Of a stretch of DNA of 64,000 nt, positions 1 through 64,000 are shown piece by piece. The first letter of the stretch is position 1. Each line of letters begins with the position of its first letter. The notes under the pieces were generated by a model. It was not told the origin of the DNA, did not search any database, and was given only the letters and a program-made list of their open reading frames with translations. The translations under genes and the position numbers were made by a program. The stretch is from Candidatus Hermodarchaeota archaeon (GTDB taxonomy: Archaea; Asgardarchaeota; Thorarchaeia; Thorarchaeales; Thorarchaeaceae), in NCBI GenBank assembly GCA_048885865.1, contig JBHLLF010000015.1:12271-76270 (forward strand). The letters run 5' to 3'.

Positions 1-204
1 AACCTCAATCATCTGCACCTTGTCTGGATCTGAGATACCAGTGAGTTCAATTCCCGGGCAATGAAGGAGCACTCTCTTGAGACGAGTCCATTCATTGTTT
101 ACTCCGCAAGAACTCCATATGGTTCCAATCTCCTCTTTCATCGATTTCTTCCGGGGAAACCATCCTTCGCCACCATATGGAGAGGTCTTTGACCGTTCTT
201 TCAT
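1..204 (-). CDS. Amidinotransferase/arginine deiminase-family protein, 5' part (runs off window start)
   Basis: Not in ORF track. Hand translation from ATG 204: MKERSKTSPYGGEGWFPRKKSMKEEIGTIWSSCGVNNEWTRLKRVLLHCPGIEL...; GVxxEWxxLKRVLLHxPG is the family N-terminal motif. Confidence 0.7.
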   Translation of the reverse strand, partial: MKERSKTSPYGGEGWFPRKKSMKEEIGTIWSSCGVNNEWTRLKRVLLHCPGIELTGISDPDKVQMIEV

Positions 205-236
205 CTGCAGCACCCAAGTGGCTTCCAAGAAAATGT

Positions 237-267
237 GATGGCAAGGGAGTCAACCCCCTCGCCAATC
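237..267 (-). terminator. GC-rich hairpin downstream of dodecin gene
   Basis: Minus strand GATTGGCGAGGGGG-TTGA-CTCCCTTGCCATC followed by ACATTTTCTT. Confidence 0.5.
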
Positions 268-284
268 TCTACTAATAATCGAGT

Positions 285-500
285 CTATTCCTTCTCATAC
301 TTGAAACTTAATGCAACCCGAGCTCGATAGGCAACAATCTTGCCATCCTCGATTTTGACATCAAGGTCCTTTACCTCAGCAATTCTAAGATCACGCAAGT
401 TCTTGGCAGCCTGGGCTACAGCAACCGCTACCGCGTCCTCCCAGCTCTTAGCGCTGGTGCCCACTAGGTCGATTATCTTGTATACGCTTCCATCTTCCAT
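285..500 (-). CDS. Dodecin (flavin-binding protein)
   Basis: VYKIIDLVGTSxxSWEDA...YRARVALSFKY signature; 71 aa from ATG 500. Confidence 0.92.
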   Translation of the reverse strand: MEDGSVYKIIDLVGTSAKSWEDAVAVAVAQAAKNLRDLRIAEVKDLDVKIEDGKIVAYRARVALSFKYEKE

Positions 501-572
501 ATTTCTCACTCCGAAAAGAGTATGATATTCCCTATGCACTCTTGGACAAAAGGATTACTGGACATTGAACAT

Positions 573-824
573 CTAGATATTGGACCCAAACCTCTGAATT
601 TCTGCGCTTAACACACTATCACAGTAGACGCATACAAGCAGATTGACAAGTGGAGGGTGCTCGTTCACTCGTCCTATCTGCGACTTGAAAGTCCCTCTGA
701 CAAACCGTGGCAATCGCTGGATGAATGCTTCAATTTGTTGTAAATAGTCATCATCAATTTCTGATATGAAGCTCCCTGTGAGTCTAACTCTCAATTCCTC
801 AGAACAATACGGACATTTTGGCAT
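573..824 (-). CDS. Small protein with split CxxC...CxxC zinc ribbon
   Basis: MPKCPYC at N-terminus and CVYC near C-terminus; start ATG 824. Confidence 0.65.
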   Translation of the reverse strand: MPKCPYCSEELRVRLTGSFISEIDDDYLQQIEAFIQRLPRFVRGTFKSQIGRVNEHPPLVNLLVCVYCDSVLSAEIQRFGSNI

Positions 825-925
825 GAGAATTCTACTCAAATTAGCATATGTACTCTTGCGAATTTTCAATTGGGACTATACATCCATAAGCAGTAGCACT
901 CTATCTCTGAAATGAGGGTTGCGAG

Positions 926-1249
926 ATGGAACTCAGTCCATGTGGTCATGCCTGTGACATCTGTCCTAGCTACAAGGGAGAAAGTGGTCGTCAGTGTTCA
1001 GGATGTCTAGACTCAAAGGGTGAGCCATGGTGGGGCAATTGCAGGCTCTTCGAATGCGCTAGTACGAAAGGAGTACGTCATTGCGGTATGTGCGATGAGT
1101 TTCCCTGTGACCTTCAGATCGGACATTTCGATCCATCCAATCCTAAAGGTCAACGGAATGCAGTCTTGCGAACCGGTGTGCTTGCTTTTTGGGCGAAGCA
1201 TGGTGAAGACAAGACAGTCGAATTAGTCAAGAGAGTTCATGGAATCTGA
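926..1249 (+). CDS. DUF3795 Cys-rich protein
   Basis: SPCGxxCxxC...CxGC...CxxxxC...HCGxCxEFPC pattern. Confidence 0.85.
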   Translation: MELSPCGHACDICPSYKGESGRQCSGCLDSKGEPWWGNCRLFECASTKGVRHCGMCDEFPCDLQIGHFDPSNPKGQRNAVLRTGVLAFWAKHGEDKTVELVKRVHGI

Positions 1250-1276
1250 ATCTGTCCTTAGCTTCTTGCGATTGCA

Positions 1277-1302
1277 TATCTGTTTTGATTCAAGAACAGA
1301 TA
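1277..1302. promoter_or_regulatory. Imperfect palindrome upstream of MFS gene (operator or terminator)
   Basis: TATCTGTTTTGATTCAAGAACAGATA. Confidence 0.4.
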
Positions 1303-1340
1303 ATAATAGGCAAATACTAGCCTGACGAGGAGATTGTGAT

Positions 1341-2759
1341 ATGAGAAGCTCGGAGAAGCTCAGTAGGAAAAACCTCTGGGGTTATGCGTTTGGTGCAATT
1401 CCAACTGGACTCTTGGGATTCGTTTTTAGCTTCAAGTACATCGAGTTCTTCTTCGATGACCTTGCACTTCTCCCTTCATTTTTCATTCTTGGGCAGATTA
1501 TCTACATGACTATCAACTCACTGAACGATCCGCTATCTGGTCAGCTATCAGATAGAACTGACAGAGAACGATGGGGAAGCAGGCGTCTAATCTACATCAA
1601 ATATGGCGGTCCAATCTGGGCACTCACCTTCCTGCTTGTGTGGTTTCCGTGGAGTCTAACAAATCAGATAGTCATCTTCTTGCACTATGTTGTGACCATA
1701 TGTCTCTTTGACACAATGTACACCCTAGTCATTCTTCTTTGGCTTGCATTACTTCCCGAGATGACCATGGACATTGATGAGCGTAATAAAGCTCAGTTCT
1801 TCGCAACGATTTTGGGCACCGTAGTGACTCTACCCGTCTTTATAATAATTGCAAGTATTCCGCCTAATTCAGATCAGTTCAGGGCAATAATGTTCATTCT
1901 AGCCGCAATTTCTACGGTTTTCATTTTACTTACAGCCTCTATGTGTGAGGAGCGTCCTGAGTTCCAGAGTGACAAGGTCTTCACTCTAAAGGAATCAATC
2001 ATTGCCACATTTCGATCAAGGGCATTTCTTGTCTATGCCGGATTCTATCTCTGTCAGAATATGCTGGGAAGCTTGGGCTTGAGTTACTTCTTCGTATATC
2101 TGCTTCTCTTGGAGAGAATTACGCCGGGACTAGACGTCATTCTCCTATTCTTTGTCGTCTACTTCATAGTCGGATATTTGGGAAACATCATAGCAATCCG
2201 GCTCCAGTCGAGATGGGGAATGAGAAGAATCATGCTTAGGTTCGGGATTGTTAGAGTCATAGGTTCGTTGGTCCTTTTCCTCATCATACTTGTACCATCT
2301 CTCGAATGGACAATATGGTTCGGACTCATTGTGATTACTCTTGCATCTGGTTACGGCATTTTCCACATTCCAATGCAGTACTTAGCAATAGATGAGGATG
2401 AGGTGCTTCACGGCTCACGGAGAGAGGGTATGTTCATCGGAGTAATGGCACTGTTGACTCGTCCAGGGACTAGTCTTGGCCCCATAGTAGCCACGTTTGT
2501 GCTTACAGCTTTTGGCTACATTCAAAGCGGTTTGCCTGCGGCTCAGCCTGCATCCGCTCTACTTGGAATCAAGATTCTCTGGCTACTAGTACCAGCAATA
2601 GTGGCGGGATTAAGTCTAGTCTTCATCTACTTCTATCCGTTGCATGATGAGGCGTTAGCAGAGATGCAGGAAAAACTGCAGAGGCTTCATGAGGAAAAGA
2701 GAGCCGCTCTTCTTGAAGGGGATCAAAAAACCTCAGACTTTGCATCAACAGCTAATTAG
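1341..2759 (+). CDS. MFS transporter, GPH/MelB-like glycoside:cation symporter
   Basis: About 12 TM; NDPLSGQLSDRT..WGSRR and DEDEVLHGSRREGMF motifs; C-terminal YPL. Confidence 0.88.
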   Translation: MRSSEKLSRKNLWGYAFGAIPTGLLGFVFSFKYIEFFFDDLALLPSFFILGQIIYMTINSLNDPLSGQLSDRTDRERWGSRRLIYIKYGGPIWALTFLLVWFPWSLTNQIVIFLHYVVTICLFDTMYTLVILLWLALLPEMTMDIDERNKAQFFATILGTVVTLPVFIIIASIPPNSDQFRAIMFILAAISTVFILLTASMCEERPEFQSDKVFTLKESIIATFRSRAFLVYAGFYLCQNMLGSLGLSYFFVYLLLLERITPGLDVILLFFVVYFIVGYLGNIIAIRLQSRWGMRRIMLRFGIVRVIGSLVLFLIILVPSLEWTIWFGLIVITLASGYGIFHIPMQYLAIDEDEVLHGSRREGMFIGVMALLTRPGTSLGPIVATFVLTAFGYIQSGLPAAQPASALLGIKILWLLVPAIVAGLSLVFIYFYPLHDEALAEMQEKLQRLHEEKRAALLEGDQKTSDFASTAN

Positions 2760-3918
2760 GGATGTCTATAGGATAAGAGCTGTATTTCTCCCGAACCTCC
2801 ATAACTGCTTCCCATCTGTCAATAGTCACAGATGGAACAATGCTGTGCCCACTGCTGAATAGATATCCTCCTCCAGGAGCTATTTCTCGAATCAACTTCA
2901 TACTATATTCCTTAATCTCAGAGATGTTTCCAGTAGCCAACATGACAGGACTGATGTTCCCTACGAAAGTAAGCCTGTCACCATATTTCTCAGCGAGATT
3001 GAAAATATCATAATCAGGATTTGCAGTTGTGGGTTCAATTGGATGAATTGCGTCTACGCCACAATTCACGATATCATCAAATATCATTGACAAATCCCCA
3101 TCTGAATGTAGCAGAATCTTGCAATCCCTTTTATGCGCAGCATCACAGATTCGATTGAGCCAAGGAAAGACATATGTTTTGAAGTTCCGTGGACTCATGA
3201 ATAACCCATTTTTAAAGCCATAGTCATCCCAGATTAGGACAACCTCAGCACCGTTCTCTGCAAGGATACTGACCAGTTCAAGTGCTAGATTCCCTCTGTC
3301 ATCAAAGATCTTCTTTGCCTGTTTGGGCTTTGCCAAGATGCGTGAGAATACCTCAATTCCAAAAGGTTCCCAAGCAGGTTCGAACATTCCACCAATCGCA
3401 GGGACAGACAGGATTTCATTGTTCATCTGTTCTTGAACCTGTTTGCCAGCCCGGAAAGCAGCAAGTCGCCGTTTCTCATGTGGGCTTGGTTGTTTCCATT
3501 TCTCATAATCTTCGAAGCTCTTTAGATATCCTCCACGATAACCAAGAATCAGAGTTCCATCCTCATAATAGTCCACATTCATGATTCTACCAAACTCGTC
3601 TATGTAACCCCCCTCGATGCCTTTGCGATACGTATGTGTTACATAACTGAGACCAATATCAATCTTGAGACGTCGGAGAAGCTCATAGCCGTCGACCAAA
3701 CCTTGGGCAAGCCATTTTTGATTTGAGAATGCCCAGTTTGCAATGCGGTCCTTGCCTGGAAGCCGTTTTATGGATTCATATCCGTCCTTAATTCCAGCAC
3801 CAGGGTCAAGACCGTAGTGCTGCATGATTGTGTTGTTTGTGAAGGCACTCTCAAACGCTGGAACTCTGTCAGGTTCCTCATGGTTAAGTGCCATCAAAAC
3901 TCGTGTTGGTGCGTCCAA
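2752..3918 (-). CDS. Uroporphyrinogen decarboxylase-family protein (putative corrinoid methyltransferase)
   Basis: ALNHEEPDRVP, DDYG...MSP, LLHSDG, GNI, PGGGYLFSSGHSI; adjacent to corrinoid protein. Confidence 0.85.
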   Translation of the reverse strand: MDAPTRVLMALNHEEPDRVPAFESAFTNNTIMQHYGLDPGAGIKDGYESIKRLPGKDRIANWAFSNQKWLAQGLVDGYELLRRLKIDIGLSYVTHTYRKGIEGGYIDEFGRIMNVDYYEDGTLILGYRGGYLKSFEDYEKWKQPSPHEKRRLAAFRAGKQVQEQMNNEILSVPAIGGMFEPAWEPFGIEVFSRILAKPKQAKKIFDDRGNLALELVSILAENGAEVVLIWDDYGFKNGLFMSPRNFKTYVFPWLNRICDAAHKRDCKILLHSDGDLSMIFDDIVNCGVDAIHPIEPTTANPDYDIFNLAEKYGDRLTFVGNISPVMLATGNISEIKEYSMKLIREIAPGGGYLFSSGHSIVPSVTIDRWEAVMEVREKYSSYPIDIPN

Positions 3919-3923
3919 TCGTG

Positions 3924-4553
3924 CTATCCCTCCAACAGTGCTCTGATGCGCCGGACACCTTCTATTGCATCTGCCCCGAAGTCATCAGCTCCCATCTTCT
4001 TCGCAAGATCCATACTAAGAGGGGCACCACCAACGATAATCTTCACATTGTTTCTAAGACCAGCATCGCTTAGGGCGTTTCCAATTACACGAATCTCATT
4101 GACTGTCATTGTTAGTAGACAGCTCAGAGCCACAATACGAGCTCCACTCTCCTTAACAGCCTCTACAACTTTCTCAGCTGGACAGTCCATCCCAAGATCG
4201 ATGACATCATATCCCGCAGACATCAGCATAGTAATGAGGATGTTCTTCCCGATGTCGTGATTGTCGCCTTTGACAGTTGCAGCGATTACCTTCTCACGCT
4301 CAACCATCTCATCAGCTTTGAGGTGGGGTTCAAGAACAGCTACAGCCTCTTTCATCGTTTCGCCTGCTAACACAAGCTCGGCGAGAAAATACTCGTTCTT
4401 CTCATAGAGCGTACCAACTTCGTTCATACCCTCAGAGAGTGCTTGAAGAACATCCTGGGGGTTGGAACCAGCGTCAATATTCTTCCTAACAATCTCAGCG
4501 ATGTCATCTACCTCTAGTTGGACTACCGCATCTGTCACTTCTTTTAATGTCAT
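3924..4553 (-). CDS. Corrinoid (B12-binding) protein, MtaC/MttC type
   Basis: Cap domain GMNEVGxLY..EYFLAEL; DxHxxG motif GDNHDIGKNI; SCLLT; VGGAP. Confidence 0.93.
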   Translation of the reverse strand: MTLKEVTDAVVQLEVDDIAEIVRKNIDAGSNPQDVLQALSEGMNEVGTLYEKNEYFLAELVLAGETMKEAVAVLEPHLKADEMVEREKVIAATVKGDNHDIGKNILITMLMSAGYDVIDLGMDCPAEKVVEAVKESGARIVALSCLLTMTVNEIRVIGNALSDAGLRNNVKIIVGGAPLSMDLAKKMGADDFGADAIEGVRRIRALLEG

Positions 4554-4699
4554 AGTGATTCCAGCCTTCGGGGATTTTATCGAAAACTACCACCTACAGC
4601 TCCACATTAGATTGCATGGGTGTATTTGTTTGTTTCAGAATAGAATCGGAAAGAGATTAATCTCATATTGAGGGAATAGGATGAAGGTTGGAGTTAGGT

Positions 4700-7432
4700 A
4701 TGACAAAGAAACCCTATGGCTCAGGTTACTTCGGCGAGTGGATTATGGATGAGTTTGGTCTTCCAGCCTACCGATATACTTGTGACCAGACCACAGATCC
4801 AAAGGCTGTTTCACCGATGACAGAGGAATGGCGAGCCAACACAGACCATCTCCATCAGGTTGGAAATGATAGACTTGTGGCAGTTGTTTCCAACTATGGT
4901 CAGGTCCAAGTAAGGCAGGATGAGGGTAGTCCCAAGTTCCTAAATGATTATGACCCCTCAAGATTCCAATATGGTGGTGGTATAGGGTATTTGACTGATG
5001 GAGAAACATTCCTCAGTACATTCTACACTGGACAAGCAGACTCGTTTGACCGCAATTTTGGAATGGGCTATTTTCGAAAGACTGTGAAGGACAATTCACT
5101 TGTTGCGGACCAGATTATCTTTGCACCATTTGGCGATGAACCACTGGTGGTTTCACAGGTCACGATAAAGAACGAACGTGACAAAGCTGCTGATCTCAGA
5201 TGGATTGAATACTGGGGTTGTCAGCAATATCAGTTCTCATTCAAGTCGTTCATGATGTCGATAGCTCTGAAAAAGCCAACTTCAGACATTCGTAGGGAGT
5301 TCAGCCGGCGATTTGATCATAAGACGGAGGTCATAGAGAAGAATAGAGGATTGCTGAACTCAAAGCGTTTCAAAGGAAACACAATGAGTGACAAAGTCAC
5401 CTGGAAGGCCTTGAATAGGTACTTAGCCACAAAGGGAAAACATCTGACTGGTGGTGCTGTCAAGGCTCCAATTAAGGAAACAGTTCTTGAGGATGAAACT
5501 CCACCAGCAACATTCTTGGTTTCGTTGGATGCTCCTGCTGATGTCGTAGGTACGGATGTTGTGAGTTTCTTTGGTAAGGGTGGTGTTATTGCACCTGATG
5601 GGTTGCAGAGCACATTGTCCATGAGTACTGCCAAAAGGACTGAAACGGGCTTCCTCTTGGAGAGAAAACTGAGTCTTGCACCTGGAGAAGAACAGACTCT
5701 CTATTTCGTCTACGGCTATCTGCCTGAAGGATTTACACTCGACTCACTTGTTGCCAAGTTTGAGAAAGATCCATCTAATTTATTGGCAAAATCCTGTGAG
5801 CAGTGGAAGGCAAACAGGATTCAACTAGTAACTGATGATGAATGGGTGGATAGGGAACTAAGTTGGCACAATTACTACCTAAGAGGCAATCTTACTTTTG
5901 ACAGCTTCTTCAATGAACATATTCTCTCTCAGGGTCACATGTATCAGTACATAATTGGAATTCAAGCAGCCGCTCGAGACCCTCTCCAGCATGCGTTGCC
6001 TTTTGTCTTCTCTCAGCCTGAAATTGTGAAGAATATCATAAGATACACACTCAAGACAGTGACCCCAGAGGGAAACATCCCGTATGGTATTGTTGGACAT
6101 GGAATGTATATGCCATCTCCATGGCGCCCCAGTGATCAGCAACTTTGGCTCCTCTGGTTGACTAGTGAATATGTTCTAGGAAATAGGGATGTTGAGTTCC
6201 TTGACGAAAGCATCACCATGTATCCCATTTACGGGAAGAAAACCAGGCAAGCCAAGGTTCGTGACGTGCTCGCCCTATGTTTCAGGTACTTTATCGATAC
6301 AAATGCAACAGGAAAACATGGACTGTCAAGGCTCTCTTATGGCGACTGGAATGACATGGTTGTACATGGGTATGTCCCACAAGAGAAACGGGATGAAGTC
6401 ACTGAGGTGGGTGAAAGTATGTTGAATGCGAGCATGGCCACCTATGTGCTGAATCTATACTCACAGCTACTCACATACATAGGAGAACCTGATTTTGCAA
6501 ACGAGTCACTCGATTTTGCTAGGAAACAACAAGATGCAGTGAATCAGCAATGGCATGGCAAATGGTTTAAACGTGCATGGCTTGGCGACGCTCTTGGATG
6601 GGTTGGTACTGATGTCATGTGGCTTGAACCACAGCCGTGGTCAATCATAGGCAGTGCTGCGACTAAAGAACAAGCTGATATTCTTCTGAGGTCCTTGAGT
6701 GACCTTGCTAGGTCCTCCTCCAAACATGGAGCAGTGATTCTCTCCAAGCCCATAGAACTGATGGCTGGCAATCCAGGTATCGGCACAAATGCTGGCGTCT
6801 GGCCTTCAATCAATGGTACATTGATTTGGGCGCTTGCGCTTCTAGATGGGGGTTTAGCTTGGGATGAGTGGACGAGAAACTCTCTGGCCAAACATGCAGA
6901 GGAATACCCTGAGGTATGGTATGGAATCTGGAGCGGCCCAGATACCTATAATTCCGAGTTCGCAGATCGGCCGGGGCAAACAATTGTCGTAGAAGCAAGA
7001 GGAGGAGTAAGAGATGCCATTGAGGAGGGGGAGGAAGAAGAGGAGGGATTCATGGGAGTGGGATGGACAGACTTCCCTGTAATGAATATGCATCCGCATG
7101 CATGGCCCCTGTATACTATTGGGAAGCTCATGGGAATCGAGTTCAACAGCAAAGGAGTAGATTTGGCTCCAACATTGCCTAAGGACAAATACAAGTTCTC
7201 AACACCCCTCATAGAGATAGAGAAGTCAGATGAGGGGTACTCAGGAAAGTACTCGCCTAAATCACCAGGAACATGGAAAATGTCCTTAAAACTAGATGAG
7301 CGGGAATTGGAGATGATGAAAGTTCTTCTTGTGAACAAGAAAGAGGTCGATATTGCTCGAGAGGGGAACAGAATAGTGTGGGAAGGCCAAAGCACAGAGG
7401 ACGAACCACTGATATGGAATCTCAGGTTTTAG
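4700..7432 (+). CDS. GH94-like glycoside phosphorylase/hydrolase
   Basis: AARDPLQH, RPSDQQLWL, GKHGL..GDWND, GES, WFKRAW, LEPQPW motifs of the cellobiose-phosphorylase-like (alpha/alpha)6 domain. Confidence 0.8.
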   Translation: MTKKPYGSGYFGEWIMDEFGLPAYRYTCDQTTDPKAVSPMTEEWRANTDHLHQVGNDRLVAVVSNYGQVQVRQDEGSPKFLNDYDPSRFQYGGGIGYLTDGETFLSTFYTGQADSFDRNFGMGYFRKTVKDNSLVADQIIFAPFGDEPLVVSQVTIKNERDKAADLRWIEYWGCQQYQFSFKSFMMSIALKKPTSDIRREFSRRFDHKTEVIEKNRGLLNSKRFKGNTMSDKVTWKALNRYLATKGKHLTGGAVKAPIKETVLEDETPPATFLVSLDAPADVVGTDVVSFFGKGGVIAPDGLQSTLSMSTAKRTETGFLLERKLSLAPGEEQTLYFVYGYLPEGFTLDSLVAKFEKDPSNLLAKSCEQWKANRIQLVTDDEWVDRELSWHNYYLRGNLTFDSFFNEHILSQGHMYQYIIGIQAAARDPLQHALPFVFSQPEIVKNIIRYTLKTVTPEGNIPYGIVGHGMYMPSPWRPSDQQLWLLWLTSEYVLGNRDVEFLDESITMYPIYGKKTRQAKVRDVLALCFRYFIDTNATGKHGLSRLSYGDWNDMVVHGYVPQEKRDEVTEVGESMLNASMATYVLNLYSQLLTYIGEPDFANESLDFARKQQDAVNQQWHGKWFKRAWLGDALGWVGTDVMWLEPQPWSIIGSAATKEQADILLRSLSDLARSSSKHGAVILSKPIELMAGNPGIGTNAGVWPSINGTLIWALALLDGGLAWDEWTRNSLAKHAEEYPEVWYGIWSGPDTYNSEFADRPGQTIVVEARGGVRDAIEEGEEEEEGFMGVGWTDFPVMNMHPHAWPLYTIGKLMGIEFNSKGVDLAPTLPKDKYKFSTPLIEIEKSDEGYSGKYSPKSPGTWKMSLKLDERELEMMKVLLVNKKEVDIAREGNRIVWEGQSTEDEPLIWNLRF

Positions 7433-7450
7433 ATTAAGAGATGCCTAGCA

Positions 7451-8491
7451 ATGAATTCCCGCAATCTGACTCTTGAGGCCATCGAAGGTAAAACAGAGAG
7501 AGTTCCATTCAATCCATTCATCATGCATCTTGCTGCGTCGATTTATGGCATAGACTATAGCGGAGTATATTGTCAGGACGCACGAGTGCTTGCTGATGCC
7601 CAAATTAAATGCGCCAAAGCATTTGGAATTGACCACATGAACGTTTCAACTGATGCATATAGAGAGGCTAATGCATGGGGCGTAGAGATGGATTTCTCGA
7701 GTCACACTCCGGTGGCGAAGACACATCTTAGGATTGACGACTTTGACCAGGTTGAGGAACCAGACCTTAATGCTGCCAAGCGAATACAGGATAGGGTTGA
7801 GGCAGTCGAGCTGTTAAGAGAAGCTAGCAGCGACCAGTGTATCATTGGCTGGATAGAGGCTCCATTTGCGGAGATTTGCTGCTTGTTTGGATTGATGAAT
7901 GTGCTAAAGCTAGCTCGCAGAGATGATTGGAACGAGCTGGTCCAAGGACTCTTGGACCGAGTATTTTCAATTCAGCTAGAGTTTGCCATGATGCAGGTCG
8001 AGGCTGGAGCAGACATCATTGGAGCAGGTGACTCTGCCGTTTCTCAGATAGGCCCCAAGCGCTATGAGGAGGCCTGTCTTGAATCAACTCAGACTCTCTT
8101 CAAAGAAATCAACAAACATGCGCCTGTACTCTACCATGTCTGTGGGGACTGTTCAGTGGTTGACACTGAAGGCAGGGATATGTTGGAATTCGTCGCGAGT
8201 TCTGGAGCCTCAGTCTTGGACATAGACTACCAAGTGGACTTGGCCAGCGCAAAGGCGAAGATCGGTTCGAGAGTATGTCTTCGAGGCAATATCAATACCT
8301 CCCTCCTCGGAAGCGAAACGTACAATGAAATTCAGGTCACAAAGGAGATATCAGAAGCAATTCAAGCAGGTAAGCCAGGCGGCAGGTACATGTTCTCAGC
8401 AGGCTGCGAATGGCCTTGGGAACCCCTGGAATTGGCTACTCGGAATCTGCAGATTGCAAGAAACGTGGTCGAAGAGCTTGGAGGATATTGA
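7451..8491 (+). CDS. MtaA/CmuA-like methylcobamide:thiol methyltransferase (UroD family)
   Basis: RVPFNP, EAxAWG, EAGADIIGAGD; Zn ligands HVCG and SAGCE. Confidence 0.85.
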   Translation: MNSRNLTLEAIEGKTERVPFNPFIMHLAASIYGIDYSGVYCQDARVLADAQIKCAKAFGIDHMNVSTDAYREANAWGVEMDFSSHTPVAKTHLRIDDFDQVEEPDLNAAKRIQDRVEAVELLREASSDQCIIGWIEAPFAEICCLFGLMNVLKLARRDDWNELVQGLLDRVFSIQLEFAMMQVEAGADIIGAGDSAVSQIGPKRYEEACLESTQTLFKEINKHAPVLYHVCGDCSVVDTEGRDMLEFVASSGASVLDIDYQVDLASAKAKIGSRVCLRGNINTSLLGSETYNEIQVTKEISEAIQAGKPGGRYMFSAGCEWPWEPLELATRNLQIARNVVEELGGY

Positions 8492-8492
8492 T

Positions 8493-9665
8493 ATGAACTC
8501 CCGAGAACGAGTGATGACTGCTCTGAACCACAGAGAACCAGATATGGTGCCGCTAGATTTTGGGGGCAATCAGTCAAGTATTCACATTGTGGCTTACAAG
8601 CGACTACTCGAATATCTCGACATCGAGGATGATAACATTCGCTACAGTGATTTCCTCCAGCAGATTGCGAACCCTTGTGAAAAAATACTCGAGCTATTTG
8701 AAATAGATATTCGATGGCTCCGAGCACCTTCTTCATTTTTGCCTGATGGTTATGTTCCTGAAGTCGAGGGGAAGTTTCAAGGAGTCTTGGATCAGTTTGG
8801 CGTATTCTGGGGCAACAGTGCGGAGAAGGACCTTGAAGACATTCTCTATTACGATCCAGTCATCCATCCCTTGGCTGAAATGAAATCAGTACGGGAGATT
8901 AGGGAGTATGACTGGCCCGATGGAACTGACAGGACTCCTCTGAAGGGTTTGAGAAAACAGGCAAAGAAACTCAGAGAGAATACTGACTATGCCATTGCAA
9001 CGCCACCAGTTGGCTGCATTTATGAATACACGACATTCCTCTTTGGTTTTACAAAAGCTATGAAACATCTGCAGAAGAGTCCAGAGCTGATAATTGCCAC
9101 CATGGAGGAATTAGAGAAATATTGGACAGATTATGCTGCCGCACTACTTGATGAGGTGAAATTTGGAAACGAGCATTACGTCGATGTTGTTTCCAACAAT
9201 GGTGACCTTGCAGAACAGGCAGGCCCAATTATGAGCCCAAAACGCATCTATGAGCCTCTAATCAAACCAATAGAACAACGGTTCTCAGAGAAGTTACATG
9301 CCCTTGCTGACGTAAGAATCAACTACCATTCTTGCGGATCAGTTTCTCAATTCATTCCTCACTTCGCAGAAATTGGCTATGACGCACTGAATCCGGTTCA
9401 AGTCGGTGCTTTTGACATGGAGCCATGCAGCCTGAAGAAACGATTTGGGGATATGATAACATTCTGGGGTGGGCTGTGCGACACGCAGAAGACCCTTCCA
9501 TTTGGGACAGTTGATGAGATATGTCAAGAGGTCGAGCGTAACATAGCATGTTTGAAACCCAGCGGCGGGTATATTGCTTCAAATATTCACAATATAACTG
9601 CTGAAGTTCCACCAGAAAACGTAGTAGCGATGTTCGATGCCGCCAAAAGAAGTAGATACTATTAG
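8493..9665 (+). CDS. Uroporphyrinogen decarboxylase-family protein (putative methyltransferase)
   Basis: MNSRERVxxALNHREPDxVPxDxGG, YHSCG, LNPVQ, FWGG.DTQ.TLPFGT, HNI...VPPEN; start ATG 8493 just after upstream TGA. Confidence 0.87.
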   Translation: MNSRERVMTALNHREPDMVPLDFGGNQSSIHIVAYKRLLEYLDIEDDNIRYSDFLQQIANPCEKILELFEIDIRWLRAPSSFLPDGYVPEVEGKFQGVLDQFGVFWGNSAEKDLEDILYYDPVIHPLAEMKSVREIREYDWPDGTDRTPLKGLRKQAKKLRENTDYAIATPPVGCIYEYTTFLFGFTKAMKHLQKSPELIIATMEELEKYWTDYAAALLDEVKFGNEHYVDVVSNNGDLAEQAGPIMSPKRIYEPLIKPIEQRFSEKLHALADVRINYHSCGSVSQFIPHFAEIGYDALNPVQVGAFDMEPCSLKKRFGDMITFWGGLCDTQKTLPFGTVDEICQEVERNIACLKPSGGYIASNIHNITAEVPPENVVAMFDAAKRSRYY

Positions 9666-9762
9666 GCTAGGTTGGTTCCACGGAAAATAAAACGTAATCC
9701 AAAATAATGAAATGGTTCTTCATACAAAGATTATCATAGTATAACCCAAGGAGTGGAGATGA

Positions 9763-11178
9763 TTGTCTGCATTTGAGGACAGTGCGAAAAAGCTGTCCGA
9801 GTTTGGTCTTACACCCTATGAGGCTAAGGTCTACCTAGCCGCTGCTAAGCTTGGACCTACCTCTGCAAGTAAAATCTCAAAGGTAGCAAAGATTCGTCGC
9901 GAGGAAGTCTACCGAACATTGCCTAAACTGGAGAAAGCTGGACTCATTAATCGGGTTCTAGGCAGACCTGTCAAAATCAGGGCAATGCCAATCGAGAATG
10001 CCCTCAGCTTCCTAATTAGTCGGAAAGAAGAGCAAGCGAAACAGGAGATTTCAAACCTCTATTCAATGAGAGAGAGTATCTTGGATAGCCTGCAGGCCGA
10101 ACATGAAGAGGCGGATTTGGGTGATGAGCCCCACCATTTCACATTGATATCCGAAAAGGATGCTGTCGGTGCAAGGACTTCGGCATTAATTGGCAACGCT
10201 AGAGCTTCAATTGACGTAGTGGACTCAAGTGCAGATGTTATTCGATTCATACTCAATTATGCAGATGTTCTGGAAAAAACAATCAATAGAGATGTGAAAG
10301 TTAGGATATTAACAGTCTGTCCCGATAATGAGGAAACTATCCCAGAAGCTCTTCAGAAGCATGTCCCAAACAACTCATTCGATTTGAGGTACGTCGAAAC
10401 ACTCCCAAGTCGCTATATTATGGTCGACCGAGATCAGGCATTAATCACAACCACTCCCGACGGAACATTATCCGACATGAAATGCCTGTGGACGGATGAT
10501 CCCACTCTTGTTGGACTTATCGAGAGAGACTTCGGAGAGCAGTATGCCAAGTCCACATCCTGGAAAGACTTCAAGCTATCACCATCTGAAAAGATGACCA
10601 GGATTGTGAAACACCTAAGGCCAAGAGATCATGTGATTCTAATGTATGATTCACTAGAAGCCAAGCGAAACACGCTCTTCAATTACCTCAAATATGGACT
10701 CGACAATGGAGAGGCTGTGAAATATGTCTGTTCAGAAGAGTCTCCTGAAGAGATTCGACTGGCTATGCAGAAATTCGGAATCCCCGTGAGCGAGTATGAA
10801 AAAACGGGAGCGCTGGATATAATGAATTACACTGACATCTATATCAGAGAAGGAAAGTTCAGTGTTTTAGACGTCATGGATGCATGGGATAATTACTACA
10901 CAAATGCACTAGCTGAAGGATTCAAGGGTCTGAGAGTCACTGGAGAGATGTCATGCTTCATGGAACACTCTCTAGTGGGAGAATTGATTGAGTATGAGAA
11001 GGCGCTACATACAATATTGGACATACCCTTGACCGCAATTTGTGCCTATAACTCCGAAACGCTGGCCAACATTGAGAATCCATTGGACGTATATTCAGAG
11101 CTTGTCAAGGCTCATGGAAAAGTCCTTTTTGCTGACAAAGACAGCACTGTTGGGAAGGTAGAGATGCGTAAAGCCTGA
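9763..11178 (+). CDS. TrmB-family regulator with C-terminal MEDS sensor domain
   Basis: FGLTPYEAKVY...IRREEVYRTLxKLEKxGL HTH; PLD-like effector domain; MEDS motifs HVILMY, GLRVTGEM, EYE, AICAY. Confidence 0.85.
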   Translation: MSAFEDSAKKLSEFGLTPYEAKVYLAAAKLGPTSASKISKVAKIRREEVYRTLPKLEKAGLINRVLGRPVKIRAMPIENALSFLISRKEEQAKQEISNLYSMRESILDSLQAEHEEADLGDEPHHFTLISEKDAVGARTSALIGNARASIDVVDSSADVIRFILNYADVLEKTINRDVKVRILTVCPDNEETIPEALQKHVPNNSFDLRYVETLPSRYIMVDRDQALITTTPDGTLSDMKCLWTDDPTLVGLIERDFGEQYAKSTSWKDFKLSPSEKMTRIVKHLRPRDHVILMYDSLEAKRNTLFNYLKYGLDNGEAVKYVCSEESPEEIRLAMQKFGIPVSEYEKTGALDIMNYTDIYIREGKFSVLDVMDAWDNYYTNALAEGFKGLRVTGEMSCFMEHSLVGELIEYEKALHTILDIPLTAICAYNSETLANIENPLDVYSELVKAHGKVLFADKDSTVGKVEMRKA

Positions 11179-11181
11179 TAT

Positions 11182-11427
11182 TCAGGCAGGTAGATAGATC
11201 CATTGGCGCATATCTTGAAGACAAGGTATGCGTTTAATCAGCTTCTTCCTGAGCAGCTTTCGTAGTGCATATCTGACGGTTCTAGCTGCGAAAGGAACTT
11301 CCTCAAGAAGCTGCTTTGGAGTTACACCCTTCTTTCCTCTGGTTCTCATTAGGTCAAGTACGATAGTTTGACTCTTTGTCAAACTTATGTTATGCAGCTC
11401 TTCTCTGAGCTGTTCATCACTCATCAC
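11182..11427 (-). CDS. Small winged-helix (MarR/ArsR-like) regulator
   Basis: TPKQL...RTVRYALRKL...LIKRIPCLQDMR. Confidence 0.8.
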   Translation of the reverse strand: MMSDEQLREELHNISLTKSQTIVLDLMRTRGKKGVTPKQLLEEVPFAARTVRYALRKLLRKKLIKRIPCLQDMRQWIYLPA

Positions 11428-11481
11428 ACGAATTCACCATTTTTATAGTTGATTCGCTGTCCAAATTAGGATTTAAGCACC

Positions 11482-11505
11482 TGTGACTGTGAGGATACAG
11501 TCACA
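11482..11505. promoter_or_regulatory. 9-bp-arm inverted repeat upstream of wHTH gene
   Basis: TGTGACTGT-gaggat-ACAGTCACA beside a TTAAAT box on the minus strand. Confidence 0.45.
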
Positions 11506-11533
11506 TTCAATGAGTTGGATAAGCAATTGTGTA

Positions 11534-12214
11534 CTATCCAAACAGCAATCGTACAATTAGCTCAATCACAGCGATGTAGAAATTTCCGGATGGCGGTGCG
11601 ATGAAGGTTGTTGATAGATGAAAGTAGGGACGAAGCACCCATGCCAACTGTGTGCCTACAAAAGCAAGAACCCCACTGCCAGTAATCATTGCGGGCACCC
11701 ATTTCTTGTTCTCACCATGAATCTTGCTGAAGCCCCGCAGCAGATAGCTTACAGCTGTCACTCCAGCTATGCCGAAGAAGAACACATTGAGTAGCACAGT
11801 AAAGGCATAAGCTGCGAAAGTCCGCTCCGGTGTAGTGAGCATGAAGAATAGCGTTACTGGAAGAAATGCCATCATCATTGTGGCCATGACTGTGATGCTT
11901 ATCATGAACAGCACAGCCATCTGGAGAAGACTCATCTCGCCTCCTAGTATGCCATTTAGTACATAGTAGGTCGGCAAAGATACAAGCACTGCGACTAGCA
12001 GTAACATTGGAATCTTAATCGCATCAAATACAATCTGTAATCCGCCTGCGTATGTCCCCATGCTGGCGCCATAAAGAGCTCCAAAAAGAAGCGTTGCTAG
12101 AATCGAGGTCACGAAATAGCTCTTGAGGTTTTTTTCTTCCTGAATTTCGTTGTATAATCCCTCACGGTCTCGAATGAAACGGCTCAGAGTCTGAAAGAAC
12201 GATTCATAATCCAC
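11534..12214 (-). CDS. Multi-pass membrane protein (Yip1-like fold)
   Basis: 5-6 TM; AIKIP.LL..SLPT.Y and FVGTQLAWVLRPYF motifs; GTG 12214 with GGAGG upstream. Confidence 0.65.
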   Translation of the reverse strand: MDYESFFQTLSRFIRDREGLYNEIQEEKNLKSYFVTSILATLLFGALYGASMGTYAGGLQIVFDAIKIPMLLLVAVLVSLPTYYVLNGILGGEMSLLQMAVLFMISITVMATMMMAFLPVTLFFMLTTPERTFAAYAFTVLLNVFFFGIAGVTAVSYLLRGFSKIHGENKKWVPAMITGSGVLAFVGTQLAWVLRPYFHLSTTFIAPPSGNFYIAVIELIVRLLFG

Positions 12215-12313
12215 GCGCAATCCTCCATCATGCAGACAGAGGGTTACTTTTTGTGCGCTGCTACTGTCCAAGAATTGCACTATTCTCAATATGATGATGA
12301 TTTCGGGCTTATT

Positions 12314-13654
12314 TCAGGCACCCACTCTCTTCACATATTTGTCGATGGCAAATTTCCGTTCTAGCCCCTTGGAACTCATGTAGCGAACTTTGCCGTAGAT
12401 AGGTCTCTCTCCCCATGCTCTGTCGTGTTTTCCAAAGCACCATGCAACACCTGCGTATCCATTTGGATCCCGGCCATCTAGTTCATACTTGTCGTTCAGT
12501 AGAAGTGCAGTGCTATACGCCAATTCCGGAGATGAACTCCACTCTAGTATCTTCTTTCCCCAATACATGCGCATATAGCCATGCATCTTTCCGGTTTTCA
12601 TCATCTCGATTTGGGCGGCATTCCAATATGGATCATGAGTTTCAGCGGACTCAAATTCCGCAAGTGAATAGACGTGTTCGCGGGGGTCAGTGGAATGCTC
12701 TTCTAGTGTGGTCATAGCCCAATTGGGCAGACATCTAATTGAGTCATAGTCCTTGTTGTAATAGACAAAATTCATACTTAGCTCACGACGAACCACCAAC
12801 TCCTCAAGAAAGGGTTCGGCTCCAATACTTCCTGTTTCCAAGACCTGTAAAGCAATCTCGAGAGGTGATATTTGGCCAAAGTGGAGATACGGACTCATGA
12901 TAGAAAGATAGTTCTCGGAAGGATTATTGCGCAAGTCGCCAAATTGGTCTAGTTTCTCGGAGATGAATTTGCTTAGCCTTTTCTTCGCCTCTTGTGTGCC
13001 ACCTTGAATCCAGTCCACCCCTTTTACAGATCTGTCGATTTCAAACTCATCAAGTACTCTTCTTGGATTCTTCAACTGAATTGAGGGAATCTCTTCGTTT
13101 AGCGAAAAAGCAGGGTCAGATTTCACAAGAGGCTTTAGGAATCTTTCCAAGTGCCGACTTATTTTTGGCCGAAATGTCCCAGCAGAGTATTCCTCCTTAG
13201 GAGAAGCGGTTTCAACAGGAACAACCACATTGGATTCTACTTGAATGACAGGACATCTAACTGACTCCGCTACCTTGCTACGCCACTCTCTTTGAAGCCG
13301 TTGGTAATCACGATCAACAATCATCAGGGCACAGTCTTCAGCCAGACTAATCGCGTACACGCTTGGATCTTCTTGACGCACAATTAGCGGCAAATTCCTC
13401 TCATTAAGTTCTGCTTCTACTTGAATGAGACCTTCTAGTAAGAATTGATAGCTCCTTTCAGTGCCTCCCGGATATTTGCCTGTTAGCCCGAAACATACTA
13501 CAAGTGGTAATTCATACCTATTTGCCAGACCAATTGCATACTCTAGAGCATGATTGCTATCAGATCTCTGAGATGCCTGCATCCAATACAGTACATATTT
13601 TCCCTTTTGTATTGAATTGGAGTTCAGCTGAGTAATTCGTTCCTTGTCAATCAT
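12314..13654 (-). CDS. phrB: Deoxyribodipyrimidine photolyase, class II CPD
   Basis: VLYWMQASQR..NHAL, SPYLHFGQIS, EELVVRREL, THDPYWNAAQ, GKMHGYMRMYWGKKILEW, DGRDPNGY; start ATG 13654. Confidence 0.95.
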   Translation of the reverse strand: MIDKERITQLNSNSIQKGKYVLYWMQASQRSDSNHALEYAIGLANRYELPLVVCFGLTGKYPGGTERSYQFLLEGLIQVEAELNERNLPLIVRQEDPSVYAISLAEDCALMIVDRDYQRLQREWRSKVAESVRCPVIQVESNVVVPVETASPKEEYSAGTFRPKISRHLERFLKPLVKSDPAFSLNEEIPSIQLKNPRRVLDEFEIDRSVKGVDWIQGGTQEAKKRLSKFISEKLDQFGDLRNNPSENYLSIMSPYLHFGQISPLEIALQVLETGSIGAEPFLEELVVRRELSMNFVYYNKDYDSIRCLPNWAMTTLEEHSTDPREHVYSLAEFESAETHDPYWNAAQIEMMKTGKMHGYMRMYWGKKILEWSSSPELAYSTALLLNDKYELDGRDPNGYAGVAWCFGKHDRAWGERPIYGKVRYMSSKGLERKFAIDKYVKRVGA

Positions 13655-13688
13655 GTTGAATGGGTTCATGAGTAAAGACTTATTAGCA

Positions 13689-13708
13689 TTATTAACAATT
13701 GTTAATAA
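13689..13708. promoter_or_regulatory. Perfect 20-bp palindrome in divergent promoter
   Basis: TTATTAACAATTGTTAATAA equals its own reverse complement. Confidence 0.65.
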
Positions 13709-13751
13709 CGTTCTATTGTCAAACATTTGGAGCACTAGGATTGTGTGGGAT

Positions 13752-14213
13752 ATGCAATTTCCAAGCGTAAGTGGAAATGATCTTCTTAGAAACAAGGTTT
13801 CATTGCCTGATGACTTGAGTTCGGGACTAAATGTCCTGATAGTGGCTTTCCAACAGTGGCATCAGGGACTAGTGAACTCTTGGGTACCTCTTCTTGACCA
13901 CATGGTGGAAAAGTATCAAGATCTTGATTACTATGAATTGCCAACTATCAGGAAGATGAATTGGTTAAGTCGTAGCATAATAGACAACGGAATGCGAGCA
14001 GGAATTCCATCAAGAGACACACGAAGGAGAACCATAACGCTCTACATTGACAAGGACCCGTTTAGGAAAAAGCTAAACATCCCAGATGAGAGCGATATCC
14101 ATCTATTCCTGGTTTCAGATGGCGGCGAAGTCTTATGGACTAGGTCGGGTGCCATCTCAGAGGAAAAAGCAGATTCACTGACTTCTGCAATAGAGAAAGC
14201 TAGAGCGGATTAG
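13752..14213 (+). CDS. Thioredoxin-like-fold protein, ATP10-like, no CxxC
   Basis: FPSVSGxxL...LPDD...IVAFQQWHQ..VNSW, IDNGMRAGIP, FLV...GEVLW...G. Confidence 0.6.
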   Translation: MQFPSVSGNDLLRNKVSLPDDLSSGLNVLIVAFQQWHQGLVNSWVPLLDHMVEKYQDLDYYELPTIRKMNWLSRSIIDNGMRAGIPSRDTRRRTITLYIDKDPFRKKLNIPDESDIHLFLVSDGGEVLWTRSGAISEEKADSLTSAIEKARAD

Positions 14214-14229
14214 CGGACTCAGGACAAAA

Positions 14230-15705
14230 TCACGTGACAGGAGAAGATTCAGCTACCTGGACAAGCCTTTCAATGAACCTTCTAATCACATATTTCCTAA
14301 ATGGTAGTAGCCCATACCATGCAACCATTCCCGCCAGTCCATAGGGGCGGTAGTGGATTTCTGCATCGAGGGAACAACCTTTGGGAATTCTGTCCCTCAT
14401 TGTAAGTGTGAGTGTCATGAGAGCTGGCATCTTTAATCTTGACATGAGTGAGAGTCGGCTAGTAGGAGAGAATTCGACAATCTTCCAGCAGTCTACTGAG
14501 GAACCTGCTTTTAAACGAGAGAAAGGAGCTATGTTTTCTGCCATGCCGTTTCCTCGAAGAAGAACATCAATGTATCCGCGAAATGGCCAAATCCAACTTC
14601 CGTAGTTCCAGCCCTTTGTACCAATAATGGAATTTAGTGCATTCCAGACATTATCACTTGAAGCAAGTGATTCGAATCTCTGATTTATGGCAAAAGAGGT
14701 GCCTCCTGCCCACTGAGGATCCCCCTTCTGAACTTGCTCAGGAATTGAAACCAGTTTATAATGATCTTCTCTTTCGGAGGAAGTATGATGTCTTCTGTTG
14801 TCTATTGCTAGGCGAATAGCCTCACGGACAGTCAGTAGTTTCTGAGGAACTAATAACTGAACATCATCATTTTGAACGACTGCTTCATTCCGCAAACCTT
14901 CAATGAGTGGCCTTGTGAGTGGAGTTGGAAGAGGAGTCACTAAGGAAAGCCAATAGGAACTCAGACCCGGGGTTAGTATCGGTATGGGGACAATGAATCG
15001 TCGCACCAGACTTGCTTCTTCTGCATAGATACGCATCAGATCTTGATAGGAGAAGACATCGGGTCCACCAATATCCAAGACTCGATTGGCAGTCTCTTCG
15101 TTCGCAAGACAATCAATGAGATATCCGACAACATTGCTAACAGCAATTGGTTGACTCTTTGTGCGAACCCATCTAGGAGTCACCATAGCTGGCAATCTAT
15201 CAACAAGATACCGCATTATTTCGAATGATGCACTTCCTGCTCCAATTATCATAGCTGCACGAAGAGTAGTTGCTGGAACTGAACAGTCGTGCAAAATGCG
15301 ACTGACTTCCATTCGGGATGCAAGATGCTTGCTGAGTCCGCTCTCAACCTCACCCAGTCCACCCAGGTAGATTATTCGTTTTAATTCAGCCTGCTCCGCA
15401 GCTTTGACCATGTTTTCTGCTGCTGTTCTATCAAGGTTTACAAAATCCCCCTTACCGTACATAGAATGCACCAGATAGAATGCTGCAAAACATCCCTGTG
15501 TTGCACTGATCAATGACTCAACATCAAACACATCTGCTTTAACTGGAGTAAGATTCGGATGGGATGACCAAGATTTCATTTTGATTTTGGTGGAATCTCT
15601 GTATCCTGCATTGACCCGAAATCCCTTGCGTAGTAATGCACTCACTAGCCGGGTCCCAATGTAGCCAGTTGATCCGACTACTAGTACTCTTCTCAAATCA
15701 GTCAT
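14230..15705 (-). CDS. NAD(P)-binding SDR with DUF2867 (YbjT-like)
   Basis: GSTGYIG, AFYLVHSM, YLGGLG, SKHLASR, GSASFEI, QPIA; C-terminal START-like domain ending PYGLAG..WY. Confidence 0.85.
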   Translation of the reverse strand: MTDLRRVLVVGSTGYIGTRLVSALLRKGFRVNAGYRDSTKIKMKSWSSHPNLTPVKADVFDVESLISATQGCFAAFYLVHSMYGKGDFVNLDRTAAENMVKAAEQAELKRIIYLGGLGEVESGLSKHLASRMEVSRILHDCSVPATTLRAAMIIGAGSASFEIMRYLVDRLPAMVTPRWVRTKSQPIAVSNVVGYLIDCLANEETANRVLDIGGPDVFSYQDLMRIYAEEASLVRRFIVPIPILTPGLSSYWLSLVTPLPTPLTRPLIEGLRNEAVVQNDDVQLLVPQKLLTVREAIRLAIDNRRHHTSSEREDHYKLVSIPEQVQKGDPQWAGGTSFAINQRFESLASSDNVWNALNSIIGTKGWNYGSWIWPFRGYIDVLLRGNGMAENIAPFSRLKAGSSVDCWKIVEFSPTSRLSLMSRLKMPALMTLTLTMRDRIPKGCSLDAEIHYRPYGLAGMVAWYGLLPFRKYVIRRFIERLVQVAESSPVT

Positions 15706-15934
15706 TTCTAAACGAAGAGCGGCATATAGGACATATGTATGATTGGGTATTTCATTTCAGAAAGAAAATGTCGCATTTCCAAACCATGATTCTAACGCTT
15801 TGAGTGTGTCCTCGATTGCATAAGATTGCCCAGGAATTTGCAGAATCATAGTGCAACTTTTATGAAGTCGGAGAACAGATACAATTTAGTCCCTCTCATT
15901 GATAGATGGGAATTGCAAAGGAAATGCGGAGCAT

Positions 15935-16627
15935 ATGCTACAGTTCATTGAATTTACCCATTTGGCAGCGGCATTCGTGTCTGGATTATATATTGCTACA
16001 TCTCCCTGTATATTCCCGCTTTTACCGCTGTTTCTTATTAGAAGTCTTGGATCTGCAGATGATAGGTCAAGGAGTGTAATTGTAACTATCGCGCTCACGG
16101 CAGGCATTCTAAGCTCACTTGCCATTTACTTTGCAATATCTGGACTTATTGGACAGTACATACTTCAGAATTATACGCTTATCCAAGCTGTTCTTGGCGG
16201 AATCGTGATATTTCTTGGAATTGTAACTGTTTCATCCACTCTCAAAGAGAAGCTCCGATTGAACTCACTCAGTATTGGAAGGCAGCCAGAAAAACCCACC
16301 GGACTTTCTGGAGTCTTTCTTGTGGGATTCAGCTATTCTCTACTGGCAGCGCCATGCTCGGGACCTGTAATCATTAGTCTGTTTGCACTATTTGGAGGGC
16401 AGCCAGAGGTTTCGGTTCAATTAGCTATGTTCATTCTATTGTCCATAGCTGTGATGATACCGTATTTCGCCATAGCATTCGTGACTGGAGAGGCCAGAAC
16501 TAGGATAGCAATGCAGATTGCAAATTCAGCAAGAATCCTGGAGTATTTGGTTGGAGGTCTACTCATTATCATAGGTATTATCTTGATGTATCCATGGCTC
16601 AGCTCTTACATTTCGAGGGTAATTTAG
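15935..16627 (+). CDS. ccdA: CcdA/DsbD transmembrane electron transporter
   Basis: SPCIFPLLP and APCSGP Cys pair in a 6-TM protein. Confidence 0.85.
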   Translation: MLQFIEFTHLAAAFVSGLYIATSPCIFPLLPLFLIRSLGSADDRSRSVIVTIALTAGILSSLAIYFAISGLIGQYILQNYTLIQAVLGGIVIFLGIVTVSSTLKEKLRLNSLSIGRQPEKPTGLSGVFLVGFSYSLLAAPCSGPVIISLFALFGGQPEVSVQLAMFILLSIAVMIPYFAIAFVTGEARTRIAMQIANSARILEYLVGGLLIIIGIILMYPWLSSYISRVI

Positions 16628-16640
16628 ACGGTGAATCAAA

Positions 16641-17075
16641 ATGCAACTGACATCTGACCGACTCGTGCACCTCCTAGACAGATTGCATGCGGGAGTGGTG
16701 GTAATAGACAAGGACAACAAGATAGTCCTGTTTAACGAACTCGCGGGAGAGATGCTGAATCAAGATCCGAAAAGCAGGATTGGGACATCGATTCTCCGAT
16801 GTCACCCTGAAAGAGCTGAGCCGGGAGTTCTAAAAATGATTGACCAGATGAAAACTGGTGAACTTAAGGAGTACGAGGGATGGGTCAACTTCGCTGGAAG
16901 GGTCCTCTACGAATACATCTATCCCTTGCATGATGAAAGTGGAACCTACATCGGTGCGGTTGGTGAGATGCATGACGCATCAGAAAAGGCTGAGCTTCTG
17001 GGGGCTAAAGGCGAATTTGAAATGCCGGAGATGCATGGATTGGGGGAAAGCTCACCCCGAAACCCTCTGCCCTAG
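16641..17075 (+). CDS. Stand-alone PAS domain protein
   Basis: LLDRLHAGVVVID...FNE.A, IGxSILxCHP, PLHDESGTYIG. Confidence 0.85.
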   Translation: MQLTSDRLVHLLDRLHAGVVVIDKDNKIVLFNELAGEMLNQDPKSRIGTSILRCHPERAEPGVLKMIDQMKTGELKEYEGWVNFAGRVLYEYIYPLHDESGTYIGAVGEMHDASEKAELLGAKGEFEMPEMHGLGESSPRNPLP

Positions 17076-17150
17076 GGGTAGACTCTGAAATAAACCGGAA
17101 AGGAGATGGAAACGGAGCATTACTCCGAGTCCTCTCCTGAATGTACCGTA

Positions 17151-18008
17151 TCAATCTCTCCAGTCGAATGAGTCAATGCCGCCCCATTTGCTTTTGCCAA
17201 TTGCCGCTCCAATAACAGCCATGAGGATTATGGATAGTATGACAACTGCAAAGTTCTGGTAGTCGTTGAATCCTGAGGCGAAGAAGTAGAACCAGAAAAT
17301 GAGTAGAACAAGCCATACAAAACCAATCCCCGGACCTAGCCATCTTGGAATGGGCTCCATTTCTGTTTCAAACACTGAAATGCCAACAGCCACGACATAC
17401 ACTACTAGTGTTACGACTAGGCCAACTGTGACATTGAAATAGAGTTCATAGCCTCCGGCATAGAACCAAAGCCAGATGATCAGGAATGCAAAGTACGCAT
17501 AGAGAGTGACTAGACCCAACACAGCGCGTCCTCTGAAAGCCATGAATGCTTCTCGAGGAACCTGTGTCATCCAAGGACCTCCTGTCAGTGCGATCAAGGC
17601 CGCAACTGATAGAATCATGATGGCGAAATTCTGGTACCCACTGTAATATGCGGCATAGAAAGGCCACCAGAGCACTATAAAGATCAGCCAACCAATTCCA
17701 ACTGTGATGGAGAGCCTTATCCTCCATGCTGAGGGAGCCCACATTATAGCGTTTACCCAACCAATGAATAGGAAAGAAGCTCCTATTACTGCGACATTCT
17801 CCCAGAATGTGTATCCTGTTCCAGCAAAGAAGAATAACCAAATCATTGCAAAGGCAACCCAAACAACAAAAGAAGCAGCCGATGCATTTCCTTTCCTCTT
17901 TGTTCCTGACCAGCCAGAACGTCCCCTCCGAACGTCTGGGGGAGGTGCGCTTTCCTCTTCTTCAGGAGCCTCAACTGGCTCCTCTTCATTATCATTCGAA
18001 TACTCCAA
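17151..18008 (-). CDS. Membrane protein with four internal hairpin repeats
   Basis: Repeat W..F...W..F[FY]A.G[YF]..[YW][QE]N.A[VI] occurs four times; acidic N-terminal tail. Confidence 0.75.
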   Translation of the reverse strand: MEYSNDNEEEPVEAPEEEESAPPPDVRRGRSGWSGTKRKGNASAASFVVWVAFAMIWLFFFAGTGYTFWENVAVIGASFLFIGWVNAIMWAPSAWRIRLSITVGIGWLIFIVLWWPFYAAYYSGYQNFAIMILSVAALIALTGGPWMTQVPREAFMAFRGRAVLGLVTLYAYFAFLIIWLWFYAGGYELYFNVTVGLVVTLVVYVVAVGISVFETEMEPIPRWLGPGIGFVWLVLLIFWFYFFASGFNDYQNFAVVILSIILMAVIGAAIGKSKWGGIDSFDWRD

Positions 18009-18161
18009 GTTTAGTCCTCCACATAATGTGAATCGAATCGATTGATTTGTTGGAGTTTAATATAGTTAATAAACCTGTGCACTCACGCGGCCTTTTCTGA
18101 ATGGGCTTAACTAAACACCTTAAAGCAGTAATCAGAGTTTGCAACTATTCCATAAGGGGTC

Positions 18162-18419
18162 ATGAATATGAGAGAGGTGGATGATAACTCAAAGAACGTA
18201 GCGATATGCAGGCAGTTCTGTGGACCATGTCCTACATTCCAGTCCAATGATCTGAGAAAAATCCCTCCCAATATGCTATTCTGTGCTAGAGGAGCCTCAG
18301 AGAAACAGGAGGAGGAGATGGAGGACAAGGGTTGCTTCTGTCCAGGATGCGGCATTTACAAGGACTATGAGCTATCAGGCGGTTGGTTCTGTATTTTCGG
18401 CAAGGAAGGAAGAAAGTAA
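18162..18419 (+). CDS. DUF2769 Cys-rich protein
   Basis: CxxCPT...LFCARG...GCxCPxC....Y.L...FC..G. Confidence 0.8.
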   Translation: MNMREVDDNSKNVAICRQFCGPCPTFQSNDLRKIPPNMLFCARGASEKQEEEMEDKGCFCPGCGIYKDYELSGGWFCIFGKEGRK

Positions 18420-18560
18420 TCGATACTGTATCTATCCATTTGCTAGGCTTTGTCTATATAGGACCGAACCCATCAAATATATCCTAACAGATGTCGAGCA
18501 CTACATGGCAATCCTTAAGATACGACCATGGATGGCGCTGCAAAGGTGAGCTGAGAAAGG

Positions 18561-18842
18561 ATGGCCTATTGCGTAATGGTCCAGGGCCCATGTAGAGGCA
18601 AAATGTGCGATTTCTGGGCCAGAGTGAAGCTCAGAAAGAGGGCTACCGAAGAGGTCGCTCAAGATATGTATCTCAGCATTCGCCAGTGCGATAATCCGGG
18701 ACACATGGAACTTGATGATGCAATTGTCGAGTATTGGACTGCATTCGGTGTGAAGAACATTGGGCGACTCTGTGAGGAGGAGCCGGAACTTTGCTCTAAA
18801 ATGAAGCAAATAGAGCACCACGTTCGAATATTGATGTCCTAG
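18561..18842 (+). CDS. Small Cys-rich hypothetical protein
   Basis: MAYCVMVQGPCRGKMCDFWAR; AAGG upstream; fits between neighbouring genes. Confidence 0.65.
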   Translation: MAYCVMVQGPCRGKMCDFWARVKLRKRATEEVAQDMYLSIRQCDNPGHMELDDAIVEYWTAFGVKNIGRLCEEEPELCSKMKQIEHHVRILMS

Positions 18843-18967
18843 AAATCAAGGAAACAACGATGCAATTTCATGCATGGTTGTTGGCTATTTGTGAAAAGAA
18901 ACGGAGGCCAGAGAGTAGCAGGAATTATCCCGCTACCCAACTGGCATTTTAATCAACTATTCATTCA

Positions 18968-20695
18968 TCAGCGAATCCAGAATGAGGCCATGAAAATATC
19001 ATGGTCCGTAGACCGAATCGCTGTACTCGGATCGCCACTCCAGAGGAAGAATGGGAAGTCAGTATTGAAGTGGACAAATCGTGCAAAGAGGAAGCTTCTG
19101 TGCAAGGATGGAGTGATCATAATGTGATCAAGAACACCGGACAAACCACGATAGATGTAGGAATAGCGGCTTCTCCTATTGACCTCAAATACAAGGTCCG
19201 TAAGACCACCATCAATTAGTGTTGTTATTGGAGCCTCATTCTCGTATGAGTTGAGGTCACCTAGCACTATGACCTTCGCCTTGCAGTTAGCTTCTTGTAT
19301 CTCATCAACCAGACTGCCGACCCATGCTGCTTGCTGAATCCGTCGGGGCTCAGTGTCAGCGTAGGTTGGTGCATATGTCGACTTCGACTTGAAGTGGTTG
19401 ATGATAAGCCACAGATCAGTTCCCCCTCCATGTCTTCCTCGATACCATTTGCCATGGGTCTTGAGATGAACGACTAATGGAGGTCGTGAGAAGAGGGCAT
19501 TATATCCCTCAGGGCATGGGAAGTTGGGATCTGTCCCGGGTCCATAGCCATCATCCAAGTCGGTGCACGTCTGACGCGCCTCAGCGCTCACAATCGTCAC
19601 ACGGTTCTTTAGATAGAGCAAACCAACATCAACAGCTCGGTCATAGGGTCCTTCGATGAGTACTGCTCCATACTTGCCTTGGATAGGCTTGGTTTTCGTC
19701 AACCTCTCAAGTATCTCAATATTCTCCACTTCCTGCACCGCAATGAGGTCAGGCATTCGGAGCATTTGCTTGATTGCTAGAGCATGCTTTGTGAGCTGTA
19801 GTTCGACATATTCAGGGTCATAAACGGTATCAGCCTTGTCTGGGTCATCGAACTCGTCAAAGAGATTATACATATTGTAGGTGGCTACTGTGAGCCCAAA
19901 TGTCAGTCCACGGGGCCACACACAATCACTTTCAGCCCACCATTCTGGAAATACCTCTGGTGGTGCATCCGCACTGGGTAGAATCTTGTACTCATCGTAT
20001 GTGTAATCAAGTGGACCACATAAGTTCTTGACCAGTGTGCCTGTTCGAACATTGACTACCAACCCGCCAGAATCATCTGCAAAGATAATCTCTCCTGTGC
20101 CTATCGGATCATTCTCAAACACTCGAGTAATGCCTGAGTCTGCGACTACCCCTGCAAACTCACCGTAGGAATCAGTACCAGCAACTACCCTCAGTTCCGG
20201 TGCACAGACAAGCATTCCCTCTAATGCTTCATAGTATACATCAGAGGCATAGTCGTCGACGGGCGGATTTAGCTCAACTGGTTCAGGAAGCGGATAGCCT
20301 GTGTCCTCGATGGTGACATATGGTTTATACATCTGGGTCATGCCATAGTATTCACTGACCTTTCCTTGCAGTTTCACATAGTCGCCAACCTGCACATCGT
20401 AGTCATATTTGTACACAAAGATTCCATCAGAGGTGGCTGGATTTCCATCGCCCACTGGATCCTGAACGAAGAATCCTCTCTTGACCTCATCTTGGTAATC
20501 AGCTGTTACAACGCCCCATGTATCAATATACATTGAAGAGGGTATTGTAGGGGTAAAGCCATCACCTTGAATCTCTGGGATTGTATAATCTGGATTATCA
20601 TAAGCCTGTACCATCCCTGGACTAAAGCCTATCATAATCACAAAGAAAGTTAGAACGCAAATCGTCGTTAGTCGACGTTTCTTTGTGCTAGCCAA
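18968..20695 (-). CDS. Secreted ExeM/NucH-like nuclease (OB-fold + EEP domain)
   Basis: Signal peptide; IPEIQG, GVVTA, GFFVQD..GDGNPATSDGIFVY, YEALEGM; EEP motifs ATYN, AVQEVEN, NHFKSK, LGDLN, LDH, TDHD. Confidence 0.88.
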   Translation of the reverse strand: MASTKKRRLTTICVLTFFVIMIGFSPGMVQAYDNPDYTIPEIQGDGFTPTIPSSMYIDTWGVVTADYQDEVKRGFFVQDPVGDGNPATSDGIFVYKYDYDVQVGDYVKLQGKVSEYYGMTQMYKPYVTIEDTGYPLPEPVELNPPVDDYASDVYYEALEGMLVCAPELRVVAGTDSYGEFAGVVADSGITRVFENDPIGTGEIIFADDSGGLVVNVRTGTLVKNLCGPLDYTYDEYKILPSADAPPEVFPEWWAESDCVWPRGLTFGLTVATYNMYNLFDEFDDPDKADTVYDPEYVELQLTKHALAIKQMLRMPDLIAVQEVENIEILERLTKTKPIQGKYGAVLIEGPYDRAVDVGLLYLKNRVTIVSAEARQTCTDLDDGYGPGTDPNFPCPEGYNALFSRPPLVVHLKTHGKWYRGRHGGGTDLWLIINHFKSKSTYAPTYADTEPRRIQQAAWVGSLVDEIQEANCKAKVIVLGDLNSYENEAPITTLIDGGLTDLVFEVNRRSRYSYIYRGLSGVLDHIMITPSLHRSFLFARFVHFNTDFPFFLWSGDPSTAIRSTDHDIFMASFWIR

Positions 20696-20923
20696 TTTTA
20701 CTCTCTCTCCCTTTTAGCAAAGCTAAGACTGATTTCAAGCCTTGGCAGTGCGAACTTGAAACGATAGGTGACTCATCCGGCTATTGTTTGTTGTGGTTTC
20801 AATGCGCCATATTTCGAAGGGATTGACTGTATAAAGAAGTACAGTTGCCATTTTCGAATTTCGTTATGAAATTCTGGACCATTTCATCAAGAGCGCGTTT
20901 GCCTAGCTCAGAATATGTCCAGG

Positions 20924-22567
20924 CTACGCCTCAGGAACCGCAATCATGTTTTCACGATTAAGGAGCCATTTGGGATCTAATGCGCGCTTTACGGCCTGCA
21001 TCTCTTCAATCCCCTTTTCTCCATACATTGCAACCAAGAAATCCCGTTTCAGTTTCCCGATCCCGTGTTCAGCTGCAACTGTCCCTCCAAGCTCAACTGC
21101 TCGCTTGGCGAAGATCATGTAGTTGTCCATTCCTTGGTGGACCTCTTCATTGTTGCGTGGAAGCATGTTGACATGGAGGTGGTTGTCTCCGATGTGACCG
21201 AATATGACATACTCCATTCCCTGGGCTTCGAGCGTTTCTCTGTAGAACTTCAAATAGTCCCGAAGAGCCTCATCAGGCACGGCCATGTCAGTGCCAATCT
21301 TGTGTACCTCATGGTACTGTGCCTTTCTCATGGCAATAGTGGCGTTTACTGTTTCCGGCACAAAATGACGGACTGTCTTCATCTTGGCAAGCTCAGATCG
21401 GTCCATACCAGCCCAACTGGACTCAGAGGAGGTGTTGTGCTTGTTCAAGATCTCCTCCAGCCCCATCACCATGGATTCCATGGTTTCATCGGTATAGGAG
21501 AACTCGAAGAACACTATTGCCTTGGTGTCGTCGCCCATTGCTGGAACTGTGATTCCTGATGCGGCGGCCTTCTCCTTGATCATCTTCAGTGCATTAGGAC
21601 CAAAGTACTCTAGGAAGTTCATAGGAACAGGCGAGTCTGGTGCGCGAATGTCATATACAAAACCAACAGCATCTTCTTCGCTCTTGAAATAAGCCATAAC
21701 TGTCATGATTTCCTCGGGCATCTTGTTCAGACCCAACTCTACCTCGGTTATGACACCCAAGATACCCTCTGAACCAATGAAGAGATCAATGAGATCCATA
21801 TTGGGTTTAGCAAACAGACCAGCGGCATTTTTGGTTTCAGGCATCTTGTAGGACGGGATCTGCAGCTCGACTGAACTGCCGTCACTGAGTACTATCTCGA
21901 ACCTGCCATCCTTAGCGAAGACCTTGCCACGTTCGATGTCCAAGATATCTCCATTCATCAAGACAACCTGAATCCTGCACACCCAATCACGCACAGCGCC
22001 GAACTTTAGAGTCCTGGCTCCAGAGGCGTTGCAGGCAACAATTCCTCCCAGCCATGCACTCATCTCCGTGGGATCAACTGGGAAAGTGAAGCTGTCAGAT
22101 TCGCCTAGAAACTGCTCAAGGGCTTCTTGTTGATCAGGAGTCCCCTTTCCCTTAATTGCATCAAGATTTTTGGAGTTCACAGCTGACACCAGGTCCTCTA
22201 GAAGGACACCGGCCTGACCAGCGATTGAATAGAGCTCGTCTTCAGCTGAATAGTCCATATAGAGTAACTCTGTCATCTTCTCAAGATTCAGGGCCACACC
22301 GCCAAGTGGGACTGCTCCACCAGTGAGACCTGTACGACCGCCTTGTACGGTGACAGGAGTGTCGTTCTCAAAAGCCTCCTTCATGATTGCAGCAATCTGA
22401 TTCACTGATGTAGGAAAGTAGATTCTCTCGGCTGCTCCATCAAAGGAGTGGCTCTCATCGTCTAGGTAGAGAGCATAGGTATCGGTTATCTCCGCCTGAT
22501 CTGTGACAACTTTCATGTTGGAAAGGTCAGCACCGCCAGGTGCCTGTGCCTTGATTTGATTTGTCAT
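20924..22567 (-). CDS. FAD-linked oxidase (GlcD/D-lactate dehydrogenase family)
   Basis: QGGRTGLTGGAVP, PVDPTE, GGIVACNASG, FIGSEGILGVIT, FGHIGDNHLH, AEHGIG, DP..LLN. Confidence 0.9.
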   Translation of the reverse strand: MTNQIKAQAPGGADLSNMKVVTDQAEITDTYALYLDDESHSFDGAAERIYFPTSVNQIAAIMKEAFENDTPVTVQGGRTGLTGGAVPLGGVALNLEKMTELLYMDYSAEDELYSIAGQAGVLLEDLVSAVNSKNLDAIKGKGTPDQQEALEQFLGESDSFTFPVDPTEMSAWLGGIVACNASGARTLKFGAVRDWVCRIQVVLMNGDILDIERGKVFAKDGRFEIVLSDGSSVELQIPSYKMPETKNAAGLFAKPNMDLIDLFIGSEGILGVITEVELGLNKMPEEIMTVMAYFKSEEDAVGFVYDIRAPDSPVPMNFLEYFGPNALKMIKEKAAASGITVPAMGDDTKAIVFFEFSYTDETMESMVMGLEEILNKHNTSSESSWAGMDRSELAKMKTVRHFVPETVNATIAMRKAQYHEVHKIGTDMAVPDEALRDYLKFYRETLEAQGMEYVIFGHIGDNHLHVNMLPRNNEEVHQGMDNYMIFAKRAVELGGTVAAEHGIGKLKRDFLVAMYGEKGIEEMQAVKRALDPKWLLNRENMIAVPEA

Positions 22568-22736
22568 TGAAGCGATTCCTCTAGCAACTGATTGAGATGG
22601 GCTGAACAAATAGTCAATATCAAGCATTTGGTATGAAAACTGAATGAATCTCTAGGGAACATTAATGAGTAGGACAAGGCAGAAAGCATCAGCAGCATAT
22701 CCAGATTAGGCAAAAGAAGGAGACAGAGACCGCAAA

Positions 22737-24128
22737 ATGCCGTCTATCAAGAGAATTGGCCCTGGAGAAATTGCTGCGATTGTCGCTGTAATAATGACCG
22801 TCGTGGCAATAGTCTTGGTAACAATAGTTCAAGACATTGGTTCGGCAATTCTCGTGATATTCATTGGCACATATGCAATCATTAGTAGTGAGAAAGTGAA
22901 CAGAACTGCGATGTCCCTTCTGGGAATGGCATTAGTTGGAGTTGTTCTGTGGATTGGGACGTCGTTTGATGACGAGATTTTCGAGGAACTTATCGTTCAC
23001 ATCGAATGGACAACAATAATCTTCGTCATTGCGATGAGTGTAATTGTTTCAATTGCGGCTGCATCAGGCTTGTTTCAATACATTGCACTTAGGATTGCGA
23101 AGCCCAGCGGAGGAGATCATAAGAGCCTGTTCATAACATTCTTGGTGTTTGTTGCGGGGATTAGCCTTTTCTTCGACACAGTATCAACCATGTTAATCAT
23201 AGCCCCTCTTACCATAGAGATTTGCAAAGCCCTTGAGATTGACTTCAAGCCTTTTTTGGTATCTGAAGCGATTGTTTGTAATTTCTCTTCAATACCCTCA
23301 ATTGTGGGAGCTGTACCAAATCTGGTGATAGCGGGTGAAACTGGTCTAGATGTGGGATTTCTCTTCTTGGCGTTCATGCCCCTCTCAATAATTCTATTTC
23401 TTGTCAGCCTCCCTATTCTTCTAAGATGGTATGGAAAGACATTCGGCTCAACAGACGAGCAGAGAGTTGACGTTGTGTTCTCCATAGATCCTGCAACTAT
23501 GATTAAGGATAGATGGGACTTCAATATCTCAGTTGTCGCAATTATTTTCCTCGTAATTGGATTCGCGCTAGGACCCAGCTTTGGAATTGTACCTCCAATG
23601 ACAGCTCTGCTTATTGCATCGTTCATGTTACTTATTGCTCACGAGAAGGCAAACGACTTCTTGAATCGGATAGGTTGGCCCACGGTATTCTTCCTCGTAG
23701 GCCTTTTCGGGCTGGTTGTCGCTCTGGAACTCACGGGTCTGATAGATGCACTCGGAAACGTTGTAGGAGCCATTGTCGGGGATAATGCCCCCTTTGCCAC
23801 TGTTTTTCTGGTATGGATACCAGCTATGCTTTCCGCTTTCTTGGACAACCTACCAGTTTCAGCGGTATTGGCTCCAATTGCTCGAGATTTCGCAGTCGTA
23901 AGCCCAGTCATACCTCTTGCCCTCGTGTTTGCTGTGAATATAGGTGGCTACATTTTCACTCCATTGGGGTCTCCAGCTAACATGGTTGCAATAGGTCTAT
24001 CAGAAGCCGAAGATAATCCAATACCCTTCATTGAGTTTGTGAAAATCGGTACGCTCCTCGGCATGATTCATCTTGCCATTGGTTCTGGATACCTATTGGT
24101 AATAATGACCCTACTGGGGGCGGGATAA
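22737..24128 (+). CDS. SLC13/ArsB-NhaD (P-protein-like) anion permease, paralog 1
   Basis: SEKVNRT, SLFFDTVST, GAVPNLVI, SAFLDNLP, GSPANMV. Confidence 0.85.
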   Translation: MPSIKRIGPGEIAAIVAVIMTVVAIVLVTIVQDIGSAILVIFIGTYAIISSEKVNRTAMSLLGMALVGVVLWIGTSFDDEIFEELIVHIEWTTIIFVIAMSVIVSIAAASGLFQYIALRIAKPSGGDHKSLFITFLVFVAGISLFFDTVSTMLIIAPLTIEICKALEIDFKPFLVSEAIVCNFSSIPSIVGAVPNLVIAGETGLDVGFLFLAFMPLSIILFLVSLPILLRWYGKTFGSTDEQRVDVVFSIDPATMIKDRWDFNISVVAIIFLVIGFALGPSFGIVPPMTALLIASFMLLIAHEKANDFLNRIGWPTVFFLVGLFGLVVALELTGLIDALGNVVGAIVGDNAPFATVFLVWIPAMLSAFLDNLPVSAVLAPIARDFAVVSPVIPLALVFAVNIGGYIFTPLGSPANMVAIGLSEAEDNPIPFIEFVKIGTLLGMIHLAIGSGYLLVIMTLLGAG

Positions 24129-24265
24129 CTACATGAATATGAACCAATCAAAAATAGAGGGCGGCTCCAATTACAATATGGTAGGATGTCGAATAGATAG
24201 GATTATTGGGTAGTCACGTAGGCGATAGGAACTTGGACAAGAGGTGAAACAAAACGGTAGCTGAG

Positions 24266-25528
24266 ATGATACTTGCAATCTTCGTTATCACCTATGTCGC
24301 CATATCGTCCGAGAAAGTGAACAGAACTGCTACAGCGTTGCTAGGAATGGGTGCTGTCGGAATCGTCCTCTGGGCCACAGGTACAGCAGAATTCAGAGAA
24401 GTGGCAGACCGTATCGAATGGACAACTATCCTTTTCGTGACTTCTATGTTCATCATAGTCACCATAGCCGCATCATCAGGGATGTTTCAATATCTAGCAT
24501 TGGATCTTACCAGACGCACTGGGGGAGATACAAAAAGACTCTTCATTTCTCTACTCGCCTTTGTGTTTGCAATATCACTTTTCTTTGACACTACATCTAC
24601 AATGCTCATAATGGGACCACTTACAATAGAGATATGCAAGGCTCTTGAAATCGATTTTAGACCATTCCTAATATCTGAAGCAGTAACCTGTAATTTTGCA
24701 TCAATCCCATCAATCGTTGGCGCTGTACCCAACCTGCTTATAGCGGAGGAGGCACATGTGGATCCAGGTTTCCTCTTCGAATCATTGATGCCTCTATCAG
24801 CTATTCTCTTTCTAGTTTCTGTGCCATTACTGCTTAGGGTCTTTGGGGACCAACTCAAGCAATCAGAAGAGTATCTTGTGTCTCAAATGATGCTCATTAA
24901 CCCACAGTACATGATTCGCTCACGTACAGATTTCTACCTGTCTATAATCGCAATGTTCATCCTTGTGCTTGGGTTCACATTTGGTCCTGCATATGATCTA
25001 CAGCCAGCAGTAATCGCCATTACTGTAGCCGCAGCTCTGTTGTTACTTGCTCGTGAATGGGTAGATGAAGTCCTAAAGCGGATAAATTGGGGGACTATCT
25101 TCTTTCTAATCGGGTTGTTCGGGCTTATTGCATCATTGGATATCACAGGCATCATAATAGCCATAGGAGATGTCATTGGGGCTTTGATTCAAGGAAATGT
25201 CCTATTTGGAATCATTTTCATGATATGGGTACCAGCACTTCTTTCTGCAGTGATTGACAACATACCAGTATCAGCGGTTTTGGCACCAATTGCTTCACAA
25301 TTTGCCGCAATCAGTCCTCTTCTATCCATTGCCCTTATACTAGCTGTCAATATTGGGGGTTTCCTGCTTCCTATTGGAGCCCCGGCCAATATTCTAGCAT
25401 TAGCCTTCTCAGAGAAAGAGCACAAGCCAATCAGGATGATTGACTTTGCGAAGATTGCGACACCCCTGGGATTCTTGATGTTAGCTATCGCAACAGGATA
25501 CCTACTTATTCTCGGAGTACTGATCTAA
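24266..25528 (+). CDS. SLC13/ArsB-NhaD anion permease, paralog 2
   Basis: Colinear with upstream paralog (SEKVNRT, EICKALEIDF, SAVIDNIP, GAPANI). Confidence 0.85.
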   Translation: MILAIFVITYVAISSEKVNRTATALLGMGAVGIVLWATGTAEFREVADRIEWTTILFVTSMFIIVTIAASSGMFQYLALDLTRRTGGDTKRLFISLLAFVFAISLFFDTTSTMLIMGPLTIEICKALEIDFRPFLISEAVTCNFASIPSIVGAVPNLLIAEEAHVDPGFLFESLMPLSAILFLVSVPLLLRVFGDQLKQSEEYLVSQMMLINPQYMIRSRTDFYLSIIAMFILVLGFTFGPAYDLQPAVIAITVAAALLLLAREWVDEVLKRINWGTIFFLIGLFGLIASLDITGIIIAIGDVIGALIQGNVLFGIIFMIWVPALLSAVIDNIPVSAVLAPIASQFAAISPLLSIALILAVNIGGFLLPIGAPANILALAFSEKEHKPIRMIDFAKIATPLGFLMLAIATGYLLILGVLI

Positions 25529-25665
25529 AAAGAGGCGGCGCCCCGCCCCCGTCGTGTGCCGCCGGGAGGACAGAACTCAACGGAGACTGGACACCAGGTA
25601 TTAATTATGTGCAAAGGCTATTAGCAATATGGGTTGTGACAAACTCGACGGAGATACGCAATACA

Positions 25666-26160
25666 ATGCCAAAGCGTGCTCGATGCCCCCATTGTGACAG
25701 GTTGTTCAATCGAGATGTACTTGACTCCCACATTCAAAATTGTAGAACTCGAAACATGACAGGCATTGAAGAAACAAGAACCGCAAAGAAGAATGTGATA
25801 CTTGACGGCAATAATGTCGCATATCACCTCGCACCGACTGGCAAGCCAAGGGTTGCTAACCTTGTCCTAGCAAGACAAAGCCTTGTCAGCTCTGGCTATA
25901 AGCCAACCATCATTGTGTCAGCTGCACTAATCCACAAAATCGACAAACCAAACAGACTTCGTGAGATGATTGACTTTGGACATATCATTGAAGCTCCAAG
26001 GGGGAAGAATGACGACCTCATCATCATTCAGACTGCACAGCGATCAAATGCAGATATTGTGAGCAATGACAGATTCCTCGACTGGCGGGAGAGGTTCCCC
26101 TGGATCTCTGATCGTCTGAGAAGATATCGGATGACTCCTTCAGGCTTGATTCTGATGTGA
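25666..26160 (+). CDS. Zc3h12a/Regnase-like NYN (PIN-like) ribonuclease with N-terminal C2HC zinc finger
   Basis: CPHC..F....L..H...C; catalytic VILDGNNVA, NDDLIII, IVSNDRFLDW. Confidence 0.8.
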   Translation: MPKRARCPHCDRLFNRDVLDSHIQNCRTRNMTGIEETRTAKKNVILDGNNVAYHLAPTGKPRVANLVLARQSLVSSGYKPTIIVSAALIHKIDKPNRLREMIDFGHIIEAPRGKNDDLIIIQTAQRSNADIVSNDRFLDWRERFPWISDRLRRYRMTPSGLILM

Positions 26161-26240
26161 CAGGATGACCTCCAGCAAAACCGTTAAAATCATTCAGAGA
26201 ATGCCACACTGAAAAACACCTGCGGACTGGTGAACATATT

Positions 26241-28028
26241 ATGCGTGCCAATGAATTGAGAGCGCTGTACTTGAAGTTCTTCAAAGAGAAGAAACATGCA
26301 ATAATAGGCTCTGCTTCGCTGATGCCTGAAAATGATCCTACTGCGCTCTATGTCATGGCAGGCATGCATCCACTCATGCCATTCCTGCTGGGCCAGCCCC
26401 ATCCAGAAGGGAAACGCTTGGCCAATGTCCAGAAGTGTATTCGAACCATAGACATTGACGAGGTTGGCGACACAACACATCTCACATTCTTCGAGATGCT
26501 AGGAAACTGGAGCCTCAATGACTACTGGAAAAAAGAGGCGATAACATGGAGTTACGAGTTCCTCACATCCAAGAAGTGGCTGGGATTTGCCCCTGAGAAG
26601 CTTTCAGTCACTGTGTTTGAGGGTGATGATGATGCACCAAGGGATAATGAAGCAGTTGAAATATGGCGCTCTGTAGGCATTCCAGACGAGCACATCTATT
26701 ACCTTCCGAAAGAGGACAACTGGTGGGGTCCCCCTGGCAAGGTAGGCCCGTGTGGGCCATGCACAGAGATGTTCATTGAGGTAGATGAGATTCCAAAGTG
26801 CGGCCCTGATTGTAAACCTGGGTGTCACTGCGGACATTTTGTAGAAGTTTGGAACGATGTCTTCATGGAATACAACCTGAAAGAAGATGGCATCTACGAG
26901 AAACTGGAGCAGAGGAATATTGACACTGGTATGGGAGTCGAGAGGACTGTAGCCATGTTACAAGGGGTTCCATCTGTCTTCGATATCGAGCTCTTCATTC
27001 CACTTATTGAGAAGATTAGGATGCTCTCAGGAAAAGATGTGATGTCTGAGGAAGAAGACCGGCTCGCAAAGATAATAGCTGACCATGTTAAGTCAGCTGT
27101 GATGATAATGGCAGACGATGCTCAAATTGCCCCCTCAAATGTAGAGCATGGATATATCGTGCGGAGACTCTTGAGAAAGGCGATTCTCAGCGCAGACAAA
27201 CTTGGCATTGGCAAGGGATTCATGGAGGCACTCGCGGACATCACAATCGAGATGTATAAGGATGTCTACGAAGAAGTTGAAAGGAATCGCGACTTCATCA
27301 AGAAGAATTTGGAGGGTGAAGAGGCTAAATTCCGCAAGACCTTGCGGAAGGCACTTGGCAAGTTTGATAGAATGTTCCAAGAGAATGGGACGATCACAGG
27401 AAAGGACGCATTTCTTCTATTCACTAGCTTTGGACTTCCTCTTGAGATGACAAGGGATTTGGCCGAGGAAAAAGGCATAAAGATTGACCTTGATGAGTTT
27501 CGGAAGGAGTTTGAACATCACAGAGACATATCAAGAACTGCGACTGAGGGGAAATTCAAGGGTGGCCTTGCAGATCATGGTAAAGAGCATACCAAGCTCC
27601 ATACAGCAACTCATCTGTTGCAGGCAGCACTGAGAAAGGTCCTTGGCGACAAAGTACAGCAGAGCGGTAGCAACATCACAAAGGAGCGGCTTCGATTTGA
27701 CTTTACGTTCGATCGTAAGCTTACGGCAGAAGAGGTACAGGAAGTAGAGGACCTGGTCAATGGTATCATCAAAGACGACCTAGAAGTGACAAGGGAGTTC
27801 ATGCCGTACGAGGACGCAATAGCCAAAGGTGCGATGGCGTTCTTCAAGGAAACATATGGAGACACAGTTTCTGTGTATTCAGTGGGCGGCTTTAGCATGG
27901 AACTCTGTGGTGGACCCCATGTCGAACGAACTGGCATACTGGGCAATTTCAAAATCACCAAGCAAAAGAAGATTGGTGCAGGAATCATGAGAATCCGTGC
28001 GATTCTTGAGCCTGTTGATGCATCCTAG
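26241..28028 (+). CDS. alaS: Alanine--tRNA ligase, short form lacking C-Ala domain
   Basis: DPT...AGM, QKCIRT.DIDEVGD..HLTFFEMLGNWS, GPCGPCTE, IDTGMG.ER; editing motifs HTATHLL and ELCGGPH; ends at 595 aa. Confidence 0.95.
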   Translation: MRANELRALYLKFFKEKKHAIIGSASLMPENDPTALYVMAGMHPLMPFLLGQPHPEGKRLANVQKCIRTIDIDEVGDTTHLTFFEMLGNWSLNDYWKKEAITWSYEFLTSKKWLGFAPEKLSVTVFEGDDDAPRDNEAVEIWRSVGIPDEHIYYLPKEDNWWGPPGKVGPCGPCTEMFIEVDEIPKCGPDCKPGCHCGHFVEVWNDVFMEYNLKEDGIYEKLEQRNIDTGMGVERTVAMLQGVPSVFDIELFIPLIEKIRMLSGKDVMSEEEDRLAKIIADHVKSAVMIMADDAQIAPSNVEHGYIVRRLLRKAILSADKLGIGKGFMEALADITIEMYKDVYEEVERNRDFIKKNLEGEEAKFRKTLRKALGKFDRMFQENGTITGKDAFLLFTSFGLPLEMTRDLAEEKGIKIDLDEFRKEFEHHRDISRTATEGKFKGGLADHGKEHTKLHTATHLLQAALRKVLGDKVQQSGSNITKERLRFDFTFDRKLTAEEVQEVEDLVNGIIKDDLEVTREFMPYEDAIAKGAMAFFKETYGDTVSVYSVGGFSMELCGGPHVERTGILGNFKITKQKKIGAGIMRIRAILEPVDAS

Positions 28029-28170
28029 GGACTGAAAGAGTGCGAAATATCAGGACGGCTTCAAGCGCAACGCCCATATTGCCTCGCTACGATAGAAGCA
28101 ACAGAGAGGGATTTTTGAGTCCCTTTGCTCTCCCAAGATGGAGCGCATTATTCAAACTGAGTGAAAGAAA

Positions 28171-28833
28171 ATGGGAACGTTTTCGAGGATTTTTGGTCTT
28201 GGAGATAAAGACCTCCAGAAGCAGGCTGATGAGCTTCTTTTGAAACTAAGCAAAGCATTGCAATCAGCTAGTGCAAAACTGCATGTCTGTACTGATGACT
28301 GGGAAGACGGCAAGATGAAGCATCTTGAGGAGTTGCAAGATGAAATAATCACCCTTGAGAGAGAAGCAGATGCAGTCAAGGAGGAGTTGTATGAGAAGAT
28401 ATTCTCTAAGCGAGCATATCTCCCTCAGCAGACCCAAGAACGATATCAACTAGTCCAGCACATGGACAGCGTGGTGGATGCCTCTGAGGAGGCAGTCAGG
28501 ATGATGCTTGTGGGAAGAGACTACAAGCCACCTGAGGAGTTAACAGATATTGCTGAAAAGAGCTGGATCTGCACAGACCTCCTACAAGACGCAGTCAAAT
28601 ATCTATTCACAGATTTCAAGAAATCTGTGGATATAACTATCAAAATCGACAGAGTCAGAGAAGAGGCAAGAGACCTCCATTTCAAACTGCTTGAGAACCT
28701 GTTTAATGACAAGAAGTATACAGCAAAGCAAGTCAGCATGTTTCGTGCAGTATCAGAGAGGCTCATTCTTGTAGCTGTCAGGGCTGAGGACACAGGCGAT
28801 TTCATCCGCACTATAGTGCTGAAGTACTCATAA
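28171..28833 (+). CDS. DUF47/PhoU-like phosphate transport regulator
   Basis: LEREADAVK, DSVVDASE, AEDTGD helical repeats; directly upstream of PiT. Confidence 0.85.
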   Translation: MGTFSRIFGLGDKDLQKQADELLLKLSKALQSASAKLHVCTDDWEDGKMKHLEELQDEIITLEREADAVKEELYEKIFSKRAYLPQQTQERYQLVQHMDSVVDASEEAVRMMLVGRDYKPPEELTDIAEKSWICTDLLQDAVKYLFTDFKKSVDITIKIDRVREEARDLHFKLLENLFNDKKYTAKQVSMFRAVSERLILVAVRAEDTGDFIRTIVLKYS

Positions 28834-28852
28834 TCAGGGAGGACCTCAGGAA

Positions 28853-29881
28853 TTGGAGCCAGTCCTACTAGGCGTATTGCTCATCATCAGCTTTCTTGTT
28901 GCGTTTGCCATTGGAAGCAATGACGAGGCAATGGCACCGGCTGTTGGGGCAAGAGTCTTCACACTTAATGCAGCTGTTGCCATTGGCGGACTAATAACCA
29001 TGTTGGGGGCAGTTACTATGGGCGGCAATGTTTCTGAGAAAGTTGGCTCTGACTTGGTAGGGGGCCTGACGCTTTCCACTGAAATGGTATTTGCTATTCT
29101 AATATCAATGGCAATTTGGCTATTGATAGCATCTGCAACCAAAGGGCTTCCAATTAGCACGACACAATGCATAGTGGGGTCTGTGATTGGTGTGGCTGCA
29201 TTCGCTCCCGTGATGGGATTTATTGGATGGGGGGCTGAGGCGATAGACTGGTTTGTTGTACTGGAAGTATTTGCAGGCTGGATAATTTCGCCAATAATTG
29301 GCTTCCTAATCGCTGCAGCAGTCTTTGCGTTGGTAAGACGCATCCAGAAGCGAGCAGAAGGATTCTCTGAATTCGAGCGACAGGAAAGGATTGCTTCCTA
29401 TGGTCTAGCAGCTTTTTTGATATGGACTTCCTTAAGTAGAGGAGGGAATGATGTAGCCAATGCTATAGCTCCCATTGTAGTGCTTCCTGATTTCCAAGGC
29501 ACGGTCGATTTTGGAATTATCGTCCTACCCACTCTGTTGTTACCACTTCTCATTGGTGGTTTTGGAATGGCTCTAGGACTGATTATTGTTGGTAGAAGGG
29601 TGATTAGAACACTTGCAACTGAAGTTGTGACTCTTTCTCCTTCTTCGGCGCTTGCTGCGAGTGTGTCTGTGGCTCTGATAATGTTCGTTGGAACTCTTCT
29701 TGGATTGCCTCTTAGTGGAACCCATGTCCTTGTTGCAGCTCTAATTGCGGTGGGGTGGGTGTCAGAAACGCCTGTTCAGATGAAACAAGTAAAGGACATT
29801 CTGATATCATGGATTATAACCGTGCCAATCTCAGCAATCCTTGGAATGGTGGTTTTTGCGGCAATTCTTGGATTCGTCTAG
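28853..29881 (+). CDS. pit: PiT-family inorganic phosphate transporter
   Basis: GSND and GGNDVANA signatures, GLPISTT, GLPLSGTH. Confidence 0.92.
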   Translation: MEPVLLGVLLIISFLVAFAIGSNDEAMAPAVGARVFTLNAAVAIGGLITMLGAVTMGGNVSEKVGSDLVGGLTLSTEMVFAILISMAIWLLIASATKGLPISTTQCIVGSVIGVAAFAPVMGFIGWGAEAIDWFVVLEVFAGWIISPIIGFLIAAAVFALVRRIQKRAEGFSEFERQERIASYGLAAFLIWTSLSRGGNDVANAIAPIVVLPDFQGTVDFGIIVLPTLLLPLLIGGFGMALGLIIVGRRVIRTLATEVVTLSPSSALAASVSVALIMFVGTLLGLPLSGTHVLVAALIAVGWVSETPVQMKQVKDILISWIITVPISAILGMVVFAAILGFV

Positions 29882-29887
29882 TCATGA

Positions 29888-30628
29888 TTACACGATATCA
29901 GGGATTTTATGAACAAGAATGTGATTCTTTGCCAATTTGCCCAATTCATTGGCTTCATCCTCTGATAGATGCACCCGATGCTCAGATGCAGGAGTTTCTT
30001 TTCTAGTGGCTTCAATTATCGCTAAGTCAGCTCCACGGACAATATCTTCAGCACCTATGCACATTCGCGTGTCGCCAGTGTAGGCAATAACTGTATCACC
30101 CACACGCACTCGATAACCTAAGGCGGGCATGAGCTTATCCTGATCAGTTGTATTCTCCATTCCGAAATGACACACTTCGATCGCCCTCACTTTGAAGAAG
30201 TCGGTATCAAACCCCGTCCCATGTGCTAATTCATGATACCAGAATTCGAATTGTAGAGATTCCTTGTAGGCGTTTCTGAATCCTCTGATGCTCTGAATTG
30301 CTTCTATGCAATCTACCGGGAGAAGAATGTGCAACTTCTCAGACCTCTTCATCATCCGAAGAAATCCAAGGAGTGAATGGACACCTCCCATATGGTCGAA
30401 ATGTCCGTGCGTTATGGCGATCAAGTCCAAATCGTGGACGAAGTGGATACCAATATGCAGCAAAATGTCGCGAAGGGCGCCATCACCGACATCCAGAAGC
30501 ATAATTCTTCCAGTGAACTTTGAAATGAGGACAATAATGGTGCCTACGCCAGCAGCACTGAATGGAATTCTCACTTCCACCTCATCATTCTCCCATACAA
30601 AAGGACCGGTGTCATTCATCTTCATCAC
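29888..30628 (-). CDS. MBL-fold hydrolase (RNase Z-like)
   Basis: LLDVGDG, THGHFDHMGG, YTGDT, IIEAT, VH. Confidence 0.85.
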   Translation of the reverse strand: MMKMNDTGPFVWENDEVEVRIPFSAAGVGTIIVLISKFTGRIMLLDVGDGALRDILLHIGIHFVHDLDLIAITHGHFDHMGGVHSLLGFLRMMKRSEKLHILLPVDCIEAIQSIRGFRNAYKESLQFEFWYHELAHGTGFDTDFFKVRAIEVCHFGMENTTDQDKLMPALGYRVRVGDTVIAYTGDTRMCIGAEDIVRGADLAIIEATRKETPASEHRVHLSEDEANELGKLAKNHILVHKIPDIV

Positions 30629-30679
30629 ATTATTGGCCTATGGGAGGAGCCGGGACAGCCCCTCCAAAGGTGTAGAACC

Positions 30680-31903
30680 CTACTGGTCGTAACCAAGTTT
30701 TGGTACTCTCGCTAGGAAGTTCATGAAATAGGCGATTAGGACGGACACTACTAGACCTGCTGCAGCGTATAGGAGAGAGTCCACCAGAGTCGGCGTTGCT
30801 CCACTCAGAATCTGGAGCCAGCTCCAATAGAATCCTGCAATGGTCATTCCTGCGAATGCTACCTTCATCAATGGAACTTTGACGCTTCGCGTCTGGAAGA
30901 TTCCCATATCAGTGAGCGCCGCAGCCAGTGCACCACCCTTGGCGGGCTTGAGCTTCAGTTTCTTTGAGAAAGATCCAACTGTGACTTTGCTCTTTGGTCT
31001 TACTACCTTCATCGCCTTTGGCGCATATTCTGCAATGTCCTCGGAGAAGTATCTCACTGCTGATGACTCATCAATGCCACACTTTGAACATTCAACAGCA
31101 TCCTTCTTCCACTTCTTCCCGCACTTGGGGCATCTTTTGTGGTCCCAGGATTTTCCAGCTGCATCACTGACTCGGCGGACTAACTCATCCTTGCTGATCG
31201 TTTCTCCACCTTTCTTAGGTTTTCGTCGTAAGACTACTGCAGCGGGGAAGATTCCTACATCTGAACCTCTCTTTGCTCCGCGCATCTTCCGTGCAGCCAA
31301 GATTCCCTTCTGGAAATCATCAAGGGCCATAAGAAGCGAAAAGACAGCCATCACAGTGAAACCCACGGTAACCAGTCCAGTAACTGACATAATGGCGGCC
31401 GCGCCTGTGGCTCCTATCTGTAAGACAAAATCCTCAGGCAGTGTAACATTAGTACCTGGGTCACTGAGCAAGGAGTAGATGAAGGCTACTTCGCCAATGA
31501 TGGTCCCGGATATCAGGTCGATGCCTCCGAAACTAAGCATCGAGCCGAGGGGTATCGATTCATTGACTAACGGTATGGGAACTCCTGCAGGTACAGTTGA
31601 TCCAATTGGAATCTCCTGATTGATAAACGGAAATCCCATGTATTGAATCACGAATCTCATGGCATGGATAGTGAGGTTTTGAATAGCCTCAATTGTCAGT
31701 TCAAGCTCGAGGTCAGTAGTCAAGTTGTAGGGGATTGGAGCTGCAACATCTGATTCAGCAGCTGATACCTCATTGACTTCTAAGAGGAATTTCAGGGCAT
31801 CATCTTCAGTCCAAGTCTGAGCGTGGACTGTGGATAGTGGATACACGCAGAGAATTCCAGCAATAAAAAGAATGAATGCAAGGTGTGGTAGCGTCCTTTT
31901 CAT
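30680..31903 (-). CDS. Membrane protein: signal peptide, ectodomain, TM, cytoplasmic zinc ribbon, two C-terminal TM
   Basis: AxA signal; CPKCGKKWKKDAVECSKCG; hydrophobic segments. Confidence 0.7.
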   Translation of the reverse strand: MKRTLPHLAFILFIAGILCVYPLSTVHAQTWTEDDALKFLLEVNEVSAAESDVAAPIPYNLTTDLELELTIEAIQNLTIHAMRFVIQYMGFPFINQEIPIGSTVPAGVPIPLVNESIPLGSMLSFGGIDLISGTIIGEVAFIYSLLSDPGTNVTLPEDFVLQIGATGAAAIMSVTGLVTVGFTVMAVFSLLMALDDFQKGILAARKMRGAKRGSDVGIFPAAVVLRRKPKKGGETISKDELVRRVSDAAGKSWDHKRCPKCGKKWKKDAVECSKCGIDESSAVRYFSEDIAEYAPKAMKVVRPKSKVTVGSFSKKLKLKPAKGGALAAALTDMGIFQTRSVKVPLMKVAFAGMTIAGFYWSWLQILSGATPTLVDSLLYAAAGLVVSVLIAYFMNFLARVPKLGYDQ

Positions 31904-31984
31904 TTCGAGTGAGCCTCCAACGGCAAAAGCATCGCGCGTTGGTAGGTTTGCATTGCTTTAATGGTTATCGAGTTTATATTGCTA

Positions 31985-32389
31985 CTATCCACCAGTTGCC
32001 TCTCGAAGTTGTCGATCAAACTCTTCGTCATCTTCCTCAGGATCGAATATGACATGGCGCTTGGGAGGCGGCTCTGCGAATGGCTCCCAGTGCAATGCAG
32101 CTCCAACTCCTATCCCCCCAAAAGTAGTCATTATGCTTAGCAGGAACATCAGACTTAACCTGGCTGCTTCCTCATCTGGAGGAACATCTGGTCTGGCAAC
32201 GATTATGCCAGTGTTCTGTAGAACTAATGCGATGATGACTCCCCCAATTAGTCCAACAGTCAGAGTAATGAAAAAGCGATCTCTAGTACTCAGGGACTTG
32301 GATGCACCCAAGATATATCCCACGAGAAAGCCAACCATGAGTCCTGGAAGACCTGCATATAGCGCATCAAAGATGGAGATTTGCAGCAT
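31985..32389 (-). CDS. 3-TM hypothetical membrane protein
   Basis: Gly-rich TM helices; acidic tail FDPEEDDEEFDRQL. Confidence 0.7.
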   Translation of the reverse strand: MLQISIFDALYAGLPGLMVGFLVGYILGASKSLSTRDRFFITLTVGLIGGVIIALVLQNTGIIVARPDVPPDEEAARLSLMFLLSIMTTFGGIGVGAALHWEPFAEPPPKRHVIFDPEEDDEEFDRQLREATGG

Positions 32390-32506
32390 TTTTCATTCCT
32401 CTTGTTGGACTGATAAATAACTGACCTCTCATAACACTTCCCATCCAGACCGCACATCACAACAGTTTTACTCGTAGATTTCTCTCATCGTGATGAGGTC
32501 GAAAGG

Positions 32507-33067
32507 GTGAACGCTAGCGAAGGACTCATTCTTAGCGAGATTCTGAAGAGACGTAGTGGGAGGGCATATTCTGATAGGCCGGTCTCTGATGACATGTTGG
32601 AGTCCATCTTGGAGGCAGGAAGACGAGCACCATCTTGTGCGAACACCCAAGCCTGGAACTTTGTCGTGTTGAAGAGTCCCGATAAGCTAGCAATGGCACA
32701 TGAAGCCTTGAGTAGAGGAAACGCATGGGGAAAAAGGGCACCAGTTATGATCATAGTTGCAGCCAAAGAAGATGGTGGGTGTTCATCTCACGGGTTGCCA
32801 TACTTCATGATGGATGTTGGACTTGCGACAGAGAATATCCTCCTACAGACTGTCCACTTGGGTCTCCTGGGTCATCCGACAGCTGGGTGGAATGAGGACA
32901 GGATGAAAGAGATAACTGGAATACCCGATGAGTATAGAATTGTAACAGTGATATTCATCGGCTATGAGGGTGACATTGACCTGCTGGATGAGAGAAATAG
33001 AGAGAAAGAGAAGAAGCCGTTTACTAGAAGGCCGCTCTCAGAGATTGTCCACTGGGATAGCTGGTAG
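32507..33067 (+). CDS. Nitroreductase family protein
   Basis: RRSGRAY, APSCANTQAW.F, D.GLA.ENI.L, IGY. Confidence 0.9.
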   Translation: MNASEGLILSEILKRRSGRAYSDRPVSDDMLESILEAGRRAPSCANTQAWNFVVLKSPDKLAMAHEALSRGNAWGKRAPVMIIVAAKEDGGCSSHGLPYFMMDVGLATENILLQTVHLGLLGHPTAGWNEDRMKEITGIPDEYRIVTVIFIGYEGDIDLLDERNREKEKKPFTRRPLSEIVHWDSW

Positions 33068-33068
33068 T

Positions 33069-33236
33069 CTATGGATTATACTCCATGACCTGCCCACAAT
33101 GATCAGGCATGTCTTGATGTCCACACTGAGGACCCATCCAACAAACCAGCTGGTCACCTTCTTGGTGCATCTCCTTTCCGCAGTGAACAGGAACTTTTAC
33201 CTTTTCTCCACATTTTGCACACACTAGTTCTGCCAT
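33069..33236 (-). CDS. 55-aa metal-binding protein, tandem desulforedoxin-like motifs
   Basis: LVCAKC...PVHCGKEM and LVCWMGPQC...PDHCGQVM. Confidence 0.75.
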   Translation of the reverse strand: MAELVCAKCGEKVKVPVHCGKEMHQEGDQLVCWMGPQCGHQDMPDHCGQVMEYNP

Positions 33237-33445
33237 TCGAAACAAAATCTCCATTCAAAGTCATTGCACGATCTGTGCATCATTAACAATAGTGAAAATA
33301 GTGTTGCTATAAACGTTTGGCTGGAGGAAAGATGCTTTCGTGAGATAACAAGAACTTCATGGCATTGGAATGAACTAAGATATGACAACGGCTCTATGAT
33401 ACTGAGGGGTGACTTCGCGGACCTTTTTTTCTTGGAATGATTCAA

Positions 33446-34705
33446 CTACTTTGGGAGGTACTTATCTGGGTCCTCTGAATACACCTTTTCTTCTGTCTTG
33501 TGAGCGCCTGGTGTGTCAAGCTCTATGTCACGTTTCAAGTTCCGGTCAAGTGACAGAATCTCCTTGAATATCTCATTCTGGACTATGAGGCGTTGTACCT
33601 CGTTACTGCCTGTCCAAATGGTGGCCAGCCTCGCATCACGATAGAGCCGCTCAATTGGATAGACATCGGTATATCCGATTCCACCAAGAATCTGCATTGC
33701 TTCATGCACAGCTTTGAAGCCAGCTTCAGTGCTATACGCCTTTGCTTGAGAGACCTCCTTTCTACACCAGGCACCTGTATCAGCTACCTTGGCTGCACGA
33801 TATACCAAGCCACGTGCGGCATCGAGCTCTGTCACGCAATCTGCCACCTTGAAGCTAACGGCTTCAAACCTGCGTATTGGCTTACCGAAAGCTTCACGCT
33901 TGTCCGCATATCTAGCTGCAAGCTCAATTGTCACTTGGCCCAATCCAATTGCACCTGCAGCAGATGTCAGGCGTTCCGGAACCATCATGGCGTTGAACAC
34001 GTCATTTCCGCCATGCAGTGCTCCAACGAGATTGGACTCTGGAACCTCCACGTCTGACATCACGATTCGTGCCGCACCCATGCCACGACAACCCATGAGC
34101 TCGTATTCCTCTTGGACTTTGACTCCTGCGTCACGGTCCACTAGAAACGCACTCAACGATTTATGCGGTGGAGCTTCAAAGCCAGTCTTGGCATACACCA
34201 AGAAATAATCAGCTCCAACTCCCCCCGCCACAAATCGTTTCTCCCCATTTATGACGAATGTATCACCATTCTTTATGGCGGTGGTGTTTGTGCCGAAGAA
34301 GTCCGATCCGCCCCTAGGCTCGGTCAGACCCTCGCCACAAATCTTCTCACCTTTGAGTGTTGGTAGCAAGTATTCTCGCTTCTGTTCCTCTGTGCCGTAC
34401 TTCTCTATGCCTTCCCCTATTATGCTAGGAAGTGAATAGGCACATCCGAGAGAGATTCCTAAAACACCTACTTCCTCCACCGCAAGCATCTCAGATACCC
34501 AACCAAGCCCTCTGCCCCCATATTCTTCTGGAAATCGGAGACCGAGTAGATTAGCTTTTGCAGCAGCCTTGACAAATTCATAGGGATACTCTTTCTCTTT
34601 TGAGTCCATGGCAACAATCAGGCTTGGGTCCACTTTATCACGGACAAATGCGCGAACCTCGTCACGCAACTTCTTTTCTTCATCACTCATTAGAATATCA
34701 AACAT
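33446..34705 (-). CDS. Acyl-CoA dehydrogenase
   Basis: PEEYGG.G, LTEPRGGSD, NGEKRFV, R.AFGKPI, QILGGIGY, RLYRDAR..IWTGSNE. Confidence 0.93.
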   Translation of the reverse strand: MFDILMSDEEKKLRDEVRAFVRDKVDPSLIVAMDSKEKEYPYEFVKAAAKANLLGLRFPEEYGGRGLGWVSEMLAVEEVGVLGISLGCAYSLPSIIGEGIEKYGTEEQKREYLLPTLKGEKICGEGLTEPRGGSDFFGTNTTAIKNGDTFVINGEKRFVAGGVGADYFLVYAKTGFEAPPHKSLSAFLVDRDAGVKVQEEYELMGCRGMGAARIVMSDVEVPESNLVGALHGGNDVFNAMMVPERLTSAAGAIGLGQVTIELAARYADKREAFGKPIRRFEAVSFKVADCVTELDAARGLVYRAAKVADTGAWCRKEVSQAKAYSTEAGFKAVHEAMQILGGIGYTDVYPIERLYRDARLATIWTGSNEVQRLIVQNEIFKEILSLDRNLKRDIELDTPGAHKTEEKVYSEDPDKYLPK

Positions 34706-34729
34706 TGTCGGTTCCTCGCGGATAGATAG

Positions 34730-35086
34730 CTATGCGCCGCGCAATAAAGAGTCTAGGGTGTCTTGAGACCCAGGGTCCCTCCGGATATGAATGGCGTCAG
34801 TTGGACATACTAGCTCGCATGCTAGGCACAGGATACACTCAGCATCAAGAACAGGATCCACGACATCGTCGCCATCATCGGAAACCCAAGCCGTGAAAAC
34901 ATCCACAGGACATGCAATCACGCACTTCATGCAACCGGTACACGACTCAAAATGCACACCGGCAATGTCACCATGAATCCGACCAGCTCTCTTATCGTTT
35001 GACCAGACTGGATGGCCTTCGTGCGAGTCAATTATTGACCAAGTGGTTCGAAATGTCTTATCAATGGGCACATGGCGTATTTCCAC
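34730..35086 (-). CDS. 2x[4Fe-4S] ferredoxin
   Basis: CTGCMKCVIACP and CILCLACELVCP. Confidence 0.88.
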   Translation of the reverse strand: MEIRHVPIDKTFRTTWSIIDSHEGHPVWSNDKRAGRIHGDIAGVHFESCTGCMKCVIACPVDVFTAWVSDDGDDVVDPVLDAECILCLACELVCPTDAIHIRRDPGSQDTLDSLLRGA

Positions 35087-35168
35087 AGTGGGGCTTTAGA
35101 ATATACCGTGAGAATGATAGATGATGCTCTAGCCGTTTCATTGACGAAAAGGCTTTCCAATTCATCAA

Positions 35169-36056
35169 TCATCTGCCTATATCAGACTCTTTGAGGAGAT
35201 ACTCAAGAACACTCTGCCAGATTGTGCCATCCTCTCTCCACTTGTTCTCGAAGTTGTTTGTATTGACCCACTCTCTCAAAGCATTCGTGGCATCAGATGA
35301 GAATTCTTCTTCTACTGCTGTGAGGAAACCCTGCTTTACAAGAGCCTGCTGAATCTTCAGTGAAATACTTCCCTCTATGCGATGCAACATGCTAGGATCT
35401 TCTCTATTCAAGAGTGTCATGTCATATAGAGCAAAGATACGTTCTAGTTCCTCAATCGGTTTTGGATGATCATCGACCCTTACATCAACATATCTATCAT
35501 TTCCACCCTCATAGCCGCCTTCCTTCCTGACCACAAGGATTGCTGCAGACTGCATTCCTCTTCTGTCGCCGCCAGCCGCCTGTCCAGCATTGAGTGCAGC
35601 AAACAGTCTGTCTATCAGATCCCCCTCTGTCTTCTCATATGCTTCGGCCATATTCTTGACAACGGCTTCACCTGCTAAGATGTTCCCTTGACACGCATAT
35701 CCATCACCAACCACATGACCTGCCCACTCCATGCATTCTTTCCCTGTGTGTGAAACGGCAAGGCCATTGTCATCGACAATTCCAACTTGTCTATGCTCAA
35801 CCTTGTCATCACCCTTCAGTAAGGCCTTCAGGGTTTCTGAAGCATTCTTTCCTTCAGAAAGGAGATCGAGTCCTCTTGGACCGTAGGAAGTATTAGCCCA
35901 AGCCTGAGTCGCCACTCCTCCTGCCTCAGCTAATGCCCATGGGACAACAGCGCCTACTGCAGGAAACTTCGACTGTACAATGATTCCAATATCACCATTT
36001 GAGGGGTCTCTTGCCACAACAGAGAAGGTCGATGGACAACAGCATCTTTTCACCAT
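35169..36056 (-). CDS. DUF1028 Ntn-hydrolase-family protein
   Basis: TFSVVARD, VATQA, RQVG, QGNIL, GGDRRG.QSAA, RVDDH..PI.EL.R. Confidence 0.9.
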   Translation of the reverse strand: MVKRCCCPSTFSVVARDPSNGDIGIIVQSKFPAVGAVVPWALAEAGGVATQAWANTSYGPRGLDLLSEGKNASETLKALLKGDDKVEHRQVGIVDDNGLAVSHTGKECMEWAGHVVGDGYACQGNILAGEAVVKNMAEAYEKTEGDLIDRLFAALNAGQAAGGDRRGMQSAAILVVRKEGGYEGGNDRYVDVRVDDHPKPIEELERIFALYDMTLLNREDPSMLHRIEGSISLKIQQALVKQGFLTAVEEEFSSDATNALREWVNTNNFENKWREDGTIWQSVLEYLLKESDIGR

Positions 36057-36208
36057 TTGTCACCTCTAGAGAACAACGAGTGTTTAGAACCCGTTCCTCT
36101 TTAGGTAGCCGGTTCAATGAGGAGAAAAATAAAACAAATCTTAAGAGAAGGAAGTCCTGAAGGAGGGATGCCTTCCCCGGGGTGACTGATTCAGGAGACT
36201 AGCAATCG

Positions 36209-36697
36209 ATGGCGGAAATCTATGTCTGGTACGTGAATTCTACTGGACAAGAGAAAAGCATCGGTGTCGAAGTAAGCGAGAGGTGCGTCAATCTTGACCT
36301 TCGCGATATGATTTCGGTAGACATCTTGCCCCTCATTTGGTGCCAGAATCTTGAAGATTTAACAATCCGAAACAACAAGCTCACAGAGATAGACCTCTCT
36401 CCTCTCTCAAAGTGTCCGAACCTTCAAGCACTCAGACTAAATAACAATCTGCTCGAGAAACTGGACTTGTCACCCCTTGCTGAATGCTCCAAATTGGAGG
36501 AACTTGCCATCCATGAAAACAGACTCAGGCGCGTCGATATTTCTCCACTTTTCGAGTGTCATGAGTTAAAGGAGCTTAGACATGATACATCTGTCACACT
36601 ATTGGCGGATTTGACCCTGAAGTCTGTAGGCAGCTGGCCCGAAGTTCTGATGGAAAGATTTCACAGAATACTCTGGAAGATGCCACAGTCCACTTAG
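36209..36697 (+). CDS. Leucine-rich repeat protein
   Basis: About four repeats of NxLxxxDLSPLxxCxxLxxLxL. Confidence 0.88.
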   Translation: MAEIYVWYVNSTGQEKSIGVEVSERCVNLDLRDMISVDILPLIWCQNLEDLTIRNNKLTEIDLSPLSKCPNLQALRLNNNLLEKLDLSPLAECSKLEELAIHENRLRRVDISPLFECHELKELRHDTSVTLLADLTLKSVGSWPEVLMERFHRILWKMPQST

Positions 36698-36712
36698 AAG
36701 AACAGAAAAAGT

Positions 36713-36736
36713 GGACCCGGGAGATGCCCCGGGCCC
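36713..36736 (-). terminator. Intrinsic-type hairpin with U-tract after surface-protein gene
   Basis: Minus strand GGGCCCGGG-gcatct-CCCGGGTCC-ACTTTTT. Confidence 0.6.
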
Positions 36737-36751
36737 TGAGAAAAGACGTGT

Positions 36752-37732
36752 CTAAGCCCCATTATTTCGGTATTTCACAGCAATGACGATTATTGCTAGG
36801 ACACTGAAGCCACCTGCAAGAAGAACAAGCTGGTTGTATTCAATGCCTAGAAAGGTCCAAGGTGTTGATAGTGCTGTAATTCCAAGGATGGGGTCATATT
36901 CCAGAGCTTCATCTCCAAAGTACTCGAAGGCAATGAAAATCGACTTTCGTTCTTGTTCCATGAGAGGATCACCATGCGACGCTCTCACTTGGACTTGATG
37001 AGAAGCATTACCTGCAAAGGCGTTCTGAGCATACTCCATCCAAGCATTGCCAAAAGTGAATTTTTGACCTTCATGATCAATACTTGAAACATCTCTCTCA
37101 CTGATGTTCCGGTTGTGCTCACTCTCACCAACTGCGAATTGGAACACCAGAATGGAATTAGTGCTTGTCCATTCCCAGCCAGAAACCATAAGGTCGAACT
37201 TGAACTGGTCTGGTGTTGCCAGATAGAAGTGAATGCGTATCTGAATCTCAACATCCATTGGATTTGTGTGTCCTGGCATGCCAGGCATCCCGGGCATCGT
37301 CATTCCTGGTCCATCGTGTTCATAGGTGTTAGTGTTTGTGAAGTTAAAGTGAATGGCGGTGACTACGTCGTTCTGCTCTTCAGTCAGGAAGCCACTGAAC
37401 TCCCAGTCATCCATTGGCAAACGGAACATAGAACCAACCAAATAATCGATACCACGATCAAACGCTCCATTCTCATTCGTATCATTTGCCTCAAATAGCC
37501 TATTGAACGTGATATGAGAGTCTGTTCCAGGATCGGTTTCATTCCACCACGCAAAGTGAGGCACCTCGCCGTCTGCAGCCACTCGTACTCCTATGTCACC
37601 AGTCGTTATTGTCACCACTCCAAGGGATTCCTCAAACTGGAACATTCGGTGGTGGGGCTGAGCTGCCACGAATGGTACTGATGCCAATACCATCATTGTG
37701 GCGAAGACAGCTAGTAGTCTTTTATCAATCAA
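36752..37732 (-). CDS. Membrane-anchored beta-rich surface protein, paralog A
   Basis: Signal peptide; FEANDTNENGAFD, KFDL..GWEW, YDPILG; C-terminal TM + basic residues. Confidence 0.75.
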   Translation of the reverse strand: MIDKRLLAVFATMMVLASVPFVAAQPHHRMFQFEESLGVVTITTGDIGVRVAADGEVPHFAWWNETDPGTDSHITFNRLFEANDTNENGAFDRGIDYLVGSMFRLPMDDWEFSGFLTEEQNDVVTAIHFNFTNTNTYEHDGPGMTMPGMPGMPGHTNPMDVEIQIRIHFYLATPDQFKFDLMVSGWEWTSTNSILVFQFAVGESEHNRNISERDVSSIDHEGQKFTFGNAWMEYAQNAFAGNASHQVQVRASHGDPLMEQERKSIFIAFEYFGDEALEYDPILGITALSTPWTFLGIEYNQLVLLAGGFSVLAIIVIAVKYRNNGA

Positions 37733-37835
37733 TGATTATACACCAAGTAAATGATTCCTCAAGTTGGTATATAATCATTCTATTCCAATGCTATAGAAAG
37801 GCAACTTCGAGAAGACTCGAAGTCATTTTGGTGCT

Positions 37836-38663
37836 TTAAATCAGCGCAGAACTGACTATGGCCAAGAGAAGGATGTTCAAATTCGTGACGATAAGCGTCA
37901 CGATGGCAGCTCGAGAACTCCTAACGGACTTTGCACGTGATAGCGCAATTGTGAGAATATAGGTGCTCCATGTGATGATACCGAACAGTAGGACTGTGAG
38001 AGGCCAGCCGCTGAGAACACCCCATTCTGGAATGAAGTACCACATCAGCTCCACAAGTATGTGAGGCACAAATGCCATTGGTATCGCTGCAAAGAGACCT
38101 CTTGACATGCCTCGCTTCCGAAGAATCGGGATTGACAGGGCTTCGACAAGTAAGTAGGTAGTAATCCAAGCTACCATTGCTGCAAGGATTGTAATCCCTG
38201 TATCAAAAGCGCCTTGTAGAAAGAAGAGAAAGACAGGAAGAAGACCTACCTCTGCGGCAAAGTATCCATAGAGACCAAGAAACACTACAATCTCAAAGAA
38301 GAATCGAAGGGGATCAGATTGAATTCGTTTCACGATTGGCTTCATAGCCAAGATGTCCAGAACCAGATCTCTTGTTGTACTCTCACGTTCACTTGTGATC
38401 ACAACGGCCTCTACTTGGTCCTCGCTCTGTTGAATGATATCGTATGCTGCTTGCCCGAGCTCTGTTAGAGAGTACAGTTTGTTCCCCGTACGTGACACCA
38501 GAGGATCATCCGATTTGCTAAGATTGTCCAGATGGAAATATAGTGTTCCTGGTTCCAGTCCCAACTCTGTGAGATCAGTGTACGAAACCGCCCCCTGATT
38601 TCCAATCATGGCAATTATTTGGCGTCTAATGGTATGCGATAGTGCGCTATACACATCATCCAT
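37836..38663 (-). CDS. ArsR-like wHTH fused to 5-TM (Yip1-like) membrane domain
   Basis: ALSHTIRRQII, SYTDL..GTLYFHL, YSLTELG, then hydrophobic helices. Confidence 0.75.
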   Translation of the reverse strand: MDDVYSALSHTIRRQIIAMIGNQGAVSYTDLTELGLEPGTLYFHLDNLSKSDDPLVSRTGNKLYSLTELGQAAYDIIQQSEDQVEAVVITSERESTTRDLVLDILAMKPIVKRIQSDPLRFFFEIVVFLGLYGYFAAEVGLLPVFLFFLQGAFDTGITILAAMVAWITTYLLVEALSIPILRKRGMSRGLFAAIPMAFVPHILVELMWYFIPEWGVLSGWPLTVLLFGIITWSTYILTIALSRAKSVRSSRAAIVTLIVTNLNILLLAIVSSALI

Positions 38664-38749
38664 GACAGAGTCTTTATCCCGCAGAATTATCCCTCAAACT
38701 GATTTCTTCACTCGAACCCCAAGATAATGCGCACTTATTCGTTTCCCTG

Positions 38750-39517
38750 TCAGCGTCGAGCCCAGACCACTAGATTTCTCGATCTGTCTGGCACAAGCTT
38801 ATTCTTCTGATAATCTGAAAAGAAGTCGAAATTCTCAAACCCAGCGGCGACGAGAGCGTTCTTCACTACATCCCTGGTGGTATGTAGGACTCGTTGCGCG
38901 GAGATTTCCGTTTCCCAGTCAAGTCCTTTCTTTACAAATGAAGTAGCAACTAGCGTCGACCAATGTTCGTCACTATGCTCATAGAATCTAGAGAACACTA
39001 CTTCCTCACCAGTAGATGTTTTTCCACCCTTTATCGGAAAGAACCTGAATCCTGAGTTCAGGATTTCCTCGAAGTTGAGAACTTGGAAAATGAATGAGCC
39101 AGACGGACTCAACACATTAAGGACTGCCTTTACGACATTCTGCAGAACTTCAAAACTAGGAAGCAGTGCTAGCGAGTTGCCAAGACAGAGAACAACATCA
39201 AATGACTCATTCACGACTGTCGAGAAGCTTTGCATGTCGGCGATATGAAACTCCACTTCCACATTAGCATTCATTGCATGATTCTTAGCTTCTGCAATCA
39301 TGCCTTCGCTGATGTCAAATGCAACGACCTGACAGCCAAGAGAAGCAAGTGCGACTGACTGCCGTCCACTTCCGCACGCCATGTCAAGCACTCTCCTTGC
39401 GTTGTATTCGCTTATCACTGATTGCAGAAATGGCAGCTCTCTGCTTAGTCTTGAATCCCAATTGATAGAATTGTCGTAGGCTAATGCCAAATCATCAAAG
39501 GACGTCATATCTGTCAA
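38750..39517 (-). CDS. Class I SAM methyltransferase (glycine/sarcosine N-methyltransferase-like)
   Basis: VLDMACGSG, FDVVLCLGNSL. Confidence 0.88.
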   Translation of the reverse strand: MTDMTSFDDLALAYDNSINWDSRLSRELPFLQSVISEYNARRVLDMACGSGRQSVALASLGCQVVAFDISEGMIAEAKNHAMNANVEVEFHIADMQSFSTVVNESFDVVLCLGNSLALLPSFEVLQNVVKAVLNVLSPSGSFIFQVLNFEEILNSGFRFFPIKGGKTSTGEEVVFSRFYEHSDEHWSTLVATSFVKKGLDWETEISAQRVLHTTRDVVKNALVAAGFENFDFFSDYQKNKLVPDRSRNLVVWARR

Positions 39518-40329
39518 CCTCGAGATTGGGAGGGATCAACTTCATCCTGCATGAAGAGCACGCGCCCCTCCATTCCTCCTGCTACATTGATTATCTGACC
39601 GCTCACATGACCAGATAGTCTGTCAGAAGCAAGATACAGAATGGTATTGGCTATGTCTTGAACTGCGGCGACCTTGCGCATCGGAATGGTCTGCAGGATT
39701 CGTCGAACCATGGCTTTGTCATTCATAGCGTCTTCAGCCATGGGTGTCACGGTCCATCCTGGATTTACCAAATTCACTCTTCCCTTGCGTGCGAGGTGGA
39801 CTATCTCATTCTTTAGACTAAGCATCAAACCCTGAAGACCAGCTTTTGATGTTGAATAATCGCAGTACCATGCTTCACCGAAATATCCAGCTGTCGATCC
39901 GATTAGTATGAGTGACGCATAGTCGCCAGGGTTAGATTCCAAGTTGGCCAAGAAATGCTTTGAGCAAAGAAAAACTCCGGTTAAATTAACAGCCAGTGTA
40001 TTCTCCCATTGCTCCAAGCTCATCTCATGGACGCCCACACCTACATGATTGGCAATGCCTGCATTTGCAACTAGGATATCTACTCTACCGAACGAGTCAT
40101 TAGCTCTTCGAAAGACCTGTTCAACATCAGATTCTTTGCGAACGTCGGCTTGTACAATGCATATCTTTTTGGACCATTTGTCAACAAGATCTGCCAATTT
40201 CGTGTCAGATGTCCGATAGGTCGCTGTTACAAGAGATCCTTCCTCTAGGAACGCTCTGGTTGTTTCAAGTCCAATGCCTCCTGACCCTCCGGTCACGACC
40301 ACATGTCGATTCTTCAGACCTGATTCCAT
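39514..40329 (-). CDS. SDR family oxidoreductase
   Basis: TGGSGGIG, ANAG, YSTSK, NPGWTVTPM. Confidence 0.92.
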   Translation of the reverse strand: MESGLKNRHVVVTGGSGGIGLETTRAFLEEGSLVTATYRTSDTKLADLVDKWSKKICIVQADVRKESDVEQVFRRANDSFGRVDILVANAGIANHVGVGVHEMSLEQWENTLAVNLTGVFLCSKHFLANLESNPGDYASLILIGSTAGYFGEAWYCDYSTSKAGLQGLMLSLKNEIVHLARKGRVNLVNPGWTVTPMAEDAMNDKAMVRRILQTIPMRKVAAVQDIANTILYLASDRLSGHVSGQIINVAGGMEGRVLFMQDEVDPSQSRG

Positions 40330-40502
40330 AGGAATATCCTCTCCATTGTTGGCCAATTTGACAGACAGCCTTCTCCCTTTCAAGGATTGTGACTTGAAGA
40401 AATGCACTCGAATTCAGTTCGAACAACCCCGAGGTAGTATTTCCATAAATTTCGAATGGAACTATTATATATCTATTTGAAAGAATCTACCTTGGTGATT
40501 AG

Positions 40503-41468
40503 ATGATCACAGTGCGCAGAACAATGATGTTTGCATTAGCTCTGACGGCCTTATTGGCATCTTTGCCTTTCGTTGCCGCACAGAGCACAGGAATTCAGTA
40601 TCAGCACGCCAATGGTGTTGTGACTCTCACTTCTGATGATATTGGAGTCAAAGTGAGCGCATTCAACAATGTGCCGCATTTCCAGTTCTGGGATGAGAGT
40701 GATGACACACCTGGGGCTGACTACCATGTCACCTTCAGCAAGCTGTTTGAGGCGAATGATACTAACAATAATGGTGCATATGATGCAGGAGTCGACCACC
40801 GTTATGGGGACCCCTACACTCTGCCGACTGATGACTGGGAGTTCAGCGGTTTTGCCACCGATGAGGAAGATGGTGTTGTGACTGGTGTTCACTTCAATTT
40901 CACTAATGAGGACACCTTTGTGCCTCCAACTCCAGTGGTATTGGCTGATATACCAACCTCTATGGATCTTGAGATTCAGATTCGAGTCCACATCAACCTG
41001 ACTAACTCTAATGAGATGAAGTTCGATATTAGGCTAGAAGGGTGGGAATGGGCATATGCAGACTCGATACTCGTGTTTCAGTTCTCAGTAGCTGAAAGTG
41101 AACATGGTCTCCAGGAAGGAACTGGAGAGCCAGCAGACTTTGAACAGGACACATCTGGCTACCGCTTCGAGTTCGGTGATGCCTATATGGAGTGTGCTGA
41201 GTTTGCCTTTGCAGACAACTCAACTACTGAACCTCATCAAGTTCAGATGAGAGCCACCCATGGTGAAGCTGAACAGGGATCTATTGGTAAGGCGGTATAC
41301 CTTGCGTTCGAGTACTTCGGAAACGAAACACTTGACTACGACCCTACTCTAGGGGTTCTCTCAGCTGATGGTCCTGCACCGCTAAGTACTGAGCAGCTCT
41401 TGCTCATAGGCGGTGGATCAGTTGCAGTTCTTGTCCTAGTTGCACTTGTCATAAAGACCAGAGGATGA
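40503..41468 (+). CDS. Membrane-anchored beta-rich surface protein, paralog B
   Basis: Colinear with 36752..37732 (VPHF, FEANDTN.NG, DWEFSGF, EIQIR.H, AFEYFG.E.L.YDP.LG). Confidence 0.78.
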   Translation: MITVRRTMMFALALTALLASLPFVAAQSTGIQYQHANGVVTLTSDDIGVKVSAFNNVPHFQFWDESDDTPGADYHVTFSKLFEANDTNNNGAYDAGVDHRYGDPYTLPTDDWEFSGFATDEEDGVVTGVHFNFTNEDTFVPPTPVVLADIPTSMDLEIQIRVHINLTNSNEMKFDIRLEGWEWAYADSILVFQFSVAESEHGLQEGTGEPADFEQDTSGYRFEFGDAYMECAEFAFADNSTTEPHQVQMRATHGEAEQGSIGKAVYLAFEYFGNETLDYDPTLGVLSADGPAPLSTEQLLLIGGGSVAVLVLVALVIKTRG

Positions 41469-41504
41469 GCCGGAACCCGAATCTCTCTTCGCGTCTATGT
41501 GGAT

Positions 41505-41536
41505 GGCCCCGCCCTCTGCGGGGCCTTTCTTTTTTT
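41505..41536 (+). terminator. Intrinsic-type terminator
   Basis: GGCCCCGC-cctct-GCGGGGCC followed by TTTCTTTTTTT. Confidence 0.75.
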
Positions 41537-41538
41537 CA

Positions 41539-41829
41539 TCATCTCATTGCCAGAATCAATGTAAGTTGAACGGCAACCATGGAATCAGGTCCGTGTATCC
41601 TGATTATCTCTTTAGCTGCCTCAAGATTGGGACCATAGAGACACTTCCGCATGTCTTGTAGGTCCGGAACACGTCTGAGCAAGCGGAGCTTAGTGAGACG
41701 CTTGATTGCTGAACTAACGGTTCTGGAAGGTAGTTTAGTCTTACTCGTGATTTCCTTAGGACTCATAGGACCGCCTTGAGCCAGACTCCGCAAGACAACC
41801 AGCGCGCTACCAGGGAGCTGAAAAGCCAC
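41539..41829 (-). CDS. MarR-like winged-helix regulator
   Basis: GPMSPKEI..LPSRTVS.AIKRL...RVPDLQDMR; paralog of 11182..11427. Confidence 0.8.
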   Translation of the reverse strand: MAFQLPGSALVVLRSLAQGGPMSPKEITSKTKLPSRTVSSAIKRLTKLRLLRRVPDLQDMRKCLYGPNLEAAKEIIRIHGPDSMVAVQLTLILAMR

Positions 41830-43307
41830 TATCCAGACCTCCTTCGATACAACACAACAATGACTGCAATCACAACGACCAATCCAGAAGCAATCACCAA
41901 TTGCATTGTGGTATCCTCACGAGAAACAGATTCCAAGGCATCAGCTGCTGCAACCCATGCGTCTGCTATCTCTATAAGATGGTCACGAATGTCCTCAAGA
42001 TCTTGCTCGTAGTATTCAATAGCACTCTCAAGGTCTTCAGTTTCGTAGTAGAGGTCTGCAATATTGGTGAGTGCTTGAGTCAGAATTGTACCATTCACAG
42101 TATAGTATGGATCAATCAAGCTCGCATTGTCACTCAGCATCGCCAAGTGTGAAACTGCTGGACTGGCGGATTCCAAAAAGGGCTCTAAATCCAAGCCTGC
42201 CAAGATGCCTGGCAATGTCTTGAGACTCTCACGATAGGACAGATATTGCAGAGTAATGCCCATTTCCATCTGTAATCCTGTAATAATCAATGTGTAGTAG
42301 CGATCATCTTTGTCGGAGCTCACATCATCTAGATAGGCGATTATTGTTTCCTTTGTAAGGTCATAGCTGAGACCTCTAAAGGCATCTGCTCCGAAGTTGG
42401 CGTAGAAGACATTCTCTAGACCCTCGCCATATGATGAACGCACACCTCTCAGCCTCTCACAGATATATGAAACAAGACTAGATTCAAAATCATCTGGAGG
42501 ACCACTACCGGCCTTAACTACCACAGACCCATAGCCCATGTCTTTCATTGCATTTTGTAATGTGCTATAATTGACTGAGTATAACCATCGACCATCATCA
42601 GGAAATCCAAAGTTCTCACCGATAGCTCCAACTCCCGGATCCATGATTGTGACCTCACTTGCAGTGTCATTGTATCCAATACAGAGAACTGTATGTCCTG
42701 AGCCTGTATCTGCTGATTGTATTCCCATGGTTCTCGCAAAATCATAGTCAGAAGGGGGAAGGTAATATGGATCGGTCCAAATAGCCAAGGGATGCCCATC
42801 ATCAACAGTGGTTCGTATCAAGTCTAGAGTGTCAGTCCAGCCATCGATGTCAGTGTATTTCAATCCCCAAGCTGCCATTGCCGGACCATATACTATGCCA
42901 ATTCCTATATCATCGTCCATGTAGATGTCGATGTCTAAACCGTAAAGATTAGCTATTGTAGGCAAAGGTTCCATCTGTCGAAGCATAGCACCTGGTAGAA
43001 ACACTGTCAAATCTTCATAGCGGATGTAACCCGCTGAGAAGCCGATCCCGGAAGCTGCGAAGAGACTGTGAAGATCCAATGGTGCTCCTGCATGCTGTAG
43101 TGCCATTGAGAGTGCGGACCACTGACAAAAGCCATTGATCTCCTGCCATTGATACGGAACTCCCGATATGTGACCATACCCATCACTTGCAGGGGTATAG
43201 CCAGGGCTAGGGATAGCTAGCCCCGGCTCGGAGATAGAAGAAGGAAGCTGCATTACTGTTACGCAGATTGCTGCAACAATCATTATTGCGACACGAATCT
43301 TATTCAA
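41829..43307 (-). CDS. Cell-surface papain-like (C39/BtrH-like) cysteine peptidase with C-terminal anchor
   Basis: VPYQWQE.NGFC..SALSM (Cys), GHTVL.IGY (His), IMDPG (Asp); signal peptide; TM+RRR tail. Confidence 0.7.
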   Translation of the reverse strand: MNKIRVAIMIVAAICVTVMQLPSSISEPGLAIPSPGYTPASDGYGHISGVPYQWQEINGFCQWSALSMALQHAGAPLDLHSLFAASGIGFSAGYIRYEDLTVFLPGAMLRQMEPLPTIANLYGLDIDIYMDDDIGIGIVYGPAMAAWGLKYTDIDGWTDTLDLIRTTVDDGHPLAIWTDPYYLPPSDYDFARTMGIQSADTGSGHTVLCIGYNDTASEVTIMDPGVGAIGENFGFPDDGRWLYSVNYSTLQNAMKDMGYGSVVVKAGSGPPDDFESSLVSYICERLRGVRSSYGEGLENVFYANFGADAFRGLSYDLTKETIIAYLDDVSSDKDDRYYTLIITGLQMEMGITLQYLSYRESLKTLPGILAGLDLEPFLESASPAVSHLAMLSDNASLIDPYYTVNGTILTQALTNIADLYYETEDLESAIEYYEQDLEDIRDHLIEIADAWVAAADALESVSREDTTMQLVIASGLVVVIAVIVVLYRRRSG

Positions 43308-43327
43308 CCTGAAACTACCCCCTCTCG

Positions 43328-43355
43328 GTAGAGGCTAGTACTGAATAGCCTCTAC
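43328..43355. promoter_or_regulatory. 10-bp-arm inverted repeat upstream of peptidase gene
   Basis: GTAGAGGCTA-gtactgaa-TAGCCTCTAC. Confidence 0.5.
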
Positions 43356-43437
43356 TGTATTTCCATCGAAACACCCGAGTCAGAGTGGTCTCACGCTTTG
43401 CTTTTTCAGTTCGATATCTCCTCCTCCCCACCTATAT

Positions 43438-44208
43438 TCACCTCCAAGCTAACAGCTTGCTCTTGTCGATTTGCCCTCCAACAATCTTGAGATATGCATC
43501 CTCAAGGTCCCTAGTTCCTGTGGAAGCCACAATCTCCTCAGGTGAACCAACAGTCACCAAAAATCCATCGTTGATTATACCAACAATATCGCAGGCATCC
43601 TCCGCGAATGAGGTCTGGTGTGTGCAGATGAAGAACGTGGTGTCGGTTTCTTCAGCAAGCACATGGATGAGGTCCTTGACGAGGGCTCCCGCACTTGGAT
43701 CTAGCCTGGATGTGGGTTCATCTAGGAAGACAAGCCTTGGTTCGTGAAGAATAGTGGAGGCGACGAGGACCTTCTGTTTCATTCCACTTGAGTAGGTGTC
43801 AAGGAGATCATCCTGACGCCCTTCAAGCCCTAGCATGTTCAGCAGACTGTCAATTCGCCTCCGGAGAGACTTGCCCTCCAGGTTGTTCAATGCCCCTATG
43901 AACTCGAGGAACTCGATGGCAGAGAGCTTTGAATAGAGACCAGGGGTTTCGGGCAGGAGACCAGTCATAGACTTGATCTCTCCTGCCTTCTCGACGATGT
44001 CCATCCCTAGTACTTTTGCAGTGCCGCTCGTGGGTTTCATAAGTCCCGAGAGCATGCGTACCGTAGTTGTCTTTCCTGCACCGTTTGGCCCTAGGAAGCC
44101 GAATCGACCTCCCGAGGCGACTTCCAGGTCGAGGTTTCTGACAGCTTGGATTGGACCAAAGGTCTTGTTTAGTCCTAGGGTTTTGATGGATATGCCGTTG
44201 TTGCCCAT
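43438..44208 (-). CDS. ABC exporter ATP-binding subunit
   Basis: GPNGAGKTT, YSSGMKQK, FLDEPT. Confidence 0.93.
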   Translation of the reverse strand: MGNNGISIKTLGLNKTFGPIQAVRNLDLEVASGGRFGFLGPNGAGKTTTVRMLSGLMKPTSGTAKVLGMDIVEKAGEIKSMTGLLPETPGLYSKLSAIEFLEFIGALNNLEGKSLRRRIDSLLNMLGLEGRQDDLLDTYSSGMKQKVLVASTILHEPRLVFLDEPTSRLDPSAGALVKDLIHVLAEETDTTFFICTHQTSFAEDACDIVGIINDGFLVTVGSPEEIVASTGTRDLEDAYLKIVGGQIDKSKLLAWR

Positions 44209-44213
44209 CGAAT

Positions 44214-45905
44214 CTACACCTCCACCTTTCCTAGGCTCCTGGTACCAAGAACCAACATCAGACCGCCCACAAGCAGTAGCGCAGTAGGTCCAAGCAGTAT
44301 CTCCACAATATAGAAACCATTGATACCAAAGATACTCTCCATGAATCCAAAGAGGCTGAAGCCGAGTCCTATGTCGAGGAAAATCGCTGCAAAGAGGGGT
44401 CCAATCAGCGTAAACTGCGTCAGCATCATCGATGTAATTAGCACCGTCTGATGTGCAGAAGACTTGGTGTCCTCATAGTTCGGGTTCTGAGCGGTTACAC
44501 CCATAGCAACCATTACAGCACCACAGACCACAACAAATGCAGTGATGAAGATCTGGATTGTCGTTAGGACAGGTAGACTGAATATAATAGCCATCGCCAG
44601 GCTTGGTGCCAGACTTAGGGGCACAGCCATTAGGAAACCTGTCGCAATGCGCGCTCTCATGAAGCGTGAGGCTCCCTTTGGTGCACTGCGAATTATCCAT
44701 AGTTGGTCTTTCGATTCTAGGAATCCTGTACCAGCAAATGGAAACACCCCGACTATCCCAATCATGATGCTGACCATGGGCAATATCTCTGCGGCTTCAA
44801 ACACCTCTCCCTCCATGATTGTCATCTGTTGGATTAGGATTGGCATGATTATTGACAATACGACTCCATAGAATATCTTAGAGAGATTCTGCGCCTTTCT
44901 ACCAAAGTCCTTTAAGCTGACGGCAGTGAGTGCGCCAAAAGGACCCTTTGCTACACTTCGGACACCTCGAATGAAGATGTTCTCGCGGCCAACAGTAGTC
45001 ACTGTTTCAGTCCGTGCTCCTGCGCTTATCGTGAAAATCCTGTCAGCTGCCACTATTGCTATGGGTACGAATGCCAAACCAAAGGCAGACATTAGCACTG
45101 CACTTGTCAGCATGTCTAGTTGGAGGATGGCACCGAATGCAAGAATCTGAGATCCAGTCAGACCGATTCCGTTGTATGTGATGGCGACCCAACTAACCAA
45201 GTCAGCAGGCCAAGTGAAGGGCATGACTAGGAATGCGTTCATTCCAAGGATATCTGACAGCTGTGGCATGAAGAACATCAGACCATACATAGGTATGATG
45301 ACTATGAGTGCAATCACAAAAGAGAGTGCCTTTGCGATATCGTTGCCACGTGACGAGTCCCCAAGCCTTGCCTGAACTACTGCTGTAATGAAGTTCGCTA
45401 ACCAAATGGTCGATATGACCATTAAAGCGATTACAGTGTAGACCAATGCCTGACCCACGATTGAAACCTCAAAGGCAAGCATGAAGGGGGAAATCAGTAA
45501 TGGGGCAAAGACCATTACAATCAATCCATACAAGGGCATTTTGCCGACAAATGTCCCGGTCAGAATGTCCCTTGTCCTAACATTGTTAGACAGAAAGATC
45601 TCCCATTGTCCAATCTTGATCTCTTGCAGAGAGTATGAGAGGGGGTACAGTAGTAGGAGTGCCCATAGGAAGAGCATCACTGTCCGCATGAGTCCAGGAA
45701 ACATCACCATCAATAGTGTACGAATAGTTTCCAGCGGAATGATTAACTGGATGAATCCATTCACAAGCATCGGAGCCAAGTACACAGCCCATATTGCCGC
45801 CAGTGCAAACATCAGACCGACTACCGCTTTTCTGTGCTTCCGCATGCCTGCTGTCAGTACGAAGAACTCAGCCTTTGCGATATGATACCACTTGCGTGTC
45901 ATCAC
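44214..45905 (-). CDS. ABC exporter permease (large multi-TM)
   Basis: About 14 hydrophobic segments; ESKDQLWIIRSAP; flanked by two ATPase genes. Confidence 0.8.
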   Translation of the reverse strand: MMTRKWYHIAKAEFFVLTAGMRKHRKAVVGLMFALAAIWAVYLAPMLVNGFIQLIIPLETIRTLLMVMFPGLMRTVMLFLWALLLLYPLSYSLQEIKIGQWEIFLSNNVRTRDILTGTFVGKMPLYGLIVMVFAPLLISPFMLAFEVSIVGQALVYTVIALMVISTIWLANFITAVVQARLGDSSRGNDIAKALSFVIALIVIIPMYGLMFFMPQLSDILGMNAFLVMPFTWPADLVSWVAITYNGIGLTGSQILAFGAILQLDMLTSAVLMSAFGLAFVPIAIVAADRIFTISAGARTETVTTVGRENIFIRGVRSVAKGPFGALTAVSLKDFGRKAQNLSKIFYGVVLSIIMPILIQQMTIMEGEVFEAAEILPMVSIMIGIVGVFPFAGTGFLESKDQLWIIRSAPKGASRFMRARIATGFLMAVPLSLAPSLAMAIIFSLPVLTTIQIFITAFVVVCGAVMVAMGVTAQNPNYEDTKSSAHQTVLITSMMLTQFTLIGPLFAAIFLDIGLGFSLFGFMESIFGINGFYIVEILLGPTALLLVGGLMLVLGTRSLGKVEV

Positions 45906-45906
45906 T

Positions 45907-46686
45907 TCACCTCCAGGCTAGGAGCGCATCGCGGTCGATCTTGCCGCCGACTATGTCTAGGTACGCGGCTTCCAGATTCCGCGCATGTGACGCCTCAATG
46001 ATGTCTTGAGGTGCACCCTGTGTGACAATCGCACCCTCGTTGAGGATCGCAATGACATCACAGACGTCTTCCGCAAAGCTCGTCATGTGAGTGCAGATGA
46101 AGAACGTTGTATCTGTTTCCTCAGAGAGGACTAAGATCATGTCCTTGACTATGGCACTTGCACTGGGATCAAGCCGTGAAGTTGGTTCGTCAAGAAAGAC
46201 GACCTTGGGCTCGTGTAGAAGTGTCGAGGCGACAAGGACCTTCTGCTTCATGCCTGATGAGTAAGACTCCAGCAAGTCGTCCTGTCTGCCCTCAAGTCCC
46301 AGTATGCCAAGTAGGCTGTCAATACGTCTGTGCACACCATCACCATTCCTACCATTGAGTGCTCCAATAAACTCTAGGAACTCAACAGCAGACAGCTTTG
46401 AGTAAAGACCGGGGGTCTCTGGGAGTAGGCCTGTTATTGCCTTGATAGCGTCGCGATCTTTGCTAACATCCATGCCGCATACTTCGGCATATCCGCTAGT
46501 CTGTTTTAATAGACCTGAAAGTATACGGACTGTGGTTGTCTTCCCAGCTCCGTTAGGACCAAGGAAGCCAAACCTGTTGCCCGACATCACCTGCAGGTCT
46601 AGGTCACGTACGGCTCGAACAGAGTCGAAAGACTTGTTCAGCCGCTCGGTTCGAATTGTTATTCCGTTTCTAGCCAACTTGCTCAC
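45907..46686 (-). CDS. ABC exporter ATP-binding subunit, close paralog of 43438..44208
   Basis: Same Walker and signature motifs; both end in LLAWR. Confidence 0.93.
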   Translation of the reverse strand: MSKLARNGITIRTERLNKSFDSVRAVRDLDLQVMSGNRFGFLGPNGAGKTTTVRILSGLLKQTSGYAEVCGMDVSKDRDAIKAITGLLPETPGLYSKLSAVEFLEFIGALNGRNGDGVHRRIDSLLGILGLEGRQDDLLESYSSGMKQKVLVASTLLHEPKVVFLDEPTSRLDPSASAIVKDMILVLSEETDTTFFICTHMTSFAEDVCDVIAILNEGAIVTQGAPQDIIEASHARNLEAAYLDIVGGKIDRDALLAWR

Positions 46687-46827
46687 CGAAATTGTCTTGC
46701 AGTAAATGTTTACCGCAATCTATGTAAACAATCACCACATTTAAATATAAACTTTCCCAAGTACGTAGTGAAGAATTACCCGAAAGCTTTATAGCTGGGT
46801 AATGACGAAAACAGTGAGGATAAGAAG

Positions 46828-47400
46828 ATGCTACTCTCAGTTCACGAAGCAACGGTCTGGTGGGAATTCCAGCAGGGAAAGACCACTGGTGAAATTGCGA
46901 GTGACTATGAGGGCCACGTAGTAGCTCCTCCATATGTCCATGCCCTTTTCGAGCAGTCTGACAAGAGATCTGAGAGAGAAGGCATTGAGGATGTACAACT
47001 TAAGGATACACAGTATGTTTCTAGAGTTCTTAACAGAGCTCGTTCCAAGATTGAAAAAGCTCTCAGAGACCAGGCGAAAAGTCATCGGCTTGATATTGAA
47101 ACTGTTCAAGACTACAAGGGGCTACTAAGAGGATTCGATTACCAGGCAAACACAGAGGTGTATATCATCTATACGATGAAGCTTGGCGTTGTGGTCTGGT
47201 ATAAGCACGACTCCTATGCTGGCAAGCTCTGTCCAGATTGTCCAAAGAAGGAAGAATGCCGTGAAACCCTTGATGCCATTATGACTGAATACAACATTAC
47301 GCTCCGACCAGACGAGGAACAGCTCTACATGACTGAACAATCAATTGCCATCTTCAATAAACTCGCTGCCAAAGAAGTACCGAGGTATAAGAGAGGATAA
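46828..47400 (+). CDS. Putative HTH regulator with C-terminal metal site
   Basis: GKTTGEIA...QYVSRVLNRARSKI (split HTH); WYKH...CPDC....C. Confidence 0.6.
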   Translation: MLLSVHEATVWWEFQQGKTTGEIASDYEGHVVAPPYVHALFEQSDKRSEREGIEDVQLKDTQYVSRVLNRARSKIEKALRDQAKSHRLDIETVQDYKGLLRGFDYQANTEVYIIYTMKLGVVVWYKHDSYAGKLCPDCPKKEECRETLDAIMTEYNITLRPDEEQLYMTEQSIAIFNKLAAKEVPRYKRG

Positions 47401-47416
47401 TGGAGAGTAGTGAAAG

Positions 47417-48169
47417 ATGGGTCGGGATTATGAAGGGAAATTAATCAGGCCACCAATGGAAACAGTGGCTTATGGGAAAGTGTTCAAGCCCGCAACTGCA
47501 TTGAGGAACAAGTACTGGTTCATTACGATAGTGACCTTAGTGACGATGTATGCAATAACCGCAGGCACGTTTCTTGGACTCTTCTACTTGTTATTCATGT
47601 TCGACAGCGACCTCTTTCAGTTCTCAGCTTGGCTCGACGCGGTGTGGACGCCGATCAACTTCTGGTTCTGGACTATCTCCCTCATCATAGTTGTCCCGGT
47701 GTTCGTACTGATTCCAATCTATCTGAATCGGTTTGAATATTCGGTGAGAGGCGAGTCAGGGAAGTCACTGCCTGAGATATACGTCAAGAAAGGACTCATC
47801 GATGTCACGGAGAAACATGTGCCGCTTAGAACCATCACAAATATAGCGAGCAAGACTGGTCCCTTCGACCGGCTGTTTGGTATAGGCAATGTTGAGATTC
47901 ATACTGCCGGATATTCTGGCGGGCCGTATGAAGGAGGAAAGCCGGAAGAGAAGATAGAGGGCATAGTGTTCTATCAGGAGCTGCGGGACTTCATTCTGAG
48001 TGAGATGAGGAGCCTAAAAGGCACTTATGCAACGACAACCGAGGTGCTTACAGAGCAGGACAGTACAATTCGAGTGGGTTCGGTTGAGGAAGCAACACTA
48101 GCCACACTGCAAGACCTTCGCCATATACTACGTCGAATAGAAGACAAACTTGACAGGAGTGGAGTATGA
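47417..48169 (+). CDS. 2-TM bacterial PH-domain (bPH_2/YdbS-like) protein, copy 1
   Basis: YVKKGLI.VTEKHVP.RTITNI...GPFDRLFGIG.VEI.TAG. Confidence 0.85.
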   Translation: MGRDYEGKLIRPPMETVAYGKVFKPATALRNKYWFITIVTLVTMYAITAGTFLGLFYLLFMFDSDLFQFSAWLDAVWTPINFWFWTISLIIVVPVFVLIPIYLNRFEYSVRGESGKSLPEIYVKKGLIDVTEKHVPLRTITNIASKTGPFDRLFGIGNVEIHTAGYSGGPYEGGKPEEKIEGIVFYQELRDFILSEMRSLKGTYATTTEVLTEQDSTIRVGSVEEATLATLQDLRHILRRIEDKLDRSGV

Positions 48170-48170
48170 C

Positions 48171-48938
48171 ATGAGCGGTTATTATGACGAGAGAGTGATC
48201 AAGCCTCCTATGGAGAGGATAGCCAGTGGGAAGATCTTCAAGCCAGCCAGGTCCTTAATCTTCAAGGGTTGGTTACAAGCTATCATGTTCTTTGCATTCT
48301 GGTGGATTGTCGGAATGACAGCTTGGACTGGCCTGTCATTCATAATCTTGGTATTCGATAGAGGGCTGACCCCGCTTCAACATGCTCAGTATATGGGAAC
48401 GTGGTGGTGGATTGTAAACTTATGGTTCTGGGGAGTAGTTTGCATCATTCTAGGTATCGCTTTCGCGGTTTGGGCTGCATATGTTCTGAAAATCGAGTAT
48501 TCGATTTTGGCTGAGTCAGGAAGAGCAATGCCAGAGATCTATGTGAAGAAAGGCATTCTCACAGTGACTGAGAAGCATGTGCCCTTCAGAACAATAACTT
48601 CCATCTTCTCGAAGAAAGGTGTGTTCGACAGGTTGTTTGGGATTGGGAGTGTTGAGATTCAGACTGCCGGGATGACAGGAGGCCCATCCCCTGGCGGGTT
48701 CCAACCAAGGCCAGAGGAGAAACTCGAGGGGCTGCCATACTTCAATGAACTCCGCGACTTCATTCTAAGAGAGCTTCGGAGATTCACAGGTCAATATGTC
48801 ACAGGAACTGAAGTCGTTGTTCCTGAACAAGACAGGGCATTTGCAGACCTTGGACAAGGAGAAATACTGCGAACACTTCAGGACGTGCGGGACATTCTCA
48901 GGAGGATGGATGAAAAGCTTGACAGGAGGGATATATGA
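48171..48938 (+). CDS. bPH_2 membrane protein, copy 2
   Basis: Same motifs; ATG 48171 just after upstream TGA with GGAG site. Confidence 0.85.
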   Translation: MSGYYDERVIKPPMERIASGKIFKPARSLIFKGWLQAIMFFAFWWIVGMTAWTGLSFIILVFDRGLTPLQHAQYMGTWWWIVNLWFWGVVCIILGIAFAVWAAYVLKIEYSILAESGRAMPEIYVKKGILTVTEKHVPFRTITSIFSKKGVFDRLFGIGSVEIQTAGMTGGPSPGGFQPRPEEKLEGLPYFNELRDFILRELRRFTGQYVTGTEVVVPEQDRAFADLGQGEILRTLQDVRDILRRMDEKLDRRDI

Positions 48939-48939
48939 G

Positions 48940-49701
48940 ATGAGTGATAGCAAAGTGATCAAACCTCCTTTGGAGGAAATCAAGAGCGGAAAGGTGTTCA
49001 AGCCCGCCACGGCATTCGTATACAAGGGCTGGTTTGGGCTGATTCTAGGAGCCATAGGACTCTGGATCTTTGCAATGCTAGTATGGCTCGGAACAGCGTA
49101 TCTGGTCATTGTTTTCGATAGTGGAGCCACATTCTCAAGCTTCATTGTCTACCTCAACATCTGGTGGTGGCCAGTCAACTTCTGGTGGTGGGTAGTCAAC
49201 GCGTTCTGGCTCATCCCTGCAATTCTCGTATGGCCCTTCTATGTAAACAGGTTCGAGTACTCAGTGATAGCCCATTCAGGTGAAACAATGCCAGAGATCT
49301 ATGTCCGCAAGGGAATCATCACGGTCACCGAGAAACACGTACCATTTCGTACTATAACAAACATATCAAGTAAGGCGGGTCCGATTGATAGACTCTTCAA
49401 AATTGGGAGTGTTGAGATTCAGACTGCAGGTTTCTCGGGAGGGGCTCAGGCTGGGGCGAAACCCGAAGAGAAGCTAGAAGGACTTCATATCTTTGAATCT
49501 GTGAGAGACTTTGTGCTAAGAGAGCTTCGGAGATTCACAGGCCAGTATGTCACCACGACCGAGGTAGTCGCTCCTACTGACAAGCCAGTGCAAAGAATGG
49601 ATGACACGCTCCAAGACGAAATACTAATCACACTACGGCAGATTAGAGATAAGATGGGCCCACTAGATGAAATCTTGGACCTTCTTAAGAAAAGAGCATA
49701 G
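48940..49701 (+). CDS. bPH_2 membrane protein, copy 3
   Basis: Same motifs; ATG 48940 with GGAGG. Confidence 0.85.
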   Translation: MSDSKVIKPPLEEIKSGKVFKPATAFVYKGWFGLILGAIGLWIFAMLVWLGTAYLVIVFDSGATFSSFIVYLNIWWWPVNFWWWVVNAFWLIPAILVWPFYVNRFEYSVIAHSGETMPEIYVRKGIITVTEKHVPFRTITNISSKAGPIDRLFKIGSVEIQTAGFSGGAQAGAKPEEKLEGLHIFESVRDFVLRELRRFTGQYVTTTEVVAPTDKPVQRMDDTLQDEILITLRQIRDKMGPLDEILDLLKKRA

Positions 49702-49713
49702 GCGAGTCAAGGA

Positions 49714-50436
49714 ATGAGCAGTGACGGAAAAGTAATCAAACCTCCAATTGAGGAAGTAAAGAGCGGAAAGGTGTTCAAGCCATCAAAGGCCTTCCGCAAC
49801 AAGAACTGGGTTTTGATGATATCTATAGCATTGGGAATCTGGGTGACCTTTATCTCCATCATGCTTGGAATTGGGTATCTCGCGTTTGGTCTAATTGGAC
49901 AGTCAGGCTTTCAGGGCTGGATCGATGTTTTCTGGAATGTGATCAATCCTTGGTACTGGCTGCTGACTGCTGTCTGGTTCATCCCTGCCTTTATCCTCTA
50001 CCCAATCTACATCAACGCATTCGAATATTCAGTCATTGCTGAGTCAGGTGAAACGATGCCTGAGATATACGTGAAGAAAGGTCTCATCAACATCACACGC
50101 AAGCACGTTCCCCTGAGAACGATTACTAACATATCAACCCGGGCAGGTCCATTTGACCGCATCTTTGGAATTGGCACTGTTGAGGTGGAAACAGCTGGAG
50201 CCTCAGGACCACAAGTTGGGGGATCGGCGGAGGAGCGTCTGGAAGGGTTGGTCTTCTATGAAGAGCTCCGTGACTTCATCCTACGCGAGTTGCGCAGATT
50301 TAAGGATCCGTACGTTACTGGGACAGAGGTAGTGATTCCAGAGGACGAGAAGATTATCAGAGTGGGCAGTTCAATAGAAGAAGAGGTCCTCAAGGTGCTT
50401 GAGGATATCCGCGACCTACTAGGAGATCGCAGATAG
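49714..50436 (+). CDS. bPH_2 membrane protein, copy 4
   Basis: Same motifs; C-terminal EEEVLKVLEDIRDLL. Confidence 0.85.
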   Translation: MSSDGKVIKPPIEEVKSGKVFKPSKAFRNKNWVLMISIALGIWVTFISIMLGIGYLAFGLIGQSGFQGWIDVFWNVINPWYWLLTAVWFIPAFILYPIYINAFEYSVIAESGETMPEIYVKKGLINITRKHVPLRTITNISTRAGPFDRIFGIGTVEVETAGASGPQVGGSAEERLEGLVFYEELRDFILRELRRFKDPYVTGTEVVIPEDEKIIRVGSSIEEEVLKVLEDIRDLLGDRR

Positions 50437-50447
50437 GAGTGAGTGTC

Positions 50448-51203
50448 ATGAGGGAGGGATCTGCTCGAGTCATCAAGCCCCCCAGCGATGAGTTCGAGAG
50501 TGGCAGAATATTTAGACCTCTCCCTTCCCTGCGTCACAAGAAATGGTTGAAATTCATTCTGGCGGCGTTTGCATTCTATGGAGTATTTCTTTTCGCATTC
50601 TTTGGACCACCCATTGTCACGGTATTCATAATCGAATTCATACCCTTGAACCTTTATCTTCCCATGGACAGTTGGATTGTTGGAAGCCAGATCTATTGGC
50701 TAATTACTCCGTTTTGGCTCATTCCGGCACTAGTCTGGGTTCATCTCTATGTAAGAAGCATCGAGTATTCTGTTGTAGGTTGGCAGGGAGAAACAATGCC
50801 AGAGATCTACCAGAAGAAGGGCATCATCACGATAACAAAGAAGCATGTGCCATTCAAGAACATTACCCACGTGAAGAACAGAGTTGGGATATTTGATAGA
50901 CTGTATGGGATTGGCTGTGTGAAGGTAGAAACGGCTGGTGAGAAAGGGGGAATGCAAGCCACAGGGGTGCTGACACTCATTATTTCGCGACTGTTTTCTT
51001 CCAGTTCCGAAGAAAACATAGAGGGCATTCGATTCCACGAGGAATTGAAGAGATTCATCCTGAAAGAGATGCGCGGATTTGGGAAAGCTCCTCTTCATGT
51101 TTCCAGGGAGAGAAGAGTCACCTCCAAGGGTCTTTTCACAGAACGTACTCTGCGAGCCTTTCAGGATGTCAGAGATGCGCTAAGAACTGAAGCACAAAGG
51201 TGA
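50448..51203 (+). CDS. bPH_2 membrane protein, copy 5 (most divergent)
   Basis: VIKPP..GRIFRP, MPEIY.KKG, KHVPF.NIT, DRLYGIG.V.VETAG. Confidence 0.83.
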   Translation: MREGSARVIKPPSDEFESGRIFRPLPSLRHKKWLKFILAAFAFYGVFLFAFFGPPIVTVFIIEFIPLNLYLPMDSWIVGSQIYWLITPFWLIPALVWVHLYVRSIEYSVVGWQGETMPEIYQKKGIITITKKHVPFKNITHVKNRVGIFDRLYGIGCVKVETAGEKGGMQATGVLTLIISRLFSSSSEENIEGIRFHEELKRFILKEMRGFGKAPLHVSRERRVTSKGLFTERTLRAFQDVRDALRTEAQR

Positions 51204-51299
51204 ATGATAATGCGATCTATGAAGTATGTATTGGTGCTATTATTGGGATTGTTGATGTTTTTCTTCTTCCTGGCTCTCTACCTCTCTGGACTTCTCTAA
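51204..51299 (+). CDS. 31-aa single-TM peptide
   Basis: MIMRSMKYVLVLLLGLLMFFFFLALYLSGLL; ATG abuts the stop of copy 5. Confidence 0.5.
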   Translation: MIMRSMKYVLVLLLGLLMFFFFLALYLSGLL

Positions 51300-51302
51300 C
51301 AT

Positions 51303-51854
51303 TCAGTAGGTGAAGCCGAGCGGAACCGGGGGAGTAGTTATTAGTGCTTCTCCGTCGTCCCAGACAACATGAACTCTAGCATACAGATCGATGCCCTCTT
51401 CTAGGTCAGGCGAGTAGATTGTTTCACGGTCGTTAGTGAACTGAATGAGTTGTGAGCTATTTGAGGACACAGTGAACTCATCGAAGCAACAGGTAAGGCC
51501 TGGCTGAATCTTGAATGTGTGTAGGATGTTTCTACTGCCGCCAAAATAGACTGTGACTGCGCGGACATTCAGCCCAAACACAGTTGTATTGGCGCGATTA
51601 GTCGCATTTAGACGGATTATTAGATAGAATGGAGGCCCCTCAGGAGGGATTTCAGGCATGAAGTCTTGCCAAAAGTATGCGGTGGCAGTTAGCTCGAAAT
51701 CATCCACAATTACAGGTTCGACAGACTGTGAAGGGGGTTCGTCTGGAGGGGCTACAGGAAGAATGAAGTCAGAGAGAATGACAATGCTGCCTGCAACAAG
51801 CACCACTAGTACTACGATAAATGCATACACACCGCGCGACAGTTTCATCATCAT
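51303..51854 (-). CDS. N-terminally anchored Ig-like hypothetical protein
   Basis: TM, Pro-rich linker, beta-rich domain with WQDFMP. Confidence 0.65.
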   Translation of the reverse strand: MMMKLSRGVYAFIVVLVVLVAGSIVILSDFILPVAPPDEPPSQSVEPVIVDDFELTATAYFWQDFMPEIPPEGPPFYLIIRLNATNRANTTVFGLNVRAVTVYFGGSRNILHTFKIQPGLTCCFDEFTVSSNSSQLIQFTNDRETIYSPDLEEGIDLYARVHVVWDDGEALITTPPVPLGFTY

Positions 51855-51906
51855 CTCAAGTAAAGACGGTTTCAAAGGGTATTGACCTTTCCGAAATGGC
51901 AGCTAA

Positions 51907-52743
51907 TTACAGACGGATGTCAAGACTGTCAGTGATTCTGACAAAGCTAAGAAGGCTCTTCTCGGCTGCTTCGCGGGGGCGGACCTCAAAGACATAGAGT
52001 ACAGGATTCTCCAATCCATCCAGAAGACGCAAGGGACGCTCAAAGTATATCGACCCATCCCCGACTATTTGATGCTCGCCGTATAGATCGCTTCGGTCAT
52101 GGACATGAACGACTTCTATGGCATCTTTGTGTTTCTCAAAAACAGCCCAGTCATCTTCGTTAAGCTTGGGCTCATAGAGTTTTGGAATATCAAGGCAAAG
52201 CTTCAGGCCTCTTGGCACCATTTTGTCAATTGCTTCACGCACAATTGGATTCCATGATGAGTTCTCCAGAGCAATATTCGCATGAACTCTGGAGTGAGTG
52301 ATAAGGTCGTCTAGACTATCACATAGGGTCTGGAGGTATAGCTCAGAATTCTTCTCAGTAAAATCACAGTTTCTAGTTTTCGCCTGCTTGAATGAGGGAG
52401 GAGTTCCTGCGTGGACAACAATGTTGGTCCGGGTTTTACTCAAGTCACGCGCAAAGTCAATTATATCTCGAAAGTACTCAAGAATTGCATTTCTAATGAT
52501 GGGGTAGGTACAAAATAAACTCACATCATCCCCTGGAGCGTGAAAACCCCATTCGATTCCAAGCTCATGTGACCTCTGACGTAGCTGCATTCGTTCATAG
52601 AAGGCGACCTTCTCAGGAGACAATTCCGGTACACCAAAATCAGGCACAATTCCATTCCAGACGGTCCCCGACGCATAGTCTAAAGCCTCATGTAGAGACG
52701 TATTATAGACCATATGATAGGCGCGCCTTTGGGGGAGTGGCAT
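51907..52743 (-). CDS. Sugar phosphate isomerase/epimerase (xylose-isomerase-like TIM barrel)
   Basis: FHAP, VVHAG, ALEN, LCLD, HVHD, H..VGDG, FEV. Confidence 0.8.
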   Translation of the reverse strand: MPLPQRRAYHMVYNTSLHEALDYASGTVWNGIVPDFGVPELSPEKVAFYERMQLRQRSHELGIEWGFHAPGDDVSLFCTYPIIRNAILEYFRDIIDFARDLSKTRTNIVVHAGTPPSFKQAKTRNCDFTEKNSELYLQTLCDSLDDLITHSRVHANIALENSSWNPIVREAIDKMVPRGLKLCLDIPKLYEPKLNEDDWAVFEKHKDAIEVVHVHDRSDLYGEHQIVGDGSIYFERPLRLLDGLENPVLYVFEVRPREAAEKSLLSFVRITDSLDIRL

Positions 52744-52793
52744 ATGGAAACCGAGAAAACCATCTCTTATGAGATTGTTTGGTTTCTACGCAT

Positions 52794-53162
52794 CTACATC
52801 TTTGTGCTGCGCCACTGGGTAAGCAGGTCTTCAGAATTGACCTTGAAGTAGGGATGGCCGACATCAGAAACTCCGAGATCGCATTTTCCATTTTCGATGC
52901 CGGATAGCTCAAAGAAGGCAACACCATCTTTCTCAGTCGACTCATTCACTGTGAATAGGTCACCTGATGGAAGTCGAACCATGAGATTTACTTCAGCCAT
53001 ATCAATAGGTCTCTTGAGTCTGTCAACAATACGAACCGCTACTCGGATTCTGCTTGATGAGGGAGAATAGAGCTTCAGTAGATCAACTGACTCGACGTAC
53101 ATAGTGTCTTTAAATGGCGTACTTTCAGACTCCGCGGCAGCATTACGCTTTTGGTTGCTCAT
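52794..53162 (-). CDS. Hypothetical Ig-like protein
   Basis: V.IVD...PI..AEV...TEKDG.A.F beta-sandwich pattern. Confidence 0.6.
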   Translation of the reverse strand: MSNQKRNAAAESESTPFKDTMYVESVDLLKLYSPSSSRIRVAVRIVDRLKRPIDMAEVNLMVRLPSGDLFTVNESTEKDGVAFFELSGIENGKCDLGVSDVGHPYFKVNSEDLLTQWRSTKM

Positions 53163-53260
53163 CCCGATCTGCCTCAGCGGAGAAACCTCTCCAACTTGAA
53201 ACCTTGATGAGTTATAATATAACCTTTGCTTAGTTTTCTACCATAGTTTGGTGGTTTTTA

Positions 53261-53446
53261 CTAGATTCGCCTCTTTCTCATTAGAATAAATGCAGCAATA
53301 GCTACTGCCACCACACCTATGGCGAGGAGGACAATAACACCTTCCGCGAGCTGTCGCAATGGCGGAGGGGTTGATGTCGTTTCTTTAGTTGACGAACTTC
53401 TTTCGGTTGGGGTTGTGCAAGCATGGTTGTTGTTGCCTGATGGCAT
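53261..53446 (-). pseudogene. Orphan Thr/Ser/Pro linker + TM + basic tail (probable surface-protein remnant)
   Basis: TTPTERSSSTKETTSTPPP-(TM)-RKRRI; in-frame TGA six codons upstream of the ATG. Confidence 0.45.
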
Positions 53447-53479
53447 GTATCTGATGTCTAGTCATGAACAGTGGCGTCG

Positions 53480-54178
53480 TTATTTGCGCTTCACCGCAAG
53501 ATGAATTGCTGCCAATCCTAATGTCATTCGCTGGGATACCACTCGAGAAAAGCCTGCGTCACGAAGAATTTCTTCTAACTGCCCCGCAGGATAGAATCGA
53601 GGTACTGTGTAGGATAGATATGCGTAGCCTGTCTTTGATCCAGATATGAGACTCCCAAGTGATTTGACTGTGAGTCGAACATATAGATGGAATAGCCAGC
53701 GTATCAGGCGAGAACGAGGCTGGCTCGTTTCTAGGTTGAGAAAACGTCCACCTGGTCGCAAAACACGCTTGAACTCCCGGAAATATTCCAGGAGAGACTC
53801 CCTATTCTTGTTTATATTCCGCGTAGCAAAGGAGATTGTCACCAAATCAAACGAATTGTCGGGATACGGGAGTTGTTTGACATCAGCTAGTGTCATTTCA
53901 ATTCTAGACGCTTCATGCTTATGTGCAGCCAGGCGAGTCATTGGAAGTGAGAAGTCTGCTGTAATGACATCAGCAATGCCTTTCGATGCTCTCTGAAGGT
54001 ATGCCGCTGTTTCACCTGTGCCACTACAGACATCAAGCCATCTGGAGCCACCGCCGTTGACAGCAATGCGAGCGGCCTTTCGACGCCATAGCACATCGAG
54101 GCCGAATGTCAGGATGTGGTTGATGAGCTCATAGGTATGGGATACTTCGGAAAAGATGCGTTGGACTCCCTTGCTCAT
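53480..54178 (-). CDS. menG: UbiE/MenG quinone C-methyltransferase family
   Basis: YELINH.LTFGLD..WRR, LDVCSGTG, LPYPDNSFD.VTISF..RN, Y.YL..TV..F. Confidence 0.82.
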   Translation of the reverse strand: MSKGVQRIFSEVSHTYELINHILTFGLDVLWRRKAARIAVNGGGSRWLDVCSGTGETAAYLQRASKGIADVITADFSLPMTRLAAHKHEASRIEMTLADVKQLPYPDNSFDLVTISFATRNINKNRESLLEYFREFKRVLRPGGRFLNLETSQPRSRLIRWLFHLYVRLTVKSLGSLISGSKTGYAYLSYTVPRFYPAGQLEEILRDAGFSRVVSQRMTLGLAAIHLAVKRK

Positions 54179-54307
54179 TTCAGTTCTGCAACTCAGTTGT
54201 GATGGTGGGATGGTGAAACATGTACTCTAGATGAACCTACTGATAGAACGAATCATAGGGTTTCAAATCACATGATATACCTAAAGCCTCAACCTTCAAC
54301 GCGGCTT

Positions 54308-54676
54308 TCAACACTTACTGCAATCGCCGGTCTTCATCACAATGACTTTTGCGTCTTCAGCTATGTTTCCAAATACCTGATTGAAATAGCGTGCGGCTTC
54401 GATATAGCCTGCCATGCCAGCCTCCGTCAAGCTATAGACTCTCTGACGCCCTTCCTTTTCACTCTTGACAGTACCTCGGTCCTCTAGATCCTTTAGAGCT
54501 GGATAGATTGTGCCTGGCGTAGGCTTGGTTCCTCGCCGCATAGCAATCTGTTCCGCAATCTGTTGCCCATTCAATGGACCGTTCCGAAGCTCCCACAGAA
54601 TCTGGAATGTGAGCATACCTCGCATATCACAGCAGTCAGGAGGGCAACATTGCTCATTTTCACTATCGTCTGTCAC
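54308..54676 (-). CDS. PadR-family regulator with Cys-rich termini
   Basis: CCPPDCCDMRGML; PTPGTIYPALK.L; R.YSLTEAG; C-terminal CSKC; GTG 54676. Confidence 0.85.
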   Translation of the reverse strand: MTDDSENEQCCPPDCCDMRGMLTFQILWELRNGPLNGQQIAEQIAMRRGTKPTPGTIYPALKDLEDRGTVKSEKEGRQRVYSLTEAGMAGYIEAARYFNQVFGNIAEDAKVIVMKTGDCSKC

Positions 54677-54682
54677 GCATAA

Positions 54683-54754
54683 TATTGGGCGTCCGATAAA
54701 TTTAAATGTATATGTAGGACGCCCAATACTTGGTGGTGTATTGGACACCCAATA
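54683..54754. promoter_or_regulatory. Three copies of a 16-bp palindromic operator (TATTGG-N4-CCAATA) around a divergent TATA box
   Basis: 54683 TATTGGGCGTCCGATA; 54713 TGTAGGACGCCCAATA; 54739 TATTGGACACCCAATA. Confidence 0.75.
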
Positions 54755-54767
54755 AAAGGTGAAAGTC

Positions 54768-55568
54768 TTGACAGAGATGAAGAAAGTCAGTGAGATGTCA
54801 TCGGATGAAATCAAAGATGCCGTAAAGGACACTTATTCCAAGGTTGCTCAGCCTACGGGTGCTAGCTGTTGTGGTCAAACTGAAACAGAACAGGCGGCAT
54901 CTGACTGCGGAACGTCCGGGTGTGGTCCTTCTAGCAATATTCGAACATCCTATGCAGAATCCCTTGGCTATTCAGTGAAGGACATGCCAGAGTCAGCGAC
55001 CGAGTCATTTGCAGGATGTGGTAATCCTGTAGCCATTGCTAGCCTCAAGGAAGGAGAAGTAGTCTTAGACTTGGGGAGTGGAGCTGGACTAGACATGTTT
55101 CATGCGGCAAGGAAGGTTGGCGACACCGGTCGAGTGATAGGTGTCGATATGACTCCAGCAATGATCGAGAAAGCGAAGCATGGAGCAGAGCAGCTTGGAC
55201 TTGAAAATGTCGAGTTCAGATTGGGCGACATAGAAGACCTGCCAGTGGAGGACAGCTCTATAGATGTCATCATCAGCAATTGCGTCATCAACCTCGCACC
55301 TGATAAAGGCCAAGTGTTCCGAGAAGCGTACAGAGTCCTTCGACCAGGCGGAAGAGTCATGGTCTCGGACATAGTTCTTGAAGCCAATTTGCCGGAAAAG
55401 GTACGTGACGAGATAGCCAACTATACAGGTTGTCTTGGAGGTGCCATTCTCGAGGAAGAGTATCTCCAGCATATGCGCGATGCAGGATTCGAGGGAGTAG
55501 AAGTCGTCAGCAAGACTGGTTTCGGTCAGGCATCCAGTGCAAAGATTGCGGCATACAAACCCAAGTAA
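54768..55568 (+). CDS. arsM: Arsenite S-adenosylmethyltransferase
   Basis: SCCG, GCGNPVA.A.LKEGE.VLDLGSGAG.D, ISNCVINL.PDK, GCLGGA. Confidence 0.92.
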   Translation: MTEMKKVSEMSSDEIKDAVKDTYSKVAQPTGASCCGQTETEQAASDCGTSGCGPSSNIRTSYAESLGYSVKDMPESATESFAGCGNPVAIASLKEGEVVLDLGSGAGLDMFHAARKVGDTGRVIGVDMTPAMIEKAKHGAEQLGLENVEFRLGDIEDLPVEDSSIDVIISNCVINLAPDKGQVFREAYRVLRPGGRVMVSDIVLEANLPEKVRDEIANYTGCLGGAILEEEYLQHMRDAGFEGVEVVSKTGFGQASSAKIAAYKPK

Positions 55569-55836
55569 GAGGGGCAAAAACATGAACTGTGATGAACTCG
55601 CTCTAGGCAACGATTGCTGTGCAGATTATGATTCAAACCGTTCAAGATCCAATATAGCAAGTTGCATGGCAAGAGCGTCGGCTTCTAGGCATTGTGACGA
55701 CCTTAATCTGCTAGAGGACAGACCTTGGGTCATCTAGAATATGACATGCATAGGCAGGCTGTTCATAGGAATAGCTAATCATCCCTTACAAAGCTCCCCA
55801 GAGCCGCCTTCCATTTTAAGGAATTGAGAAAGGATG

Positions 55837-57051
55837 CTACTTGGAGCTGACAAACTCTACAGCATTGTCATCACAGATTACAGCACACAGCCCACAGCCA
55901 TCACATTTCTCTGGATTAACAACTGCCTTCCCCTCGCGCATCTGAATTGCTAGATAACCGCCGTCTGCACAGGCAATAACGCATTTCTTGCATCCCGTGC
56001 ATTTGTCAGAAATCACAGACGCCGTAACGGGTGAAAGCTTGCTAAGGGCCTCCCATGTAGTTATTTTGGGCAGGGCTTTGCCAACAACCTCATCGATGCT
56101 GGCATAACCCTTACGTTCCATGAAGGATTCTAGACCCTCAATCATGTCCTTGATGATACCAAATCCGTACCACATAGCCGCTGTGCACACCTGCAGTGTC
56201 TTTGCACCTGCCATAAGATACTCAGTTGCACTTCTCCAGTCTTCAATTCCTCCGATTCCAGAGATTGGAGTTTCAGGCAAGGCACGAGCAATCTGCGAAA
56301 CGAATCGAAGGCCTATCGGCTTCACAGCAGGTCCACAAAAGCCTCCATATGTGGAGAGTTGCTCCTTAAGATTCGGCCCATAGGCAATCGGCATTGGTGT
56401 TGCAGTTTCAACATCTATTCCTATGAGTGACTCTACAGTGTTGATAGCAGAAAGTCCGTTAGCGCCACCCCTGACAGCAGCCTCAGCAATCGGGACCATA
56501 TCTGTGACATTGGGAGTGAGTTTAACAAGCATGGGAAGGTCTGTTCCTTTCCGTGCTCCCTTGGTCACTGCCTCGACTAGTTCCGGATTCTGGCCAATGA
56601 AGGCACCCATATGCTTCTCAGGAGAACCGTGTGGACAGGAAACATTCAGTTCTATTGCATCAACTCCCGTCTGGGTCATCGTTTCAGCGAGCTTCGTCCA
56701 TCCATCAGGATCGGGGCTGCTCATAATGCTTGCAACAAGCACGAAGTCCTCCGGAGCCTCTCGCTTGAGTTGTGGAATCCACTCATCAGTCCATGTCGAC
56801 AGAGGTTTTCGGGATAGGAGTTCTATGTTGTTCATTCCAATTGGTGATCCATCTCTTCTTAGCACCCCTAGCCTTGTGCGCGGGTCTACTGTTGGCTCCT
56901 CTGTCACAGTCTTGAAGACTGCTCCTCCCCAGCCGAGTCTTGCCGCTCTAAGCATATGCCGCGCATCCATTGTCGGTGGAGCGGATGAGAGCATGAAAGG
57001 ATTCTTGAAACTGATTCCAGCAAATTCAACGGCGAGCCTCTCCTTGGACAT
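55837..57051 (-). CDS. preA: Dihydropyrimidine dehydrogenase subunit PreA (FMN + 2x[4Fe-4S])
   Basis: NPF.LSSAPPT, GMNNIEL.S, ELNVSCPHG, KLTPNVTD, AINT, GPAVKPI; two C-terminal CxxCxxC motifs. Confidence 0.92.
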   Translation of the reverse strand: MSKERLAVEFAGISFKNPFMLSSAPPTMDARHMLRAARLGWGGAVFKTVTEEPTVDPRTRLGVLRRDGSPIGMNNIELLSRKPLSTWTDEWIPQLKREAPEDFVLVASIMSSPDPDGWTKLAETMTQTGVDAIELNVSCPHGSPEKHMGAFIGQNPELVEAVTKGARKGTDLPMLVKLTPNVTDMVPIAEAAVRGGANGLSAINTVESLIGIDVETATPMPIAYGPNLKEQLSTYGGFCGPAVKPIGLRFVSQIARALPETPISGIGGIEDWRSATEYLMAGAKTLQVCTAAMWYGFGIIKDMIEGLESFMERKGYASIDEVVGKALPKITTWEALSKLSPVTASVISDKCTGCKKCVIACADGGYLAIQMREGKAVVNPEKCDGCGLCAVICDDNAVEFVSSK

Positions 57052-57093
57052 TTCTCTACAAACCTCCAACAATAAGGCAATGCACGGTCCGCC

Positions 57094-57108
57094 CCTAAAG
57101 TCTTTAGG
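57094..57108. promoter_or_regulatory. Palindrome in preA/aminotransferase divergent promoter
   Basis: CCTAAAG-T-CTTTAGG. Confidence 0.5.
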
Positions 57109-57155
57109 CGCGAATACCATAGCATTGTGCTGCTCGAAATCAATGGGTGGATATA

Positions 57156-58493
57156 ATGACTGATGAATTGGTTCCGAAAGACCTGCGAAAGCAGTATACA
57201 AAGGAGGAGATTCTTGACATTGAGAAGGAACACTTGGCTCCTGCAGTTGCCCATTATTATGAAGACCCGGTTCTCTTTGTCAATGGAAATGGTGCTAACC
57301 TTGAGGATAGCGCAGGAAATCAGTACATAGATCTTTTCGCAGGCATCTGCACAACAATCACTGGTTACAACCATCCTAAGTATGTCGCCACCATTAAGTG
57401 GCAAGCTGAACGGCTCGTATACACAAGTACAATGTACGCAACTGTTCCTTATGCAGTGCTTGTAAAGCGACTCGCACAGATTGCGCCCAAAGGCCTTACT
57501 CAGTCATTCATTGTCAATAGTGGCTCTGAAGCCAATGAAGCCGCATTATTCATGGCACGGAAGTATGTCAACAATCCATACATTGTCACCTGTTCGCGAG
57601 CTTACCATGGACGCACAACTCTTGCAAGGGAACTCTCTGGTACAGGATGGCGTACGGTCCCGGAAAGCCATCCATCAGGAGTACGTTTTACTCCATACGG
57701 ATATTGTTTTCGATGTCATTTTGGAAAAGAATATCCTGATTGTGACTTCGAGTGTGCCCGCTATCTCAGAGAGGTCATTCGAACGCAGACCAACAACACT
57801 ATTGCAGCGTTCATTGCGGAGCCAATTCAAGGAGTTGGCGGAATCATTCAGCCGCCCTCAGAGTACTTCCAGATTGTGCATGAAATTGTAAAGGACTACA
57901 GAGGACTCTATATTTCCGATGAGGTACAGACCGGATTTGGTCGCACGGGAGAGAAGTGGTGGGGAATACAGCATGCGGGAGTTGATCCAGACATCATCAC
58001 TATGGCAAAAGGCTTTGGTAGTGGAATCCCAATAGCTGGGTTCATCACAGGCCCTGAAATTGCTCGTGACTACACCATCACAGATGGCTTTGCAACTTAC
58101 GGAGGCAACCCCCTGTCATGTGCGGCTGCTGTAGCTGTCATTGAAATCATTGAAGAGAACAACTACTTGGAGAAGGCTGCTAAGCTCGGTGTCAAGTTGA
58201 AGAAGAAACTAAAGGCACTCGAAGAAGACCACAAGCTGGTTGGTGAGGTGCGTGGGCAAGGGATGATGCTGGGGATTGAACTCGTGCGAAATGATGTCAC
58301 AAAGGATCCGGCTTCGGAGGAGATGGCAAAAGTCATGGAACTCACTAAGGAGAGGGGTCTGCTTGTGGGCAAGGGAGGGCTGGATGGCAATGTGATTAGA
58401 ATTCAGCCACCACTTGAGCTCACATCTGAACAGATTGACGAGTCCTGTGCAATCCTCGATGAGGTCTTCTCTGAGATTGAGAAGAAGATGTGA
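57156..58493 (+). CDS. Class III PLP aminotransferase (AGXT2-like, probably beta-alanine transaminase)
   Basis: NSGSEANE, YHG, EPIQGVGG, DEVQTGFGRTG, MAKG.G.G.P, TYGGNP; pathway context. Confidence 0.88.
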   Translation: MTDELVPKDLRKQYTKEEILDIEKEHLAPAVAHYYEDPVLFVNGNGANLEDSAGNQYIDLFAGICTTITGYNHPKYVATIKWQAERLVYTSTMYATVPYAVLVKRLAQIAPKGLTQSFIVNSGSEANEAALFMARKYVNNPYIVTCSRAYHGRTTLARELSGTGWRTVPESHPSGVRFTPYGYCFRCHFGKEYPDCDFECARYLREVIRTQTNNTIAAFIAEPIQGVGGIIQPPSEYFQIVHEIVKDYRGLYISDEVQTGFGRTGEKWWGIQHAGVDPDIITMAKGFGSGIPIAGFITGPEIARDYTITDGFATYGGNPLSCAAAVAVIEIIEENNYLEKAAKLGVKLKKKLKALEEDHKLVGEVRGQGMMLGIELVRNDVTKDPASEEMAKVMELTKERGLLVGKGGLDGNVIRIQPPLELTSEQIDESCAILDEVFSEIEKKM

Positions 58494-58500
58494 CATGGCA

Positions 58501-59376
58501 TTAGAGATCAGTAAGACTCCCATAGCTATCTGGCCTTCGATCCCGATAGAACTGCCAGACATTTCGTACCTCACGAATCATGTCGAGGTCTATGTCTCCT
58601 ACTACAAGCTCTTCCTTATCTCGTGACCCCTTGACAACAACCTGCCCACGTGGATCAGCAATGTACGAGCTACCATAGAACATCCCAGTCTTCCAAGGTT
58701 CCTCACCCACTCGGTTGATGGCAGCAATGAAGTAGCCGTTGGCAACAGCATGTGCAGGTTGTTCTAGTGACCATAGGTGTTCCGATAGCCCTGCAACGGT
58801 AGCAGATGGATTGAACACAATCTCTGCACCATTCAGACCCAATGCTCGAGCCCCCTCCGGAAAGTGTCTGTCATAGCAGATATAGACACCAACCTTTGCA
58901 AATGCGGTATCAAACACCGGATATCCGAGATTTCCTGGCCGGAAATAGAACTTCTCCCAGAAGCCTGGGTCGAGATGTGGGATGTGCATTTTTCTCATCT
59001 TGCCAAGTAAAGTGCCGTCTGAGTCGATGACAATCGCGGTGTTGTAGTAGACACCAACACCATGCTCCTCATACATCGGCGCAATCAAGACAAAGCTATG
59101 TTCCTTAGCCAGTTCACACATCCGATCACTAAGTGGACCGGGGATGGTTTCTGCGTACTTGTACCACTTTCTGTCCTGTTCAGCGCAGAAATAAGGACCG
59201 TAGAACAACTCTTGGAAACACAGAATCTGGACCTTTTGTTGAACTGCGATATCTGCGAACCCCTCGTGTTTCCGAATCATCTTCTCGATGTTCTCTTCGA
59301 TCTTTCCCTCGTCCTTGACGTCGCCTTCCCATTGAGCCTGTACAAGGCCGATGCGTACCTCTCTCATTGTCACCAC
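58501..59376 (-). CDS. Beta-ureidopropionase (nitrilase family)
   Basis: CFQELF.GPYFC, RKMHIP, FWEKFYFRPGNLGYPVF, ICYDRHFPE, FNPSAT, WQFYRDRRP. Confidence 0.9.
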   Translation of the reverse strand: MVTMREVRIGLVQAQWEGDVKDEGKIEENIEKMIRKHEGFADIAVQQKVQILCFQELFYGPYFCAEQDRKWYKYAETIPGPLSDRMCELAKEHSFVLIAPMYEEHGVGVYYNTAIVIDSDGTLLGKMRKMHIPHLDPGFWEKFYFRPGNLGYPVFDTAFAKVGVYICYDRHFPEGARALGLNGAEIVFNPSATVAGLSEHLWSLEQPAHAVANGYFIAAINRVGEEPWKTGMFYGSSYIADPRGQVVVKGSRDKEELVVGDIDLDMIREVRNVWQFYRDRRPDSYGSLTDL

Positions 59377-59476
59377 TCCAAAGTCTTGGGTAAATTGAAC
59401 AGAGATTTATTCGCCTAATAGGAGTTTCCTAAACCGATTTATGGCAGCGAATCTAGGAGATGAAAGAGGCCTTTCC

Positions 59477-60865
59477 ATGGTTGAATTGGATCTAATAGTC
59501 AAAAATGGCAGTATCGTGACTGTTTCTGACACTTATTCTGCGGATGTTGGAGTGAGTGAAGGCAAGATTGTGACTATTGCACAGGATCTTCCAGATAATG
59601 GTGCAAAGGTGGTTGATGCCAAAGGGAAGTATGTATTTCCAGGGGGCATAGATGTACATGTCCACTTTCAGTTGCCATTCTCAGGAACCATCTCTGCTGA
59701 TGATTTCGAAAACGGAACAAAGGCAGCAGCCTGTGGTGGCGTGACTACAGTCCTCGATTTCGCTATCCAGACTAAGGGCAGCTCCATCATGGATGCGGTT
59801 GAGGCGCGCAGAGCTGAGGCGGACCCAAAGGTATGCGTGGATTATGGTTTGCACGCGGCTATCACAGACTGGAATGAACAGACACAGAAAGAGATCAAGA
59901 AAATCATTGACTATGGAATTCCTACCTTCAAGATGTTCATGATCTACAAGAACGAGGGCTGGATGGCCGATGATGGGATGCTGTTCAAGGCACTCGAAGA
60001 AACCTCCAAGCTCGGCGGTCACATCGGAGTCCATGCTGAGAGCGTGGATGTTCTTGATATGCTGATTGAGAGGTATGCAAAGGAGAAGGAGAAGTGGGGA
60101 GCGTACGGACATACTCTCTCGAGGCCATGCTATACTGAGGAGGAGGCAATCATTCGGGCGATCAAGTGGGCAGAGGTGACAGGCGGTCAGCTCTATATCG
60201 TGCATATGTCCACAGGAGAGGGTGCTGATGCAGTACATCTAGCCAGGCAAAAGGGGGTCAGAGTCTATGCAGAAACCTGTCCACAGTATTTGCTCTTGGA
60301 TGATGAAGTCTTCAAAGGTGAGAATGGACACCTGTATGCTACATGTCCTCAAATCAAGAAACCGCATGATAGTGAACGACTCTGGCAGGGACTGATGAAT
60401 GGAGATGTTCAGATTGTGGCAACTGATACTTGCACATTCACAACTGAGCAAAAGGCAGCTTGGAATGGGGACTTCACGAAGATTCCGTTTGGGATGCCTG
60501 GCGTTGAGACCATGATCCCACTCATGTACACAGAAGGAGTGGGGAAGCGTGGCTTCAATCTGAATCAGTTGGTTGCTCTTGTCAGTACGAATCCCGCAAA
60601 GCTCTTTGGCATGTATCCAGAGAAAGGAACCATCGCTATTGGTAGTGACGCAGACCTGGTTGTGTTTGACCCAGAAAAGAGAGTCACAATCAAGGCTGAG
60701 AATCTTCAGACCAACTGTGATTGGAGCCCATATGAGGGATGGAAACTGGTTGGATACCCTGCGGTGACTATATCCAGAGGGAGGGTAGTTGCGGAGGATG
60801 GAAAGTTCGTGGGTGAGGTTGGACACGGGAGATTCTTGAAGCGGAAACCATTCGGAAGACTCTGA
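59477..60865 (+). CDS. hydA: Dihydropyrimidinase
   Basis: PGGIDVHVH, ADDF..GT.AAACGG.TT, FKMFM.Y, HAE, ETCPQYL, FTKIP.G.PGVE. Confidence 0.93.
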   Translation: MVELDLIVKNGSIVTVSDTYSADVGVSEGKIVTIAQDLPDNGAKVVDAKGKYVFPGGIDVHVHFQLPFSGTISADDFENGTKAAACGGVTTVLDFAIQTKGSSIMDAVEARRAEADPKVCVDYGLHAAITDWNEQTQKEIKKIIDYGIPTFKMFMIYKNEGWMADDGMLFKALEETSKLGGHIGVHAESVDVLDMLIERYAKEKEKWGAYGHTLSRPCYTEEEAIIRAIKWAEVTGGQLYIVHMSTGEGADAVHLARQKGVRVYAETCPQYLLLDDEVFKGENGHLYATCPQIKKPHDSERLWQGLMNGDVQIVATDTCTFTTEQKAAWNGDFTKIPFGMPGVETMIPLMYTEGVGKRGFNLNQLVALVSTNPAKLFGMYPEKGTIAIGSDADLVVFDPEKRVTIKAENLQTNCDWSPYEGWKLVGYPAVTISRGRVVAEDGKFVGEVGHGRFLKRKPFGRL

Positions 60866-60871
60866 GAGAGA

Positions 60872-61342
60872 TTACTCCTCTCCTATGTCCTCATTCCAAA
60901 TGTCAGGATTTTTGCGGGTAAAATGATCCATCATCTCAATACATCGCTCATCCTGCAATACGACGACATGAACTCCACGGCTTCGTACATAGTCTTCAGG
61001 TCCCTTAAAGGTCCTATTCTCACCCACAATGATCACGGGGATTCCGTAGAGCAACGCTGCTCCACTGCACATGTCACACGGTGAGAGTGTGGAATATAGT
61101 GTCAATCTACTGTAATCAGACGCAGAAAGTCGCCCTGCATTCTCTAGGGCATCCATCTCAGCATGCAAGATGGCACTACCTTTCTGCATCCGTTGATTAT
61201 GCCCTCTCCCGACAATCTCACCCTCCATAACCAAGACGGAGCCAATTGGAATTCCTCCCTCCGCCAATCCTTTCTCAGCCTCAGAGATAGCCTCATCCAT
61301 AAATCGCTGTATTTCTTCTTCAGATGGCATCTCCCTTTCCAT
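60872..61342 (-). CDS. Cytosine deaminase, yeast FCY1-like Zn deaminase
   Basis: EGGIPIGSVL, HAE, LSPCDMC, VGEN, WNEDIG. Confidence 0.85.
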   Translation of the reverse strand: MEREMPSEEEIQRFMDEAISEAEKGLAEGGIPIGSVLVMEGEIVGRGHNQRMQKGSAILHAEMDALENAGRLSASDYSRLTLYSTLSPCDMCSGAALLYGIPVIIVGENRTFKGPEDYVRSRGVHVVVLQDERCIEMMDHFTRKNPDIWNEDIGEE

Positions 61343-61482
61343 TGACATCACACCTCTCGAATTGTGGGTTGGTAGGATAAAGGTGTGGTGGATGTAAGAA
61401 AGAGTCGCTGAACGGTATGACATCTATCTAGGCAGAGCAAGTGGGCTTGTTTATTCTGCCTTGAGTCGAATTAGCCTTCCGC

Positions 61483-61788
61483 CTATTCTGAAGTCCACAG
61501 AGGGTTTAGTTTGTATGCTTTAAAGTCCAGACGAACCTCTTCAAGTTTCTTGGATAGCTCTGCATAGCGTTCATCAGTACGCAGTTGCTCTGTCTTACTC
61601 TTGTAGTCAGACTCATCCTCGTACTTCGAAATATAGTAGACCTCATTTGGGTCGTCTGCATTCTCCCAGAAGCCAAGGATGTCCACCTTGTATTTCTTGT
61701 AGATTCCCTCGAACTCCTCTCTTAGCTCGTCGAGTTCACCACGTTTCTCGTCTTTCGCTTTTTGGCGATATAGCATGTAGATAGCCAT
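61483..61788 (-). CDS. NIPSNAP-like alpha/beta barrel protein
   Basis: IY.LYR.K...F..IYKKY.V.ILGFW...EVYYI..YED pattern. Confidence 0.65.
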   Translation of the reverse strand: MAIYMLYRQKAKDEKRGELDELREEFEGIYKKYKVDILGFWENADDPNEVYYISKYEDESDYKSKTEQLRTDERYAELSKKLEEVRLDFKAYKLNPLWTSE

Positions 61789-61962
61789 TTTTACCACTAG
61801 AGTAAACAATAGTTAACTCCTTTTATAGCTTTTCATCTCACTCTTGAGCGAGAATGGAAGGTTGCCAGACACACACTTTTGGGTGAAACTCTAGTTCATG
61901 CCATAGAGGATTAGTTGAAATATCATTGAGAGCCAGTATTGGTTCTCAGAGCTGGTGATTAA

Positions 61963-62409
61963 TTGAAACAGAGGAATGAGGACATAGGAAGACAATGGTT
62001 CCTTGAGATGTGGGGCAAGCCAGATCTTTACCTAGCTGATGAGCTTGTGGACAAAGACTACAATCCAAGCTGGGTTTCAATTGATGCCGTAGGTCCAGCC
62101 CAGATCAAACACGAGATCAAGTACTTCAGGTCCGTGTTTCCAGACTTGAAATATGAGATAGTAGACATTCTTGGTGCAGAGGACAGGGTCTGGATACGGT
62201 ATAAGGGAAAAGCAACTCACAAGGGGAATGCTTGGGGATTTGAGCCCACTAAGAAGGAAGTCGAGTATGAAGGTGCCACTATTCTGTACATCAGTCAGGA
62301 AGGTAAAGTCGTGGATCGATGGGGGGCTTTCTGTTTCTATGATATCTTCATGGACTTAGGATTAGTCCCGCCATTTTGGGAATTGAGCAAGCATTTTGGG
62401 ACCGGCTGA
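61963..62409 (+). CDS. SnoaL-like (NTF2-fold) ester cyclase family
   Basis: FRSVFPDL.YEI.D...EDRVW.RY...THKG..WG..PT.K.V...G. Confidence 0.85.
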   Translation: MKQRNEDIGRQWFLEMWGKPDLYLADELVDKDYNPSWVSIDAVGPAQIKHEIKYFRSVFPDLKYEIVDILGAEDRVWIRYKGKATHKGNAWGFEPTKKEVEYEGATILYISQEGKVVDRWGAFCFYDIFMDLGLVPPFWELSKHFGTG

Positions 62410-62418
62410 TAGAAACAG

Positions 62419-62592
62419 CTAATTGCGTGTCCGCTCCCTTTCAGCAACCCACGCCAAGAAAAAGGGCCATCCCAAAATACCCCAGCCACCAAAGTAAGGA
62501 ACTCCTGTTATCGCTTCAATGATCTCCATCGAGAGGAATACGACACCGATTACCAGAAGACCTGTGAAGAAGATGTGTTTCCATTGGGTCAT
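62419..62592 (-). CDS. 57-aa two-TM small membrane protein
   Basis: Hand translation MTQWKHIFFTGLLVIGVVFLSMEIIEAITGVPYFGGWGILGWPFFLAWVAERERTRN; TTTAAA box upstream. Confidence 0.55.
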   Translation of the reverse strand: MTQWKHIFFTGLLVIGVVFLSMEIIEAITGVPYFGGWGILGWPFFLAWVAERERTRN

Positions 62593-62668
62593 GAGCAGTC
62601 CCAGGCATTAGTTTGCGTTTTAAAATGCCAGACCACTGCAGAAGTTTGCTCTAATCAAAAGGCCGGGT

Positions 62669-62842
62669 CTATTCTTTGACAGCCTTACCAATTGACCAGG
62701 CGTCCCCAACTGATTCACCAAGAGCCCAATATTGGTCACCCGGTCGAATGAATACAAAAGGATTGATCTTTCTTAAATCAGGTACTCCATGAGTCATGGA
62801 TTGCCCGTCTACATAAGCATGCTTTACTTCTCCAAGACGCAA
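62669..62842 (-). pseudogene. C-terminal remnant of flavoredoxin/flavin reductase
   Basis: LGEVKHAYVDGQSMTHGVPDLRKINPFVFIRPGDQYWALGESVGDAWSIGKAVKE*; upstream frame closed by TGA. Confidence 0.6.
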
Positions 62843-62927
62843 TGATGTTGAGGGGGTACTCTTGTAAGCAAGTCAAAACAGAGTATTCATCTATGAGGCG
62901 TTACTCTTTCACTTGAGGCATGGTGGA

Positions 62928-63674
62928 ATGACCGATAGACTCAGCGAACTTGAACGAGTGCGTGAAGAGGTTAGGCAAGACCCCAAAAATGTGTCATCTG
63001 ATACGCGGAAGTATTTCTGGAAGCTTGTCCGGCAGATAAAGAGAGAGCCGAGTCCCAATGAGGACGAGATTATCGTGGCTGCCGAGGTGAGGGACATTTT
63101 GTTCGAGGCCACTCGAGGGAGGACCTATCCCTTAGGCTCAACCCTCGCAATTATGATAGTCATAGGACTAGTGCCGCTGCTTGCATATCTATGGCTTTTA
63201 CAGACACCGCTCATCTGGAACAACATTCTCAGTTGGACTTTAGCAGATGTCTGGCAAGTCATTCTCCGATTCATTTGTGTAATGGGAGTAGTTGCGTTCT
63301 TCTATCCTATTGGACGTTTGCTTGCCGGGAAAGCACTTGGAATACGCCTTCTGGGTATCTGTAGAGATGAGTACTATGAGCCTACAATCAAGATCGACTA
63401 CGTGACTTTTCTGAAGGCAATTCCGGCAAGACGAAAGTGGTTCTTCTTCTTTGCAGGCATTTGGACTGCTATCACTTCACTCATCGTAGGGATGATGGGG
63501 CTCGTCATTGGCGGCGACATAACCGGATTTCTGCCCGTAGTGTTCATCCTGCTCTTTGAGGGATATGTAGTATACAGTGGCAATCCCAGTCCATCTAGAG
63601 GAGAGATGGGGCATTATAACAGGGAGAAGAAGATAGAGAGAGCTTGGAGAAAGAAGATGGCTGGCAGCAGATAG
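62928..63674 (+). CDS. Hypothetical membrane protein
   Basis: Charged N-terminal domain FWKLVRQIKR plus 4-5 TM; PTIKIDY.TFL motif. Confidence 0.7.
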   Translation: MTDRLSELERVREEVRQDPKNVSSDTRKYFWKLVRQIKREPSPNEDEIIVAAEVRDILFEATRGRTYPLGSTLAIMIVIGLVPLLAYLWLLQTPLIWNNILSWTLADVWQVILRFICVMGVVAFFYPIGRLLAGKALGIRLLGICRDEYYEPTIKIDYVTFLKAIPARRKWFFFFAGIWTAITSLIVGMMGLVIGGDITGFLPVVFILLFEGYVVYSGNPSPSRGEMGHYNREKKIERAWRKKMAGSR

Positions 63675-63821
63675 GAAGCTCAACCAGTCACTGACAAATC
63701 TTGAGCATGGCAACGAGTTCTGAAGGCTGCTGGTGTATGCAAGTTTAAGCAATTGCAGCCGGGGGCAGAACAAATAAGGATACGCAGGCAAGTGTCTATT
63801 GCGTTTAGGAGGTCGCTGAGT

Positions 63822-64000
63822 TTGGAGTCGGAAGAGAAGCCAGAAGCTTCCAAACACACTGTAATGCGTGTCTATGGTGTTTCAGGAAGTACTGTGAATA
63901 GTGGAATCGAAACCATCATGGGAATCCATCCTGGCAGAAAGTCCATTCATTCGAAAGAAACGGGAACTGTCACTGTGAAGTCAGAGATCTATAGACATCT
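63822..64000 (+). CDS. Hypothetical protein, 5' part (runs off window end)
   Basis: AGGAGG then TTG 63822; frame open to the end (MESEEKPEASKHTVMRVYG...). Confidence 0.45.
   Translation, partial: MESEEKPEASKHTVMRVYGVSGSTVNSGIETIMGIHPGRKSIHSKETGTVTVKSEIYRH

Follow-up and report, generated by a model that had tools for sequence, protein, structure and literature searches.

A conserved Asgard archaeal gene cluster joining a GH94-like enzyme, UroD-fold enzymes and a corrinoid protein: a candidate demethylation system for methylated glycosides

Genes that resemble those for glycoside uptake and cleavage are interleaved, in an Asgard archaeon of sediment origin, with genes that resemble those for cobamide-dependent methyl transfer. 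What might the two sets of genes do together? The cluster lies in a 64,000-nucleotide stretch of DNA (hereafter, the window). An earlier note, made from the sequence alone, had proposed that the cell imports an O-methylated oligosaccharide, cleaves it and moves the methyl group through B12 into C1 metabolism. To identify the genes, Pfam and NCBIfam models were searched on the window proteins. Every gene listed in the note was present, including the DxHxxG corrinoid protein. The third UroD gene was also recovered, but its start is ATG 8493 and not that of the long ORF 8325-9665, which overlaps UroD2. We use U390 as a name, coined here, for a subfamily of UroD-fold enzymes of about 390 residues, with clades A, B and C. 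The features are as follows.

926..1249, + strand: DUF3795 Cys-rich protein, 107 aa (Pfam PF12675, E 2.8e-10)
1341..2759, + strand: GPH/MFS_2 glycoside-pentoside-hexuronide:cation symporter-like importer, 472 aa (PF13347, E 2.7e-48)
2752..3918, - strand: UroD1, UroD-fold enzyme of the U390-A clade, 388 aa (PF01208, E 1.6e-29)
3924..4553, - strand: corrinoid (cobamide) binding protein CorP, 209 aa, MtbC/MtaC/MtgC type (PF02607 and PF02310)
4654..4661, + strand: conserved A-ATTAAT box, candidate archaeal TATA box (intergenic alignment)
4688..7432, + strand: GH94-like (alpha/alpha)6 glycoside phosphorylase or hydrolase, 914 aa (PF17167, E 4e-19; PF06165, E 1e-9)
7451..8491, + strand: UroD2, U346 clade, MtaA-like, 346 aa (PF01208, E 3.8e-47)
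8493..9665, + strand: UroD3, UroD-fold enzyme of the U390-B clade, 390 aa (start codon and conservation)
9763..11178, + strand: TrmB-HTH and MEDS regulator, 471 aa (PF01978, E 4e-17; PF14417, E 6e-31)

UroD1 and the corrinoid protein are co-transcribed, with a gap of 5 nt between their genes. On the opposite strand, a single nucleotide separates the UroD2 stop codon from the UroD3 start and UroD3 is translationally coupled to UroD2. For the GH94-like gene, an alternative start four codons later, at 4700, is possible. The divergent intergenic region of 134 bp contains the A-ATTAAT box, located 27-40 nt 5′ of the GH94-like start. Its columns are invariant among six aligned orthologous intergenic regions, and the box is a candidate TATA box for the GH94-UroD2-UroD3 operon. 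No inverted repeat was found in this 134-bp region.

Is this association of genes fortuitous? The 3.58-Mb genome contains only six URO-D matches, three of which lie within 7 kb and flank the GH94-like gene; these three are distributed over three clades. In 33 of 41 archaeal loci, belonging to several Asgard lineages, the GH94-like gene has a U390 gene within 3 kb, and at least four distinct gene orders occur across Asgard genomes of the Thor, Atabey, Hel and Loki types. Genomes of the same genus and a closed Atabeyarchaeia chromosome retain the GH94-UroD2-UroD3 core, which CorP and UroD1 may or may not accompany. Because half of the URO-D genes lie within 7 kb and the arrangement is kept in relatives, the linkage of GH94-like and U390 genes exceeds what chance would give. 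An Anaerolineales operon, with GH5, GH31, U390, an 883-aa ORF, GH94-like, a 297-aa ORF, UroD-SCP2, U390 and CorP on one strand, is an independent bacterial case. The linkage of GH94, UroD and corrinoid genes that the earlier note had pointed to is therefore found in related as well as distant genomes. Its absence from relatives, which the note had named as a refutation of its proposal, is not what these genomes show. About 30 bacterial GH94-like loci, mostly from Acidobacteriota, contain no U390 gene at all, showing that the GH94-like enzyme needs no methyl system.

The GH94-like protein possesses a supersandwich domain and a catalytic (alpha/alpha)6 domain, both over the Pfam cut-offs (PF17167, 69.1 bits for a cut-off of 27; PF06165, 38.6 bits for a cut-off of 23). 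The profile of its family matched 4ZLE with E 3.6e-24 and cellobiose phosphorylase (CBP) with E of about 1e-22, and the single sequence matched GH94 phosphorylases with E 1e-13. The protein thus counts as a remote relative within the cellobiose/cellobionic-acid phosphorylase superfamily. The catalytic Asp of GH94 phosphorylases is kept within an invariant G-D553-W-N-D motif, whose counterparts are 'RADWND' in CBP and 'QGDWCD' in 4ZLE; the general-acid Asp is Asp490 in the Cellvibrio gilvus enzyme. His666 of CBP, a phosphate-binding residue, corresponds to an invariant Ser707 (W-P-S-I-N-G) in an alignment that is HMMER-only at this place. The assignment as a phosphorylase thus holds for the domains and the catalytic Asp but not for the phosphate-binding His, and the enzyme may be either a phosphorylase or a hydrolase. 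Homologues number more than 1600, with at least 50% identity between archaea and bacteria, and no characterised member of this family was found. No predicted secretion signal was noted in the GH94-like protein.

The other flanking genes contribute unequally. PF13347 covers positions 1-426 of 427 in the GPH-like importer, which scores 108.5 bits against TIGR00792, under the 231-bit cut-off. In 14 of the 41 archaeal loci the GH94-like gene has a GPH homologue within 3 kb, and one same-genus locus (L012/L024) is without this importer. The DUF3795 protein has ten Cys residues; its family (f29) adjoins the cluster solely in same-genus loci (n = 4), and it is doubtful that the protein belongs to the system. 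The TrmB-MEDS protein, a candidate local regulator, is kept 3′ of UroD3 in same-genus loci only. Being conserved within the genus only, these two proteins are the weak parts of the argument.

The active sites of UroD1 and UroD3 were compared with that of MtaA. At the three zinc-ligand positions of MtaA, UroD1 carries His271, Asp273 and His358, and UroD3 carries His279, Cys281 and His366. The His-Cys...His pattern is the commonest one, being observed in 110 of the 150 top family representatives, and the third ligand is missing in the U390-C clade. In UroD1 Asp and His stand in place of the ligand Cys, and replacements of this kind are reported for O-demethylases of the superfamily (PMC10418091). 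UroD1 belongs to the U390-A clade, whose support is 100. The AF2 model of UroD3 (pLDDT 96) has MtaA (4AY7) as its best fold match, followed by UroD and MetE; the single UroD3 sequence had no match among PDB sequences. With the U390-A profile, the best PDB sequence match was the corrinoid MT1 CdmB (9RUI, E 1.7e-5, C-terminal 140 residues only), and weaker matches were obtained with MtaA (9.5e-5) and UroD (8.5e-4). UroD1 is a putative substrate:corrinoid methyltransferase (MT1) and UroD3 a putative second one.

The substrate of these enzymes could be a carbohydrate or an aromatic compound. CdmB is a close relative of MtoB, and its match to the U390-A profile is in favour of a scheme where a methoxylated aromatic glycoside (a lignin- or flavonoid-derived phenolic, possibly sulfated) would be imported, the GH94-like enzyme would free the aglycone, with the aid of GH1 and sulfatase in other lineages, and U390 with CorP would demethylate the aryl methyl ether as in Mto, Mtv and Odm. 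An aliphatic sugar methyl ether offers a poorer leaving group than a phenolate does, which counts against an O-methyl sugar donor. Moreover, the DNA occurs in sediment and mangrove metagenomes, which are lignin-rich settings, there are published reports of mto homologues in Loki- and Helarchaeota, and aryl methyl ethers are the substrates of all characterised O-demethylases of the UroD superfamily (PMC8630106, PMC8359953, PMC13222342). Some Loki neighbours could equally serve aromatics (arylsulfatase-family, Amidohydro_2, enoyl-CoA hydratase (ECH) and FAD_binding_3 genes, with one GH1). We nonetheless consider an aromatic glycoside unlikely. The CdmB match is weak and restricted to the C-terminal part. 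Away from GH94, U390 keeps a carbohydrate context: sulfatase, GPH, DUF2961 and MFS genes in Loki loci and, in bacteria, PfkB or ROK sugar kinases, sugar ABC transporters, GH1, a ManD/GalD-type sugar-acid dehydratase and genes resembling those for fucose and xylose isomerases. GH5 and GH31 enzymes also occur in bacterial U390 operons, and a recognisable aromatic-ring pathway is absent from these operons. Finally, the second methyltransferase (MT2) is MtaA-like here and of the MtrH/pterin type in Mto and Mtv.

The association of U390 with corrinoid proteins extends far beyond the window. The DxHxxG motif of CorP is D97-N-H99-D-I-G102, and the protein matches TIGR02370 with E 1e-49, under the cut-off. 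CorP stands beside the GH94-like gene, between it and UroD1, in 13 of the 41 archaeal loci, representing several Asgard classes, and in 13 Asgard loci its neighbour is U390-A. Natural fusions are known from the genomes of 20 Chloroflexota species, where one ORF of 579-686 aa encodes both a U390-B-like domain and a corrinoid domain, the latter having 41% identity to the window CorP and an intact DxHxxG. At least 13 further loci, inside sugar or sugar-acid operons, have a separate CorP gene directly after U390, or before it in two of them. Chloroflexota relatives of UroD3 (31-38% identity) are either fused to a corrinoid protein or directly followed by one, and in a Binatota locus CorP is directly upstream of U390. 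Overall, the fusions, the gene pairs and the sugar-operon context make it very probable that the U390 enzymes are B12 users with a role in the catabolism of carbohydrates. On genomic grounds, U390 appears to work with a corrinoid protein.

For many U390 genes, including all the GH94-adjacent U390-C genes of Loki genomes, no corrinoid gene was found within 8-10 kb. The GH94-adjacent U390 might then catalyse a corrinoid-independent sugar step, the Thor-type CorP, UroD1 and UroD2 being a separate methylotrophy module that is merely nearby. Such a view would account for the U390 genes that, in most Loki and several bacterial loci, lie beside sugar genes and without CorP within the same distance, and for the acidobacterial GH94-like loci that have a MetE-like protein of the same clan (Meth_synt_2) and no CorP. 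Small corrinoid proteins also do not separate U390 genomes from non-U390 genomes. Nevertheless, the U390-corrinoid fusions and the additional direct pairs, the position of CorP, flanked by UroD1 and the GH94-like gene in several Asgard classes, and the translational coupling of UroD2 and UroD3 make this view distinctly improbable. Small corrinoid proteins are moreover available to the cells, with 4-11 per genome in all five Asgard genomes tested; the genome studied here encodes five.

UroD2 differs from the other two enzymes by its metal site. When aligned with M. mazei MtaA (4AY7), its YHVCGD and AGCEW segments face LHICGN and PGCG. UroD2 has the His-x-Cys...Cys zinc triad of MtaA, and the whole U346 clade retains it. 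Its scores are below every curated MtaA equivalog cut-off in NCBIfam (NF040654, 77.5 for a cut-off of 400; TIGR01463, 78.7 for 235.4; NF004889, 89.1 for 244). UroD2, always accompanied by U390-B in the loci examined, is a putative MtaA-like methylcobamide:thiol-type methyltransferase. An MtaA-like activity implies a thiol acceptor; we know of none in Asgard archaea, a point against the two-module unit proposed below. The metal-ligand patterns fit the split that the earlier note had drawn between substrate-side UroD enzymes and an MtaA-type one.

The same patterns bear on the nature of the methyl donor. A His-Cys-Cys site as in UroD2 is typical of S-methyltransferases (PMC10418091), one Cys is kept in UroD3 and in the commonest U390 pattern, and sulfatases often adjoin the Loki loci. 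These features would suit a methylthio-sugar or a methylated thiol coming from a sulfur glycoside, with UroD2 and UroD3 acting as MtsA/MtpA-like S-demethylases or forming a methylthiol. However, the UroD1 site is without Cys, a sulfatase points to sulfate esters rather than thioethers, and thio-sugar pathway genes were not recognised in the neighbourhoods. An S-methyl donor is accordingly a prospect to which we attach little weight.

As the earlier note had remarked, RACo/RamA, MtrH and pterin-binding genes are missing from the window. Indeed, MtrH/pterin-type MT2 and activase are absent from every Asgard locus examined. Their genes are present on other contigs: two RACo activases (C3 and C17), one of which adjoins an MtrH-like gene and another corrinoid protein gene; three MtrH genes, of which two adjoin MTHFR; and one Pterin_bind gene. 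As for an entry of the methyl group into C1 metabolism, CdhC (acetyl-CoA synthase) was sought in this 87%-complete genome and not found.

We propose that the cluster is a two-module unit for glycoside import and cleavage and for corrinoid-dependent methyl transfer from an O-methyl sugar donor, a reading to which we give about an even chance. In the first module, the GPH symporter would import a glycoside and the GH94-like enzyme would split it in the cytoplasm, by phosphorolysis or hydrolysis. In the second, UroD1 and UroD3 would each move a methyl group from the O-methyl ether of a sugar or sugar acid to Co(I)-CorP. UroD2 would hand the methyl group of CH3-Co(III) on to an acceptor thiol; alternatively, the MtrH-type enzymes of the genome may pass it to a pterin. 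Co(II) would be re-reduced by a RACo activase encoded on the other contigs, and the demethylated sugar would enter ordinary sugar metabolism. The direction of transfer is itself inferred. Methyl transfer by corrinoids can run either way, as can the reaction of GH94 phosphorylases, and UroD2 could load the methyl group from a methyl-thiol, so that a sugar or glycoside (for instance a compatible solute or a glycan) might instead be methylated by a methyl-corrinoid charged from C1 metabolism. We find such a biosynthetic role very hard to credit: the neighbours are catabolic (GPH and ABC importers, kinases, dehydratase, GH1, GH5, GH31, sulfatases), with no conserved glycosyltransferase or export gene. 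Overall, the interpretation of the earlier note is partly supported.

A literature search found no description of such a glycoside/B12-methyltransferase system. The closest counterparts are the three-component O-demethylases Mto (Methermicoccus shengliensis, Archaeoglobus fulgidus), and Mtv/Odm/Vdm (acetogens), together with the related chloromethane system CdmBCA. All of them share with the locus an MT1 of the UroD superfamily, and the MtoB1/MtoB2 paralogue pair recalls the two MT1 candidates UroD1 and UroD3. A DxHxxG corrinoid protein of about 210 aa is next to MT1 in these systems and at the locus alike, and CorP has their cap (PF02607), Rossmann domain (PF02310) and motif. The RACo-type activase of the genome and the transporter and regulator of the cluster are further likenesses. 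In contrast, the MT1 candidates form their own subfamily of about 390 aa with weak similarity to CdmB, the second methyltransferase has the His-Cys-Cys site of MtaA instead of being MtrH/pterin-binding as in Mto and Mtv, and the activase is outside the cluster. The embedded GH94-like enzyme and glycoside importer suggest that the substrate is a carbohydrate and not a free aromatic.

UroD2 shares fold and zinc triad with MtaA/MtbA/MtsA (4AY7) and with the MtaA-like Mlp of type 1 mlp clusters, and the genes are beside that of a corrinoid protein in the MtaA and Mlp systems as at the locus. The mlp clusters are without linkage to glycoside enzymes, and glycosides, sugars and Asgard archaea are unmentioned in their description (PMC10418091). 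UroD2 departs from the MtaA family by its NCBIfam scores (77-89 bits for cut-offs of 235-400) and by its host, a non-methanogen. To our knowledge, this archaeon is not known to use coenzyme M. CmuA of aerobic chloromethane degraders acts as both MT1 and corrinoid protein (PMC13222342). It resembles the Chloroflexota UroD3 relatives in which a UroD-fold domain is fused to a corrinoid domain, whereas the window proteins are separate polypeptides and both subfamily and sugar-operon context differ. The GH94 phosphorylases acting on cellobiose, chitobiose, cellobionic acid and cellodextrin have the domains and catalytic Asp of the GH94-like protein, but the similarity is distant and Ser replaces His666 of CBP.

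In the literature searched, the sole described sugar O-demethylase found was the aerobic P450 that demethylates 6-O-methyl-D-galactose in marine Bacteroidetes (PMC6292453, PMC10033563), and a corrinoid equivalent was not found. If our reading is true, the locus would achieve an oxygen-free demethylation of methylated glycosides, a reaction so far undemonstrated for carbohydrates. Its task would be that of the P450, namely to remove, in a glycan-utilisation locus, a methyl ether that blocks catabolism. The proteins are however unrelated, and while the P450 depends on oxygen and releases formaldehyde, the proposed system would transfer the intact methyl group independently of oxygen.

All genes named in the earlier note were recovered with Pfam and NCBIfam. 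The window (C15:12271-76270 of genome G000) belongs to a MAG of 3.58 Mb that is 87% complete, and the closest relatives of its proteins are found in Thorarchaeota/Sifarchaeia-type Asgard archaea. The cluster is organized as follows.

Genes of the cluster (window coordinates, strand, product; all assigned with Pfam and NCBIfam)
926-1249, plus: DUF3795 protein
1341-2759, plus: GPH/MFS_2 transporter
2752-3918, minus: UroD1, UroD-fold protein
3924-4553, minus: CorP, small corrinoid protein of 209 aa with D97-x-H99-x-x-G102
4688-7432, plus: GH94-like protein, 914 aa, a distant relative of cellobiose phosphorylase
7451-8491, plus: UroD2, UroD-fold protein
8493-9665 (start corrected to the conserved ATG), plus: UroD3, UroD-fold protein
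9763-11178, plus: TrmB and MEDS regulator

The ORF 8325-9665 extends into UroD2 and was rejected as UroD3; conservation places the start at the ATG of 8493, one base past the UroD2 stop. CorP and UroD1 form a minus-strand operon with a gap of 5 nt, and GH94-like, UroD2 and UroD3 a plus-strand operon with gaps of 18 and 1 nt. The two operons diverge from a 134-bp intergenic region. It carries a conserved ATTAAT box some 30 nt ahead of the GH94-like start, and a search of it for inverted repeats was negative. Between the DUF3795 and GPH genes, at 1277-1302, lies a perfect inverted repeat of 8 nt, TATCTGTT/AACAGATA with a spacer of 10 nt, which may serve as operator or terminator. The window gave neither a tRNA nor an Rfam element. 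The cluster is followed, at 11534-15705, by three genes that are syntenic in same-genus genomes: a 251-aa ORF without Pfam match and the genes of a 493-aa DNA photolyase and a 491-aa NmrA/DUF2867 SDR. A photolyase, an enzyme of light repair, is unexpected for a presumed sediment anaerobe.

A tree of the UroD-like proteins neighbouring GH94-like genes resolved four well-supported clades. One, U346, contains the MtaA-like UroD2 (346 aa). The three others make up a subfamily of about 390 aa, here called U390, with UroD1 in clade A, UroD3 in clade B and Loki-type proteins in clade C. The neighbours of 80 fetched loci of the GH94-like family, 41 of them archaeal, were then clustered. The linkage of GH94, UroD and corrinoid genes for which the earlier note had proposed such a survey was borne out: a U390 gene lay within 3 kb of the GH94-like gene in 33 of the 41 archaeal loci. 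At the same distance we found U346 in 15/41, a GPH transporter in 14/41, CorP in 13/41 and a sulfatase in 12/41. Several gene orders were observed.

Gene orders around GH94-like genes in Asgard archaea (signs give the strand)
Thor type: [GPH] UroD1- CorP- GH94+ U346+ U390B+
Atabeyarchaeia: CorP- GH94+ U346+ U390B+
Helarchaeota: U346- U390A- CorP- GH94+ U390B+
One Loki group: GH94+ U390A+ U390B+ U346+
Common Loki type: GPH- sulfatase+ GH94+ U390C-

The core set is kept in same-genus genomes and in a closed Atabeyarchaeia chromosome. URO-D matches number only six in the whole G000 genome, which puts the probability of chance adjacency in the region of 1%. An independent bacterial instance of the linkage is provided by an Anaerolineales contig carrying, on one strand, GH5, GH31, U390, an 883-aa ORF, GH94-like, a 297-aa ORF, UroD-SCP2, U390 and CorP. 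Two further loci with bacterial labels, L035 (Thermodesulfobacteriota) and L067 (Nanopelagicaceae), were rejected as bacterial cases because of their Asgard-like GH94/U390 synteny. L035 has U390 genes that share 56-68% identity with those of the window, and L067 has the Loki gene order; both are probably mis-binned Asgard contigs and were left out of the independent bacterial evidence.

The GH94-like enzyme itself is independent of the methyl system. About 30 bacterial GH94-like loci, mostly from Acidobacteriota, have no U390, and 11 of these have a MetE-like protein of UroD's clan some kilobases away. At L071:12766-20571 and 10 other Terriglobia loci, the GH94-like gene has no UroD neighbour; genes found in this setting encode SDR, SIS, ROK, FAD_oxidored, phosphotriesterase-family, RhaT-like and metallo-beta-lactamase proteins and a 344-aa MetE-like protein (Meth_synt_2). 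The GH94-like family is large, more than 1,600 matches having been obtained, and its conservation is unusual: Asgard members share at least 50% identity with those of Acidobacteriota, Chloroflexota and other groups. A single sequence matched cellobiose phosphorylase with an E-value of 1.7e-13, and the family profile matched cellobionic acid phosphorylase (4ZLE) with 3.6e-24. The catalytic-Asp motif of GH94 aligns with an invariant GDWND. Where cellobiose phosphorylase has its phosphate-binding His, the family has an invariant Ser, so the enzyme may be either a phosphorylase or a hydrolase. The searches turned up no characterised member.

The putative metal ligands distinguish the three UroD-fold proteins. 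When aligned to M. mazei MtaA (4AY7), UroD2 keeps the His-x-Cys...Cys zinc triad. At the same positions UroD1 has His271-x-Asp273 and His358, and UroD3 has His279-x-Cys281 and His366; clade C has His-Cys-Cys-Gly, the third ligand being absent. In this superfamily, His-Cys-Cys marks S-methyltransferases, and O-demethylases carry carboxylates or non-ligands in place of one or both Cys (Kountz and Balskus, PMC10418091). On that rule, UroD2 would be a thiol methyltransferase resembling methyl-corrinoid:acceptor methyltransferases (MT2), UroD1 would be of O-type and UroD3 intermediate. S-methyl chemistry as the function of the system, to be set beside the triad of UroD2 on one side and the carboxylate of UroD1 on the other, is judged very unlikely. 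The AlphaFold2 model of UroD3 reached a pLDDT of 96 from an 86-sequence alignment, superseding an earlier model from 13 sequences (pLDDT 64). Among solved folds MtaA comes closest to it, then UroD and MetE, and the model shows a beta-rich insert at residues ~50-125. The best match of the U390-A profile among PDB sequences was CdmB, a weak one (E 1.7e-5); CdmB is a substrate:corrinoid methyltransferase (MT1) close to MtoB (PMC13222342). Protein-atlas clusters for the URO-D and GH94 proteins of the window were generic only.

When the U390 profile was searched exhaustively by HMM, it retrieved 4,265 representatives at E <=1e-30. Clustered at 50% identity, the family amounts to some 4,000 groups, with members in Asgard archaea, Chloroflexota and Verrucomicrobiota, among other taxa. 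Among the best 150 of the 4,265 matches, 110 had the UroD3-type His-Cys...His pattern and 35 the UroD1-type His-Asp...His pattern. In one match of 648 aa, a U390-B-like domain is fused to a C-terminal domain that has an intact DxHxxG and shares 41% identity with the CorP of the window. A genome search with this fusion found single ORFs of 579-686 aa with both parts in 20 Chloroflexota species genomes (L204-L222, L254, L269; for example L216:6001-7953), which shows that the fusion is not an artefact. It surfaced in the exhaustive HMM search; among the longer homologues of UroD3 or UroD1 no fused form was seen. Upstream of the fused genes an ABC transporter is often found (its ATPase has 529 aa), and identity of the upstream ORFs with the corrinoid-reactivating activase RACo or the methyl-pterin transferase MtrH was ruled out. 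A separate CorP gene adjoins U390 in at least 13 further loci, mostly directly after it and in two directly before it; a Binatota locus has CorP immediately upstream. At three Chloroflexota loci, MtaA-like His-x-Cys...Cys proteins adjoin the U390/CorP pair, as in the triad of the window. This CmuA-like Rosetta-stone pattern is strong genomic evidence for docking of U390 enzymes on a corrinoid protein.

We also considered that some U390 enzymes may act independently of a corrinoid, as many U390 genes lack a neighbouring CorP. Loki orthologues of UroD3 have no CorP within 8 kb; some form a convergent pair, U390-B with U390-A, and the others are accompanied by sulfatase, GPH, DUF2961, MFS and Amidohydro_2 genes. 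Small corrinoid proteins number 4-11 in each of the five Asgard genomes tested (5/5). We consider such a role quite unlikely. In bacteria, genome-level co-occurrence of small corrinoid proteins and U390 was not discriminating, and several Acidobacteria without U390 also carry B12-binding_2 proteins of ~220-240 aa. At L134:11686-15179 and about 20 other Loki loci, a conserved run of eukaryote-like signalling genes lies downstream of U390-B; it encodes a HEAT-repeat protein, a Ras-family small GTPase, an unknown 320-aa product and an LRR/HEAT protein, and probably has no relation to the methyl system.

The context of U390 is consistently carbohydrate. In Asgard archaea, the neighbours of U390/GH94 are GH94-like, GPH, sulfatase, GH1, DUF2961, HAD and xylose-isomerase-like genes. 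Bacterial neighbours are ROK and PfkB kinases, ABC sugar transporters, RhaT-like, fucose-isomerase-like and xylose-isomerase-like proteins, GH1, GH5 and GH31. A biosynthetic direction for the system, to be read against this setting, is regarded as extremely improbable. In a recurrent Chloroflexota operon, U390-CorP is immediately preceded by a ~210-aa ORF together with genes for a PfkB kinase and a ManD/GalD-type sugar-acid dehydratase. At L258:443-12675, permease-like ORFs, the dehydratase, PfkB, the ~210-aa ORF, U390, CorP, three unknown ORFs and GH1 follow one another on one strand, and L226, L250 and L259 are similar. These operons hint at a methylated sugar acid such as 4-O-methyl-glucuronate, or its glycoside. 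Another glycan-type context for the family is a Fervidibacter locus (L193:2225-11735), where a U390-like gene lies among a DUF6785/DUF6784 membrane protein, an 806-aa ORF and a 1169-aa DUF6259 protein.

The earlier note had proposed that an O-methylated oligosaccharide is imported and cleaved and its methyl group passed via B12 into C1 metabolism. Part of this stands: linkage and fusions give strong comparative-genomic support to a corrinoid methyl-transfer system that would be tied to glycoside catabolism. An O-methyl carbohydrate as the methyl donor is a proposition for which we see an even chance; candidates would be the 4-O-methyl-glucuronate of xylan, the 6-O-methyl-galactose of red-algal galactans and deoxy-sugars that bear methyl groups. 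As leaving groups, sugar alkoxides are inferior, which counts against a sugar donor. So does the fact that all characterised UroD-type O-demethylases act on aryl methyl ethers (PMC8630106, PMC8359953, PMC13222342), which in turn favours a methoxylated aromatic glycoside; some Loki neighbours (arylsulfatase-family, Amidohydro_2, ECH, FAD_binding_3) also suit phenolics. Such an aromatic donor is thought unlikely, and would still mean a new coupling of deglycosylation to O-demethylation. Returning to the carbohydrate donor, we tentatively propose, at somewhat less than even chance, that U390 is a large unrecognised family of O2-independent, B12-dependent demethylases for methylated sugars or sugar acids.

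Activase and methyl-pterin transferase are absent from the window, as had been stated, and both are encoded on other contigs of the genome.

Corrinoid-related genes on other contigs of G000
C3 (L105:7886-11309): MtrH-like, RACo with 2Fe-2S domain and CorP in a row; PAS histidine kinase and 4Fe-4S protein upstream
C17: second RACo
C64: two further MtrH genes, beside MTHFR
C40: pterin-binding protein
C2: MttB-CorP pair
C16: MtmB-like-CorP pair

The row on C3 probably serves all five corrinoid proteins of the genome as a general module for methyl-corrinoid:pterin transfer and reactivation. From the RACo, MtrH, MTHFR and MttB/MtmB-like-CorP genes, the organism is predicted to be a non-methanogenic methylotroph; CdhC, the acetyl-CoA synthase that a putative acetyl-CoA-pathway sink for the methyl group would involve, was not found in this 87% complete genome. 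No RACo or MtrH was seen in the flanks of Asgard GH94/U390 loci. The candidate MT2 within the cluster is UroD2, whose MtaA-like character would imply a thiol acceptor. C2 (L102:2887-16800) also carries a further U390-like gene, 33% identical to UroD3, flanked by a PFL-like glycyl-radical enzyme (787 aa) and an aminotransferase, with a zinc alcohol dehydrogenase on the other side; CorP and the MttB-family methyltransferase lie ~6 kb beyond this region. On C16, an ABC transporter, CorP and the MtmB-like gene (monomethylamine methyltransferase family) lie together (L104:2306-9143), and 8 kb downstream (L104:17079-19448) there is another GH94-like gene, which is more divergent (25% identity) and encodes 789 aa.

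A sugar that carries a methyl ether is barred from the usual catabolic routes. Such groups occur in hardwood xylan as 4-O-methyl-glucuronate, in agar and porphyran as 6-O-methyl-galactose, and also on sugars of pectin and of microbial glycans. How anaerobes of sediments, guts and digesters handle them appears undescribed. If the carbohydrate reading is true, a B12-dependent route would close this gap in anaerobic sugar demethylation, and methylated glycans would join the methyl sources for anaerobic C1 metabolism and, indirectly, for methane or acetate formation. Asgard archaea would gain a concrete part in plant and algal polymer degradation, and glycan breakdown in sediments would be directly tied to C1 metabolism. 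In the literature we found no description of corrinoid-dependent sugar demethylation, of a corrinoid/UroD link to polysaccharide loci or of a GH94-UroD-corrinoid cluster. A Sifarchaeota preprint treats MtaA/CmuA-family genes and methylotrophy in general terms only. Identity with the mlp clusters of PMC10418091 was rejected, as these have no mentioned glycoside link.

The only sugar demethylase found described (PMC6292453, PMC10033563) is an oxygen-dependent P450 acting on 6-O-methyl-galactose. It would share its task with the window system, which would be the anaerobic analogue, with U390, if the proposal is true, as the counterpart of the P450. The three-component corrinoid O-demethylases Mto, Mtv, Odm and Vdm are alike in overall working. 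However, the MT1 candidates of the window appear to form a separate subfamily, its MT2 candidate is of MtaA type rather than MtrH type, and the cluster is without an activase gene. CmuA follows the same fusion logic as the U390-corrinoid ORFs of Chloroflexota.

Follow-up and report, generated by a model that had tools for sequence, protein, structure and literature searches.

Why should an archaeon keep five neighbouring genes for paralogous membrane proteins that carry a PH domain, and do the five products work together? We addressed this question for a 64,000-nt stretch of DNA from Candidatus Hermodarchaeota archaeon (GCA_048885865.1, JBHLLF010000015.1:12271-76270; hereafter the window), which was compared with about 100 related loci and placed in trees of 75 and 203 homologs. 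A reading made from the DNA alone (the sequence-only reading) had proposed a hetero-oligomeric membrane complex, and had known of no description of such an array in archaea; we likewise found no archaeal or Asgard account of one in the open-access literature. The protein family itself is already known, and is that of the bacterial YdbS-like bPH_2 proteins.

A tightly spaced array of five PH-domain genes

The five genes are intact and lie in tandem on the + strand at 47417-51203, just as first read, with intergenic gaps of 1, 1, 12 and 2 nt:

47417..48169, + strand: P1, A-type subunit (two TM helices and a predicted split PH domain), 250 aa; bPH_2 match at 1.7e-8
48171..48938, + strand: P2, A-type subunit, 255 aa; bPH_2 match at 1.5e-8
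48940..49701, + strand: P3, A-type subunit, 253 aa; bPH_2 match at 5.8e-9
49714..50436, + strand: P4, P-type (penultimate) subunit, 240 aa; bPH_2 match at 3e-11
50439..51203, + strand: P5, L-type (last) subunit, 254 aa; bPH_2 match at 1e-6

The starts of P2, P3 and P5 were set by homology, the ORF lister running these three further upstream; P5 starts with GTG at 50439 or, alternatively, with ATG at 50448. A GGAG(G)-like motif precedes each PH-gene start by 8-14 nt. The operon extends past the array on both sides:

46828..47400, + strand: up190, HTH regulator with Tfx/EnfR-like architecture, 190 aa (AF2 pLDDT 94)
51204..51299, + strand: 31-aa single-TM microprotein, the start of which abuts the P5 stop (TGAATG)

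The gaps within the array are only 1-12 nt, GGAG motifs lie internally, and its expression is expected to be coupled; the five PH proteins, the regulator and the 31-aa peptide are most likely produced from one transcript with translational coupling. A scan for sigma-70 promoters and terminators was uninformative, the models being bacterial and the host archaeal.

A predicted PH fold split by a membrane hairpin

All five proteins match Pfam bPH_2 (PF03703) with E values of 1e-6 to 3e-11 and 29-44 bits against a gathering cut-off of 22, and share 35-52% pairwise identity; an NCBIfam search of the five gave no match, and a PDB sequence search with a PH-protein profile gave just one chance-level row (PEN-2, E 0.56). 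The anatomy described in the sequence-only reading recurs in every one of them: an N-terminal motif (I-[KR]-P-P ... G-[KR]-[VI]-F-[KR]-P), a pair of long hydrophobic TM helices with invariant Trp, a PH domain and a C-terminal helix. The two TM helices lie directly N-terminal to the PH domain, both by hydropathy and in AF2 (helices 25-59 and 65-101). Region-wise identities among the five confirm that the predicted cytoplasmic parts are conserved (N-terminus, 0.50; PH core, 0.59) whereas the membrane and outer parts have diverged (TM1, 0.25; loop, 0.20; TM2, 0.29). The N-terminus carries 5-8 K+R vs. 3-4 D+E, and is predicted to be cytoplasmic by the positive-inside rule; the PH domains of the array would face the cytoplasm, the location that Xu et al. 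also predict for the PH domain.

The AF2 model of P4 (pLDDT 71, moderate) contains seven strands and a C-terminal helix at residues 182-196. Strand 1 precedes the membrane hairpin, in a low-confidence stretch (residues 11-20, mean 47), and matches to PH, PTB and GRAM folds (Z 8.0-8.7 over 86-97 residues) begin at residues 14-17; the best Foldseek matches of the model are PHb proteins (probability 0.97-0.99, E about 0.02). According to the model, the hairpin probably splits a PH fold, and the conserved N-terminal motif would supply its strand beta-1; each protein is best explained as a PH fold with a long membrane hairpin of two helices in place of its beta1-beta2 loop.

We also considered, and rejected, a tie specific to the PH domains of eukaryotes: the fold matches (Z about 8) are generic, and the family is bPH_2, which is present in Bathyarchaeia as well. 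A special link to eukaryotic PH-domain adaptors was not found, nor any evidence bearing on the origin of those adaptors.

Position-specific types in arrays of varying length

Each PH gene in the window and in the about 100 related loci encodes a single bPH_2 module; multi-module forms occur just in distant metagenomic relatives (five bPH_2 modules in P0093, two in P0144 and in P0148). The arrays take the forms A, AA, A-P-L, AAPL and AAAPL: AAPL is the commonest and gives most Thorarchaeota four genes, AAAPL belongs to the genus of the present genome, and some relatives have just one gene. In the homolog trees P1 is a member of the first-position ortholog clade; P2 and P3 form sister clades, P2 being the youngest duplicate, and four-gene genomes lack one of the two; P3 is orthologous to gene 2 of AAPL arrays; P4 falls within a 38-row clade that is penultimate in all cases; and the L clade (38 rows, 100% SH-like support) is always last. 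L never occurs without the P (or m) type, nor P without L, and about 35 arrays show strict co-occurrence of P, L and the microprotein. The paralogs thus group by position in an invariant order, as the sequence-only reading would have it, but copy number is not fixed and ranges from 1 to 5. Free variation in copy number with genome-specific duplications, which was to count against a joint complex, is not the pattern observed: the duplications are old and the clades position-specific.

The types also differ in their constraints. Within the ortholog clades of P and L, identity in TM1 reaches 0.41-0.51, vs. 0.19-0.29 between paralog types; the L loop spans 22-25 residues vs. 8-11 in the others; P5 carries a hydrophobic insert of 12-14 residues that is conserved in L; the Y-x-T-x-T-E linker is found in 0 of 38 L-type sequences; and the C-terminal tail has a basic net charge in L (+5.6) vs. 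acidic ones in P (−4.3) and the others (−2.8). Downstream of the L gene, at −3 to +19 nt, about 30 loci carrying A..P-L arrays have a hydrophobic ORF of 30-33 aa; single-copy loci have no such ORF there, and only two AA loci have a hydrophobic ORF (47 aa at +56 nt in one, 31 aa in the other), of which neither shows the conserved form. A second, independent array expansion has occurred in another Asgard lineage.

A hetero-oligomer of the paralogs is plausible, though it is unlikely to be a pentamer with strictly one copy of each. As gene number may be 3, 4 or 5, the number of genes does not fix the stoichiometry; a one-of-each heteropentamer was rejected as a general design, since A-P-L, AA and A exist beside the commonest AAPL. 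The early suggestion of a possible pentamer likewise does not generalize: most Thorarchaeota manage with four genes and relatives with one.

An adjacent HTH regulator and its candidate operator

The AF2 model of up190 shows a sigma70-region-4-type HTH with an insert (30-60 residues in Thorarchaeota), a long helix and an alpha/beta domain in which one His and three Cys are invariant. Searched against Pfam (including TFX_C, PF14601, and Sigma70_r4) at E up to 5, up190 gave nothing beyond two chance-level rows; it had no NCBIfam match, no PDB sequence match by profile and no significant Foldseek match for the full-length model, its C-terminal domain included. A protein atlas points it to Tfx and Sigma70_r4 clusters with scores of about 0.8, and its HTH resembles sigma-4, LuxR and EnfR folds weakly (Z 4-5, rmsd about 1 Å over about 50 residues). 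EnfR (TON_1525, 8hno), a member of the Tfx family, has a layout like that predicted for up190 (HTH, long helix, C-terminal alpha+beta domain), although just the HTH aligns structurally (rmsd 1.0 Å over 51 residues, 26% identity), and neither the HTH insert nor the invariant His and three Cys feature in the description of EnfR. EnfR binds a promoter pseudo-palindrome in dimeric form (PMC10570040); by analogy, up190 would bind a palindrome, probably as a dimer.

The regulator gene lies −10 to +27 nt before the first PH gene at every locus with upstream DNA, single-copy loci included, and this adjacency spans Thorarchaeota, other Asgard lineages and Bathyarchaeia. Among 40 relatives, up190 is present in exactly the 20 that carry the PH family, a perfect co-occurrence. 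The intergenic region upstream of the regulator contains three conserved elements:

46707..46730, no strand assigned: inverted repeat TGTTTAC-N10-GTAAACA, candidate operator of the HTH regulator, by conservation
46740..46752, − strand: TATA-like element TTTAAATATAAAC (as read on the + strand), which could serve the divergent ABC operon; a conserved block in the alignment
46786..46795, + strand: CTTTATAGCT, TATA box for the regulator-PH operon; invariant across all 11 upstream regions that were aligned

The same 11 upstream regions share an invariant GAGGA 8-10 nt before the regulator ATG. The palindrome matches once in the 64-kb window and in none of 100 shuffles; it is exact in 36 loci and present with at most two mismatches in 47 of 66 loci, where most sites lie about 95-125 nt before the start of the regulator gene; among background windows, 1 of 261 has such a match. 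Its arms are conserved and its spacer is variable, and the conservation crosses lineages. The repeat is likely to be the operator of the HTH regulator. If the TATA-like element is, as we infer, the minus-strand ABC promoter, the inverted repeat would lie near the predicted transcription start. We found no wider regulon under the exact palindrome, which occurs at a single site, that of the array, in the 3.58-Mb assembly.

A neighbouring ABC-2 exporter and fused HTH domains

Divergent from the regulator-PH operon lie the genes of an exporter and, peripherally, of a peptidase:

45907..46686, − strand: ABC ATPase copy 2, DrrA-like, ABC-2 exporter type, first gene of the divergent operon (ABC_tran, 7e-24)
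44214..45905, − strand: polytopic exporter permease, 563 aa, between the two ATPases
43438..44208, − strand: ABC transporter ATPase copy 1, last gene of the divergent operon (Pfam ABC_tran, 2e-25)
41829..43307, − strand: C39-like peptidase/TPR protein, 492 aa, downstream of the ABC operon (Peptidase_C39_2, 1.2e-10)

The best NCBIfam match of ATPase copy 2 is drrA (TIGR01188, 2e-61, below the family cut-off), and ATPase copy 1, about 70% identical to it, is conserved in Thorarchaeota loci. The permease has no Pfam or NCBIfam match; its orthologs (49-89% identity) adjoin the array in most Thorarchaeota loci. Of the four relatives in which the flanking DNA reached far enough, two have the C39-like protein beside the ABC genes (identities of 64% and 38%). 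The exporter is divergent from the regulator-PH operon in Thorarchaeota, on the same strand and downstream of the PH module in another Asgard family (f22), and on the same strand and upstream in one Bathyarchaeia locus; it is absent from many single-copy loci, whereas regulator-PH adjacency is universal. In other Asgard families the TM-PH module carries a fused HTH domain: an N-terminal winged helix in Heimdallarchaeota/Hodarchaeales, a C-terminal XRE HTH in L146.

Discussion

Our analysis tentatively favours a mixed membrane complex that serves as the input of a local circuit, holding or releasing the regulator that would control the ABC-2 exporter. Several A and P subunits with acidic tails, one basic-tailed L and the peptide would assemble into the complex; its diverged hairpins would sense something in or across the membrane; the complex would hold or release the HTH regulator; and the regulator would bind the palindrome between the two divergent promoters, thereby controlling both the exporter and its own operon. 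Four elements are our inference: co-assembly, the contact of the PH proteins with the regulator, the direction in which regulation runs, and the signal. A mixed complex is favoured because of position-specific orthology, fixed order, the co-occurrence of L and P, and the type-specific constraints on TM1, loop and tail. For the circuit the strongest clues, none of them part of the sequence-only reading, are the upstream HTH regulator that never varies, its candidate palindromic operator, the linkage to an ABC-2 exporter and the HTH fusions of other Asgard lineages.

Several points weigh on the other side: one protein suffices in single-copy relatives, presumably as a homo-oligomer; the neighbouring regulator may do no more than control an operon of effectors; and the known bacterial bPH_2 proteins serve peptide export, not signalling.

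The strongest competitor, itself somewhat doubtful, is an effector reading: the PH proteins would belong to an export or self-protection machinery with the ABC-2 transporter, and the HTH protein would be a local regulator of both operons that receives no signal from them. Enterococcus bPH_2 pairs are needed for peptide export and lie beside an ABC transporter (PMC8657885), the archaeal module is tied to an ABC-2 exporter in three arrangements, and the C39-like peptidase adjoins the exporter here and in some relatives. However, it is the regulator, not the exporter, that accompanies the PH genes everywhere, and the three unrelated HTH classes fused or adjacent to TM-PH are what sensor-output pairs typically show, and would be unusual in accessories of transport. 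Moreover, no gene for a cationic bacteriocin-like peptide was seen in a non-systematic look at small ORFs; the sole conserved one found at the array encodes the hydrophobic membrane peptide.

It is less likely that the paralogs never co-assemble and that each forms a homo-oligomer, the array being a set of specificity variants (sensors or immunity proteins). In favour of this, single-copy relatives function alone, the paralogs diverge mainly in the TM hairpin and its loop, and the independent rise of arrays in two Asgard lineages is as expected of diversifying receptors; but free gain, loss and reordering would also be expected, in place of the fixed order, old duplications and P/L/microprotein co-occurrence seen in about 35 arrays, and L, without features that the others keep and with the opposite tail charge, looks like a partner rather than a stand-alone copy. 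Neutral tandem duplication without joint function, or with some copies decaying, is very improbable: tandem duplicates are common and P2 matches P3 exactly over 26 nt, but that is the longest identical run among copies with just 64-80% nucleotide identity (which also argues against gene conversion or recent duplication), none of the five frames is interrupted, positional orthologs are kept at 60-97% identity across genera, and each copy is under purifying selection across genera.

More broadly, the mixed-complex reading could extend to an undescribed signalling class of Asgard archaea and Bathyarchaeia, an extension that we consider possible yet unlikely. In that class a hairpin-split PH oligomer would act as input of, or anti-factor for, an adjacent or fused HTH factor, and a homomeric ring would have become, by old duplications, an obligate hetero-oligomer (A, P, L and microprotein) in Thorarchaeota and, independently, in a second Asgard family. 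To our knowledge, bPH_2 of the YdbS/YdbT type is a large bacterial and archaeal family with no solved membrane structure or known mechanism, and we know of no bPH_2 genetics beyond export of, or resistance to, antimicrobial peptides; a signalling module, if real, would provide the first mechanistic role for this widespread domain. The locus and its about 100 relatives offer testable hypotheses: that a pre-hairpin strand completes the PH fold, that the palindrome is a likely operator, and that the TM-PH module is tied to three classes of DNA-binding domain and to ABC-2 exporters. They also form a natural series of 1, 2, 3, 4 and 5 genes, with positional orthologs and an independent second expansion, in which to follow the passage from homomeric to heteromeric membrane assembly.

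The proposed circuit is functionally analogous to ECF sigma/membrane anti-sigma pairs and to membrane-tethered one-component regulators: a gene of sigma-4 type directly precedes one for a membrane protein with a cytoplasmic domain, the pair is probably autoregulated, and fused versions exist in relatives. It differs in that the array has no anti-sigma domain and archaea have no sigma factors. PHb proteins form oligomeric rings through an open beta-5 edge (PMC2817789); compared with P4 they (PF08000/DUF1696; 3hsa, 3dcx) are soluble, of another Pfam family, only 12-17% identical and devoid of the hairpin, and ring formation is known for PHb, not for bPH_2.

The closest relatives are YdbS/YdbT of Bacillus subtilis and the leaderless-bacteriocin proteins DdE/DdF, LnqC/LnqD and Orf7/Orf8 (COG3402/COG3428), which combine bPH_2 hairpin and PH as here. 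The array gives each module a separate gene and has no three-module protein (6 TM, 3 bPH_2); its proteins are about 90 aa longer than YdbS-like ones, with an added N-terminal strand motif, linker and C-terminal helix, and no similarity to these is detectable outside the PH core (no NCBIfam match). The A/P/L position types, the attached HTH regulator gene and the trailing microprotein are further features that the bacterial loci do not share. DdE/DdF lie beside an ABC transporter in DdHIJ export loci, as the array does, but act in leaderless-bacteriocin export, whereas no bacteriocin gene was seen at the array. In YdbS/YdbT-like loci and in the array, modules stand side by side in the same orientation and are linked to an ABC transporter. 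YdbT (three modules) pairs with YdbS (one module), and both DdE and DdF are required (PMC8657885). Joint action of such modules thus has precedents in YdbS/YdbT, DdE/DdF, the five fused modules of P0093 and the PHb rings, and the bacterial total of 1 + 3 = 4 modules is also the commonest gene number in Thorarchaeota.

Five tandem PH genes and their orthologs

The array comprises five consecutive genes, P1-P5, with intergenic gaps of 1, 1, 12 and 2 nt; each start is preceded at a distance of 8-14 nt by a GGAG(G)-like motif, within the gene before.

Features of the PH locus in the window
46707-46730: candidate operator TGTTTAC-N10-GTAAACA, between up190 and the divergent ABC operon
46828-47400, + strand: up190, HTH regulator of 190 aa, ending 16 nt 5' of P1
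47417-48169, + strand: P1, PH array gene 1
48171-48938, + strand: P2, PH array gene 2
48940-49701, + strand: P3, PH array gene 3
49714-50436, + strand: P4, PH array gene 4
50439-51203, + strand: P5, PH array gene 5
51204-51299, + strand: hydrophobic microprotein of 31 aa, starting at the P5 stop

All five proteins exceed the gathering score of Pfam bPH_2 (PF03703), and none matches an NCBIfam model. Their pairwise identity is 35-52%, with 50 invariant columns: identity is 0.50 for the first 24 residues and 0.59 for the PH core, vs. only 0.20-0.29 across the hydrophobic helix pair with its loop. The sequence-only reading had thus described the genes accurately, as close-spaced PH-domain genes with conserved cytoplasmic parts and diverged membrane parts. 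Membership in the YdbS-like bPH_2 family is firmly supported, as is the conclusion that the five genes are real and old, with an ortholog lineage of their own at each position.

Trees of all homologs from ~100 loci (75 rows, IQ-TREE; 203 rows, FastTree) both group the paralogs by position, not by genome. Type L is a clade of 38 sequences, last genes only, on a long stem with 100% SH-like support; type P is a second clade (n = 38) of penultimate genes only; type m is a small clade that takes the place of P in one lineage; and type A comprises the remainder, to which all single-copy genes from Bathyarchaeia and Hermod-type genomes belong. Arrays uncut by contig ends are of the types A (27), AA (4), A-P-L (3), A-m-L (4), AAPL (18) and AAAPL (4 and the window); in these, L never occurs without P or m, P never occurs without L, and the order is constant. 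In the window's genus, P2 and P3 form sister clades and represent the youngest duplication, which converted AAPL to AAAPL.

The sequence-only reading had proposed a hetero-oligomer, possibly a pentamer, and had asked of the array a grouping by position and a fixed copy number and order. The grouping appears in both trees and the order never changes; copy number does, from A to AAAPL, through changes that are old and orderly, and free variation by genome-specific duplication was not seen in the ~100 loci.

The types differ in more than their position. TM1 identity is 41-51% within the P and L ortholog clades vs. 19-29% between paralog types: constraint on the membrane parts is type-specific. 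Only L carries a conserved hydrophobic insert of 12-14 residues in the TAG...EExLEG loop; a Y-x-T-x-T-E linker is present in 38/38 P and 0/38 L sequences; and the charge summed over the last 50 residues is −4.3 in P, −2.8 in the remaining types and +5.6 in L, with its basic tail. Tails of opposite charge, co-occurrence without exception and a constant order would together be expected of obligate partners.

P2 and P3 have an identical 26-nt run in common (48765-48790 and 49516-49541), within 69 nt that show 80% identity. No other long identical patch exists between array copies, and this one fits either the status of P2 and P3 as youngest duplicates or a short conversion tract. The assembly (3.58 Mb in 117 contigs, 87% completeness) has only one bPH_2 gene besides these five, on another contig and unlinked to the array (locus L006, G000 contig C1:164309-164521, − strand; E 5.6e-5, 189-aa frame).

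Public contigs that carry the closest loci bear the label Candidatus Thorarchaeota (an Asgard lineage); on more distant ones, the labels read Hermod- or Heimdall-type Asgard, or Bathyarchaeia. The family occurs in 14/16 genomes of the same genus, with 3-5 copies found in these incomplete assemblies, at 1-4 copies in the same family of genomes, and in 137 of 250 genomes of a phylum sample (E <= 1e-10). Among 1.84 billion representative proteins, a threshold of E <= 1e-30 leaves only 46 clusters that match the profile, and one of E <= 1e-10 leaves 391; in the narrow sense, the family is small.

A PH fold with a membrane hairpin

An AlphaFold2 model of P4 (52-sequence alignment, pLDDT 71) contains a strand (16-21), a pair of helices (25-59, 65-101), then six strands within 104-179, another helix (182-196), a disordered linker and a last helix (221-239), and matches the canonical PH topology of seven strands and a C-terminal helix. 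Foldseek ranks two PHb ring proteins of bacteria, 3hsa and 3dcx, highest (probability 0.97-0.99, E ~0.02), and exhaustive structural comparison retrieves PH, PTB, FERM-F3 and GRAM domains (Z 8.0-8.7 over 86-97 residues) in alignments that run from residues 14-17 to ~196-201 of the model.

We infer that the N-terminal motif G-[KR]-[VI]-F-[KR]-P is probably strand β1, with the membrane hairpin inserted in the β1-β2 loop; the candidate strand falls in a low-confidence stretch of the model. In eukaryotic PH domains, the β1-β2 loop faces the membrane. Such a split PH domain would account for a motif as conserved as the PH core, and would explain why Xu et al. thought the family to be without β1 (PMC2817789).

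The regulator up190 and the palindrome

All fetched loci with upstream DNA, the single-copy ones without exception, have an up190 homolog (50-98% identity) immediately 5' of their first PH gene, at a distance of −10 to +27 nt; of 40 relatives, 20 have the PH family, and the full-length regulator gene was found in these 20 and no others. The AlphaFold2 model of up190 (pLDDT 94) consists of an HTH, a long helix and an α+β domain, and its N-terminus superimposes on the HTH of sigma-70 region 4, LuxR-type proteins and EnfR (8hno) with an rmsd of ~1 Å over ~50 residues, at a Z of only 4-5. No Pfam model or PDB sequence matches up190; it has one His and three Cys that are invariant.

Paralogs of ~157-160 aa occur elsewhere in Thorarchaeota genomes, several copies per genome, and together with up190 look like an unnamed archaeal regulator family. 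Those at L128:939-1421 (G000 contig C11) and L130:781-1254 and 3899-4369 (G010) are 28% identical (E 2e-15), have the sigma-4-like HTH and C-terminal His/Cys domain in common, and fall in no Pfam family; one at L130 lies 5' of genes for membrane or secreted proteins.

The palindrome TGTTTAC-N10-GTAAACA has one copy in the window (0/100 shuffles), which is its single occurrence in the whole assembly. It is exact in 36 fetched loci and present with <=2 mismatches in 47/66 loci, mostly ~95-125 nt 5' of the up190 start, vs. 1/261 background windows, and it extends to Hermod-type and several Bathyarchaeia loci; its arms are conserved and its spacer varies in sequence and length. The up190 gene is preceded by an invariant CTTTATAGCT (TATA box) and GAGGA. 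In the window, the palindrome has a second TATA-like block on one side and the start codon of the ABC operon on the other, a position that suggests possible repression of the exporter through this candidate operator.

Exporter, microprotein and neighbours

Two DrrA-like ATPases and a permease of 563 aa, the latter without a match to any known family in Pfam or NCBIfam, are encoded by the divergent operon, which most Thorarchaeota loci retain opposite the array. In one Bathyarchaeia locus, a DrrA-like ATPase and an ABC-2 permease lie directly upstream on the same strand; in Asgard family f22, one strand carries in succession an up190 homolog (hhalign probability 99.1%), three PH genes in tandem, and then an ABC ATPase with an ABC-2 permease. 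The exporter link therefore survives three rearrangements: divergent, upstream and downstream. The middle PH gene of this f22 locus is 51% identical to a protein named Hodarchaeales, and f22-type triplets form position-specific ortholog groups of their own, which fall outside the clade that unites Thorarchaeota, Bathyarchaeia and Hermod sequences (98% support); arrays thus arose at least twice.

A 30-33-aa counterpart of the microprotein follows the L gene in ~30 loci. None follows the single-copy loci, and only two AA arrays have a hydrophobic ORF at this position, neither in conserved form.

Upstream of the array, two loci (L147 in G004, L148 in G011) have an ABC operon with a second permease paralog, ~43% identical to the first. 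Just 3' of the window's ABC operon, 41829-43307 (− strand) encodes a protein of 492 aa in which a Peptidase_C39_2-like domain (1.2e-10) is accompanied by a weak TPR match; 2/4 relatives with enough flank have such a protein beside the ABC genes (64% and 38% identity). Bacterial C39 peptidases process exported peptides. Downstream of the array, the opposite strand encodes a xylose-isomerase-like TIM-barrel protein (51907-52743, − strand; AP_endonuc_2 3e-11, weak CbiR-like match), an arrangement shared by many Thorarchaeota loci (43 BLAST hits); no evident function connects this protein with the array.

Discussion

It is firmly supported that the PH genes, the HTH regulator, the palindrome, the microprotein and usually the ABC-2 exporter form one unit. 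We tentatively propose, at somewhat less than even confidence, that a mixed membrane complex of PH proteins would be the input of the up190-type regulator, mainly because three unrelated HTH classes are attached to the TM-PH module, a pattern typical of sensor-output pairs. An N-terminal winged helix (DUF7347/ArsR-like) precedes two membrane helices and bPH_2 in 5 among 150 matches listed (277-301 aa; homologs named Heimdallarchaeota, Hodarchaeales or Kariarchaeaceae), with the β1 motif retained after the HTH, and another Asgard family has a TM-bPH_2 protein with a C-terminal XRE-type HTH (bPH_2 4e-17, HTH_3 1e-15). Two loci of other Asgard families display such fusions: the XRE fusion at L146:2592-3584 (− strand) adjoins a double-XRE protein, and the ArsR-like fusion at L145:2115-3065 (− strand) is divergent from a stand-alone TM-bPH_2 gene.

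The main rival, which we consider rather unlikely, is that the PH proteins would be working partners of the exporter, with the regulator controlling transcription only; leaderless-bacteriocin loci offer a parallel (PMC8657885). That the PH proteins are separate homo-oligomeric specificity variants is improbable, as strict co-occurrence and fixed order speak against it.

We found no description of PH arrays of this kind in archaea in the open-access literature searched. In its layout, the up190 model resembles the description of EnfR, which belongs to the Tfx family and binds a pseudo-palindrome as a dimer (PMC10570040); the structural alignment of the two covers the HTH. In the metagenomic protein P0093 (857 aa), five modules of membrane hairpin and bPH_2 are joined in one chain (Pfam bPH_2 2.7e-72, 5 stretches), whereas YdbT has three.
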